A DNA stretch of 62,627 nt, filler included, from Basidiobolus ranarum (taxonomy: Eukaryota): assembly GCA_040143965.1 (NCBI GenBank). It is 15 parts of 15 records of this genome, joined end to end, with 100 filler letters (N's around TTAATTAATTAA, not from the genome) between each part and the next. Parts side by side here need not be neighbours in the genome. Positions count along the whole stretch, not along the records: positions 46,040 to 50,114 come from JASJQH010009005.1; 14 more parts are not named here. One strand, 5' to 3'. A model generated the notes under the pieces. The model was not told the DNA's origin. It saw only the letters and a list, made by a program, of their open reading frames with translations, and searched no databases. Within the stretch, counting starts at the first letter, position 1, and each line of letters starts with the position of its first letter. The position numbers and the translations under genes were made by a program. This document shows positions 1 through 62,627 of the stretch, in pieces.

Positions 1-199
1 AGCGAAATCCACAAGACCAATTTACTAGTTGGTCTTCACGACAATAGGCAGCTGATGCATACTTGGCGGACGTCTTTAGCATGGACAGAACGGAGCTCTC
101 AACTGGGATATAAGGATCAGCTGGCTTGGGGTCCAAGTCTCCCCAGGGGAATGAGGCAGCTAAGCCAAAGAAAAGAAGGTATAAGCTCTGTGATAACAT
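1..199 (-). CDS. Secreted lipase (class 3), 5' fragment truncated by contig end
   Basis: Manual translation from ATG at 199: MLSQSLYLLFFGLAASFPWG...MLKTSAKYASAAYCREDQLVNWSCGFR. It has a signal peptide plus the YASAAYC..W.CG motif of fungal lipase 3 N-termini. Not in the ORF track. Confidence 0.7.
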   Translation of the reverse strand, partial: MLSQSLYLLFFGLAASFPWGDLDPKPADPYIPVESSVLSMLKTSAKYASAAYCREDQLVNWSCGFR

Positions 200-232
200 T
201 GCTAAGTGAGGACTAGCTAATGGCCATTGCTG

Positions 233-240
233 TTTATATA
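233..240 (-). promoter_or_regulatory. TATA box upstream of lipase
   Basis: TATATAAA on the minus strand about 35 nt upstream of the lipase ATG. Confidence 0.4.
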
Positions 241-1002
241 CTTTTCTTGCAGTTGAAGATAGAGCATGCTACTCTATGGATGGAATCAGGATAGACAATT
301 ACCCAGAAACTTGCCGCGACGGTAGTGGTTTCGATACCCTTTAAGGTATTCAATCTTGACTTTTTAGAAGATTTTTTGCTCGTGATAGTCTGCTGTGTGG
401 CTGTTACCCTATCATTGTAATGAAGGCAGTTGTATTGAACTTGGGTTTCCTCTGATAGAAATTTGCCTTTGTGAATGGCATTATCGGACAATCTGATACT
501 AGGCCCATACGGCTAGTATCCCATAAGATTAGCTTCATTCAGTAACCACAGCTTATCGTCACTGCCTATGACACTTTCAAGTCTAGAAATATACAAGGGA
601 GCATCACCGGGTCACATACTTAAGTGGCTGTCGTCAATGTGGCTTGTTGTTAACATGTAAAGAGGAGAAATGAAGTATTTCAAGTATTCAGTAGCTTTTA
701 CATGACCCATGGTTGGCTGAAGAAATAGTCATTAGGTAGAAATGTATACATCCAGCCATCTACCAATTTACCTCAACCCTTGCATTTTAACAACTTGAAT
801 TAGGCACTGGATAGACGAAATGATGATCAGGATTTTTAGCAAATCAGTCTCTATAACCCTGGCTACCACCAATACGATAATATTTTATTGAAATTCGATC
901 TAGGGTACTATGTAGTGGCTCAGTGTAGATACCGTGAACTTTAATGTCCATTTGTTAGTGTAGATACTGTGAGCAAGCATTGCCATAGAATATTCCACAT
1001 CC

Positions 1003-1039
1003 CTTTTCGTATGCTTTTTCGTATGCTTTTTCGTATGCT
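1003..1039. repeat. 12-bp tandem repeat x3
   Basis: Unit TTTTTCGTATGC repeated three times. Confidence 0.8.
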
Positions 1040-1224
1040 CCAAGTAATATTGTATTTTGGTGACAAGGCGAAACGTGACACATGTTTATTTATACGCCCT
1101 AATCCCAAATTCTGTATAGCGTTGATTTCTGATAATCATTATCAATAGGATATATGTAGAAGTTACAGTTGTAGAGAATGTCTAATCTACATGTTCCCGA
1201 TTGTTCACAGTTACTTTGATGATC

Positions 1225-1990
1225 TAAAGAAACTGGATATCCATGCAAGTATACACTTCGTATCTCTCCCCAAATACCATAGACATTTGTCTGATTGAGG
1301 AGCCTTTGTCTTCTAAACTAAGTGACTGATGTGGCCCTCTTCCCTTGAATTCGTTTTTCTTTTTCCCGATCAGAATAAATACCTAGGAGAATACCTGCCC
1401 GGTAATATAGAAAAACCCAGAAATCTACATGGTATCGACAAATTCAATATTGCCGGGTATACTGTCGCTATTTTGTGGTTGGCAAACGATCCGTAACGTG
1501 TCGTTATTTCCGTACTGGCAGGTACTAGTCATCGAACAGTGTAAAGAGCTAAGGGTTGTCCAAGATGAATAAATGATGACGTTACTTTATCCAGAGAATG
1601 GAATACCGTCGAGTTGCGCCAGGCTACGACTGCCCATATTGGTGGTCTATGGGTCAAGCAGAAGGCCGCACTAAAGATGAATTTATTTGGTGGAAAGGCC
1701 CAGAGATAAAGAGCAACCAATAAATTAAGAAAATAGCATAGATCAAACACAAAGTAGTGCCAGGATTCCGACTTACATATCAGAAATTGGACCGATACTA
1801 AAGTGACAGCCCCAAACGCATACCATTCCGGTATCCAGGCGGGTGCTCTTCCAAGTAGATAAGCAGCAGCAAATATATTGCTTACACCCACAACAAAAGT
1901 AATTTCATCTTTTAGTCTAACCACGTTTTGCTCTTGCCAATTCCGCGTCTTCTCTCATTTTTCCACAAGTTTTATCTTTTTTGGAAAGCA
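1225..1990 (-). pseudogene. GPC1: Glycerophosphocholine acyltransferase (Gpc1/DUF2838) pseudogene
   Basis: ORF 1529-1924 has WHYFVFDLCYFLN and AWRNSTVFHSLDKVTSSFIH motifs. Homology continues past a TGA at 1529 and a frameshift (FYITGQVFS*VFILIG..KRATSVT*), and there is an in-frame stop upstream. Ends approximate. Confidence 0.75.
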
Positions 1991-2698
1991 TTTAGAGTTT
2001 TACTTTCTGGAGAAGTTGCAGATATCGTTGTTGGTGAGTCTAATCTTCTTTCATTAAGATTTTTGAAGTTGTCAACTGGCTCGCTTGTCATATTTAAAAT
2101 GACCATACTAATACGCAAACAACTGAGAATTAACAATGCAGAGAAGGGTTCTTAATGTTGTTATGACGGACAGCTCAGATGGTTTGACACATATGTATCA
2201 TGACCCGGATTGCAGTCGTGATATGGCGAATAGCAATAATAGCAATCAACATTCACTACTTGTATCACTGATCCCAAAAGTACTAGACATCCAGGTATAT
2301 AAAGATCTACCACTAATAATATCCATCATTACTCTCTCTCTCCAGAGTAACTCACATTTGCTATCTATTGCTTACTTGAATGATACACCTTATGGTGCTT
2401 TGCCCACTATTTTAATCTTAATTATACATCATTTCTGGACATAAATTGTCTGTTCTTGTTGATAGCTTCTTGAAGCCATTGATTTCAGAATTTGAGTAAT
2501 TATCAAAATGATTTTATTTCAAAAAAGTATTGCTTGGGAGCACAAAATGCCTATATTTCTCTCCTGTATAACTCATTAATTTTGATACTTTTTTTTGAAT
2601 TCTCTTACTGTGCTAATAAGTATGAGTCTGCCAAAATAGATTCTAAATATTGTTTTATAGAACTACCTCCAATTATTCTTTATCCAGATATGGTGTAT

Positions 2699-2965
2699 TG
2701 TTGGATAATAAATCTTTATTCAACATCTTAGTTGACTTTATTTTTGATAGATATATCAGAAACAGAAAGCAACGTATCTATAGCCCCTATATTCTAAATA
2801 GGAATATCTCTATATCAATATAACAAGTATGTCTTATTACCCCCACCTATCTATTATATCTTATTACACAAACTCCTGAATATCTCAAACAATTGATTTA
2901 CTTTTCTACTATATAAGTCACCATTTACTCTCAAGAATAAAGTTACCAAAACACACTATCATAAG
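2699..2965 (+). repeat. Interspersed repeat family D (~265 bp, probable solo LTR)
   Basis: Starts TGTTGGATAAT and ends CTATCATAAG. Related copies at 4196-4305(-), 31271-31535(+) and 46040-46293(-). Confidence 0.7.
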
Positions 2966-3439
2966 ATTCAGATGCAAATTGGGGAAGAGATTTGAAGACA
3001 GGAGATCTGCAACAGGATATTTATTTCTTTGCTGTAATAGAGCTATTTCTTGGATTTCAACAAAACACCCTACCATAGCACTTTCAACAACAGAAGCTGA
3101 ATATATGGCTGCCTGTGAAGCAACAAATGAAGCAATATGGTTAAGAAAACTCTTAAAAGATTTGGGTTATTCTCAAAATTCACCAACTACAATATTTCAA
3201 GATATTCAAAGTGGTATCAAATTAGTTAAAAATCCCATGTTTCATAATAGAAGCAAACATATAGATATTAAGCATCACTTCATTAGAGAGACTATAGGAA
3301 ATAAGCTTAATGAGTTAACTTATTGTTTGACAGAAGATATGATTGCTGATATATTAACCAAACCATTAGCTGGATAGAAATTTAAGAAACTTAGACTTTT
3401 GTTAGGATTAGTTTATATAACTATGTTGGTGAGGGAGAG
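2966..3439 (+). mobile_element. Ty1/Copia pol 3' end (RT tail/RNase H) and polypurine tract, family A
   Basis: [24 protein letters not shown] and MIADILTKPL motifs; PPT GAGGGAGAG at 3431-3439. Confidence 0.92.
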
Positions 3440-4095
3440 TGTTCAAATTGGTTTTGCTTAGATGCCTATATAGTCATATATAGATTAGTACTTAGTTATC
3501 TTATAGTTCACTAATTTATTACCCATTATTCTCAATTGGAATCTACTTAGAAAATTTTTACCAACTTAGTGTTAGAGTATTTGGGAGCCTGTTGGAAGTG
3601 GTTTGGAGAATCAGAGGAATTAGTGGTTTTCACTTATTGATTTATGGAGTAGAAAGTTGACATTTATAGTTTAGTCAAGATGTAAACAAACTAATGTGTC
3701 AAATGTGTTAAGGAAGGTTCCAGGAACATGTGTGCAAAGTTTGGGGCATCTAGCACAAGTTTGAAAAATCTATATATCTGAGAACTTCTAAGTTGGTAAA
3801 AATATTCCAAGTAAATTCCAATTGAGAATAATTGATAATATCTTAGTGGATTATAAGATAACTAAGTACTTAGCTATATATTACTATATAGGTGCTTAGG
3901 CAATGCAAATTGCAACACTTAGAAGTTCTCAGATATATAGATTTTTCAAACTTGTGCTAGAAGCCCCAAACTTGGCACACATGTTCCTGGGAACTTCCTT
4001 AACTCAGTCTACATGTTAGTTTGTTTACATCATGTCAAAACTATAAATGTCAACTTTCTACTCAATAAATCAATAAGTGAAAATCACCAATTCCT
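3440..4095 (+). mobile_element. Copia family A 3' LTR interrupted by a nested LTR
   Basis: TGTT start right after the PPT. Matches uninterrupted copies at 22475-22822 and 38396-38742 once 3570-3922 is removed. Confidence 0.85.
3570..3917 (-). mobile_element. Family A solo LTR (348 bp), inverted, with 5-bp TSD CTTAG
   Basis: TG...CA ends; CTTAG at 3565-3569 and 3918-3922; reverse complement of LTR A. Confidence 0.88.
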
Positions 4096-4195
4096 NNNNN
4101 NNNNNNNNNNNNNNNNNNNNNNNNNNNNNNNNNNNNNNNTTAATTAATTAANNNNNNNNNNNNNNNNNNNNNNNNNNNNNNNNNNNNNNNNNNNN
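4096..4195. other. Artificial contig spacer (N44-TTAATTAATTAA-N44), first of 14
   Basis: Identical 100-bp spacers start at 4096, 8289, 12481, 16670, 20857, 25040, 29223, 33405, 37585, 41763, 45940, 50115, 54288 and 58459. The core gives stops in all six frames. Confidence 0.98.
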
Positions 4196-4305
4196 GATAT
4201 TCCTATTTAGAATATAGGGGCTATAGATATGTTGCTTTCTGTTTCTGATATATGTATCATAACTAAAGTTAACTATGATGTTGAATAAAGATTAATTATC
4301 CAACA
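4196..4305 (-). repeat. Repeat family D fragment
   Basis: Reverse complement of 2699-2810; ends ...ATCCAACA. Confidence 0.75.
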
Positions 4306-4794
4306 GGTTGCCTGGCTTGTTTTCCATATATATAACCCTCACAAATTTCCATTTTGGTTGGGGAGGTTAATTTGAATTCCAGAAATTAGGCAATATTTGA
4401 TTATTTTGCTCAAATAATCAAATCAAATATGGCCAAATCTCTTATGCCATAATTAAGTAGTTTCTTGATTGCAATAACCTATCTCTACATATAAACCTCT
4501 TGGATTATATGTAAGCTTGTACAAGTTTTGATCCTTTTCTCCCAAAGCTAAATAATTCCCATTGTGATCAGTGATGGTGCATCCTGACTTTTATTAATGC
4601 ATATCATGCAAATTTGCCAGGAACATTTCAGTGTACGGCAAAATTAACAACCGGTAAAGACAAAGGGCAGAGATGCAAATATAGGGCAAAAGAACGTAAA
4701 CTCTGCGGACATCATCTGCGTCATCTCCATGAAACTTTTTTAGAAGATAAAGAAACACTTTCGGAAAGATTGAACACAAGAGATCTTCAACAGT

Positions 4795-5112
4795 TACTAA
4801 AGTATTTGGAAGCCTGTGAGGAGTGGTTTGGAGAATTAGAGAAATTGGTTTTTTACCTATTGATTCATCAAGTTGAAAGTTGATGTTTATAGGTTTGTCA
4901 GGATGTAAGCAGACTAATGTGGAGAATAGGCTTAGGAAGGTGCCAGGAACATGTGTGCAAAATTTGGGGCCTCTAGGACAAGTTCTCAAAACTCATATAT
5001 CTGAGAACCTCTAAGTAAATTCCTCTTGAGATGATAGATTAGTGAAATATGCTATAATTAATACTAAGCTATATATCACTATATAGATGTTTAGGCTATG
5101 TTAATTTCAACA
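4795..5112 (-). mobile_element. Family A LTR (degenerate, internal deletions)
   Basis: Similar to 3570-3917; ends TTTCAACA. ORFs 4594-4989 and 22626-22835 translate the same LTR. Confidence 0.8.
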
Positions 5113-7350
5113 GAGAAAGCTATCAAAAATTACTTTTATAAAGCTTATTTCATATATTAGAGAGATCTAGAAACTCTGTTTATAAAGAAAAGATTCACCA
5201 GAGTATGCAGACAACTGACTCGAAAATTTGGCAATTTGGAATAGGCCTAGCCATGCTAAAACATTGTATGAAACCACCCGTTACAACATAGAGAACCAAA
5301 AAATAGTTACTGGAAGAAAAACAGTGAGTTCAAAGCTGCTATACTGATAGTATTGAATAATGGAAAAAGCATTGCAAAGAGTAGAGGAATCACTTTTATA
5401 ATATCGGAGACTGTTATTTGGGTTCTGATAAGTTACGTGTTAAATGTGAAGTTGTATCATTTGGAATATACCTGCAAAAGATATGAATCAGTTATATATT
5501 GGTGTCTAAATAAACATGCTTCAATGGATATATGGGTAACTGAATTCTAAAACTTCGACTGCAAGTAAAATACCATCAACACATGTGTTCATCGCTCATA
5601 GTCTTCTGCTATTTAACAATCTTGTGTAAGACGGACAGACTCTAAGATCCCCTTCTATGAATCATGGCAATGCATTTGGCATAGACCTGATCGGTATTCA
5701 AGGTGCATGGATAACCAGAATATATGTGAGTTGCCGCATTATTAATAGACAAACACTATGGACATATTTCCAGTGTAAATGGTTACAAAAGGTGGTCACC
5801 AAGAACTTGCGTTGAGTTTATTGTTTGGAGATTTCAACCTTAGTAATGTATGCTGACCATCTTGGACCATGGTGAACGAAACGGAATGATCAAAGAGAGG
5901 ATACTCTGTCCCAGAATATTTTTGCTTCCTATTTTTAGACCATTTTACTCCTTAAAATATATTTAGATTCTATGTTTAAAACAAACATGAATCAACATGA
6001 TAAGTCCAAAATGAGAAACAAAGCGATCTAGTGAAAAAAATTAGCCTACACACAGATAAGTACCACGCAGATGAAGGTTTGAGAATGGCCTCCAAATTTA
6101 CGAAGTCTGTGTCAGGCTTTGTTGTACACTAAGCGTGCTTCAAATACCGGCTGGCCTAAATCTCCAAAGCAATGAAGTTCTTGCCAAAGCTAAATATCAC
6201 TTGAGTCTCAGTATACTTGACTTAAGTGGGTGCTATATGGTTGGCTCCTTGCGAGTGGTTTCCAGCCAATAATGGCTTGAAAACAAACCTTTGGCATTAC
6301 TAGCTGATCTACGAGGCCGATATCAAATGGTGGTACATGGCTGCCAAAGCAATCTGTATTGCGCGCCAAACTCATTTTGAAACACAAGCATAGATTGAAT
6401 GTTTACATGAGAAAGTACGATCTTGCACGTTGGTGGCAACATGATTGGTTGTGTTGGCTTTGAGGAGAGAAATTGGATAGCATGATGCATGTTTGTGGTT
6501 ATCGGGCAATTATGATTGAGTGAAGGCCGCTCAGAATTGGATACATGACGAGGTTCTTATGACACTTACAGATCATCATCTATACTCCAATCCACATAGA
6601 GTGGATGCATTGGGGCAAAAGCGTTGGAATAACCAGGAGACTCGGATAATCAGGCACCGGATCACCAACAGGAATTTGTGTGTACAGCTCCAGCCAGAGC
6701 AGGATTCCACAGTGGTATGTGCGCTTTCGTTGTAGCAAGTCTATTTCTCTCATTCCAAATCCATGGTTGCTGAGAATTCCTCAAAGAATGTCCACAAGGC
6801 TGTGATGGCGCTGCGTTGGCCACGACATCGCCAATACATATCCAATTCGATCCCTAGGTGTTGGCACCTTGATCATATTTCGCACAGGAATTCTCAACGG
6901 ATTTCTACCAATTCTAATCAGCTCTAATGATTTCGATGGTGACCTTAAACGGAAATTGGTTGCCTCATTCCGCCTCATCAGGCGCCAATGAAGTACCCTC
7001 GGGTTTTAGTAAGCAGCTATTTCTGCAGGATCCTCTCCATGTTAAAACTGATATCATCATGCGATATATGATATTATGTTATGCTGCGTACTCTCCGATC
7101 CATGCTGCATGCTTGGCATTCGACGCATGGTTACAATGAAGTATGGCGAATGTTCAATTGTTGCCATTTTGGGTAGCCAATTTAAGCTTCACTCCAATAT
7201 ATATTACAAACACTCTCAAAGGTCTCTTACGGATTTGTTTGATTTTGCAGACTTCGGTTGCTTCCTTTTACAAAGATTTAATTTCCCGTACTCATAAAGG
7301 CAGCAAGATCGAAACACACTAGAGAACACAATCCTCCAACTCTACTCACG

Positions 7351-8288
7351 ATGAGCTACAACTCTGCGAAAGCTCCAAACCCCCGACGGAAGTATTATAT
7401 TATCGGAGCTGTGGTTTTTCTAATACTAGCTATTATAGCAATAGTTTTAGGAGTGGTGTTGACTCGAAAGGACTCTGATGGTGTAATGCCAACAATTTGT
7501 ATCACTGGTTTGAACGAAACTATTTCTTTAGTCCCCAACGCTACTTCAACCACTTTATCCGAGTTAGAGCCCTCTCGCAAAGGTGGAATTAGCAACTTGG
7601 TTTCGGCCAATGCTAATACAACAGGGCTCTGTTACTCAGTTTTAAACAACCTCTACGACATAATTCCTGACTTCTCTGGGACAGGATATAAAGCGGGTTT
7701 GGCGGACATTCCTGTAGACATTCCGGTTGTTCACACCATCTCGCCTAGCTCCGATGGTAGTGATGACACGAAACGAATTCAAGATGCAATCAACACAGTT
7801 GCGTCAAAGACGACTGACAAGAATGGTTATCGGGGTGCACTTTTACTCACTTCGGGGGTGTACCGTTTATCCGATTCTGTAAGTATCTCTAAAAGTGGAG
7901 TTGTTTTACGTGGTGATCAAAACGGAAATACCACTTTGATTGCTACTTCTCCGCGTACGTATACATTGATAAAGGTTACTGGTCCTAATGGAGGTATAAG
8001 CGGATCGTCTAAATACAATATTGTTCAGCCTTATGTTCCTTTGGGCGCATTTCAGTTGACTGTAAAATCCGGTGATTCCCGCAATTTTAAGGTTGGCGAT
8101 GACATCTTGATTGCTCGCAAGGGAAACGAAGATTGGATTAAAGAAATTAATATGGCCGATCTCTCCAGCAGAGATCCAGCAGGGCGCCATTCAAAAAATT
8201 GGGTTCCCTTAGAGTCGACTTTTACCCGAAAAGTGACTGCGGTAGACTATCGTACGGGTATGGTTGCTTTCGATGTGCCTTTGACAAA
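7351..8288 (+). CDS. Signal-anchored pectin-lyase-fold (Pectate_lyase_3-like beta-helix) protein, 3' truncated
   Basis: N-terminal TM helix (IIGAVVFLILAIIAIVLGVVL), then IPDFSGTGY, DDTKRIQDAIN, GALLLTSGVYRL and SGVVLRG motifs. No intron in the visible part. Confidence 0.75.
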
Positions 8289-8388
8289 NNNNNNNNNNNN
8301 NNNNNNNNNNNNNNNNNNNNNNNNNNNNNNNNTTAATTAATTAANNNNNNNNNNNNNNNNNNNNNNNNNNNNNNNNNNNNNNNNNNNN

Positions 8389-9453
8389 GGCGCGTCTGAC
8401 GACATCAGCCAGTTCGTAGATGGTCAACATCGGGTTTCCAGTGTCACCATTCTTTCTGTTATTTCCGTTGATAAAGAAAGTAGCCTTAACGTTCACTTCG
8501 TCTAGATAATCCAGCAATCCTGAAGTCAGCACACTTGGCCCATCATCGTAAGTGACCGCAAAAGTTCCAGGTGTAGTACAACTAGTAATCACCTCGGCCT
8601 TTATTTTATTATCGCAAATGCCGAAGTCTTTTTGACAGCCTGTAGAGCAGTGATCCGAGGTGTAGCCACAGTAACCACCTTGACCGCAACATAAGCCAGG
8701 TGCACAAGAGCCGTATTTTGAGCCACACTGTTCATCGAGGTATTTCAGCCCAATTGGAGTTGAAGTGGCAGTAGCAGTATCAGTAGTAGTGGCAGTATTA
8801 GAAGTAAAAGTAGAAGTAGGATTGATAGTGCTTGAGCTGGTAACTGAATCTGTGGAGGAGATGCTTGTAGTCGTCTCTTGTCCATTATTACAGGTACCGA
8901 AGAGTTTCTGGCAACCTCCTGTACAATGATCAGAAGAGTATCCACACCAACCCCATTCACTACAACATAATCCTGGTGCACAGGTACCATCGTTAGAGCC
9001 GCACTGCTCATTGAGTTGTTTCAATGGTGTTGAGGTTGGTGTATTTGTGGTGGTTGTTGTGCTACCAGTATTGCAAGTACCGAACTGTTCCTGGCAGCCT
9101 CCTGTGCAGTGGTCGGATGAATAACCACACCAGCCCCATTCACTACAGCACAAGCCTGGTGCACAAGAGCCAAATCCGGAACCGCATTGCTCATTGAGCT
9201 GCTTCAAAGGGGTTGAAGTCGCGGTGATATTTGTGGTGGCTATCTTGGAACCTTCATCACAGCTGCCAAAATTCTCTTGGCAACCTGTAGAGCAGTAATC
9301 GGAAGTAGAGCCACAGTAGCCCAATTGATTACAGCATAAACCTTGTGCACAAGTACCATACTCGGAGCCACACCGGTCGGAGATGTACTGCGGGGCGCCT
9401 TCGATGGATGTTGCAGCCAGTGCAATACCGAGCAGAGAAAGAAAGAATTTCAT
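8389..9453 (-). CDS. Secreted chitin deacetylase (CE4/NodB) with four CBM18 hevein domains, 3' truncated
   Basis: Signal peptide MKFFLSLLGIALAA (ATG 9453), four CG..C..GLCC..GxCG..C..GCQ..FGxC modules, Thr-rich linkers, then TYDDGP and ATFFING. Confidence 0.92.
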
Positions 9454-11531
9454 GGTTAAGAGCCAGATACCCAAGAAATCTGAGGAAGTAATAAGAAATT
9501 GGCCTGACTTATAAAGTGAATGGTGTCAGGCGATGAACAACGAATACTCCGATTCAAATAACTAGTTACTTACCAAAATCAATGAATTGTGGAAGATAAT
9601 CGAAGTGGGAAGTATTACAAATTCATCCTTCGTCGTACTTGACGGCATCCCCGTGGCTATAGCCTACTAGAAGCTTATTGGAAGTGATAGGTGCTTTGAG
9701 TTGCGTAACTGTAACACTGCATTAGCCAACGATAATGCGAGTCGCTCAAATACGCGTGTCACAAGATCCGTACTACCCGCCAAAAGAGTAACTCCACCTT
9801 AAACCGGAGTGGAGCGGATTACCTATCTAGCTCAGTCTTCCCCTACAAGTGAGGAAATGGAACTAGAAGCATTCTATATTCACTGGTATCCACTTCATTA
9901 CTTTGATTGATCACTGGGGGTTACCCGGTTTAACAAGTGCAGTTTCACCTTAGTCGAGCTAAATACATCGAGCACTAATATATATATGAATATATAGTAA
10001 GAAAACTGGCTGCTACTAATGTAGATTCGTCTAGATCGTGTTAGTATTTATAGTACTCATAGATCTAAATGGGGTAAGGTCTGACAAAAAGCTGTCTTGG
10101 TTCGCTTTTTCTGATCGATTAAGCCAAATTGGTTATGGATATAGTAGTGGTGTGGAGTTAATGTATTTTCACGGAGTGAACACTGAGAAATCACCGCTTA
10201 TACGCCATACTTCTTATTTTCAAGCCCTTCACCGAAAAGGAAATACACGAGAAAATATAGTACCACAGTCGGCAACCAAAATGCAGTCTATGAGTTAGAG
10301 ATGGCAAGATACATGCAGGGAAGCTCCCATTGAATTAGGTATTAACGGCACCCTAGGTAATAGGATCGGTACCAACTAATATGTTGAAGCTGTTCAGACA
10401 AATCTCATAACGTATCTGAATAAATGGTCAACTGTAACGGATGTTGTACCTCGGGATGAAGTAACTATCCAAGCAAATCAATACGGTGAGCATATAGGTT
10501 CATTATCAGGGTTTGAGCAAGCACCAGCAGGATCAACGATGCTCTAGCTAAAATCTTAAATTGCTTATACATATAGATTAATCATTTTTTACAATGGTTC
10601 TACGATCTATAAATAGATAGCGATCACCAGTCCAAGGTAAATTAAACAAGAGATATCCAGCCATTGCTCAAAAAAAGTAGTTGCGCCTGGTAAGACCCGA
10701 AATTGTTCAAACATGTTATTATAAGCTAATGGGAGAGGGAGAGAGAGTGATAGGGATTCTGAGCCATTCGCTGATACAGGTGGTTACTTCAACATCGTGA
10801 TTAGAAAAATCTTGAATTCCGCGGTAAATATAGTCCGGGGTGATACATCTGCAAGCTCTTACAAACAAATGCAAACCTTCACGGTTTGTCGTCCATTGTT
10901 GCATGATATTCCTCATTCAAACTTGTTGGTAAATACATCTATCACGTAATGACCGTAGCATTATTCGCTACTACGCATTTGTGGCCATACTCCCAATGCA
11001 GGCATCCGCCACGTTGATATTCACCATAACACTGTTGACTCTGTATGTTGTAAAACACTGCTATTCTGTGCTTCAGAAACTGTCAACCAATGCATAGTTT
11101 TATCTTCTCGGTAATTGATTATGTCACCAGCAAGTACGATTTGCGAGATCCAAAATCATCACAATATCTATGATCTGATTTTACAAGGTGTAGAGTGCCC
11201 AATCGAATTGTACAGATAGTTTCCATATGGCAAGCTTAATTGATTAACATGGACAGAAACCCAGGAAAAAAGTCATCAGTTTCACTTACACATTTTCAGC
11301 AGTATTGCTGGAGGCCAATTGGCTATATCTATATATCTATCTGCAGCCAGTATCAATTAGCAAGAATTGATAACCTTTCTACTAGCGATGTATGTGTCAG
11401 TTAACTGCTTTTCTTTGCGTACCTCAACAAGAAACAGGATTTATCCGAACAAAAAGAGTTTACCAACAGTAGCTATGTGTGTATTTGTGTGACGGTGAGA
11501 TATGATTTAGAAACAGTCATAGGAGTAAAAA

Positions 11532-11604
11532 CGAGGCGCATGGGACTCGAACCCACAATCCCCAGATCCGAAGTCTGATGCCTTATCCATTAGGCCAACG
11601 CCCC
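11532..11604 (-). tRNA. tRNA-Arg(UCG)
   Basis: GGGGCGTTGGCCTAATGGATAAGGCATCAGACTTCGGATCTGGGGATTGTGGGTTCGAGTCCCATGCGCCTCG; full cloverleaf followed by TTTTT. Confidence 0.93.
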
Positions 11605-12436
11605 ACTTATAATTATAAAAGTAAACATTAATGTCAGATGCCACGCTACTAATGTTCAAGCATTAGATAGGGAGCTTGCTATCATCGTCTCTACATTGCT
11701 GAATGTATCCTACTTTGGAGTAGAAGTCAATCTAATACTGCAACTGTTTATTATTCCCATGATGAGGTATTTATTCGATGACTTTGGAGAAGTTATCAAG
11801 CGGTAGGATATTTGGAGATATGGTATTAAACCTGGGTATTTATAAACCTACCATGTGCTATAATAGCATAAGTACCTCCACCTCATACTGAGCAAAAAGT
11901 TGTAATTCAAAGGCTGCAAGATTGAGAAGTGAATGGAAAACCATCTATCTGACGCTATATTTCAGGATGAAAAAATTGTGACCTAGTAAAACCATTCGGC
12001 ACCTATTATGGTACTTATTAAGAAAACTAGGAACTTTATTTAGATGGTTGAATCCAAACATATTATTTATATCTGATGGTATGTAAAGTATTCGTAAATA
12101 CACATGAGAGTCGAGGGTTAATCGTGATTCCTGCGAGCGAGTTCCTTTTAACATTCATTGTTATAGTTTTTGTGCCCCTATTGACGACCATAACGAGAGC
12201 GAAGGTAGCCTTGCGGATTATTTCTGCCTAAGGTTCTCTTTCATGTTTATCATCGTACTGATCTTATCCGGGACCAAAATGTGAGCGAGGATAGATTTCC
12301 TGGCCGCTTCTATCTAGAACCTGAGGCGTCTATACTGCCCCATATCAACTGACAAAAATTGACAAACTCAATGAGCAGGTATGTGCACTTAGTAACTATA
12401 TGCTTTTTAATTTGAAATCCAGTCGGGCAGCAAAAA

Positions 12437-12480
12437 CGAGTCGCATGGGACTCGAACCCACAATCCCCAGATCCGAAGTC
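12437..12480 (-). tRNA. tRNA-Arg(UCG), 3' half (contig break)
   Basis: Near-identical to the 3' part of 11532-11604 with one acceptor-strand difference; TTTTT terminator. Confidence 0.85.
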
Positions 12481-12580
12481 NNNNNNNNNNNNNNNNNNNN
12501 NNNNNNNNNNNNNNNNNNNNNNNNTTAATTAATTAANNNNNNNNNNNNNNNNNNNNNNNNNNNNNNNNNNNNNNNNNNNN

Positions 12581-13105
12581 TATTGGCTGAATTCTTTATG
12601 GAAATTTGCCAAAATCCAAGAGCTTATTCTCATTGGGAATGGTAACAAGAGTCAGCTATTTGCCAAGTGTCAGTGCTATTCAAAATTTCAGTTGTTTAGC
12701 AATTTTTCTGCCATTAGTTTGCTGGTAAAGCATATTGATGTTGTTGGGTTATGTCTAATTAGTCAAGTATGTGCATATGTAGAGACTAAACATAACAAGA
12801 TTCTTGTATATTTTGATCCTCATTATGGCTGGAACACAAAGCCTAAGGTATCTAAGCAAACCTAGTAATTTACCATTTGAAAATTAGATTTTTACAAAAA
12901 TTTCAAAAATTTAAATAATGCATGGCAAATATTAGGATCAATATTTGACATGTATGAACACCATCAAAATACTGTCAAGAAGCTATTGTTTCACCATTAA
13001 AATACCTTGCAGAATACAAGCTACCAATATTAAGGTGATTCTCTAATGGTTTTGCAATCCAAAAGGATGGATCTGATGTGGATCAAATTGATTTTATTTT
13101 CTTAA
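12581..13105 (+). mobile_element. CACTA/EnSpm-type transposon remnant (downstream part)
   Basis: Homologous to 54660-55215(+) and 60870-61290(-). The latter is contiguous with a Tnp2-type transposase. Confidence 0.6.
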
Positions 13106-15064
13106 GGTTAGTGACATACAAGTGTTATTTTCTGATGTTTTAGCTTGTTGAGAGATACCAGGTATTGGCTAAACTTCCAAACTTTGCAATCTTCCAACAG
13201 GTGTATATGGTTGCTTGGCAACATAAACCCTTTTTGACTGTAGATCCTTGTAATAGTGTGAAGAACTTGGTAAGTGGGACAGTAGAGCCTAAATTCAATG
13301 GCATCTCTGCTTTTCCTTGTTGCTGTAGATCAAGTGCAGCAAGCTGAATGTCTTATATCAGTATTAAGTGACCCTCTTACTGATGACTATATGGTCAGAA
13401 TGCTGCATTAATTGCAACATTGTTGCATAATTGCTTGTCATAGCCTGTAAAGCAACTTTGTAGCTATTACTATGATTGCATACCAGGAATTATGGTGATT
13501 CTGTTAAACTTTGCTCAACTTTTAATTTACTATGGATTTGGGATATTGCAATATCTTTACTTGCATCATTGCTTGGATGAAGCATGTTAAGTCAGATGAT
13601 TATTACTTCATTGCTAATTGAGTTAGTATGTGGCATGCTAATGTCCTGAAACAATGAGAGTGTATTGCTAGACTTCTCAGCAATCAAGTCTTGTGCTCTT
13701 GCTGCTTTTTTTCCTCTCCTGCCAGCAGGCATTTGCTTGGTGGCCAACTTTAATTTAGATTTTGAATGCTTTGAAATTAGATTGACAGATTCAGATTGTG
13801 AGCTTGGTGAAATGAAATTGCTTAGAACCAACTTATAATGTACCAAAAGTGCAATCCATTATTGAAATCATTGTCACAAATTCTTGTGCTATGAAACCTG
13901 GAGGCTTCATAGAAGAAATAATCACAAGCATGGTCACTGTACAAAGCCACCAGCTGCACAAAGCCTGGTCAATATCAACAGTAATAAGTGCACCAACTTG
14001 ATTTAGTTTTAACCACTGAGTTCACTGACTGTACTTTGCCTCAAAGTTTTGGTCACACTGCTGAAAGTCAAGATGTCATGGGGTTATCACATTTATATGA
14101 CCAGAATGATGTGGATAGAAATGCAACTTTGGGTTGTATCCCTATCAGAAATTTGAGGATTGCTGTTATGGGAGAACCATCACAATTTTAATCCTTAATG
14201 GATTGACTGTTTACTTACCTTCATAAAACTACAAGTGAGATTTGATTTTAATAAATTTTCAGTTTCAGGAGTGAAAATTTTAAGTTCTTGCAAAGTAGTT
14301 GTACATGATTGGTTGTAATCTCAGAGAACTATGGATTTACACAGATGCAAAAAACATAACTGAAAATTTACCCATTTACCACTTGAATACTAATTTGTCA
14401 CCTTCAGAATCCCTAGTTTCTTTGATAGATTCTCCTAAATATTTTTATAGAGTTTTTCATACCCAAGGTTAAGCTTCTATCCAACATAAATTTGTATCAA
14501 TATCTCCATCAAAGCTCACCATTGCATTAACATTGCTGAATCAACATTCTTCCAGCTTTCTGGCAGATAACCTGCAATATTGTGCCACTCTGTAATACAT
14601 TTTACCTGGATATCAGCATGGTGAACATGACACTAAATGTCAAGTAGAATTTTTATTGTTGGAAGCCACTTTCTGCATACTTGCATTGTGTTTTCCCCTT
14701 GATACTCTTGAAAACACACCTCAAGCACAATTACTATTCTTATACATCCTTGTAGTATGATGCTACTGAGGGTGTTTTACAGTATTTGTGCAGCTTTTTG
14801 CTTATCTTTAAGTTAGGGGCTAATTTTTACAATTTGAAAAGTACCAGTTGAGGTTGGAGAGCCATGAGGTACATTTGCTGCTGTATTGGCTTGTTGTGAG
14901 ATGCCAGGTGTTGGATAAACTTCCGAATTTAGCACTCTTCCAACTGGTGTACCTGGTTCCTTGGTGAAATAAAGCTTTTTTGCTAGTATATCTGACTCTG
15001 GAAATGCAGATCTTTGTAAAAGTGCAAAGATATACTTGGGTATTTTTTCACAATTCATAAAATG

Positions 15065-16669
15065 AGTCCTTAGTTACATTCAAGCACTACAAACCAATGT
15101 TAGAGAAAGAATCTGCACAGAAAGTAAGGGTACTAAGGAGCAGAATAGTTATTTAAAGATTTTGCCAGTTTTTGTTGTGAACATGGAATTAAGCAACAAA
15201 GTATTGTACTGTATGCTCCACAGTATAATTAAGTTGCAGAGCATGCTAATAGGACCACTGTGGAGATGGCAAAATTAATGTTGCAGTATCAAAAGTTAGA
15301 ATACCAATATTTGGCTAAATCTGTCTCCACTGCTGTCCACATCAAAAACAAGTGCCCAACAAGATTGCAACAAAACTCTACACCATTGGAATCCCTTTAT
15401 GGAACCAAACCAAGTGTGGATCATCTCAGGATCTTTGGTTGCACAGCATATTGTCTAATTCCCGCCCAAAAGTACTCTAAGTTGGAACACAAAAGCAAAA
15501 AATGCATATTTCTTGGTTATTGTGATGGATTCAAGGCCTACAGACTGTTTGATACCAAACATCTGAAGTTATTCAAAGCCAAAGATGTGATGTTGATGAA
15601 AAGCAAATTTTTCACCTAAAATCACAGTTTGAGTTGCAGAGAACACAATCAGCACTGTCCAAGAAGGGTATGACAGAATTCCAGCCATATATGAGCCCAA
15701 TTTACCCAAAACTTCAGCCCCAATTACATCAGTGTATGATTCAAGACCTAGAAAATCATGTATAAGGAGGAATAAGCAAGGGAACTCATGGAACACTTCC
15801 AATAATGATATCTATGCTTTTGCAGCATTATGTGACAAGCCACATACTCTGGATCAAGCTCTGAAGTGTCCAGAATCAAAATTATGGGAAAAAGCTATTT
15901 CAGATGAGATTTCTTCACTTGAGGACAATAAAACATGGGCTTATAGTCCCCTATATTCAGGATGAAAGCTGGTAGGTTGCAAATGGGTCTGCAAAGGCAA
16001 AAAACAAGCTGATGGAACCAGAGAAAGGAACTAAGAAAGATTAGTTGCAAAAGACTAATCTCAGACTCCAGGAGTTGATTTAAATGAAACTTTTGCTCCA
16101 GTAGCTGAGTTTAGTTCCTTTAGATCAATCCTGGCACCCTAAGCCATCCATAACCTTGATTTACATTAAATGGTTGCCAAAACAGCCTCTCTGAATGGAT
16201 ATGCAGAAAAAGAGATCTAGATGGAGCAACAAGATGAATGTGTTGATCCAAAACACCCTCATATAGTCTTCAACCTGTAAAACTGCTATATGGACTCACA
16301 CAAGCACATAGGGTATGGTATGATCAGATAAATACCTATTTACAATCACTTTAATTCAAAAAATGCACAGCAGATCATAGTATCTACATCAAAATAACCA
16401 GAAATGGGATCCTTATCTTGGCACTTTATGAGGATGACTTGCTTATAGTAGCAATTTCCAGACTTAGGTTATAGGCAAAAATGGGCTATTACTCTATTTG
16501 AAGATAACCTAAGTTGTATTTCATTAGCTAGAAATCTACATTCCATGCTAGAAAAAAACATATAGATGTTAGGCATCATTTTGTGAGAGAAGCAATAGAG
16601 AATGATACAATTGAACTCATATACTGCCCTACTGAATAAATGATTGCTGATATCTGAACTGAACATTTA
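15065..16669 (+). mobile_element. Degenerate Ty1/Copia pol (integrase, RT, RNase H pieces)
   Basis: HLRIFGCTAY, KCIFLGYC..FKAYRLFD, VGCKWV and ETFAPVA motifs with many stops and deletions. Confidence 0.9.
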
Positions 16670-17730
16670 NNNNNNNNNNNNNNNNNNNNNNNNNNNNNNN
16701 NNNNNNNNNNNNNTTAATTAATTAANNNNNNNNNNNNNNNNNNNNNNNNNNNNNNNNNNNNNNNNNNNNATGAAACAGCTATCTATCGATTTTAAAGGAG
16801 GCGTATTCTGTTAAGCATCGCTAAACCCAGTAGTTGTACCTCACTTGGCAATTCTTGATAGGTTAGCGGACTTCATGGGTCGGTAATCGCCCTTTATTAA
16901 ATAACTTAAACATAGCCAGGAATAAGCCTGAGCTAAGCATCGTTTTCAGCATCACGCTGTTCATTCAATATGAGCTAAACTCCAGACCCCTTGTTATCCT
17001 TCGGGTTTGGTAAATTTCAGAATCTTCCACTGCCTTTCCTGCATGACTATCCATGATGTTTAATCAGTGAATATCACGTCATCCCCATTTTACTCACTGC
17101 TTTTGTGGGTTATTCGTTGTTGAGTTGACAACTACTAATTTAACACGTCGCGCCACCAGTGATTCTTCCCTAATTTGGAAGTGGCATGTATAGTAGTGCT
17201 CATTGATAATCAATTGATTGACAGTATATTGTTTATGGTTGTCGCAGGAAATCCTTGCACAACTCCGTGGAGGATGTTGCTGCTACGTGTCAATCGAAGG
17301 CCCACTTTCATCCGACCCATCAGCTCTTTACACCTTTGCCTTGTTACGTTGACGGAGACTCACAATGTCAATATACAACCACGTATTTTGTGCTTCCGTG
17401 TAACTTTCTCAATCAAGTGATACCCGATCAAACAAATGTTTCACGCCGTTACATCTTACTTTCTCTCATTTTGAACTCGGGTTAGCTTGAGTCCGGTTTG
17501 GATTTTAAGATTCGATTTCACGTGATGGTTCAACGAATGCAATTTCGACTGGGATTTCCTATTATGGCTTCACCATCCGTCAAAAACCGTCTTGGAAAAT
17601 CCATATCAACCTGGGTCATCCCAATTTCGCTCGCTCGTTCGTTCGTTCTTTATTTCATTAGGTGGACACCTTCTGTTTCTTGATATACATAATTGCTTCA
17701 ACAGCATTTTGTTCCGACTTTTATCAGGTT

Positions 17731-20700
17731 ATGAGTTTGAGACAACGAAATCCAGCTGCACCAGATTCAGAGAGCCTCCCTGCTCGTGCTACAAATGGCA
17801 AGGTCAAAAATGACCAAGCGGAGCCGGAGGTCACATTTGGCAAAACATCTTCGGGAAAAAGTATGTAAAACTTTAGTACTTCAACAGTACTTCTTTCGTG
17901 GACCGAAACTTAGCACGTTTTACTCACGTTAGTAGCCCTTACCATACCTTCTCATTCAACTCACAATATTCCTCCCTCTTTACGAATATAGTATTCAAAG
18001 TCCCAGCAACGTCGGACATGCTAACTACTTTGTTTGACCCTAACGTTGAAAAGTCAGCGTTTGATTACTTAACCTTGGGAGTATTATGCTTCCAAGCGTT
18101 ACTGTTTTTTATACTTCCCAGTGGCTTTCGGAAATATTTTTTCCTGGTAGTTTTCTTACTCTGGCGTACTGCTTACAACCTTGGACTAGGTCTGTTATTG
18201 AAGTATCAAAGTGATAAGCGAGGCTTAGTATCTCTAGCTCGCAAGAAGGGAATATTTGACAAGAAAAAAGGTGGAAAATACTACGCATGGATCAAAAAAG
18301 ACTTGACAGCTAAAATGGGCAAAGACTATGATTTTGAGGTATTTTGATTTCTGTTACTCATCACATAGTATTAGCATTCACTAATTTTGTCGGTCTGTTT
18401 GTTTATATTTTAAGTCTGCCCCTATAGAGTTCAATACTTGGCTTCTTTTCCGTCAAGTGGTAGACCTCATTCTTGTTAACGACTTCACATCATATATATG
18501 CTTTGCCCTCTCTTTTGTGCAAACCCCGGAAAGTTATGGCTTCATATTCAATTCATTAAGATGGATTGGTGGAGTATTTTTGGTCATTTTCAACCTTTGG
18601 GTAAAGATGGATGCTCACCGAGTTGTGAAAGATTTTGCTTGGTGTATGTATAGACAATTTGCTTATAGCTTTTGGCATGGTTTGACTAAGTATATATTCA
18701 TTATTTCTATAGACTGGGGAGACTTCTTCTTCCTTATTGAACAATCACTAACTTTCGATGGTGTATTTGAAATGGCCCCTCATCCAATGTACTCCGTTGG
18801 CTATATCGGGTTTTACGGTGCTTCTTTGATGACTGCTAGCTATACTGTTTTATACATCAGTTTGTTAGCACACGCTGCACAATTTGCTTTCCTCTATTTC
18901 GTAGAAAATCCTCGTAAGTCTTGATTTTGCTGGTTTGTTTGAGATATAGAACTGGCATTTACATTTATATCTTTCATATTTAGATATTGACAAAATTTAC
19001 GGTACCCCACGTCTACCAAAGCGCTATAATCGAGTATCGAGCGAGTTAAAGACTAATGAGTCTAGTAACAATGATCTTAGTGAGTCAGCCGGTATTAACT
19101 TGGATCAATATGCCGCTAGAGATATCCATAATTCTTACTTCCGACGTGATCTGATTGTTTTCAAAAATTTCGATCTCTTCCGCTCTACTGACCTGTTCAT
19201 AGTGTTAATTATCCTATATGGTGGAGTTTTTGTACCGCTGTTGGCTAATGGCGGTGAACATATTTTCACTTGGTTTTTAGTAGGCCAATGCCTTGCCTGG
19301 CGTCTGATACACAGCTATGTGTTAGGCGCGGTTCTTTATTTTCAAAGTAATTCTAAATTCTGGACTAAGCATTTCATTAAATATGGCGGAACTAACAAAG
19401 ATGCTTTTGAAAGTTGGAAAAGGTATATTTTATTATGAATGTTGCGCAATGCATTTTGATTTTTAACTCTCTTTTCATAGCATATATAACCTTTCCCTAA
19501 GTATGACCTATGTGTCTTTCCTTGCTGTCGCTATCAAGATGTATAATTTACCTGCTGATTGGACGTATGGAGCCGTGTTGCTTCGGCATACATTTGGTTT
19601 ACTTTTGGTAGCTCTCCATATCTGGACATCCGTCTCGGTATTTGAAGTATTAGGTGACTTTGGCTGGTTCTATGGTGACTTCTTCATTGATGAATACCCG
19701 GCAACTCTTTGTTACACCGGTATATACAGATTTTTGAATAACCCAGAGAAATTAATTGGTCATGCTGCCTTCTGGGGAATCACACTTATGAGTAATAGTA
19801 TGGTTATATATGGGTTAGCTCTTTGCTCGCAAGTTTCCAACTTCCTATTCCTCCATTATGTCGAAGGACCCCATATGCGTAAACTCTACGGGAACACAAT
19901 CCGCAAAGAAGCTGGCCTTACAAGATCAGTTAAAACTGCTAAATTTATTCCCAGGCCGATTAGGGAAAAGCTAGAGGAAAATCCGGAGATTCAGATGATC
20001 GTAATGAACACTAGAGCTGCAGAGAAGATCGTTGAGAGGGTTACCGAATCTTTCGAAAAAGTAGCAGAAAAGGTAGTGGAAGAAACAGCAGGAATTGTTG
20101 ATAAGGCTAAGCCTAAGCTTCAAGAAATAATATCCGAGACTAGAAGCCTAATAACTCAATCGCAGGCCAAAATTGCTGAAGTCAGACTAACATCCGAGCA
20201 AGCTCTTCAGCGCAAGGATTCCCTGCAATATTCTCTTGAAATTCAATCTTCGTCCATATCCAAAGAACTTAATTTTTCTCTCGGAGAGCCTATCAAGCTT
20301 ACTTGGACTGCACCTGTTGATCATAGTAAAGAAGATTGGATCGGCATTTATAAAGTTGGTGCGAATGCTTCAGACAATATTACATCCGTATCATCCAAGG
20401 GACGTTATTTATACGTTTCCAAAAACGAGGATGAAGAGGAGAGTATGGTAGAAGAAGATATCACACCTGTCGGTTCTGGGGATACAGTTGCTTCTGGAGA
20501 GATAATCTTTACCGTTGATAAATTGCCATGGGAAATTGGAACCTATGAGTTTAGATATCATCACGATGGTAAACACTCCGTGTTAGCTATCACAAAGCCA
20601 TTCAAGATTATTGTAGATGTCTTGAATCAAAATCCTACTCAGCAAGAGATTCAGAGTACGCTTTTCCCAACTATTCAGCGTTGTTTGGCCCTCGATCAAA

Positions 20701-20856
20701 TCCATTTCCCCGAACGCCCAGAAGATGATTTTGACGGATTAAAGGAGAATGATGCAAAAAAAATTGTATATGCAATCAAGCTTATGTACGAAGTAGAGTT
20801 CACTTGGCAGGTGATCGAGATGGACGCCAATGTAAATAATCTTGCAAATAGAATAT
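17731..20856 (+). CDS. CHO2: Phosphatidylethanolamine N-methyltransferase, 6 exons, 3' truncated
   Basis: Exons 17731-17860, 17992-18338, 18415-18643, 18713-18913, 18984-19422 and 19481-20856 join in frame via GT-AG introns. Motifs [39 protein letters not shown] and [18 protein letters not shown]. Confidence 0.95.
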
Positions 20857-20956
20857 NNNNNNNNNNNNNNNNNNNNNNNNNNNNNNNNNNNNNNNNNNNN
20901 TTAATTAATTAANNNNNNNNNNNNNNNNNNNNNNNNNNNNNNNNNNNNNNNNNNNN

Positions 20957-22474
20957 TTAGAAATAGCCCCGATTACTATATTAATGAGTCTCAAAATTGG
21001 GCCTATGCCTGCACAGCTCAAATACATGAGCCCCAGACTGTAAACAGGCCCTGAATGGCCCTCACACCAAATTTTGAAGATCTGCAATAGCTGATGAGTA
21101 AAAAACAACCAACACCAGGAATAGACTATACACAAACTACATAAACTTTTGCTCCTGCAGCAAAGTTTAATTCAATTAGATTGATTTTGGCAATTTTAGC
21201 TAAATATCAATTTATTATATATCAAATGGATGTTAAAACTGCTTTTTTGAACTGTGAGCCTGCTGAAGAGATCTATATAGACCAGCCAGACAGATCTGTG
21301 GACCCAGAAAACCCTAAAAAAGTTTGCAGACATTGGAAAACACTTGATTGCTTAAAACAATCTCCAAGAGCTTGGAATAGCCAGATAGATGCTTTTTTGG
21401 AAACACTCAAATTCCAAAAGAGTAATGCTGACTATAGTATCTACTTAAGGCCAGATAAGACAAACCCAGTTTTATCAGCCTGATATGTAGTTGACCTTAT
21501 TATAGCAACCAATAACTTGAAGGCTTTGGAGAAAACCAAATTCAGCTTATCTGCCAAATTCAAAATGACTGATCTTGGTGAACTGATGTACTATCTTGGA
21601 ATCCAAATTAAGATAGATAGAACTACCAAAAAATAACTTTAAACCACTCCAAGTATATCCTAGATATACTAAAGAAGTTTAAAATGGAAGAGTGTAATCC
21701 AATATCTACCCCAATGGAGACCAATCTTAACATGATCAAAAATGGCTCAAACCAGACATTTTTGGATTCAAAAGAAGGCCAAAAATTTCCTTATCAATCT
21801 GTGGTTGGTAGTTTGATGTATATCATGGCTGCAACATGGTCAGATACTGCATATTCTTTGGGAGTTATGTGCCAATATCTTTAAAATTATGGATCTGATC
21901 AAATCACAGCAGTTAATCAGATTTTCAGATACTTGAAAGGTACTGTGGATCTGTGCTTAAAATACACATATTCTGGATCAAACTTGGATCTGATGGGATA
22001 TTCAGATGCAAATTGGGCAAGAGATATTGAAGACAGGAGATCTACCATAGGATACTTATTTCTTTGCTGTAATGGAGCTATTTCTTTGAATCCAAAGAAA
22101 CAACCTACTGTAGCACTTTCAATAATGGAAGCAGAATACAAGGCTGTCTGTGAAGCAACAAAAGAAGCAATATGGCTAAGAAAACTCTCAACAGATTTGT
22201 GTTATTCTCAATATTGACCAACTACATTATTTTAAGATAATGAAAGTTGTATCAAATTAGCTAAAAATCCCACATTTCATAATAGAAGCAAGCATAAAGA
22301 TATTAAGCATCACTTCATTAGAGAGACTATAGAGAATAAGTTTATTGACTTAACTTATTGCTCTACAGAAGACATGATTGCTGATATATTAACCAAACTA
22401 TTAGCTAGACAGAAATTTGAGAAACTTAGACCTTTATTAGGATCAGTTTATATAACTGTTTAGTTGAGGGACAG
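20957..22474 (+). mobile_element. Degenerate Copia family A RT-RNase H
   Basis: QMDVKTAFLN, LKQSPRAWN, GYSDANWARD and EAEYKA motifs; stops and frameshifts; PPT before the LTR. Confidence 0.92.
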
Positions 22475-22822
22475 TGTTGAATTTTTCATTGCCTAAGCAT
22501 CTATATAGTCAAATATAGCTTAGTACTTAGTTAACTTATATTTCACTAAGATATTATCCATTTTTCTCAATCAGAATTTTCTTAGAATACTTTTACCAAC
22601 ATAGAAGTTCTCAGATATATAGATTTTGCATATTTGTGCTAGAAGCCTCAAACTTTGCACACACATTCCTGGGACTTTCCTAAACATATTCTTCATTTTT
22701 GTTGGTCTACATCTTAACAAAGCTATAAATGTCAACTTTCTACACAACAAATCAATAAGTGAAAACATCCAATTCCTCTTATTCCCTAAACCACTTCTAA
22801 CAGGCTCCCAAATACTTGAACA
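22475..22822 (+). mobile_element. Copia family A 3' LTR (348 bp)
   Basis: TGTTG...AACA after a purine tract; matches other LTR A copies. Confidence 0.88.
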
Positions 22823-23075
22823 TTCAGGACTGTAACTATGATATCTTAATCAGTGGTAGGTACTCCATTGCATTCCATTTCATCCACTAAAATAGCAACT
22901 CTATTCATTAGTGATTGAATATCTTCTCCTGGCTTGATCTTTAAGTTACAGAATTGTCATCTAAAAAACATTTTGTTGGCAGCAGAACTTGATTGGTAGA
23001 TATCTTCCAAGGCTTTCAATACCATCTTAGCAGTTTTAGCTCCTTAACAAGGAATTAGCAATTTATCTTTAACAT
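22823..23075 (-). mobile_element. Copia gag (UBN2-like) fragment
   Basis: Manual translation AKTAKMVLKALEDIYQSSSAANKMFFR*QFCNLKIKPGEDIQSLMNRV...D*DIIVTVL. Confidence 0.7.
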
Positions 23076-23215
23076 TAAGGTTATTGAGCTTTTCTATTGA
23101 ACTACTGCAGAAATGATTGCTGACATTTTGACCAAAATGTTAGCTAAAGCACATTTGTGCTAATAAGATATAAGTTAGGCTTGAGAGAAATACAAAATAA
23201 CTAGTTGGGTGAGAA

Positions 23216-23666
23216 TGTTGAATTAGATAAATAGCAACACATAATTGAGCATTTAGTTTATTCATATTCTTGTTATTTAGCATAAATTCTGCCATTCAAA
23301 AACTTGTGATTTGTTTAAATAGCAACTCATTATTTATTGGTTAGTTTGTTCATATTCTGATTATTTAGCACTCAGTTTTGCATTCAAAAACATGTGTTTA
23401 TTGCACTAATTGATAGAAATATCAATTAGATCACTTTAACTAATTTTCACTTTTTTGTAAAAAACTCTCCCAGTCCCCTCAAATTTTCACCCATGCTTGA
23501 CAGGCATGTTTGCTATGACCTAAGCACATCCAATAGTCCTACTTCATAGTAAACCATAAATAGGACATATTCAATTCAATAAAATTTGAGTGTCTAATTC
23601 ACAAATTCAAATCTTGTTCAAAATACTTTCAAGCCCACAAACACTTTTATCAGGCTATGAGCCCAA
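23216..23666 (+). mobile_element. Copia family B LTR (23216-23652) plus primer-binding site
   Basis: TGTTG...TATCA followed by GGCTATGAGCCCA, a copia-type PBS matching internal tRNAiMet. Related LTRs at 36045-36396(-), ~37325-37545 and 56361-56708. Confidence 0.8.
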
Positions 23667-23682
23667 GCTGGCTGTTAGAGGA

Positions 23683-25039
23683 ATGTCTACCAGTGCTATT
23701 GCAAGCATTTTTGCATCCATGGAGAAGTTTGATGGTGATGACTTTCATCATTGGAAGTTCAAGATGCAGATGGTGCTAGAAGATAAGTACCTTTGGGGAT
23801 TTGTTACAGGAGAAGAAATAGAGCCACAGGGATCACCAGAAGCTCTCCTTGCTTTTCACAGGAAAAATAGGAAAGCACTCTCTACACTCTGTCTACATCT
23901 CAGAAACTGATGATTGAGGCACATACAGTCATCCAAAAACATCCAAAATGCTTGGAAAACACTTGAGGGACTATATAAGACTAAAAGTTGGGCTAATAGG
24001 CAATATCTCAGGTTAGATGAATTCTGATGATTAAATGCATAATCACATAAATTTGGTAACAACTATGGCAGATCAACTCTCATCCATTGGAGCACCTCTA
24101 AATGAAGATGACCTAGCCATGACACTACTTGGGAGCCTGCCGGACAAGTTTGGGAACCTCATAATTGGCCTAGTATCAAGATCAGACTCATTAACAATGG
24201 AATATGTTGATACTAGGCTTTTGAATGAGGAATTGAGGAGATCCAATCCTCAGCAGAATAATGCAGAACAGGCATTTTTTGCAGCTGTAAAACATCCAAC
24301 AGGCTTCAATAAAGGTGACCCTAATAGGAATTCAACCATCTGCCAGTATTGCAAGAAACCAGGCCATTTAATCAAAGATTGTGGAAAAAGAATTTTTGCC
24401 AAAAAGCTAAAATTGGAACAAGCAAATCAAGTAAGCACTGATAAGGATTATCTATTTGTGTCTTACCTATCAGTAACCACTAAAAAAGACTCAGAAATGT
24501 GGTACATTGATTTAGGAGCTTCCCAGCATATGTCAAACAAAAAAGATTGGTTTTCCAGCTTAAGACCCATCCAAACAAGGAAAGTCTACTTAGGTGATGA
24601 CTATGCACTAGCTGCAGTTGGTAAGAGCACAGTTGTGTTCAATTTACACCAAAATCCAGCTACACTATCTGCAAAATTGGATGATGTACTCTATGTACCA
24701 AATATAGTCAAGAATCTACTCTCAGTAAGCCAAGTAACAACTACAGGACTAAATTTTGTCTTCAACAAGGCTGGATGCACTATCACATATTGGAATAATA
24801 GTGGGAAAAGGTACTTTAGGACCTTTATTGAGAAACAAAACAAGATATACTTTGGTGTTCTTTCTCAAATCAAATTTAAAGTCTTAGCTACATTCCAGCA
24901 CTACAAAGCAATGGTAGAGAAAGAATCAGCACAGAAAATAAGGATACTAAGGAGTGATAATGGTGGAGAATACTGCTCTAAAGACTTTACTAGTTTTTGT
25001 TCTAAACATGGAATTAAGCAACAAACTACTGTACTTTAT
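23683..25039 (+). mobile_element. Copia family B gag-protease-integrase (degenerate, internal deletion)
   Basis: EKFDGDDFHHWKFKMQMVL, CQYCKKPGHLIKDC zinc knuckle, WYIDLGASQHMS protease, VLYVPNIVKNLLS and LRSDNGGEY. Confidence 0.92.
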
Positions 25040-28000
25040 NNNNNNNNNNNNNNNNNNNNNNNNNNNNNNNNNNNNNNNNNNNNTTAATTAATTAANNNNN
25101 NNNNNNNNNNNNNNNNNNNNNNNNNNNNNNNNNNNNNNNCAACAAATAATGTCGGGCAAGAGTGACAGTTTCTCTTCGAATGAATACAACCGTTTTCTTG
25201 CCCAGGTCGGAATAACACCCGTAGAGCTCCCATAAGCCATAATAGACCAAAGAACAAGCCAATCAAATGAGCTCAATGCCGGTTTAATAAGCACACGTAC
25301 TCAGTAGAGTTTACGTAGATACTGACTTAATAAGTAACAATGGTTTCAACTAAATCTGTGTTTATTAACTTCTAAAACAACATGAAAAGAACCGACTCCA
25401 AATAGGAAATAGTTCTACAGCAGACTCTCTTGATGAATCAGTGATGGAGAGATGACCAAACTTGCTAAGCTGACACAACCATCACTATGAGTTCTTGGCC
25501 ACTCTTTCATACAATCGAGCTAGAACATTCTCTTTAGCATCCATCTATGGTTGCTGTGTGCTGGCAACAGCCATTCTACACCACAGAATATGACGAACTA
25601 GAATGGGCTAATGATATTTAATGAGCCTAGTGTCACGTCAGTCACCAAAATGTTGAGGTTTTGAGTCATTGCAAGTATAACCTGTCTATCTCCAGTGTTA
25701 ATTTAGCTATAGTTTGATGAGCAGTCCACTGAGGTATATAAGCTGAAGCTCGGTTGCTTCCTGGGTGTAATCACATACCTTTGTGGGGATCCGCCCTGCA
25801 ATCCTTCTGGGAGCTCAAGAAACCAATAAAAGCGCATCCACAGTAATTATAATTATTTAACTAACTGAGCGGGCAATACAAGAGACTTAATAAAGATCCG
25901 CATTGAATCACGCAGTACGATCTTAATGCTACAGAAAGTTTCTAAAGTACAAAAATCAATATAATTCTCACTAGTTGATGGTCTCTACGGAATTTCACGA
26001 ATTTTGGTACAATAATCAAACTCGTGTTGCATTAGGTATCCTAAGTTCCAGAATAAGTGAAATTTGGCTGGGAGTATGTCCAAATAGAGCCTTCTGATTG
26101 CATTAGTACATATGTAACTGTTCTACAACTGGCTTAGCAACGGATTCAAGGCCTAGTCAGACATCGTAACGCATTTATGAATACAGTAGGCTATTTGATC
26201 GTTTCATGTGGTTGCACAAGGTTTCTCACTATTGCTCAAAGTTTTCCCGTCCTTCATGACTGATTTCCGGATACACGACTATATCTTTGCGAACCCTCAA
26301 CATCATAATTGATGTCCATTTATTGCAACCAATCATCCATTGTATGATGCGCTCCTTGATTTCAACTCGGGAAGGGGCTCAAGACGAACAGGATTCACTA
26401 CTAGTTTAAGCTTCCCTTAATTCACCAACGATAATGATTTCAAAGCTTTGTCATATACTGGAGCGTGGATACTCATTCGCTCAGGAACGGGTGGAAAGAC
26501 CTTGTATTGTTAATGCTGCTTTACAATTGGGGCCTGATTTTCCGGTTCAAGTCAGCGAAACACAGCTTGAGTGAAATGGATCGCTGATTGGGTAAACGAT
26601 TAGGGCATTGGTCGGCCATTGCAGCCGTTGATTGAAGGCCAACTTAGCGAGGCTCGCAGATGATCATTCTGGTGAGTCGTTTCTTTCATCACGAGTGTGT
26701 GAACATCAGGTGAAGTCAAGACCCACAAAACAGGTGAAAACTGGCTGCTAAATATGTGATGGGAACTTATCAAAGCAATAGCGTCATTTGGCAAGGCATG
26801 GACGAACAATACTTGTGAAAATCTAGTTCCTCTTAAAACCCTTCCATTTGGTGGCAGACCGTGTTTTTGTAATCACTTTTGGAGCATATCTTATCCAATC
26901 TTATGGTAGTATGCTGCATGAATTCATTATCCAGGATGTGCAAGTACTCACCACAGAGATCTATACACTGAAATCATAGCCTGTAGCACTCGCACTACTC
27001 ACGAACTCCAGTGTAGATACGAGTCTAGCTTTTAAGTGGACGTCATGAGATGGTAAGCTGTATTTCAAAGGGTGTCCTAGGATTAATATGTGTGGGACTT
27101 AATAGGCATGTTCCAGTCGCAGATTCTAGGTCTGATTTGAAATGGAACAATCCTGAATATCTGAGAGTAGGATAGAGTTGAATTGGATTAGATTGGATAG
27201 AGCCTCCGCCAATACCATTATGGTACTCACCCGCAGCATTAATAATCAATCCGACATATTTAATAACTTCGCTAGGGCTAATTGAACAGCTAGTAGGTTG
27301 GTTATTAATTCACCTCTGCTAATCAAGCTTGTTTTGCCGGCTTACATCACTTTTTTGCGAATTAAGCTCGCTCTCAGAAAATGTGCAACCTGAAAGGGGT
27401 TTTTAGGAATCTGTGTTTCAATACCTGGTCCCCGAGTTACATGACTCCTGCTCTTGTTATGCAAAAGGCTACCTAGCATGATGTTACCTCGGACAGCCTA
27501 TTTTGGTATTGAGTCTCTTAAAAAGAGTTAATCGTAACCAAACAAACTATAGTATTGGGGTTAAAATATCGAGGGTAACAATTAGGAAATGGCATCCCAA
27601 GCCTTCGTGGTACCACAGCCAGTGTATTAAGGAGCAACGTTACATAGCCCATCTCTGATGTCGACAATATGAGTTCGAGATCAAAGAGTAAACCAAGCCT
27701 TGGTCAAAATAAATCACAGATAGATAATGGGGATGGTGAACCACAAGACTGGTGTTTGTGTAGAGAACATCAGTAGAGAGTGATCAAGGGCGATCTATTT
27801 CTAATCGGAACTGAGTGTCATGGCATATGTATTCCCAGTAGTTTAGAGAGCTTTTCAAATATAGAAAGGGTGTATGGATTCTTGGTTGTTATCTTGCAAT
27901 AGAACTCCTCAGGGGCTGAGTATGTACAGTTTGGACCAGCAAAGGTAATTCTGTGAGTAAATCTAATCAAATAGATCTACAAACACGAGGATTATGAAAA

Positions 28001-31000
28001 GGCATTGTAAGCGAGTATTATACGTTCAGCAGAAATTTGCCATAATAATCCTCAGATAGAGTCAGCACAAGTGGTTGATCTGGATACATCCCAGATGATC
28101 TAACGAAGCGTTCTCTCCAAAAGGTTAGGAACCTACGGCAAAAGTGATCATCATCAAGCCACCAAATGGCATCGGAACCGCTCCTCCCCAGAACCGCAGA
28201 GAGAGAATTCGAAAGAATCAATAGAAGGATGTACAGACTTTATTTGGCATGCATATACTCTACTCCTGTTTAAACACATCTGTATGAAGTTTGCAATTGA
28301 CCCTTCGTTCAGGAATCTACGTTCTCTCACAGAACATACTTTTCGATACTTAACGGTTGCACAACGTGGTGATCGAGCATTCGTAAGGTCTGGCTGGCTG
28401 GACCGGGATGGCTGTTCCAAGTGTATCCAGGGCCATACCGAAAGTAAGAATCACATTCATAATATATTCGATACAGGGATGGGAATTGGGATCGATTGTC
28501 AGCGATCTATCTTCAAGTATAAGCATGTATGGCCATAAGGCAAGTGTACCATTTGGGTCCTGAGAAATGATGGTCAGGGTTGACTGAAGTTCTATCAAAA
28601 TCCACGCTGATAGAAATTAATCAATCTAGAACCAAGTTTCTACGGATTCGCAGTTTATTCTTCAGTTCACACACATCTCATGAATGGCGATAATTAAATT
28701 TCATTTATGGGGGATCCAATGAGAGTGGTTATTAATGTTAATCAAAATTTAGGATGTTTGCGGTGAAGATTATCAAATATCCGAAATGTAGGGCGATAAC
28801 TACCAGTACGCTGGATTCTCCATCCTACGATCACATGCTAGCTGAATGAGGATACATTCGGTTATGTTGTGGCACAAGCTAATCCGAATTCGCAGTGCTG
28901 TTTCCACATTTTTGATTAAAATCACCTCACAGGAGTGCCAATGGATGGGCTTCTTGCGGCTCGGACCAGGCTAATGTTAGGCTATTGTTAGATAAACTCC
29001 CCCTTTTAAATGCTATATCGGGATTACGATACAGACCGAATATCGTCATCTCCATACTTTGCCAAGTAATAGCTGGCTTCCCCAATAATCCCTGGATCTG
29101 CTAAGCTCAGTTTGTGCGGACCACCACTATGTGCTTGCTGCGACAAGGGGCCTTGGAGTGAAAATCGTCCAGATTTAAGGGCAATTTCTGAAGGCGATGG
29201 CATCGTTGGAAAGCCTATTTGANNNNNNNNNNNNNNNNNNNNNNNNNNNNNNNNNNNNNNNNNNNNTTAATTAATTAANNNNNNNNNNNNNNNNNNNNNN
29301 NNNNNNNNNNNNNNNNNNNNNNGCAACAGAGCAACGAAAACCAAGCGCACTGGAGCAGTCAGAGGTTCGCAAATCTGAGTGAATGGTCATCAGTAGCTGC
29401 TATGATAAAGTTCGACTACCAACTATTTTCATACTTTTCTTTTTGAATAATTAGCGCTAAATATAGGAGACTTTAGGTTTATGTGTGAATAGGTGACTAT
29501 GTTTTGCATATTTAATGCTGTCAAGTACAGTATTTCTTACATATTAAATATTAAGTCTATCATTGAATATATAATTAAATAATACTTCGTCGAATAGTCA
29601 CATTTGGAGCTAAGCAATGCATTATTTTAGGCAATATTTTGGGTAACAGAGGAAGAATGATAAGTGTAAGAACTCAGTAGTTAATTAATTTTCTTATGTT
29701 GATCATGCATAATCTTGATTACGATATCACCTATTTCGCTCATACTTGATTAAATATATCAGATAGAGATACTAGAGCATATAAAGATAGGAACAATGTC
29801 ACCTCCACTGAAATAAACTTAACCAATTATAAAGTATTTAAATGCATTACTCAGATACTGCTACATTGAAGCTTATCCATACCTTGATTAAAATTGTGGA
29901 GTTAGCTATTCTAGAAAAATTAATTCTATAATATTAACTGTTATTGTGTGCAACCAACTCCACATCAGAATATCCAAAAATTAAGCATAAGTGAAGCACA
30001 TAAGGGAAGCACAACCATTAGTGAGCCTGGCCTTCGTGAAGTTTGTATTAAGTAGTAGGCGTTGAGTAGAAGGCGCCTTGGGGATTAATTGGTGTTGTAA
30101 TTGATACTGGCTAAAACTGGAATTCTGGCGGGGTTAGCCAAGATATTTTCTGATTGCAGTTTCTTCTCACTGGTTATTGATACTCTGTGATATTTGGTCC
30201 AAGTGATGGCTAAGGCTTCAAGTGCTTGCAAAGCCAAGTCAAATGCAATGGGCTCATGTTAGATAGAATTCCAGTGGGTAGTGCACTTGAAGAAGGTCTG
30301 GCAAGCCACTTCTTGATCACTGCCTTTCTATTGATTTATATAGAAAAGTAGTAATCTTGCTTTCAGCAGTTCCACTTTGATCTGATATGCAATGAATATA
30401 TGTGTACCATTCATAGCATTGGAGAACTTAGATGCCAAAGTCCATTCATAACAATTCTGGTCTTGGTAAAGCAGAATTTGAAGAATATTGCATGGCACAT
30501 GAGAGGAAATTGTGTCTAACCAACAGGTATTTCACTGCAAAGTAGAACAAAATTGGCCATGTAAGGCCCAAGTCTCTCTCTGATCATTATCTCTAATAAC
30601 TAGCAGTATCTTGCCTAAGAGAAAAAGGGGAAATCTTTATATTTTCAGCCAACAAGGAAAGCAAGGATCCATGAAATAGGTGAAGAAAGTCATGAAGTAA
30701 GACACCAAACAGATGAGAAAGTACTACATAGTCATAGGCCTATTCATTTGTTTGCACCAATTGGAAAGTACTCTATAATATTTTTTTCATTGCAATAGGG
30801 CTGGTTAAGTGCTAATAGAAGTGAAAAGAGTCACCAAACAATTGGAGAGTTTAGTATTAAGTTTGTTTCCACATTGGTCAAGCAGTAACATCTTGCTCAT
30901 TTATCCATGACATCTATGCAAAGTGTTAATATAAGTCAGGAATACATGAGACTTAATGAATCCCCACAGACTTCACAAATAGTAGTCATGCTTTTCATAT

Positions 31001-31270
31001 CTCTTTGGTGCACTATACTTTCTGGCACTGGTCTTTTCAATGTAGGAATCATAGACAATAAACCATAGTAGCCACTACTACAGTGAGTAATGTAGCAAGA
31101 GTTAAGTTCAATACTGGAAAGTCAATGATTAGAAACAGATTCATTATTCCTGTGAGAAATTCACAATTGCTGTATTACTATGTAGTCAAAGATTGATTTT
31201 GCCATTTAATGCCAAAGTTGGAGTGTGAACACTGTTGATAGTTAAAAAAGACAAGGACTGCCAGGAGATC

Positions 31271-31535
31271 TATTGGATAATTAATTGTTATTCCAGATCT
31301 TAGTTAACTTTAATTGTGACACATATGTCAGAAACAGAGGGCAACATATGTGTAGCCTCTATATTCTAAATAGGAATGTCTCTATATCTATATGACAAGT
31401 ATGTCTTGTTATCCCCACTGATCTATTATATCTTATTACATAAACTCCTGAATATCTCAAACAACTGATTTTCTTCTCTACTATTTAGGTCACCATATTC
31501 TCTTAAGAATAAAGTATCTAAAACACTATCATAAG
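31271..31535 (+). repeat. Repeat family D copy
   Basis: Colinear with 2699-2965. Confidence 0.75.
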
Positions 31536-32626
31536 TTGCCTCTAATCTACAAAGTCTACCCCCATTATATCAAAATCCTCCAACAATATCCTACTGTTTG
31601 ATTGCAGAGGGGAATGTCCATTTTTTGGTGATAACTGAGATGAAAAAATAAAGTTTCACTAGTTATTTTGGGCAAAACAGAGTAGCCATCTTGCTTTCAT
31701 TTATGTTGACAACTACTATTTGGCAAAGTCAATAATGAATACCAATTCAGCTGATACCATTCCCCATTGGATTGATTTAAAACTGTCACTAGCATCTGCC
31801 AATCTGCATTAACCACAAGTTGTGGTACCAATATATTTTTTGAGCTTATTCCATGGGACTAATATTATTGGTCTAGACTGCAAGTGACTTTGGAACTACT
31901 TGGAAAGAAAAGGGGCAACAAATGCAATATTGCCATCTGCTCTTTTGCAAACTAGGGATGTTTTGCCAAGCTTAAGCCAACCAATATCATTGATATTAAC
32001 TGGAGAGGCAACCAATTAAACTTTGCTTCAAAATACGGTAGGCACATTCATTGGGAAAGAGTCTGCTTGAATATTGTTACTTAACAAGCAAGCTCAACCA
32101 GTGCCACTTGGGGCTATGGGAGAACTATCCATTGGGGGGGGGTTGATATTGCACATAGTTATTTTCTAATTGCTGAGAGTTGAGTAGTGTGATAGTTAAA
32201 CATTCTGAAGTAGTTATGCCACAGAATCACAGTACACCTGCCACTACATCCTTAATGTTTGACCTGTTGCTGCTAATACATCTCACACAAGCTGAGATAG
32301 ATCCATTGTGGAGAAGACTCCATGAGGTGTCAATAATATTCCAGGAATCTAATCTCTAGCTCCATTACACTCTGCCTCCATTACAGGATGGTATCCTATT
32401 CAATCACCTTTTGGCCACGGAAGGAGATCCATATATCTTAGTCAATCACCAGGCTTTCAATAAAAGTGAGCATCTAAATCAATACCTAGCTACTGTTTAA
32501 CAAGTGGTAAATTGTCATGACATGTTGTAAACTGGCTTTATCTGGGAGAATTTAAACAATGGAACATAAGTTTATATCAATTAATGGATATAACATTGAG
32601 CAACTGAAAGAACAATTTGATCCTAG

Positions 32627-32718
32627 CCATTGTTGTATAGATTTAACCATTGTTATATAGATTTAACCATTGTTGTATAGATTTAACCATTGTTATATAG
32701 ATTTAACCATTGTTGTAT
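32627..32718. repeat. 20-bp minisatellite x4.5
   Basis: CCATTGTT(G/A)TATAGATTTAA with G and A alternating between units. Confidence 0.9.
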
Positions 32719-33504
32719 TTTGTGATTGTTTCTTGTGATTATACCGCCCAGCTCAGGCATAATTGGGAATGAGTCAACAAGTTCATGATCAATTCTTTAC
32801 GAACACACATTCGATCTATCTGATGTTCATGGGGATGGTGGCGACGTCACTGAACTACACCGAATGCTGCTACAACAACTAAATGACAGGCTGTATACTT
32901 CTTATCTTAGCCTTTTATGGTTGTATCTGTTGATTTCTGGTGATTTCTATTGATTTTTTAATCAATGTACATCAATTTATTGCATTCCCGAATTCCCAGA
33001 TTTCCGGATTTCCGGATTTCCAAATTTCCAGATTATCCTTTGCTGAATCATAGAATTCCACTATTGGCGTGAAATAAGGTAGAAATCTCGGTTATAAGTT
33101 TTACTAGCCTTGTATAGTAATCAAGCCATTAAGGTATCCCCAGCAAAATATTTCCCTTCAACTCTTATCAATTTTTACACAAATGACCCAGAGTTGAATA
33201 ACTATCTTAAGGTTAAGAGGGAATGTATTGGCCTTCAAGTGGCTATATTTATACTTTTGATGCTTCGTCAAAAAATAAACAAACCGAATATGTTAGGAAC
33301 GTGTGTGCAATGTTTGTGTTCATCTGTGAGAAATATGTTAAGGCGAATATTAATGACCAGTAGTTTATTATAGGTTTTCTTTATAGAAGGCTTCTAACTG
33401 TTTANNNNNNNNNNNNNNNNNNNNNNNNNNNNNNNNNNNNNNNNNNNNTTAATTAATTAANNNNNNNNNNNNNNNNNNNNNNNNNNNNNNNNNNNNNNNN
33501 NNNN

Positions 33505-33990
33505 CTGTTAGAGTAAACTCCATTGATTTGACAAAATCTACAGCAAGATAGTGCATTGTGCCCACAAAAACCTCCAAGTTTACTGATGGCAGGAGTGTCA
33601 CCAATACATACAATGCTATTAGCTTTAATAAAATATTCACCCATCTGAACCCCATTAGATAACCATTCAAAATTCACAATTAAAGGCTCCAAGAAGCTAT
33701 CTATAAGCACTGGTGATTTAGGTCCAGATATGATGGATAGGATCAAAATATTACAACTCTTATACCATTCAGAAGGAGGAAGATTCAAGTTGATTAAATT
33801 TATTGGCCAGCAAGCCTTTCCAACGCTCCATTTGTTCAGCAAGAAACCATCCGGAGCCAATGCAAATGCATGATCATACGTGTTCTCAAAGAAACCTTGA
33901 CTTGTCAGATTCTGGTGGTTATATCCATCAAGTATATTGGTAAAACCATGAGCTTTATGGTGAGTACTTTGGTACTAGCTAGCACAATAT
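33505..33990 (-). mobile_element. CACTA/EnSpm Tnp2-family transposase fragment
   Basis: DGF..WPINLINLNLPP..ISGPKSP..FLEPL..GDTPAISKLGGFCGHNALSCCRFC motif series. Confidence 0.85.
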
Positions 33991-34409
33991 CTTCAAAAAA
34001 TCATTGTGTCCAATTGTGGTGGGATGGTGCCATATTATTCATTATAGTGTCCAATCAAGTGTAATAAAACCTAGCCATGGTAACTGACAGACTGCACCTG
34101 ACAATGTGTTGGCAGGCTGGATCAAGCAGCACAATCAGACCAGGTCCAATGAAACAAGTCTATAGCACTATCAAGATGTGTACAAAATAATATGCATAAC
34201 GTATTAAGAAAGGTCCTAGGATCATATGTGTAAAGTTAACAACCATGAGTGCAGCTGTGATAAATTTATAAATATGAGAACTTCCAAGTTGATGAAGATA
34301 TTTTAGTATATACTGATTGAGCACCATTGCCAATATCTTGGAGAATTGTAGGATAATTGAATATTGTGCTGAATAAAGTTATATAGAAGCCTAGGAAAAG
34401 CTATATTCA

Positions 34410-35700
34410 ACCACTTTCTCTTAACTAAATAGTCTTAAGAACCAATCCTGAGAAAGTTCTAAACCATATAGGAAATTGGTACCAAGCTAACAGTTTGGTT
34501 TATAAGTCAGCAGCCATGACTCTACAGAGTAATATGTCAACAAATAGATGAGTTTCTTCAGCTTATTCAATAACATGCTGGTTAATATTTAAAAGTTTGT
34601 GCTTGGTATGGAATGAGATATTTCTAAGAAATCTAATACACCCTTAATGATATAACGATATTGCAGTTTGTGAATTTGAAACTAGCCCAAACATGTAAAG
34701 AGTTGTCTTTACTGAATTGTTCCTTCTGTTTCTTCTCAAGCAGTTATGTATCATGCTTTGTTGTTGCAAGGGCTGTAGTAGCTTTTTTGTTTTAATTGCA
34801 AGAAATAGCTAAATTAAAGCACAGAAACAGGTAGCCTAATGTGGATCCCATGTCTTTTATTTCTCTTCCTGAATTTTCATTGATAAATACCATTCTATAT
34901 TATTAGCCCTGCATACAAGTGGTTTAAGTATAGGTCCTTAGTACCATTATTTTATTTGAAAACTCAGCTACCTATTACAATTTGATCTGATCCATAATTT
35001 TTGAGATTACAACATATAACTCCAGCAGATTACACAATCCTGGGGCATATTCTGGTCATACTCTACATGAAACTACCAATAATAGATTTATAAGAGAATT
35101 GGAGCCTTCATTTTAACTGAAGAACATAGATTTGAGATATTTTTGGTCAATTCAATATTTATCTTAATTAGGGAAGATATTGGACTACTTTGTACTATTC
35201 CAAGCTTTTTAAATATATCTAGGCTATACTTAGGCTAAGTTAGATCTATTGTTTTGATTGGTGTTTCTTTCATGATTTGAATTCTGTGATTGCATTTCAG
35301 TTCAACAACAGCACATATTTTGAGTCTGGCAGATATATGGGACTTGCTCTCATCCAGACTCTCAAATCACTGGTATTTATCCCATAATTATTTACATAAG
35401 AGGTTGATCAATTGGACCGGTTTTATCTGGCCTGAACAGGTAACTAGAGTCAGTATTACTTCTTTGGAATATGCATGTTTCCCGTAAGGTAATCTGTCTT
35501 GCTAAACTCAGCCTCTGGGGATAGTTTATACTATATCATGTTTTCCAGAATCTGCTAGCTTTGTAAACATTTTCTATGTCTACAAACCAAACTTGGTGAT
35601 TCATAGAGATGTTATCCATACAATCACCATGCAAGGAAGCTACTTGATATCCATTTAATAGATATTAAAGTGAAATTTAGCAGAATCTCCAAAAATTAGT
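34410..35700 (-). mobile_element. Highly degenerate Copia RT/RNase H
   Basis: Minus-strand remnant STLGYLFLCFNLAISC..ATTALATT. Boundaries approximate. Confidence 0.55.
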
Positions 35701-36044
35701 CAACTTGAAACATACTTAGTATATTATGCATCAGGTTTGATTCTAAACTAAGCTTGAGAAGAAGTGGTGATATGCAGACTCCAAGTCAAACTTGTATTCC
35801 ACAACTTTGTTGAAATTTAATATAAGTAACTCATTACTATGCAGTTAGTTGATTCATAGCTTGATTATTTAGCCCCATTTATGACATACAGCAGTGCATG
35901 TGTATTGCTACAATTGATAGATATAGTAATTAGAACACTGTTACCAATCTTTACCATTTTTTCTATATCCTCTCCAAATTGCCTTAAATATTTATCCATA
36001 CTTTTAAGGTATAGCCTCATGTTCTAAGCTTGTGAAAAAGTCCT

Positions 36045-37324
36045 TGATATAAGTACTTAGGGGATTTGGAAATGTTTTGGCCAAGATTAGGATTTGGGAA
36101 TTAGACACTTAAGTTTTATTGAATTGAATATGTCCTATTTGTAGTTTACTATGAAATAGGACTATTGGACATGCTTAGATAATAACAAACAAGCTTGCCA
36201 AGCATGGGTGAAAATTCACGGTGATCTGGAGTAGATTTGAGAAAATAGTAAAAATTGATAAAGGTGATTTAATTGTTATTTCAATCAATTAGAGAAATAA
36301 AAATACATATATGAATGACAGAATTGTGTACTAAATAATCAGAATATTAATAAACTAACTACAAAATAATGAGTTGCTATTTACCTAATCTCAACATTCT
36401 CACTCAACTCATTATTTTGAATTTCTCTTAAACCTAACTTATATCTTAGTAATTCAAATTGTGCTTTAGTGAAAGGTTTGGTTAAGATGTCAGCTATCAT
36501 TTGTTCATTAGGGTAATAGACAAGTTCAATTATATCATTCTCTATTGCTTCTCTAACAAAATGATGCCCAATATAGGTATGTTGTTATTGCATGAAATGT
36601 AGGGTTTTTAGCTAACAATATTCAACTTTAATCATCTAGAAATACAGTAATAGCACATTTTTGCATGTATCCAATGTCTCTAAAGAAATTCCTTAACCAC
36701 ATAGCTTCTTGTGAAGTAGCAGAGGCAGCCATACACTCTGCTTCTGTAGTGGAAAGTGCTATGGTTGGTTGCTTCTTACTAATGCAAGTTATGGCTCCAT
36801 TACCATAGAGAAAAGTGTACCCCATTGTTGATCTTCTATCATCAAGATTTTTTCCCCAGTTTGCATCACTGTAGCTTTCAAATTCTGTGCATTGGGAGTG
36901 GCAGAGTATTCCAGAACTAGATCTACAGTTCCTCTCAAATATATAATTATTTGTTTTACCACAGTTTTGTGCTCAGATCCTGGATTTTTGAGATACTGGC
37001 CAGCAGTTCCCACTGCCACAGCATTGTCCAGACATGTTCCAACCATTGTATTTATTAAACTACCCACCATGGATTGATATGGGAACTCCTGGCTTTGATT
37101 TGAGTCATTTTGGGTCAAATTGGATTAAATTTTGATTAATTTCACATTGGCATCCATTGTTGTTGATACAGGCTTGCTATTCCCCATGTTGAAGTGTTTT
37201 AGGATGTCTAGAATGTATTTAGACTGATTCAGCATGATTTTCTCATTGGATTTATCTCTCTCAATTTGCATTCCAAGAAAATAACTTAATTCACCCATAT
37301 TGGTCATCTGAAATTGGTTGATAA
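36045..37324 (-). mobile_element. Copia family B RT/RNase H (37324-36397) plus 3' LTR (36396-36045)
   Basis: ORFs 37125-37307, 36789-37118 and 36628-36825 are pol pieces. The LTR is the reverse complement of 56361-56708. Confidence 0.88.
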
Positions 37325-37753
37325 TGCTGAAATTAGGTAAATAGCAACTAATTATTGAGTAGCTGGTTACTCATATTCTGATTATTTAGCACTCCATTCT
37401 GCCATTCCAAAATGTGTGTTTATTGCTCTGATGTTAGAAATATTGTTTAGATCACTTTTACCAAATTTCACTATTTTCTCAAAACTTCTACAAATCACCT
37501 CAAATTTTCACCTATGCTTAACAGGCATGTTTGATATGATCTAAGTGTTGAAAGTCTGGTGACTTGTGGTACAAGCAGTAGTTCNNNNNNNNNNNNNNNN
37601 NNNNNNNNNNNNNNNNNNNNNNNNNNNNTTAATTAATTAANNNNNNNNNNNNNNNNNNNNNNNNNNNNNNNNNNNNNNNNNNNNAGTTATAAGATAACTA
37701 AGTACCAAGCTATATATGACTATATAGGTGTTTAGGCAATGCTTACTTCAACA

Positions 37754-38742
37754 GGAGCTTGGTTGGATATTGCATATTCTGTGGGATTTAGATGTCAGTA
37801 TCTTAAAAATTATGGATTGATCAAATCATAGCAGTTATGTGAATTTTCAGAAATTTAAAGATACTGCAGCTCTGTGCTTAAAATACACATATTCTGGATC
37901 AAACTTTGATCTGATGGGGTATTCCAATGCAATTTGGGGCAGAGATATTGACAACAGAAGATCTATAACAGGATGCTTATTTCTTTGCTGTAATGGAGCA
38001 ATTTCTTGGAATTCAAAGAAACAACCTACTGTAGCACTTTCAACAATAGAAGCAGAATACATGGCTGCCAAGGAAGCAGCAAAAGAAGCAATATGGCTAA
38101 GAACCCTCTTAGCAGACTTAGGCTATTCTCAAAATTCTTTAACTATAACATTTCAAGATAACAGATGTCATATCAAATTAGCCAGATATCCCGTGTTTCA
38201 TAATAGAAGCAAACATATAGTTATTAGACCTCATTTCATTAGAGAGACTATAGAAAATAAGTTTATTGACTTAACTTATTGTTCTACAGAAGACATGATT
38301 ACTGATATACTAACCAAGCCATTAGCTAGACAGAAATTTGAGAAATTTAGACCTTCCTTTGGATTAGCTGATATGACTATTTAGTTGAGGGAGAGTGTTG
38401 AAGTTAGCATTACCTAAACATCTATATAGTCATATATAGCTTAAAACTTAGTTATTGTATACTTCACCAAGACATTATCCATTATTTTCAATTGGAATTT
38501 ACTTAGAATATTTTACCAACTTAGAAGTTCTTAAATATATAGAATTTTCAAGCATGTGCTAGAAGCCCCAAACTTTGCACATTTGTTTCTGTAGCCTTTC
38601 TTATAGCATTCTACACTTTAGTTTGCTTACATCTTGACAAAACTACAAACATTAACTTTCTACTCAATAAATCAATAAGTGAAATCCATCAATTTCCCTA
38701 ATTCTCTAAACCACTTCCAACTGGCTTCCAAATACTTTAGCA
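37754..38742 (+). mobile_element. Copia family A RNase H, PPT and 3' LTR (38396-38742)
   Basis: ORF 37839-38384 is RNase H; GAGGGAGAG PPT; TG...CA LTR of 347 bp. An inverted LTR A end lies at 37685-37753. Confidence 0.92.
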
Positions 38743-39040
38743 CTGTTAGCTCTTTTGACAACTCCATTTTGTCAAGGTGAATAAGGGGCACAGTATTTTC
38801 TTACTCAATTCCATGAACTTTGCAAAAGTGATTCAATAGTGTTGATGCATATTCTTCACCATTATCAGTACATATTTTCTTAATTTTAGTTCCAGTTTCA
38901 GTGTCCACAAGTGTTTTAAAGCCACTAACAATAGAGGGAGCTTCTTGTTTTCTTTCCATAAAGTAGACCCAAGTGTATCTTGTATGCTCATCAATAAATG
39001 TGATTAAATATCACTTTCCCCCTAAAGATACTGTAGCATA
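38743..39040 (-). mobile_element. Copia integrase core fragment
   Basis: Manual translation GGK*YLITFIDEHTRYTWVYFM..KIKKICTDNGEEY. Confidence 0.8.
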
Positions 39041-39551
39041 CTAATACTTATGTAGAGCATCTAGGTGTTGCTCTTGAAGCAATTTGTCTCCTTAACCAAA
39101 TTTGAAAAAAATAAGTTCTTGTCACAATATATCTACAAAGTATATTCTAGGTGTATATGTTATTGAATTGGCTGTAGTCAATAGTCAAAAATGAGAAATA
39201 CTAATACATTTTAGAACACATGTTGCAGTGTACTTCTGATTGCAATCAATAACCTAAAGTCATACCATGACTTACAATTGCAGATATTGACAATATGAAA
39301 TCAGGCCTTGCCCTTGCAAATCCAACTTCTGTACTGTAATTCAAGTACCAGAGGATGTTTTAATTGTCTATCCAACCAATACTGTCTTATTTAAGATGTT
39401 TATATATAAAGCAGCCCTGTGATCTCAAGTCAAGATAAGTAAATGATTTAGAGTATTTGGTCACATGGTTTGTAAAAGGCGGAACATTTGATTAGAAAAA
39501 TCACACCAAGTTGAACTGAAGTGAATTATTTCATTATTGTTGAATAAAGAA

Positions 39552-39623
39552 TGCCTGCTGCCGGGATTGAACTGGCGACCTTCAGTTTACGAGACTGACG
39601 CGCTACCACTGCGCTAAGCAGGC
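39552..39623 (-). tRNA. tRNA-Thr(CGU)
   Basis: GCCTGCTTAGCGCAGTGGTAGCGCGTCAGTCTCGTAAACTGAAGGTCGCCAGTTCAATCCCGGCAGCAGGCA; perfect acceptor stem, anticodon CGT, one A-C mismatch in the T stem. Confidence 0.88.
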
Positions 39624-40029
39624 TACCATATTCTTCATATTATTTCACTATCACCCATATCGAGAAACCTTCAATTTCCCCAAACCCGTCATAACTCTTG
39701 GAGCTCATTGCGAATTGTTGAAACCTTGCACAGCTTTGCCGATATTGATGATATGCACAAGATTAACAAAGCCACTAGCTTAAATGTTAGGTGAAGATGT
39801 AAGTGGCATGCATGTAGTAAAGTATTTGGAAAATTGAGTGGAGCTGAAACCATAGCAGACAATGAATCATCCGCAAAAGTACTTTAAAACCTAATACCAC
39901 AATTAGTGACTGAATACATGAACAGCTATCCAAGGTGAACTCGACTATCAGTATATATCTCAGGTTGAGTAACTAAAAGATTATACCATTAGATATGATG
40001 TTTATAATGCTGGATATCTTAATAAATAT

Positions 40030-40102
40030 CAACCCAACCGGGGGTCGAACCCGGGACTTTCCGCTTAGGAGGCGGACGCTCTATCCACTGAGCTACAGGG
40101 CC
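40030..40102 (-). tRNA. tRNA-Arg(CCU)
   Basis: GGCCCTGTAGCTCAGTGGATAGAGCGTCCGCCTCCTAAGCGGAAAGTCCCGGGTTCGACCCCCGGTTGGGTTG; anticodon CCT; weak acceptor stem (3 G-U, 1 U-U). Confidence 0.85.
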
Positions 40103-41696
40103 TTGTTAAGTCAGTTGCTTCAGCCATGTCAATATTTTGCACACATATATTATAAGTGTAAACTTAGCATCGGAGACAAAATTTACGATGCACTAGAAAC
40201 GGGTGATCATTGCTCGAAAATAGCAGATCGAAATTAAGTTAAGCAGTTAAGTTATCAGCGAATCAAATTCGGAAATTGCACTCATCTCAGGAACTCGGTT
40301 CAATGTAGCCATAATAGCAGTGACATTGGCACTGGGTTCACAAAAGTAAAAATTTCAACGAATGTCGTGACTAAGAATACAACCAATTGCTTATTGCAAA
40401 GCAAAGAAATTCATTATTATTAGAGCTATTATTTTCGAACATAAAAGCACTTCGCCGCGCAAGCGATAAGCAAGTTTGTTGCCATTGCATAAGAGTTTTA
40501 GACATGGACTAATATTGAGAAATTCGGACATGCGGAAGTGGTGAAGCATCACATATACCGTATGAACTATCTAATTGAGGATGTGATTAATACATTTAAG
40601 ATTCTATTTCTGTAAGGAGCTACTTCTAGGTATTTCAATCCCATAATCAAATGTCATCTCAATGTTTGATGAAAAATGAGTGGAAATTCTTTTATGAAAA
40701 TCAATTCTCAGTAGGAAACTTTTACCTGTTATTTTATAATAACAATTAGTTTTCAACATGATGTAATCTGGGCGACATTACTCAATTATGATTAAAATCC
40801 CCCAGGTGAACTCGGATTGCAACCCGAGTAGTTCACCGTTTACTGACTTGAGAAACTTCATCTTTGTCAAAATATTCAATTATGATGCATATATAACAGC
40901 TGAAGCTCATACATGAACTGAACATGCGGCAGTACTCCGTTATATTTTTTATGGACTACAAGGTTAATATTCGAAAATGATATATTACTCAGTCTTTAGT
41001 AAATGACAGATATTTTTTGTGGCAGATAAGGGGTACTTATTTTGTTAATGTAAATGGCCACGTATGTTAGGTACTAAGTATGTAGTTTTTTATTTTAAAA
41101 TGTTCTATTGCTCTTCGGTCTTGATTTTTTTAGTGTTTGTGTCTAGTAGCTACCATGGAGATCATATGTGGCTTTAATCTGTGTTCAAATTGATTTTAAA
41201 TACGGTTGCGTGAGTCTATTGAAGCTACTGACACTTCAACCCTGCATCAACACTCTCACCGATGTGATTGCGTGCGTATCCAGTTTCACTCAGTGAATAA
41301 GGACTAGGGTAATGAAGAGGTATACTCTTTTTCAGTACTAGCACAGACTCCGGTTAGTGAGATGAAAGTCCTAGTTTTGGCTTGTCGGTTCTTAGAAGAT
41401 GTAATCAATTAGTCGCTGTTGTCAGATCGCACGTAAAGGAGCACCTGTACTGTAGAATCACAAAGTCAATCTATGTACCGATATCTCCATGGTATAAATG
41501 GGTAATTTTAAGTTCAATACAGAGTTGCTAAAGTAAATATTAAAATCAAGAAAAACGCTATAGATCATGCTAAGAATCAGATTTTCATAATAAAACCCTA
41601 CATATAAAATCTTTTCAGAGAGAAAATCAAAATTATATTGGCGGCTTGGTGATGAACATGTGCATCTGACATCCCAAAAGCATGATAAAGTAAAAG

Positions 41697-41762
41697 AAAA
41701 AATTTCCTCCGAAGAGGTGTCCACTCAAGATTTACGTGTCATCCTTGTGCAGGGGCCATGCT
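41697..41762 (-). ncRNA. U6: U6 spliceosomal snRNA, 3' portion (contig break)
   Basis: AGCATGGCCCCTGCACAAGGATGACACG (AGC triad and ISL region) followed by a T6 run. Confidence 0.88.
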
Positions 41763-41862
41763 NNNNNNNNNNNNNNNNNNNNNNNNNNNNNNNNNNNNNN
41801 NNNNNNTTAATTAATTAANNNNNNNNNNNNNNNNNNNNNNNNNNNNNNNNNNNNNNNNNNNN

Positions 41863-42240
41863 CAAAAAATGAATGCGAACATTGTTCTTAAGCAAAAGTC
41901 GAGGAATAGCACGGATAGAAGCTTCTTCTTGTGGCATCTGGGTCAAGATGTAGATGAGATAGTTGTTGTAGTCAGGGATTTTGTTGAAAGAATCCAGTTT
42001 CTACAGGAAAGAAAGTATTAGCGGCTGTGATGACAACTGGTTGGCCTGAGAATATATATAGATGGAAATACAAATAGAATTCTTCTCAACAGTAGATATC
42101 CGTTGAGGTCAAATGAATATTAGGCGAAATGAAGGTATTACCTGCTGAACCATAGTTTGTACTTCATTGTTGGAAGATATTGAATCTTTTAGAAGCTGTA
42201 AGAGCTGAAGGAGATCTTCCTGTCGAGGAGCCCAGTTCAT
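41863..42240 (-). CDS. KAP104: Transportin (importin beta-2), 5' fragment
   Basis: Exon 42240-42142, GT-AG intron 42141-42001, exon 42000-41863: MNWAPRQEDLLQLLQLLKDS..VQQ/KLDSFNKIPDYNNYLIYILT..IR..LLLKNNVR. Not in the ORF track. Confidence 0.88.
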
Positions 42241-43470
42241 TTTCGTTTTTATATAAAATCCACTAGAAATGAGTCAGAGGTAGTTTAATATGCGAAATAT
42301 AATAACGCATGATGACTCGATAAATCATGAGATGTCATACTACACATTACGGTTCTAGTATAAGGGTACTTACAAAAAGATGAAGCAAGGGATATGAGGG
42401 GAAACGACAACACAGTCAATGCAAAGACAATATACACCAACTAACTTGAGGTAAGCAAGCCAGAAAGAAAATTTAGTGGCCTCACGTTGCTTGAAAAATC
42501 CAGGGTGTATCAAGAATTCACTAATAACCCAACTATGAGTGGATTTTTTTAGAGAAAAAAAAGAAATCAACTTACCATATGAATACCTCTCCTCGTACTG
42601 AACTTGTTGAGAAATTATCGCCTTTGAATTCAAGTGGTATTATTCATCACAACCGCTAATTGGATTCACCATAATTAACACAGTGCTGAGGGGGCTTCCA
42701 ATCACAGGTCTTATCGGCAGATGAGGTAAATCAAAAGATGTTATTGCCAACATGATCCCATTCGTTATATGCGTTTGAAGTTGCAAAGAATGCAATTAGT
42801 ATATTTGTAGTATAAGATACCTAGCTGGTGAGCGACGATGGATAGACGCTGCTGATTGGTCTGCCCTGATATCTAATACGATTGCATTAATTTGAATGAT
42901 GTGTAGGATGTTGCACGGCATTTCTTTGTTCAGATCGTCAACAATCTCTCGATGTATGGAGACTTCGAGCACCAACCAAATCCAGGAGAGCACATATAAA
43001 CTTAACGATCTCGAGATCTCAAGATCCTCACAAAGAGCAGTGATACGAGTTTCACACTTGTTAATCATCAAATTGGTACCTTAGCATGCCAACATATGCC
43101 GCATTACATCTATCTGTTCAATGCTCGATTGAAGCCGTACAGTTGCGTTCTTTGGCAAGCGCACCGGGGTGGGGGGTTATTCACCGAATTCATGCGCTGC
43201 TTGGATATTGGCATATACGCTTCGTAATGTGGTTATATTTAGTCAAGATCCGATCTGAATCCTCATAAGGCTTCGTTTATGAGGAGAAAAGTTAAGTTCG
43301 AAGTTTAAATTACATCAACAAATGGTAGATGTAGCCTGTGGCCAATCAAGAGGAGTATTCTGGCCACTCTTGGATTTGATAAGTTGGCGAAAAAGAAAAA
43401 AAAGATCCACGATTTAAAGAGTGACCTTGCCAGTCTTGCAGTTGCACGACTGTTGACATTGTAGCTACCG

Positions 43471-43874
43471 ATGACCAAGTTGAACTTATTTGACGAAGAA
43501 GAGGATACTCTTCATCCTTTACTCGAGAAGGCTCTATACGAGATATTTGAGCGTTTTGATCTTGACAAAGATGGTGCTCTCAATGAAAAAGAATTAGAGG
43601 CCTTTTCTTCCGCCACAAACGGTGAACCTGTAAGGAATTCTGAGTGATTTTATTCCAACTGAATTTCCCCACTAATTCCTTCTCTGTTTAGTTCGACGAA
43701 GATACAGTGGAGGAAATCAAAGACAATTTTGACATTAATGAAGATGGTGATTTGACCAAGAAGGGTTTCTACCAAATGTATCACTTACAAACTCTGTCAG
43801 AGCCCGAGGAAACTTGGAAAGACTTGAAAAAACATGGCTATGATGATCAACTAGTATTCACACAAGAGAAATAA
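43471..43874 (+). CDS. Small (113 aa) EF-hand protein with Miro/Gem1-like EF-associated motif
   Basis: Exons 43471-43629 and 43692-43874: ALYEIFERFDLDKDGALNEKEL..FDINEDGDLTKKGF..EETWKDLKKHGYDDQL. Not in the ORF track. Confidence 0.85.
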
Positions 43875-44676
43875 GCCGTCGTTTGCTCTTATCGTGTATT
43901 GTACTGTTCCTAATCCCTGTAAAGTGATTTCAAAACTTATTTTCGTGAATATCTTGACCTAAAGGATACTGATTAAAGTGGGTCTGCTTTTGATTTCACA
44001 GCGTAATATGTTGTTTGCAAACTTATAATAATATCTTGGGAGTTTTCAATGGTAGCATGTGATGTATGGGGAAATAGTGAATGCTGCAATATGCTAAAAT
44101 TATCTCCATGATAGTGAATTAGGATAGTTGCCCATAAATCATGTACATGCTTTGCCAGTATGTAATTTCAAAAATTAATTATCTCGTAGAAGAATTCTCT
44201 TTTCGATTATATCACAACGAAGCAGCCTATGCTCATGTTTTGAAAATGTGTGACCACCATGCTAAATTGCTGTAAAGATTTTCGTCACTACCGACTCCAG
44301 CTATGCAAGAACTTGGTGCAAGTTGTAAAATGCAAATCATGTCAATGGCTGGCAGTATGAGTGGCCACAAAGGTATTAGAAAATAGTATGATGGTATATT
44401 AGTCTATGAGGGAACGCACTTCAAAAGAGCTTCAACAAATGTGAGTATTATGAAGAAAGATTGGATATTGGTTTATGTTGTGTAGCTGCTTAAATGTGAA
44501 CTATATCATGAATGGTGACTGGTGTGAAGGGAGATGAAAGCTTTCTAAAAAATCAAGTTGCCAAGTCCCGTGACGAAATAATTACAATGTGAGGTGAGAG
44601 ATAGTACTGAATGATCACTAATTACTTGGTAATAACAAATCTATACAGCTAAATTCTGGTACAAGAACGCACCGAC

Positions 44677-45635
44677 CTAATGACTAATGTAGACTTGCTT
44701 GTTCGGTGACCATTCTTGGGTCGCTTTTTTAATGTTAACCCAGTACTGAAGTTGAATGGATAATAGCTTAGCTCTCTCCATATCATTCCGCTTAAAAGCA
44801 AGCGACAACTCTTGGATGGATTCCTTCAACTTGACATCATTAGCTAGTTTAATGTCCTCAACTTCAGCATCAGTTTGGGCATCTTCCAGTTCTTCGCGCA
44901 CCTCCAATACCTCCATCAACAGCTCCGGATCGTCTAACGACTCGGATTCATCAACTTGTATTCCTCGAAGCTCAAGCTATAGAAAATGATTTAGCAACCC
45001 TGCTTTGGTAAATGAAATTGAAAAAAATACAAACCAGGTATTGTGCACGATGAAGTGGATCCCGTAGAGTATGATAGGCTTTATTTAACCAAGCAGATTG
45101 GACCTGTGCGCACTCGAACTCTTTCTAGAAGGAGTATTGATGGTTAATACATATTTAGTAGAAGAGTAATTAGTGTCAATACCAACCTGAGGTTTACGGG
45201 TGTAACTATCGGGATGTAGTTGTTGTTGAAGGCTGAGATACTTCTTTTTGAGTTGAGCAATGTTTACATCAAACATTTCCTGGCTGTTAGATATCATATT
45301 AGTACACAGAAGGCATGGGTGAAACATAGTGTACAAACATACCCAACCAAAACTTCAAAAAAGGTGACCGACGTAGGTATCGGTTGGATAGTACCACAAG
45401 TGGTGTTATGACAAAATACTTCGCTACTTCTCAAATCTTCCTTACACCTCCAACAGCTTTTCCCTATCTCCGAAGAATGAGGGGAAGAACATGTGGCAAA
45501 TTGTCTTCCCAGCTGTTTTGGGGTATGTAGAGAGGGAACAAATAAGCTTTGTCTAACCGGTAGACGCGATATAGCTCTAGAAGGTATGTTACAACGAAGA
45601 ATCATGTACATCGGGGATTTACGTGTAAACGACAT
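44677..45635 (-). CDS. JAC1: Mitochondrial Fe-S cluster J-type co-chaperone HscB/Jac1, 4 exons
   Basis: Exons 45635-45343, 45283-45187, 45124-45035 and 44976-44677. Targeting-like N-terminus, CWRC..C..C..IQP zinc motif, HPD, NKAYHTLRDPLHRAQYLL and LMEVLEVRE. Confidence 0.93.
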
Positions 45636-46039
45636 AGCAAAGAAGTCGAATGAGTCCTCTGTTGAACGAAACCGAAGGGCATGCCAAGTAGTTTATATTG
45701 ATGATGAAAATCTTGGGGTTCATTTTGCCAGTGCTAAATTGGTTGGTGAATTTATTTATCCTTTCTCCTCTTTACGACTGGTCCGAAACAGCTCAATATG
45801 TTTGAGAGCAATCAACATTGAGACTAACCAATACTCTAAAATACTTCATTTGGAGAGCTTGCGAGGAATCGGATTGGATAGAAATCATGGTGCCCCAGAA
45901 TTCATCAGATATCCATCAACTGAAGGCGCCAGTGGAGTCNNNNNNNNNNNNNNNNNNNNNNNNNNNNNNNNNNNNNNNNNNNNTTAATTAATTAANNNNN
46001 NNNNNNNNNNNNNNNNNNNNNNNNNNNNNNNNNNNNNNN

Positions 46040-46293
46040 TTTTAGTTAGTTTATTCTTAAGAGTATATGGTGACTTATATAGTAGAAAAGTAAATCAATT
46101 GTTTGAGTTATTCAGGAGTTTTGTGTAATAAGATATAATAGATAAGTGGGAATAATAAGACATACTTGTTATATAGATATAGAGATATTCCTATTTAGAA
46201 TATAGGGGCTATAGACACGTTGCTTTCTGTTTCTGATATATGTATCATAACTAAAGTTAACTATGATGTTGAATAAAAATAAATTTTCCAACA
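46040..46293 (-). repeat. Repeat family D copy
   Basis: Reverse complement of 2699-2950. Confidence 0.78.
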
Positions 46294-47858
46294 GTTCTGC
46301 AGTGCACATTGCTTTTATTTATATTAATTGGAATACCTCAGTTACAAATACATGGCATTTTATACAACTTTTTAAATTTGTAGCACCTTTGTGCTGCACA
46401 GGTTACATAGCCCAAAAGTTTATTTTAATGACTATTTTGTTGTTTTGTATATAAATAAACAGGTATGGAGCTTAGTGCTAGTGAGCTGTCAATATTTGTA
46501 AAACATGAGTAGAAAGCTTTTATCAACACTTTCAATATTTCTAGATTTGTAGTATAATTATGATCTATCCAATATTTACTTTCTTCTTTATTTAATTTTG
46601 TAAACCTCACAAAGTTCTTACAAATATTACTAATTCATAATGTTAATCAACTTTCCTCATTACTCTCAATAGTATATAAAGGATATTCTCAATAAGTAAT
46701 TTATGAATAATCAAGCTAAAAAGTAGCCAGTTTACTTATGGTAAAATTAAAATACTTAAAAGCTTTCAGAGTATGACAGAAAACATCTGCACTTTGATTT
46801 CCCAGAGACTTGCAAATTTACAAGAATTAAAAAAATATTCAATATCTAAGATATTTCTTTAAATTCATAAAAATTATGAAAGCTAGAATAGGCGGTGTTA
46901 TAATGTTGGAAACATTGTCTCTTCCTCAGAGGTCTCAAAGGTCAGAGATCTGACCATTGCAAAATCTGGGCAAGCCCAATTCTTCACACATACTAGTGAC
47001 TTAAGTATATTGTGAGAAGGGTGTACATGGGGGATTGCATCCCCCAAACCCCTTGCTTTCTTTTTATACTGGGAGGACTGTGTCCCCCAGACCCCCTCTT
47101 TTCATCCTTACCCTCCCTTACCCGTACCAGAACATCTATACCTTAACCCTTGCTCTCTCCCACTCCACTTAATAGTGTCGTAGACTCTACTAACTTAACT
47201 TTTCCACTTTGCAACATTCATACCAATACTCCAGAACTTCACACTTAGATCAAGAAGCTACAAAAGTAGTTATAGCTTCTTTGTTTTGTTTGAAACAAAG
47301 ATTTCACCTGCTGGTGACTGTCTCCCCCCTAACTTCTGGATTCTTCCCATCTCATATTAGAGTAGTTTTATTCTGGGCAAGATTTCTACTCCAAATAAAT
47401 GACTGCAGATATCCACTGATTAAGAAGTGGCTAGCTACACCATCTTCATATGCATTATCATGCTGGAAATTGATCCAAGATGATCCTCTTGTTTCTGAGT
47501 TACCTTTATAGCTGCATGAAATAAAACATCCTAAAATTGTTGCTATAGACTTCCAGCTAGACCTTTGGAATCAATACCGTGCCTCTGAAACACCGTTCTT
47601 GATTCCCAATGTTTCAGGTTTTTGTCCTATTGTCCATCTGGTGTGTACTGAGTGCCTTCCTTTCTGCTTACCACCTCTGCCCCTTAGCACTATATTTACA
47701 TCCTCTGAACTTGATTACATTGTTCATCAAGTTAAGTATGGATATAATCCAGTATTGTCACAATATCTCAAAAAATAATGTCTTGATTGTAACTTAATTT
47801 AGGTTAGTATTTAAGCTAAATAAAGTCCACACCGTATGGTGCTTTTCATCCCCCCTGG

Positions 47859-48040
47859 AGAACACCAAGCCTAGCTGTCTATCAAACCTACTCTCTACTG
47901 TTATATAGCAAACCATTTCTATTCTCAAGACTCATATTAGTTAAATCTTTTCTACTTATATCTCCTGCTTAAACAGTTCAAAGATACTGCACTTAAATGT
48001 TTCTGGGTTCAGTCAAGTTCTTGACTTTTATCTGCTTTTC
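47859..48040 (+). repeat. ~180-bp diverged direct repeat (second copy 49931-50114), unidentified TE remnant
   Basis: AGAACACCAAGCCTAGCTG...CCTGCTTAAACAGTTC...GACTTTTATC shared by both copies, which flank the methyltransferase ORF. Confidence 0.8.
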
Positions 48041-48289
48041 TCTTGGTGATATTGGTATATTTTAACTTGACCACATATTGGTAGCTTCATATGCTAAATT
48101 GGCTTATTTATTTAATGGTTGTTAAATCATTTATTAAAAAAATATTACACCCTCTGATGTTTTTCATCCCCCTACCCTGGTTTAATGTGTTTTAAATAAC
48201 AAGATCGAATTGCCCAAGTGGCGATCTTTCTGCTCTCATGACTCAATTTAGCACCATGTGCCCAGTGCGTACAATATTTGAACAAGAAC

Positions 48290-49807
48290 CTACCTCTCTT
48301 CATGAATGATACAATGAGAGCGTACGAGAGCATAACGACCTTTAGGTTCCTCCCACCAACAGGAAAGACTAAATCCAGCATTTAAAAGTTCGGTGCGCAC
48401 CTCCTCTTTACAAAACTTATACGAAATACCTACTTGTAGCTCTTCTTTTTCCTTAAAGTGGACAGCACTGTTGGGGTTGGAGAGAGTAACTACATGCGGA
48501 ACCTTCGCCTGGAGTAAGTTCTCTACGCGCCGACATTGACGATTCCAGGTTGTAATATGGTTGAAATTGTCCAAATCGAAGTTTGCACCCAGTTCATAAT
48601 TAAGAACTGTCAATCCATTCTTGAAAAATGCGGCTAAGGAGCCCTTGCCATCGCCGTAGGCTGAGATCATGGCCTCTTCATCTTTAACCAAGTCCAGTCC
48701 TAGAAGTAGAGCATCGCCGCGCTGCATTTGAGAATGGATATTGCAAAATAAATGGTGTCGTTCTTGTGGCAGTTGATTCTCAATGGTACTGCCCAACATT
48801 GTCACTAAAGCGGGTCGGGCTTCAATATCGAAAGGGATCGGATCAGTAAAGTCACCGGCCATGCTCTTTATGACAAGGTTTTTATACTGGGCCCTTAGTG
48901 CGCATTTGCTCTTCTCTAGAGCGTCAGCGCTAATATCCACTGCGATATAATGCGTAAGATCACCTCCCACGTGGAAGATGTCAAGCAGCTTCTTAGCCTT
49001 TTCCGAAGAGCCTGAGCCCAGCTCAATGAGGGTGCGAGCAGCTACGCACGCTGCGATATCATCCGCGTGACGATCGATGATTGCACATTCAGTCTTAGTT
49101 AGGTAATATCCAGGGGCTTTAGTGACTTGTTCAAAGATTTGGCTGCCAAGGCAATCATAGATGTATTTTATTTGTACTCTCTTTGGAATCTCACAAAGCC
49201 CCATGAGCAAATCTTTCTGGGACTTTGATTGGACTTTGGCTGAGATAAACCAGCGGTATTGAGTATCCAAAGTGGCATCACTGGAGCTAATAGTTGGCAT
49301 CCATGAGGCTGGAGGGTTTTCTGGTAGTGGGGTGATAAGATTATTGAGGGTCCATGCACGACCGGCCCAACCACTTCTTGCTAATTGATTGACTGGATCA
49401 GACCAAGTGCTGCACCAGGGGACTAGTAACTCTCGTCTCCTATCTAATACTGAATCCTGTTCCAAAGTGACTAAGATATCTGAATGAATGTGATCGCACC
49501 ACATCTGGCTACCGTGGGCAGAGTAACCTCTTAGAGTTTCCAGTAACCTGCAAGTGGCCTCGTCATTCAGATAGGGCAATACGCCCTCGATAATCCAGAG
49601 TGTTGGTTTCTCCTTGGTAAAGTTGGTGGCACACAAAGGAGTGATCCAGTCTCCAGCAAGGTCGGCGGGGACAAGAGTACGGGAGAAATTGACTTTGGTT
49701 TCACTACTTGCTAGACGCTCCATCCTGGCCTGCAATCGCTCGGGAACGTCAATCTCGAAGACAATCAGATCCGAAGGAATTGTCATTCGAAAGGTTCGTA
49801 CATCCAG
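48290..49807 (-). CDS. Fused double methyltransferase: LCM/TIGR00027-type SAM MTase plus EgtD-like (Methyltransf_33) domain; 5' end missing
   Basis: N domain: LDVRTFRM..VFEID.P..ADL..DW..PTLWIIEGVLPYL. C domain (from ~49213): KYIYD.LGSQIFEQVT..YYLTKTE, ELGSGSSEK, LGSTIEN, LLLGLDLVKD..AY and ISYKF. About 500 open codons. Confidence 0.88.
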   Translation of the reverse strand: MDVRTFRMTIPSDLIVFEIDVPERLQARMERLASSETKVNFSRTLVPADLAGDWITPLCATNFTKEKPTLWIIEGVLPYLNDEATCRLLETLRGYSAHGSQMWCDHIHSDILVTLEQDSVLDRRRELLVPWCSTWSDPVNQLARSGWAGRAWTLNNLITPLPENPPASWMPTISSSDATLDTQYRWFISAKVQSKSQKDLLMGLCEIPKRVQIKYIYDCLGSQIFEQVTKAPGYYLTKTECAIIDRHADDIAACVAARTLIELGSGSSEKAKKLLDIFHVGGDLTHYIAVDISADALEKSKCALRAQYKNLVIKSMAGDFTDPIPFDIEARPALVTMLGSTIENQLPQERHHLFCNIHSQMQRGDALLLGLDLVKDEEAMISAYGDGKGSLAAFFKNGLTVLNYELGANFDLDNFNHITTWNRQCRRVENLLQAKVPHVVTLSNPNSAVHFKEKEELQVGISYKFCKEEVRTELLNAGFSLSCWWEEPKGRYALVRSHCIIHEER

Positions 49808-51296
49808 CTGAACCTTTTGGTTTAGTGTGTGTCTCAACAAATACAGGATCTCAACACTTCTCAGTGTTCCTCAACAAATTCAATATTCCTCTCTCATTTC
49901 TATCTAAGCCTAGTATTCACTAGCACCTACAGAACACCAAGCCTAGCTGCCTAGCAAACCTACTCTCTACCGTAACATAGCAACCCACTGCTATTCCCAA
50001 GAAATATATTAGTTAGATCTGCTCTGCTTATATATCCTGCTTAAACAGTTCTAAGATTCTGCACTTAACTGTTTCTTTGGTTCAGTAAAGTTCAAGACTT
50101 TTTATCCACTTTTCNNNNNNNNNNNNNNNNNNNNNNNNNNNNNNNNNNNNNNNNNNNNTTAATTAATTAANNNNNNNNNNNNNNNNNNNNNNNNNNNNNN
50201 NNNNNNNNNNNNNNGAGATGGACGATATTACGCGGCGCCTTGGTGAGCGAGCGTTCTCATAGACAGACCCCTAAACTTGATGATGCTCTCGTATCAGCAC
50301 TAAAGCTGCTTCTGCTTCAGGGGCAACTTGGGTAAGTCGTGATGCTTTACTACTCCGTGGGATATTAAGCAGACTTTTGATATCTTTGTTGCAGCATTGA
50401 AGCATTTTTGGGGATGATGATTGGCCTTCTCTTTGGCGTTAGTGTAGTGTTTCCCAATACCTTGCTGTCTCTCACTATGATCTCTGATCGGCAACCTGAC
50501 AGGATCGTAGCCGAGGCTAAGTACTCTATGAAAGTTTAGATCACCATTTGTTTGTGATGTATTGTGATGATATGCATCGACCATTTGTTATATTTTGATG
50601 GTGAATTGGTCAAGTATCACCTTCAATTTCTTCACTACATACAACATAGTCGATGCTTTCGCACTTGGGTTTGCGAGTAATATTCGTCAACTAAGCTAGC
50701 TCGAGTGTTAAGATTTCAAAATATGTTGACAAAGAAACGTCAAACTGACGTATTTCCAAGGCACGAAAGCAACCCTGTATATTATTAATATCTAATTGTC
50801 TGAGCGTCGAACTACCCACTGCGGAAATCAGGAAGAATATTCGATTTATTGACAAGTTTCCAGTATCAGGCCAGCCACTGTTGTTGTGCTTTGGATGAAT
50901 TCATGTAATGAGCTTCTTGTGTAAAGCGAGTAGCTCCACAATTCAGATGAAATTTGGAAGCGTTGTCTTTGAGGCAGACTGACCACAAGTTGATCAGAGC
51001 GGCTCTTGGTGTCACATGGGACAAAGTGTTGATTATTGAAGCAACCCGAGTAAACAGTCAAGAATTTATCTTTTTGAACTAATTATCAGTTTTTTTTCGA
51101 GTTACGAGTTTTCCGAACAAGTACAAACATCGTGCAAACTTTTTTCTGATAAAATTTGACAGATTGAAAAATGGTTAGTCCAATCAGACAAGATGAAATC
51201 AATATTCTAGACAACATCAAATCAGTCAAGTATATATACTAATTCCGTATTGATAAGTCCATCTCTTCGCTGAATAGGCCTGTTTCTTACCATAAA

Positions 51297-51849
51297 ATGT
51301 CTACTCTTCCTACTGGTACGCTTATTTATGAAGTCAACCTTTCCGTTCCGAAAGATAAATATGAGGACTACTTAGGGTGGCTTAGCGCTTTCGTTCGCAA
51401 TACCTGTGAGAGTGTTGATGGTAAAGGCCCATTGCTGGTTTTTTATTGCATGACAGAGCGAGTAACATATCTTGTTTAGGCTTTATTTCCGTCAACGTTT
51501 TTAATCAACCCAAGCCCGGTATAGCTATAAGTTTTTTATTGTTTGTACATCTATTAGAATTGGAGATTAATTTCGAGTCCACTTTGTCAACTCCATGTAG
51601 CGGGCCTTTTCTGGTTATCTGAGGAAGGCGACAGTAAGGTACGCGACTATGAAATCCAGAGAGTTCACATTCTTGTCCTCTAATGATTTTTGAAACTTTC
51701 AGATCTATCTTACTGTTCATTACACCATTCAATCTCAAGAACACCTCGAAACTTACCTTGAAAAAGAGCAACCAGAAGTCGCTAAAGCGGAATACGACCG
51801 CTTCCACTACCTTGTAACCAGTAGAAGGGTGCTAAAAGTATTAATGTAA
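51297..51849 (+). CDS. DUF4286-like small protein (115 aa), 4 exons
   Basis: Exons 51297-51420, 51480-51518, 51601-51638 and 51703-51849 join in frame via GT-AG introns: LIYEVNLSVP..YLGWL..DGF..LTVHYTIQSQEHLETYL..SRRVL. Confidence 0.75.
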
Positions 51850-52494
51850 ATGGCTGATATTTATATCTATACATTATTATGCAGGTGTTAAAAACTGCTG
51901 GAATCTCTGTATATTTGTGTCTATTTCTGTTACATTTCATCATTCGAATGAGTATTCAGTAAAGAGAAGTATTTTCAAACACGCAGAGTACGCCCAACAT
52001 TTGTACTCGTAAATTCACGATACGTTCACTAATGAAAGAATCTAGAGCATGTTTCTTATATTGTTAATCTATTGGGTACCTCGAACCAAGTGGTCTGCAT
52101 TTTGTTTAACATGTAAAATATTCCTATTATGTGGTTCAATCTATGCATGGTATATATTGAAAATCTCTAAAATTCATTATTCAAGTCAATCTAATGACCA
52201 GGCTGTAGCAAGTAGCAAACAGATAGTACGTTCTAATCAAACCACCTAATGTTAAAGGTTTTTCCATCGAATAGAGAAAGGGTTTGATTTTTTTTTGAAT
52301 TTGGATTGAATCTAATCTTTAGCTGGATAAGCACTGAAATGTGAACGCCTATATTTAATATTAAATACATAGGTAACTTTATTAAGAAATTTTTGGGATT
52401 GAAGATGATACAAATGAGAATGATGTGACTAGATAATGTGATTTCCCCTCTTATTTCAATCCCCGTGGGAAGCATTTAACGGATACTTTAGTAT

Positions 52495-54184
52495 TTATAG
52501 AATAGCTGCAAGAGGATGAGTTTCTTGTAGTTGAGTACGAAGAATACGTCTAAGGATTTTGCCATGGCTGTTTCTGGGAATGTGGTCCACAAATACTACA
52601 CCAGCGCGAAGTTTCTTATAATCAACAACTTTGTCATTTACATGGTCAGCAATTTGCCCAGCCAAATCCGGATGAGGATCGTGCATGTCTTTTAATACAA
52701 CGCAACCACAAGGTAATTCGGTCTGCTCCTTTTCAGATGGATAACCAATAACCGCCGCTTCGGAGACTGCAGGATGAAGAAGCAGATGCTCCTCAAGCTC
52801 AGCTGGAGCTACCTGATTGTTATCATACTTAATGATCTCCTTGATACGATCAACAATATAAAGTGCATGCCTGTCATCCATGTATCCAATATCTCCAGTA
52901 TGATAGAACCCATCGACATCAAAAGCATCATGGGTAGCATCAGGGTTGTTGAAGTACCCCTTCATTATACTTGGCCCACGGGCACAAATTTCTCCTCTCT
53001 CTCCAACTCCTAGAGGCTTACCATCCTCATCAATAATCTTGATTTCGAAGTTGGGCATAACACATCCAACTGAATCTGCAGGAATATAGTCGGTAACTCT
53101 AATACAAATTCCTCCGCAGCATTCGGTCATGCCATAGAGAGACCCAACAGTCATATCAAATTTGTCTTGAACGATATTACAAACATCGCGAGACATCGGC
53201 CCGCCAAAGAAATGGCCCTGCTTCAAGCAGCTGAGGTCGTATTTATCAGTCAATGGGCTCTTAGACAACAAGTTAATAGCATTAGGAGGCACTGCCAGAC
53301 TTCCGATACGATATTTATCGACGAGACTAAGCAAAAAGTCGAAGGTATACTTCTGAGGAAGAATGATGAAAGTCTCACCGCCTAACAGGGCCAAGATAAT
53401 CATGAACACTCCCGATATGTAGCACATTGGAGAAGTATTTAATACGGTGCCCTTGGTTAAAATATCACCATAATCCTGGACGAGAACACCATATTGAGCC
53501 AAGTGTGCTACCAAATTTCTGTGAGTGAGCTGTACACCCTTAGGCTTTCCAGTAGTTCCAGATGAATAAATCAAAATGGCTGGGCATTCGGCATATTCCT
53601 CTGCATCTAATGTCCAATTCATTTCTGCAGACTTAGATGCAAGGGCAGTCCATAGGTAGTTTGGTGAATCCACATTGTCCAAAACATAAATAGACTTTGC
53701 AACAGTGCCCGCGATTATGATGGCTTTTTTAACTGTTTCTACAAGGCTTTCAGTGGTGACAATGATTTCTGCTTTAGAATTTGAAAGTTGGTGAGCCATT
53801 TCTTCGGCATTATATTCAGAGTTCACGGTCATGCATGCACCACCTAAAAGGAATGAAAAAGGGTTGTTAATATACATTGTATTATTACATTCAATACTTC
53901 CATTGGAACATACCCGCAGCAATTGCACCAAGAGCGATCGAACCATAGTCAATGTGATTGTCCGAAACCAATGCCATAATACTACCCTTGCCAAAGTCGT
54001 GTTTTTCTCTTAAACCTCTAGCGATGCGCTTGGAACCATCCTTTACTTGGCGCAAACTTCTAGTCTCCTGGGTGAAATGATCCAAGAGGATACCCTTTGA
54101 ATCGTCATAAGTTGCGGAAGTCACAAAGGTGTAGAAATCTATGCTTGGAATTTCGGCACGAGGGTATGGAGAAGTGAAAATCAT
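52495..54184 (-). CDS. 4-coumarate-CoA ligase-like AMP-binding enzyme, 2 exons
   Basis: Exons 54184-53914 and 53843-52495. Motifs YSSGTTGKPKGV, YGMTE, TGDIG, IVDRIKEIIKY, VAPAELE and GKILRR; TATA-like run at ~54233-54243. Confidence 0.92.
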
Positions 54185-54387
54185 TCTAATTATTGGAAGT
54201 TAGAGTGGAAGGATCAGAGGGTGCAAGGTTATTATATATATATTTCATGGCACCCAACCAATATAGGTAGATTGATGAGGCGGAATGNNNNNNNNNNNNN
54301 NNNNNNNNNNNNNNNNNNNNNNNNNNNNNNNTTAATTAATTAANNNNNNNNNNNNNNNNNNNNNNNNNNNNNNNNNNNNNNNNNNNN

Positions 54388-55215
54388 ATAACCACATTTT
54401 TCAATGTGCTAATGGGTTTTTGCATTGTTTGAGCACAATAACAGCAACAAAGCCTAATCCATGGACACAGAGTAAGCACCTGTATAATTGGGACTAATTT
54501 GTTTGTGTGATAATCTGATGGTAATTTTAGGAAAGCTGCAAGACAGACTTCTTGGTGAGATAGATCAAGATATGCAGTATTATTGTTTTAACCATGGGGT
54601 AATCTATTCTAATAATGACACATCTACTTGCGGCAGGACATTTGTTGACTGCAAGTTGGGGACATATTGGCTGAATTCTTTATGGAAATTTACCAAATTC
54701 CAGGAGCTTATTCTCATTGTGAATGGTAATAAGAGTCAGCAATTTGCCAAGTATCAGTGCTATTCAAAATTCAGGTGTTTAGCAATTCTTCCACCATTAA
54801 TTTGCTGGTAAAGCATATTGATGTTGTTGAGTTATGTCAAGTCAGTCAAGTATGTGTGTATGTAGAGACTAGACATAACAAAATTCTTGTATTTTTTGAT
54901 TCTCATCAGGGCTGGAATACAAAGCCTAAAGTATGTAAATAAAGGCATGCATATTAAATCAAATTCCTACAGCTGTAAACCCAGTAATTTGCCATTCAAT
55001 AATTAAATTTTTGAAAAATTGTGGGATATTGAATAATGCATGCCATATTTGAGGATCAATGTTTTAACATGTATGCATACCATCAGGATACCATCAAGAA
55101 ATTACCATCACACCAGCAAAATTCCTGGCAGAATGCAAGCCACTGATATTGTGACAGTTCTCTGATAGTTTGGCTATTTTGGATGGAGGATCTGATTTGG
55201 ATCAAGCCAATTTTA
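54388..55215 (+). mobile_element. CACTA-type transposon remnant
   Basis: Homologous to 12581-13105 and 60870-61440(-). Confidence 0.6.
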
Positions 55216-55239
55216 TTTTTGTTAGGGTTTGGTAAACTG

Positions 55240-56708
55240 CCAAAATTGCTGTATGAACTCAACCAAGTAATTAGGGCATGGTACAACAGGATAGATAACT
55301 CTGTGGAATCACTGGAATTCCAAAAATGCACAGCAGATCACAGTATTTACCCAACAACAACTGGAAATAGGATCCCTATCTGGGCACTCTATGTGGAAGA
55401 CTTGATCATATCCACAGAAGATCTAGAAGCACTTAATCAGACAAAAAGCAGCATATCAAACCCGTTACGGATGACTGATATGGGTGAATTAAGTTATTTT
55501 CTTGCAATCCCAAATAAGAGTGATAAGCCCTATCTGAAGATCATGCTGAATCAGGCTAGATACATCCTATAACACTTCAACAGAATAGCAAGCCTGTATT
55601 ACAACAAATGGATCCAAATGTGAAATTAATCAAAACTTTATCCAATTTGGCGCAAAATGACTCAATTCAATGCCAGAAGTTACCTGATCAATCCATGGTA
55701 GGTGGTTCAGTGTATACAATGGTTGGAACATAATCAGACATTGCTGAGGTGATGGGAACTGTCAGCCAATAACTCAAAAATCCAGGATCTGAGCACAAAG
55801 CTGCAGTGAAACAAATATTCAGGTATTTGAGAGGAGCCATGGATCTAGTTCTGGACTACTCTGGCATGCCTGATGCACAAAAATTGGAAGGCTGCAGTAA
55901 TGCAGACTGGGGAAGAAGCTCTGCAGATAGTAGATAAACAACTGATTACATGTTTCTCTATGGTTATTGAGCCATAACTTTGAGTAGTAAGAAACAACTA
56001 CCTTTAGCATATTCTGCTACAGAAGCATAGTATATTGCTGCCTCTGCTAACACACAAGAAGCTATATGGTTAAGGAAGGTATTCACAGACCTAGGATACA
56101 TGTAAAAGTAAGCTATAACTGTATTTGAACAAAATAAAAGTTGTATTTCATTAGCTTAAGACTCTACATTTCATGTTAGAACAAAGCATGCAGACATTAA
56201 GCATCATTTTATTAGAGGAGCAATAGAAAATGATATAATTGAAGCTGTTAACCATCCTACCAAATCAAATGAATGCTGACTTCTTAATCAAGCCTTTAGG
56301 TATAGCACAATTTCAAAAGTTAGTTTTAAGAGAAATTCAAAATAATCAGTTGAGTGGGAATGTTTGATTTTTGTAAAACACAACTCAGTATTTAGTAGGT
56401 AGTTTATTCATATTCTGATTATTCAGCACTTACTTCTGTTGTTTAAAAAATGTGTTTATTGCTCTGATTGACAGATATATCAATCAGATCATATTTACCA
56501 ATTTTTACTATTTTCTCATAACTTCTCCAATAATCTCAAATCTTGACCCATGCTTGACAGGCTTGTTTATTATAATCTAAGCACATCCAATAGTCATATT
56601 TCATTGTAAACTTGAAAAAATATATTCAATTCAATAAAACCTCAATGTCTAAATCCCAAATCTGAATTTTGTCCAAAACACTTTCAAATCCCATAAATTC
56701 TTTTATTG
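55240..56708 (+). mobile_element. Copia family B RT/RNase H plus 3' LTR (56361-56708)
   Basis: RAWY, LYVEDL and MTDMGELSYFL motifs; purine tract then TGTT-starting LTR B. Confidence 0.88.
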
Positions 56709-57097
56709 GTTTTCCTTGATTACATTGGTTGGATCAATACCAGTAATCAATGAAGATTTTTGCCAAAGTATCTTCCCTGTCCAGTCTTGTTTTGTCTTCC
56801 CTTGTTGTCTACTCCCAAGTACCCTACAGCCTTCTAGCTTCTTGTTGATGTTACCAGTCATGTGCAGCTGCTTGTTATAACAATGGGTACTGAAACCAAT
56901 ACTCCACTCTGATGGATCTATTGGTGAAAATTAGCATTGCCTAAACATTGGTATAGTCATATATATAGCTCAGTACTTAGGTATCTTATATCTCACCAAG
57001 ATATTATCTTTTAGATGCTGTTATTTACCATCTCAGAAACAGTAGTTTAACTTATGTGGTGTATTTAGAAAAAGTACTTTCAGACATTATTGCACAT

Positions 57098-57981
57098 TCA
57101 AAAATGAGAAAAGCTTGATTCATAGTGTCTTAAGTCCAGAGCACTCAATGGATATCTTTGAGTATGAATGTATTGAGAATTGATCAAGATTTTGACTACT
57201 TTGCCTAACTTTGAATGAGGCCCACAAAACAATTTTCCTCTATACTTTCCTGCTACAATGCTATTTCTCTCTAGGAAACTAAAGCTGCGCTCTATTTTTG
57301 CTCAAAAATGGGAAAAAATGTTATTATGAAGCTTTTCCTGCTCTGTTAGTTTCCCATCTCTGGGCCTCTTGTTAGCTGTGACACATCCTAGTCTTCTGCA
57401 TTCTTCCTCAACATATGCCAAATCAGCCATAGTCTTTTCATATCTTACAAATGGTGCATGCCTCTCAACCCAAAGCCTTTTGTCATGGTGTCTCTATGGA
57501 TGTGTTCCCCTAAACCAAATGATGTTTCCTTTCAAATCTGTCAAAGCCTGGAACTTTACACAGTGAGCTTTGTACTTGCCAGAATAGAATAGCTTTTGAT
57601 TGGTTTTTGGGCCTGCTAATTCTCACAGGAAATGTGTCAAGAATACTTCTGATATGAACTCTACTGGGAAATACTCTAGGAAAAGAAAGGAAATTAGGGT
57701 TTCTAAATCTTTAATCCCAGGCACTTTTGACATCATTCATGACTGAAGCTAGATAATTCTCACTCTCTTGAAGCCTGGTTTGGAAGCTTCTCCCACTTTT
57801 ACTATCATCAATAGTGCACTGAAATCTGATTGGGCAATAGTTTATGTAGTAACAAAACAAATTGACTAGCTAGCTTTCTGGAAGGTATTGGAGTATATGA
57901 GCCACAGTATTTCTCAAATATAGCTTTTAGGATGGTGATAGGAAAGCCAGTAGTGCTTTTGGATTTATGAGGAATGACCAT
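57098..57981 (-). mobile_element. Decayed DDE_Tnp_4 (IS5/ISL2EU/PIF-Harbinger-related) transposase
   Basis: Manual translation across 2 frameshifts and 3 stops: ILDTFPVRISRP/QKLFYSGKYKAHCVKFQ..GNII..HD..ADLAY..KRPRDGKLTEQEKLHN..*AKIERSF, with a D-D-D/E triad pattern. Confidence 0.8.
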
Positions 57982-58714
57982 TTAGAGTAGATGGAGAGCA
58001 TGATATTAGTCTTGTATTGAGCTGGCACAATACTGCTTGATCTGGTGCATGTCTATTATTTTTCTAAGAATTTCAATTATCATGGTAAAATTCCCTACAT
58101 TCTGTATAGTAAAATTTCTGTTTGCATTTATTATCCTAATGGTTTCAATTATGTGAAATTGCATGGAAACATCTCAAAGTGGAATGCATTAGGCTTGATC
58201 ACAATATAGAAAATTAAATTTGACATTTTAACCAATAATATCAAAAGATCCCTAATTTTGATTGAAGTTAATGAAGTCTAACATCATAGACATATATGGT
58301 AGGTATGTATCATGTCAAAACAGATTCTTCTTGATTCACAACCTATATTGGTACAGGAAACCACCACTTCCAGAATTTTGTGCACACAGTCAAGTGAAGT
58401 TGTGGGTGTCACAAAGCAGTGTGTGCCTAATGATTTTACAGATGCCCATGTATTTACTNNNNNNNNNNNNNNNNNNNNNNNNNNNNNNNNNNNNNNNNNN
58501 NNTTAATTAATTAANNNNNNNNNNNNNNNNNNNNNNNNNNNNNNNNNNNNNNNNNNNNCATATTGTTCCTTATAGTGTCCAATCAAGTGTTATAGGACCC
58601 AGCCATGGTAATTGACAGATTGCGCCAGAAGATGTACTAGCAAGCTGGATCAAGTGGCATGATCTGACCTGGTCTGATGGACAAGTCTAGTGGGAGTAGT
58701 CAGCCAAGATGTGC

Positions 58715-59680
58715 AAAACCCAGGATCTGAGCATTATGCAGCAGTTAAGTGGATTTACAGATATTGGAAGGGGACAATTGATTTGGGATCAAGATAAACA
58801 TATTCTTATGAGAATTAGGATCTAATTGGGTTTAGTGATGCAGATTGGGGATGTGATATTGAGGACAGAAGATTTATCACTGGATGTACCTTTCTCTGTA
58901 GTGAAGCAGCAATATCTTGAAATAGCAAGGAACAACCTATAGTAGCACTCTCAACAACTGAAGCAGAAAACATGGTAGCATCACATACAACAAAGGAGGC
59001 TATGTGGTTAAGGAAACTATTCCAAGACTTGGGCATTTTCAAAGCTAACCCACCATAATTTTCAAGGATAATCAAAGTTGTATTTCTTAGCTACAAATCC
59101 CAAATTTCATGCTAGAAGTAAGCACATTCTAATTCAACATCACTTTGTAAGGGAAGCTATTCAGAATAAGCACATCAACTACAGCACTGTCCAATTGAGG
59201 ATATGATTGTTGACATCCTTACCAAGCCATTATGCAAGCCAAAATTTGAAGAATTAAGACTGAAGTTAGGATTAAAATATATGAATATTTGGTGTAGTAG
59301 GAGTGTTGAAGTTTATTGCCTTTATCATATTTGTTATCTCCATCTTGATACACCTAGCTATTTCATATATCACATATAAGTTAGTTAACATTACTTAGTC
59401 AAATATCACTTAACTGCAAAACAGAACATATATTATATATATATGTGAATAATGTGATAATTAGCAATGTCATATTGGAAATGTCAAACTTGTCCAAAAT
59501 GCCCCAAAGATAGCTCATTTTACTCCCACAGATGTTCTAAACACAAGCCCAGTGTTAGTTTTCTGTATTTCTACTAAAATGTTTATATGCTTTATTTCTG
59601 GACATCAAATAATTATCTCACAAAGCTACTCACAACTCCACTTTTCTAAAGTTCCTCCAAACAGCCCATATTTTCCCAAT
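58715..59680 (+). mobile_element. Copia family C RNase H plus LTR from 59304
   Basis: [16 protein letters not shown] and DILTKPL remnants; purine tract then TGTTGAAG. The LTR end is approximate. Confidence 0.75.
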
Positions 59681-59689
59681 AAGTATTTG

Positions 59690-60592
59690 TCCCAATGGAC
59701 TCAAATCTTTTATTGATCAATAATGGCTTATATCAGATTTTCTTGGATTCAAGTGAAAGCCAAAAAAATCCTTGATGATCTATGGTTAGTAGTTTGATGT
59801 ATATCACAGTTGGAACAAGGTAATATATTGAGTAGTTGGTGTAAGTTTTGTGCCAATATCTTCCAAATTATGGATCTGATCAAATCATAGCAGTTAAGAA
59901 TATTTTCAGATATTTGAAAGGTATTGTGGATATGTGCTTAAAATGCACATATTTTAGATCAAACTTCAGTATGTTGGATTATTCAGATGCAAATTGGGGA
60001 AGAGGTATTGAAGACCAGAGATCTGCAACTGGATATTTATTTCATAGCTGTAATGCAGCTATTTCTTGGAATTCTAAGAAACAATCTATCATAACATTTT
60101 CACAACAAAAGCAGAATACATGGCTGCCTGTGAAGCACCAAAGGCAGTAAATTGGTTAACAAAATTGTTAACAGACTTGGGATATTTGCAAAATTAACCA
60201 ACTACAATATTTGAAGATAATCAAACTTGTATCATATGAGCTAAAAATCCCCCATTAGATGCTAGAAGCAAACATATAGATGTTAGACTTCATTTCATTT
60301 GAGAGACTACAGAGAATATGCTTATTGATTTAACCTACTACTCTACACATGATATGATTGCCAATATATTTACTGAGCCATTTGCTGGACAAAAATTTGA
60401 GCAATATAGACATTTCCTAGGATTAATATATATGATTATTTAGTTGAGAGAGAATGTTAGGATTAGCATTGCATAAGCAACTATATAGTCATATACAGCT
60501 GAGTACTTTGTAATCGTATAACTCACCAAAATATTACCCATTATCCTCAATTGGGATTTACTTAAGTTAATTGACCAACTTAGAAGTTCTCA
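59690..60592 (+). mobile_element. Copia family A RT tail/RNase H plus partial LTR (60455-60592)
   Basis: YSDANWGR and AISWNSKKQ motifs; LTR A 5' part. Confidence 0.85.
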
Positions 60593-60869
60593 TGTTAGCA
60601 GGCTTTTGCTTGTGGCCAATTTTGATTCAGATTGGGTGCATTTTGTGATCAAATTACAATATCATGATCTTAACTTGGTTTAATTAAATTGCTTAGAAAC
60701 AGCTTATTCATAAGCCACCATTGCTATCCATTACCTGATATATGTTGTAAAACCCCTGATGACTTATCTGTGACACTTTCTAAGAACCAGTTGATTATAA
60801 TCATTGGAAATACCTAAAATTCCACAGTTGTTACTGCAGTTTTGTGATGGTCTTGTGACAATATTCAAT

Positions 60870-62374
60870 CTAGTTAAAATATTGATCTGCAAATTTGGCA
60901 TGAATTATTTAATTTCTGGCAATTTTCGCAAAAATCTAATTTTTGAATGGCAAATTACTGGGTTTACTGCTGTAGGAATTCATGTTCATAAGCATGCCTT
61001 CATTTAAATATTTTTAGCTTTGTAGTCCAGCCATAATGAGAATCAAAAAATACAAGATTCTAGTTGTATTCAGTCTCTACATATACACATACTTGACTGA
61101 TCAGACATAGCTCAACAACATCAATATGCTTTACCAGCAAACTAATGGTGGAAAAATTGCTAAACTTCTGAAATTCAGAGTAGCACTGATACTTGGCAAA
61201 TAGCTGACTCTTGTTACCCTTATCAATGCAAATGAGCTCTTGGATTTTGACAAACTTCAATAAAGAACTCAGCCAAAATATCCCCAACTTGCAGTGAGCA
61301 AATGTCCTGCCACAAATTGCAATGTCATTGCTGGAATAACATACCCCTTGACTAAAACAATAATACTATGTATCTCAATCTATTTCACTAATAAGTCTTT
61401 CTTGTACCTTTCCAAGAAAATATTCACAATAGCATTTCAGTGCATATATGCTCCATTGCAAACACCAAGAATGCATAGCAAGGGCCTATAATCTCTAAGC
61501 ATTGTGAAAGATGCAGGAGGGAATGTATTGAATACATGCAAAGATTAGGTCCATCTTCTTAGAACTGGTAATATAGTTTCATATATCCCATAACAAAATC
61601 TTAACACAGTTTTTGTATCTGCCTGAGATCTGCTAATGTGAGTTGATGCTGTAAGAATGTATTAACAATATCTCCAACAACTCCTAATGTTGCCAATACT
61701 TATCAGGCAAAAATCTTCTCAAGATTCCACCTGAATACATCCAAATCCCATACTTCCAATCTTTGCATTTATATAAACACCTAGATGGATGGATATTGAT
61801 GAAAGTCCTGGTAAAATACAATGGTATCTTGATGTTTTCACACATTTTGTAAATTGGTTCAAACTTAGCTGCCTTCTTGTACTCCCCATTTGATTAAGTA
61901 TTCCTCTATACAGCCAAGTAAGTAGTATTGGAATTTTGTTGAATAATAAGTGCAGAGTATCTAATGGGAAGCTCTGGCTCCTGCTGATCCTCTTAACCAA
62001 TATAATCTCAGGCTTATGGCTAATCCCAAGTTTGATGTTAAAATGACTATTTGGTGAATTGATAGCAGTGAGCATTTTAAAATCTGACCAGGCTCTTAAC
62101 AGTAAAAGCATGAAGCTTGGTGTTGCATTTGGATAGCAGTAATACATATACCTGGTAGATTAAACCCCATTAACCTAACAGAATCTACCACAAGATGGTT
62201 CATTGTGCCAATAAAAAACTCCCAGTTAACTGATTGCAGAGTGTCACCACTACATACAATGTTATTATCTTTAAAAAAATTACCCATCTGCACCCCATTA
62301 ATTAACTATTCAAATTCCACAAGCAAAGGCTCAAAGGAGCTATCTATAAGCACTGGTGATTCAGGTTCAGATAT
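60870..62374 (-). mobile_element. Decayed CACTA/EnSpm transposase and downstream region
   Basis: 62140-62374 is colinear with the Tnp2 fragment at 33505-33730. It is cut at 62375 by a TGTCAC-starting repeat that also matches 56715-56860 in inverted orientation. Confidence 0.75.
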
Positions 62375-62627
62375 TGTCACAATCAGGAACTGGACAAGGA
62401 CTGGAAGCAATGACAAGAGGCTAGAAGATAGGAGAGTACTTTGATGTAGACCACAAGACTACACAAGACTGGACAGGGAAGATACTGTGGCAAGAATCTT
62501 TATTGATAACTGGCATTGATCAGCCTGCGGTCTGATCAAGTAATACATGGTGCTTATATAGATATTGCTAGGTGAAACATAATATACTGAATAGGGAATA
62601 TACTGTGGCAATTTCAAGAGTTGGGGT

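Follow-up and report, generated by a model that had tools for sequence, protein, structure and literature searches.

A minus-strand open frame of Basidiobolus ranarum, in which the remnant of a carboxyl methyltransferase is followed by a complete EgtD-like N-methyltransferase domain, probably (at roughly 55%) represents a genuine fusion, by a fungus-like eukaryote, of a bacterial two-gene methyltransferase module that would carry out N- and then carboxyl-methylation, the copy recovered here being incomplete at its 5′ end. The window, meaning the whole stretch of DNA that was analyzed (62,627 nucleotides), consists of 15 draft contigs (4095-4069 bp each) separated by 100-base N/TTAATTAATTAA linkers; thus, genes that stand side by side in it are not true neighbors. 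The main features of the frame and its contig are as follows.

46040..50114: host contig of the fused frame, 4075 bp, draft; the rest of the window is other contigs
48290..49870, minus strand: uninterrupted frame, LCM/OPCMT-like remnant fused in frame to the EgtD-like domain, 526 codons stop to stop, stop codon at 48290-48292
49871..49873, minus strand: in-frame TGA closing the frame upstream, with 21 codons from TGA to Leu12 that lack LCM homology
49784..49786, minus strand: first ATG in frame (Met19), start of the 498-aa database protein, downstream of the expected glycine loop position
49232..49807, minus strand: OPCMT-like (LCM fold, TIGR00027) carboxyl-methyltransferase remnant, ORF residues 12-203, equivalent to residues 85-279 of Streptomyces P0213
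49220..49231, minus strand: junction of four residues, QSKS, between the last LCM-homologous and the first EgtD-homologous residue (alignment, Streptomyces loci and ORF translation, by eye)
48323..49219, minus strand: complete Methyltransf_33 (EgtD-like) N-alpha-methyltransferase domain, ORF residues 208-506, Pfam E 1.3e-84

The single open frame of about 500 codons that had been predicted was confirmed on the minus strand at 48290-49870, with lengths of 526 codons from stop to stop, 516 from TTG at 49840, and 498 from the first ATG at 49786. The two families expected in it, PF04072 and PF10017, both matched far beyond chance and were the only Pfam domains found, apart from weak generic methyltransferase matches. 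The proposed order of an LCM domain and then a full Methyltransf_33 domain was borne out for the order itself and for PF10017, which was covered at profile positions 2-300 of 304 (284.3 bits vs. a threshold of 23), but only the C-terminal part of the LCM domain was present: the PF04072 match (ORF residues 12-103, E 4.3e-22, 79.3 bits vs. a threshold of 22.3) covered profile positions 94-186 of 187, and the TIGR00027 (NCBIfam) match, at 106.6 bits vs. a cut-off of 93.55, covered positions 90-244 of 259 only. Neither half contained a frameshift or stop, and the LCM homology started exactly at 49807, the end coordinate of the original prediction. The fusion is known from one 4-kb contig of the draft assembly.

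The two-domain architecture, suspected at the outset to be new, looks unique among the best matches listed. Both domains occurred together in one of the 120 best proteins listed and, when 1.84 billion sequences were scanned exhaustively, in one of the 150 best representatives, which was the window’s own protein in each case; the same protein was the one significant match (1/1) in the search with the LCM part. No second fused copy was found among the matches listed in these protein searches, PF04072 was found in none of the 23 listed representatives of >370 aa with Methyltransf_33, and no published pair or fusion of LCM/OPCMT-type and EgtD-type enzymes was found in open-access papers or on bioRxiv. 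A relative from Basidiobolus is annotated as a stand-alone protein of 320 aa. Representatives of the relatives include P0123 and a 55% identical fragment.

The Streptomyces gene pair and the origin of the fusion

Searches with the ORF by tBLASTn revealed that both halves match adjacent but separate genes, in the same order, in 7/7 Streptomyces loci (40-44% identity), which gives strong independent backing to the earlier claim that the two activities belong together. The first of the Streptomyces genes had its stop at codon 280 in all six intact copies, and the second was PF10017 in the three loci scanned (E about 1e-97). In S. jumonjinensis (locus L001), the two genes occupy 8001-8840 and 8872-9858. 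This methyltransferase pair comprised the only genes common to all seven loci; a LuxR-type regulator was present in three of them, and no egtA/B/C/E domains were found among the scanned neighbors of the pair. The LCM gene comes first in the Streptomyces operon.

Phylogenetic analysis placed the LCM half with nine pair-type Streptomyces rows at 100/100 support (40 rows), and a quick 67-row tree likewise united it with the Streptomyces pair clade (support 100). The EgtD-like half, along with two fungal or unidentified relatives, grouped with seven pair-type Streptomyces rows at 100/99 (40 rows); support for this clade was 80 in a 62-row quick tree and 92 in a 158-row FastTree. Because the nearest bacterial relatives of both halves are the adjacent genes of one module, the ORF is best read as a bacterial pair that was acquired by a eukaryote and fused. 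The trees are unrooted, so that the direction of transfer is deduced from the overwhelmingly bacterial makeup of both families among the matches.

The ancestral module, as preserved in a small group of Streptomyces, would have consisted of an OPCMT-like (LCM-fold, TIGR00027) gene of 279 aa and then an EgtD-like gene of ∼325 aa, with a gap of 10-20 codons between them. Both genes would have moved together into a fungus-like eukaryote, where a deletion would have produced the in-frame fusion by taking out the stop codon together with the spacer and the first ∼16 codons of the second gene.

The short-contig draft assembly and the singleton architecture are what an assembly chimera or bacterial contamination would give, but either is extremely improbable given that the junction connects the precise end of the first gene with the start region of the second, as they are ordered in the Streptomyces operon, that GC3 and codon usage match the host and not Streptomyces, and that the gene lies between AT-rich flanks on a contig whose far end carries a repeat common to three other contigs (86-95% by BLASTn). 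Specifically, GC3 of the ORF was 0.46-0.48, vs. 0.38-0.42 in other genes of the window and 0.85-0.96 in Streptomyces ORFs listed under a filter of GC3 of at least 0.85, and its codon preference correlated with that of four window genes at r = 0.86. The ORF is not a contaminant, and its codon usage is host-like.

The EgtD-like half and its substrate pocket

The N-methyltransferase half is the only complete half on the contig at 46040-50114. It aligned without gaps over 299 residues to the EgtD structures 4uy5, 4uy6, 4pim, and 7scf (E about 1e-61), and it retains the equivalents of Tyr39, Phe47, Tyr56, Gly161, Thr163, Asn166, Tyr206, and Ser284. The fold and the residues for the alpha-amino and alpha-carboxylate groups are thus held in common with EgtD of Mycolicibacterium smegmatis and M. 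tuberculosis (4uy6, 4pim, 7scf), in which, as one account describes it, the carboxylate is bound by Tyr56, Tyr206, and Ser284 and the amino group by Asn166 (PMC8593015); according to a passage in another, Asn166 and Gly161 matter in the successive methylations (PMC9103826). The histidine pocket, in contrast, is different, with EgtD Glu282, which is called “important” in the same description of the enzyme (PMC8593015), replaced by Gly, Met252 by Asn, Thr213 by Leu (Leu402), and Asn217 by Phe. Two of these replacements map, by alignment, to the following codons.

48518..48520, minus strand: codon AAC, Asn441 at the EgtD Met252 position (histidine pocket)
48428..48430, minus strand: codon GGT, Gly471 at the EgtD Glu282 position (histidine pocket)

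Vit and colleagues reportedly described, in 2015, a role for Met252 of EgtD and a double mutant that switches to Trp. In the alignment of 158 rows, the Met252/Glu282 pair was Met/Glu in 99 and Asn/Gly in 10, specifically the ORF, P0123, P0122, and the seven Streptomyces partners; positions 217, 252, 281, and 282 together set the clade (11 rows) apart from canonical EgtD (99 rows).

The predicted substrate of the EgtD-like half is a free amino acid other than histidine, whose alpha-amino group it would methylate, probably three times to give the trimethyl betaine. It is very unlikely that this half is instead an ordinary histidine methyltransferase for ergothioneine, with the N-terminal remnant irrelevant. 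The best named matches are annotated as L-histidine N(alpha)-methyltransferase, and the Streptomyces partner genes, at 293-312 bits, score just over the cut-off of the NCBIfam egtD equivalog TIGR03438 (290.9 bits); however, the ORF falls below that cut-off at 262.4 bits, canonical Streptomyces EgtD scores 365-387 bits, Glu282 and Met252 are changed, EgtB-type domains are absent from the frame and from the surroundings of the scanned Streptomyces pairs, and the clade is separated from canonical EgtD at 100/99. Since the second Streptomyces gene lies just above the cut-off used for naming egtD at NCBI, it is probably misnamed as a histidine methyltransferase.

The setting of the domain also differs from that of EgtD, as the ORF has no link to egtB/C/E and its EgtD-like domain stands behind a carboxyl-methyltransferase remnant. 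Fungal Egt1 and the bacterial EgtD fusions (with DinB_2 and FGE-sulfatase, GATase, GCS2, or Aminotran_5) are, like the ORF, multidomain proteins with Methyltransf_33, and they unite steps of one pathway, whereas the partner in the ORF is an N-terminal LCM-fold SAM methyltransferase. The Egt1 order of Methyltransf_33 and then DinB_2 and FGE-sulfatase is not present in the ORF, and Pfam searches found no DinB_2, FGE-sulfatase, GATase, or aminotransferase domains in the frame or among the scanned neighbors at the Streptomyces loci L001, L002, and L005.

The carboxyl-methyltransferase half and its missing 5′ end

Judged from sequence, the LCM half is a member of the OPCMT-like family; the enzymes of this family that have been assayed methylate the carboxyl groups of small molecules. 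Among solved structures, ML2640 and Rv0731c are its closest matches in sequence, and the predicted structure of P0213 (279 aa, pLDDT 89), the closest full-length relative and the standard of comparison for this half, also resembled these two most (TM 0.75-0.78), with LCMT-1, PPM1, and TYW4 next. The original prediction of an ester-making LCM half thereby gains backing in the literature, where ML2640c and Rv0731c are described as carboxyl methyltransferases that esterify a carboxylic acid held by Thr20 and Tyr194 and where the N-terminal helical domain alpha1-alpha4 is described as forming the substrate pocket of OPCMT-like enzymes (PMC10193983). The ORF shares the SAM-binding Asp135, Asp164, Leu165, and Glu189 and also Tyr194 with ML2640c, Rv0731c, and MnMT4 (LCM fold IPR007213), but these enzymes, as that article presents them, are monomeric, stand-alone, and tested on steroid and other hydrophobic acids, whereas the ORF is fused and 5′-incomplete; the activities it reports for the family so far are on bulky hydrophobic acids and not on amino acid betaines, and its available text reports no EgtD-like neighbor or fusion (PMC10193983). 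Ady1 (azodyrecin), a PF04072 enzyme described as installing a methyl ester (PMC9379638), and TcmP (tetracenomycin), likewise of the PF04072 family, are Streptomyces makers of methyl esters that, by their descriptions, resemble the LCM half; however, they are described as residing in large biosynthetic clusters and acting on late intermediates, whereas the Streptomyces module has two conserved genes only.

The two enzymes may alternatively serve one pathway through other chemistry, for example if the LCM-type enzyme acts on a side chain or another intermediate, or if the pair modifies a peptide. The LCM gene precedes the EgtD-like gene in the operon, and the substrates of LCM-fold enzymes are described as very diverse (PMC10193983), but such chemistry is doubtful, as the characterized LCM-fold enzymes that these sources describe, namely LCMT1, TcmP, the OPCMT-like enzymes, and Ady1, are all carboxyl-directed (PMC10193983, PMC9379638), the module lacks any further conserved biosynthetic gene, and the carboxylate-holding positions are conserved. 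Specifically, the Thr20 equivalent is Thr in 40/40 other family rows, including the Streptomyces clade (T7 in the orthologue), and the Tyr194 equivalent, Tyr90 in the ORF, is Tyr in 24 of those rows and Phe in 16.

The ORF begins at residue 85 of P0213, and the ∼84 N-terminal residues absent from it correspond to three helices (at 2-19, 35-49, and 55-72 in the P0213 model), strand beta1, the glycine loop, and the equivalents of Thr20, Arg28, and Arg90. Mapping of the functional residues named in PMC10193983 by alignment revealed that 5/10 are missing from the LCM half of the ORF, whereas the Streptomyces orthologue has 10/10. The SAM-binding set is retained at four of its eight positions, with Asp135, Asp164, Leu165, and Glu189 present along with Tyr194 (D31, D60, L61, E85, and Y90 in the ORF), Arg28 and Arg90 absent, and the loop positions Ala113 and Gly115 occupied by the unrelated residues Lys and Gln. 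The equivalents of Thr20, Arg28, and Arg90, at which the ORF has nothing, are invariant in 40/40 other family rows. Without the N-terminal helical domain, beta1, the glycine loop, and half of the functional residues, the copy as assembled does not warrant the label of a bifunctional enzyme that it had been given, and with Thr20, Arg28, and Arg90 absent and Lys and Gln in the loop, the carboxyl step cannot be claimed for it. What remains is otherwise well preserved: the remnant retains all 11 family-invariant columns in its range, has no stop over 192 codons, and is not faster-evolving than the EgtD-like half, with path lengths to Streptomyces of 1.38-1.47 vs. 1.70-1.71.

The missing first ∼84 residues imply either that the copy was truncated at the locus or that its missing part is encoded in an exon past the edge of the contig; truncation is slightly more likely. 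Only 244 bases of the contig lie 5′ of the frame, 184 of which are a repeat that reaches the contig edge. The features that bear on the two readings are listed here.

49808..49810, minus strand: “cag” immediately before the first homologous codon (CTG, Leu12), a candidate 3′ splice site with “actaaac” ∼14 nt upstream, compared by eye with four PEMT introns
49931..50114: upstream copy of a 184-nt direct repeat, repeat family D1, 85% identical over 184 nt to 47859-48040 (BLASTn)
47859..48040: downstream copy of the 184-nt direct repeat, 250 nt beyond the stop codon (repeat search and BLASTn)

The 184 nt are the minimum length seen for this repeat, as the upstream copy extends to the contig edge. 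Scans of the contig for tandem repeats and Rfam families found none.

In the first reading, an ∼84-codon first exon lies beyond the contig end and a repeat-enlarged intron is spliced at the “cag” of 49808-49810 to give a complete bifunctional gene. This is a real possibility, though not the favored one. The “cag” falls exactly at the homology boundary and, with the branch-like “actaaac,” resembles the PEMT introns, the five functional residues and 11 invariant columns of the remnant are all intact in a stop-free half that has not evolved faster, and the contig breaks off within a repeat, as assemblies commonly do. An AG beside a boundary is a weak signal, however, and the intron would have to exceed 300 nt, vs. 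60-75 nt in the four introns examined in this genome, all from the PEMT gene. Moreover, no upstream exon was found within 307 nt, the profile of the missing 84 residues had a best E of 7 against all window frames and no match on the contig at 46040-50114, and tBLASTn of P0213 against the window returned no additional piece; transferred genes in Basidiobolus are also described as mostly intronless, the figure given being 61% (PMC7466969).

Three further candidates for the lost 5′ end were rejected. A frameshift would place “KGSAG” in the +1 frame before Leu12, but that frame is followed by a stop, shows no homology farther 5′, and matched no profile. One frame of the upstream repeat gives “LGIAVG...ESRFAR” but, as a lost exon, likewise had no profile match. 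An intron of 37 nt (GTATTT...CAG) upstream of Leu12 would be too short compared with 60-75 nt and has no coding sequence before it.

The direct repeat on both sides of the gene piece is compatible with rearrangement or capture, and the copy may thus be a dead relic, a fused gene cut or captured between the two repeat copies with neither half expressed. The missing 5′ end, the stop that lies in frame 21 codons before the homology begins, and the single-copy locus on a repeat-bounded contig all fit such a relic, which is nonetheless rather unlikely in light of the 526-codon open frame, the complete Methyltransf_33 domain with its catalytic residues all intact, the host-like codon usage, and the freedom of both halves from frameshifts and stops.

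Predicted pathway and significance

Under the preferred reading of a fused bacterial module, the OPCMT-like half of an intact enzyme would act after the EgtD-like half and methylate a carboxylate; in the simplest case both halves would modify one molecule, so that a betaine methyl ester is a plausible product. The candidate substrates named at the outset were His, Trp, Tyr, DOPA, and Phe. Genes that are neighbors in one lineage and fused in another are classic evidence of joint function, and the fusion of these neighbors therefore provides a testable function for the unstudied Streptomyces module. It is proposed only tentatively that the Streptomyces pair and its fused eukaryotic descendant form a self-contained, previously undescribed route of two enzymes that starts from a proteinogenic amino acid, probably an aromatic or hydrophobic one, and ends in a betaine methyl ester with a permanent positive charge. 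The EgtD-like enzyme, with its rebuilt pocket, would make the betaine, and the OPCMT-like carboxyl methyltransferase would cap its carboxylate.

The value of the finding is limited by the incompleteness of the window copy and by the predicted nature of the functions. The LCM/OPCMT and EgtD families are both known, and the novelty lies in their pairing: the fusion and the gene pair point toward a short route to quaternary amino-acid esters, a compound class for which no biosynthetic genes were found in open-access papers or on bioRxiv, and extend the record of bacterial genes acquired by early-diverging fungi with a case that involves two genes. If the proposed route is correct, biosynthetic genes would be known for the first time for compounds of the sticticin or hypaphorine-methyl-ester type, and an early-diverging fungus would have taken up a whole bacterial pathway and merged it into a single polypeptide.

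The fused open frame and its contig

The window (1-62627) holds 15 draft contigs, ordered by descending length from 4095 to 4069 bp; their order across the linkers is biologically meaningless, and the window is an artificial string, not one genome stretch. Features of the window are as follows.

4096-4195, 8289-8388, ... 58459-58558: 14 linkers of 100 bases each, with TTAATTAATTAA mid-linker and N on either side
8389-9525, minus strand: frame encoding four chitin-binding type-1 modules and the beginning of a polysaccharide deacetylase
17877-20856, plus strand: two-domain phospholipid methyltransferase (PEMT, Cho2-like) gene with four introns of 60-75 nt
24035-25039, 2880-3377, 37821-38384 and 33505-33974: transposon fragments (copia-type gag, beta-barrel and integrase; pol-like pieces; tnp2-family transposase)
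46040-50114: contig bearing the fused open frame (ORF), 4075 bp
48290-49870, minus strand: ORF, 526 codons from stop to stop, stop codon at 48290-48292
52495-54009, minus strand, next contig: AMP-ligase-like frame, 504 codons, no intron, with AMP-binding and AMP-binding_C domains

Because they lie on different contigs, neither the 52495-54009 frame, of acyl-CoA or 4-coumarate-CoA ligase type, nor other nearby frames inform the genomic context of the ORF. The chitin-binding/deacetylase frame and the PEMT gene, whose four introns were read by eye as GTAWGT...CTAAY...YAG, indicate that the assembly is fungal; together with the copia-type and tnp2 elements, they suggest a fungus-like eukaryote whose introns are short. 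The genome is rich in repeats; the pol-like pieces among the transposon fragments are similar in look, with no Pfam match.

The ORF could start at TTG 49840 (516 codons) or at the first ATG, 49786 (498 codons). Methyltransf_33 (PF10017) is complete at residues 208-506 (profile positions 2-300 of 304, E 1.3e-84), and LCM (PF04072) is matched at residues 12-103 by profile positions 94-186 of 187 alone (E 4.3e-22). TIGR00027 scores 106.6 bits against a cut-off of 93.55, again over profile positions 90-244 of 259 alone, and the egtD equivalog scores 262.4 bits, under its cut-off of 290.9 (NCBIfam). The original prediction of two families in a single uninterrupted frame was therefore right on the families and the frame, and wrong to suggest that the LCM domain is whole, since only the C-terminal part of both profiles is matched.

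Both Pfam domains occur in the window's own protein alone among the best 120 of 712 significant proteins, and the N-terminal 205 residues match that protein alone among 642 candidates of 283-903 aa. Likewise, it alone matched both halves among the best 150 of 9028 matches from 1.84 billion representatives; one of these 150 (P0213) matched the LCM half and 148 the EgtD-like half. The two domains were not found together by Pfam in 23 listed proteins >370 aa plus three others, where the fusions were with GATase, DinB_2 and FGE-sulfatase, GCS2 or Aminotran_5, and no ESM Atlas cluster held both families. The view that the architecture is undescribed thus stands for the matches listed, which include no fused relative, and for the open-access literature, which yielded no description of an LCM/EgtD-type pair or fusion.

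Judged by sequence, the ORF is neither contamination nor a chimera. Its GC3 is 0.46-0.48 vs 0.38-0.42 in four other window genes, with 0.85-0.96 in the Streptomyces ORFs (a list filtered at GC3 ≥ 0.85); its codon preference correlates with that of the window genes at r = 0.86, and its flanks are 34-37% G+C. At its far end (46040-46298), the contig carries a dispersed repeat common to three other window contigs at 86-95% identity (2699-2951, 31266-31523 and 4196-4306), one copy adjoining a copia-like frame.

A Streptomyces gene pair as the probable source of the fusion

One genome per bacterial and archaeal species was scanned with motifs common to the ORF and P0213. Seven of the 50 motif matches encode a relative, all in Streptomyces, and tBLASTn matched both ORF halves at all seven loci (L001-L007), in the same order and at 40-44% identity. 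The first gene stops at codon 280 in all six intact copies and the second begins 10-20 codons past that stop, sharing the frame of the first in L003-L005 but not in L001, L002 and L006, so the genes are separate in Streptomyces. At the seventh locus (L007, Streptomyces sp. UNOB3_S3, 8001-8600), the LCM-type gene is broken, its match beginning at residue 54 and losing frame after ~90 codons, with an intact EgtD-like partner beside it. PF10017 was identified in the second gene at all three loci scanned; P0122, the best bacterial match of the ORF C-terminal half among the matches listed, is almost identical to the L003 copy. Only the two methyltransferase genes are common to the loci; a LuxR-type regulator occurs in three, other neighbours vary, and no ergothioneine genes were found among the neighbours scanned. 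Two partner genes (L001, 8872-9858; L005, 8874-9842) and P0122 score 293-312 bits on the egtD equivalog, just above the 290.9 cut-off, and the partner genes carry Asn/Gly in place of the pocket residues Met/Glu; 'L-histidine N(alpha)-methyltransferase', assigned to them automatically, is probably a misannotation.

In a careful IQ-TREE phylogeny of 40 rows, excluding the P0274 fragment, rows <230 aa and L001, L003 and L007 (near-duplicates or broken), the LCM half formed a clade with nine pair-type Streptomyces rows at 100/100; support was 100 in a quick tree of 67 rows. The careful tree of the EgtD-like half, also of 40 rows, excluded the long-branch P0259 and L003 (a P0122 duplicate) and added the 26 best-scoring further representatives. 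There, the ORF grouped with P0123, a 216-aa fragment 55% identical to it, at 99/96, then with a 320-aa Basidiobolus ranarum protein at 100/99, and this trio with seven pair-type Streptomyces rows at 100/99; support for the clade was 80 in a quick tree (62 rows) and 92 in FastTree (all 158 rows). Both trees thus point to one common origin of the two halves in a Streptomyces-type module. As both families are almost wholly bacterial in their matches, we infer transfer from bacterium to eukaryote; the trees themselves are unrooted. Many genes of bacterial, including actinobacterial, origin are reported in Basidiobolus (PMC7466969). At the junction, the final residue homologous to the first protein is followed by four residues (QSKS) and then by about residue 17 of the second, which would be the outcome expected of a deletion spanning the intergenic spacer and one that misassembly would rarely yield.

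Completeness of the LCM half

The closest full-length relative of the LCM half among the matches listed, P0213, is a 279-aa Streptomyces jumonjinensis protein (41% identity), to which the ORF aligns from residue 85 to the final residue, 279. Positions 87 to 270 of the full family profile (273 positions) match the ORF, and a profile of family residues 1-84 found no counterpart in any of the window's six frames (best E 7, none on the ORF contig); tBLASTn with P0213 agrees, finding no extra piece in the window. In the predicted P0213 model (pLDDT 89.2, pTM 0.91), the part missing from the ORF comprises helices 2-19, 35-49 and 55-72, strand 77-81 and the loop after it.

The nearest solved structures, by sequence and by fold (TM 0.75-0.78), are ML2640 and Rv0731c, followed in fold by LCMT-1, PPM1 and TYW4. 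Lin et al. showed that ML2640c and Rv0731c ("OPCMT-like") methylate carboxyl groups of small molecules, with a substrate pocket formed by the N-terminal helical domain, the carboxylate held by Thr20 and Tyr194, and SAM bound by Arg28, Arg90, Ala113/Gly115, Asp135, Asp164/Leu165 and Glu189 (PMC10193983). With chain index taken as paper number minus 3, the P0213 equivalents are, in order, T7, R15, R59, A82, G84, D104, D135, L136, E160 and Y165; the first nine are invariant in 40/40 other family rows, and the tenth (Tyr194) is Tyr in 24 and Phe in 16. The ORF retains D31, D60, L61, E85 and Y90, carries Lys and Gln in place of the loop residues Ala113/Gly115, and has no equivalent of Thr20, Arg28 or Arg90. 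Its score and its Tyr194 landmark place the LCM half among the OPCMT-like/TIGR00027 enzymes. It lacks the other landmark, Thr20, as well as the helical domain and half of the SAM-binding residues, and as assembled this carboxyl-methyltransferase half cannot, on its sequence, be expected to function.

The contig carries two copies of a direct repeat.

47859-48040: downstream copy of a direct repeat, 250 nt past the ORF stop codon
49931-50114: upstream copy, starting sixty bases beyond the TGA at 49871-49873 and extending off the contig end

A 5' truncation at the locus itself is slightly favoured over loss of a first exon from the contig, by which the ORF would be cut by assembly only. Homology begins at a CTG codon (49807), preceded by 21 codons of unrelated sequence and the in-frame TGA, and the repeat beyond them runs to the contig end. 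The two copies bracket the fused gene (at least 184 nt, 85% identity over 184 nt) and may be a transposon end, a captured segment or an old duplication. Any intron upstream of the homology would exceed 300 nt, vs 60-75 nt in the four PEMT introns. Pointing to a lost exon are a 'cag' exactly at the homology boundary, an 'actaaac' ~14 nt before it, and a contig break within a repeat. The LCM remnant is also as well preserved as the EgtD-like half, with no stop in 192 codons, all 11 family-invariant columns within its range kept, and path lengths to Streptomyces relatives of 1.38-1.47 vs 1.70-1.71 for the EgtD-like half. With a dispersed repeat at 46040-46298 and the upstream direct repeat reaching 50114, both contig ends lie in repeats. 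Downstream of the ORF, a 38-nt element with a terminal C-run (GGGGG... on the gene's strand) occurs three times (47292-47329, 47817-47854 and 48135-48172), and G-rich pieces resembling it lie near 47040-47110.

Pocket of the EgtD-like half and predicted chemistry

The EgtD-like half aligns gap-free to EgtD structures, literature numbering being ORF residue minus 189 (checked on Asn166, Thr163, Phe159 and Phe142 of PMC8593015). Equivalents of Tyr39, Phe47, Tyr56, Gly161, Thr163, Asn166, Tyr206 and Ser284 are conserved. EgtD is described as binding the carboxylate by Tyr56, Tyr206 and Ser284 and the amino group by Asn166 (PMC8593015), and Asn166 and Gly161 as mattering for its successive methylations (PMC9103826). 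With these carboxylate- and amino-binding residues kept, the expected substrate is an alpha-amino acid whose carboxylate is free, which could plausibly be methylated more than once.

The side-chain pocket differs from that of EgtD, with Gly in place of Glu282, Asn in place of Met252 and Leu in place of Thr213. Of 158 rows compared at the 252/282 pair, 99 have Met/Glu, 15 have Ile/Glu and 10 have Asn/Gly, the last being exactly the ORF, P0123, P0122 and the seven Streptomyces partners; the Basidiobolus protein has Ser/Gly. The 11 rows of the clade are set apart from the 99 rows of canonical EgtD by positions 217, 252, 281 and 282, the changes running toward smaller or less polar residues. Vit et al. 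(2015) reportedly turned EgtD into a tryptophan methyltransferase through changes at Glu282 and Met252. The predicted substrate is therefore an amino acid other than histidine, probably one that is larger or more hydrophobic. Although it belongs to Methyltransf_33, the C-terminal half departs from EgtD proper in three respects: score cut-off, pocket and gene context.

In the proposed scheme, the EgtD-like half would act first, because its carboxylate-binding residues are kept, N-methylating a free amino acid. Esterification by the OPCMT-like enzyme would follow, at a carboxylate for which the simplest candidate is that of the betaine. A module whose only conserved genes are two methyltransferases is consistent with a product that arises from a primary metabolite through methylation steps only. 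Natural betaine methyl esters include sticticin from lichens and hypaphorine methyl ester from plants, and no biosynthetic genes for either were found in the open-access literature. As a predicted function, the N- plus O-methylation originally proposed is now better founded; for the ORF copy it does not hold unless a first exon exists. The incompleteness of this copy limits the value of the finding, the valuable parts of which are the Rosetta-stone link between the two enzymes and a two-gene pathway that was probably transferred as one.
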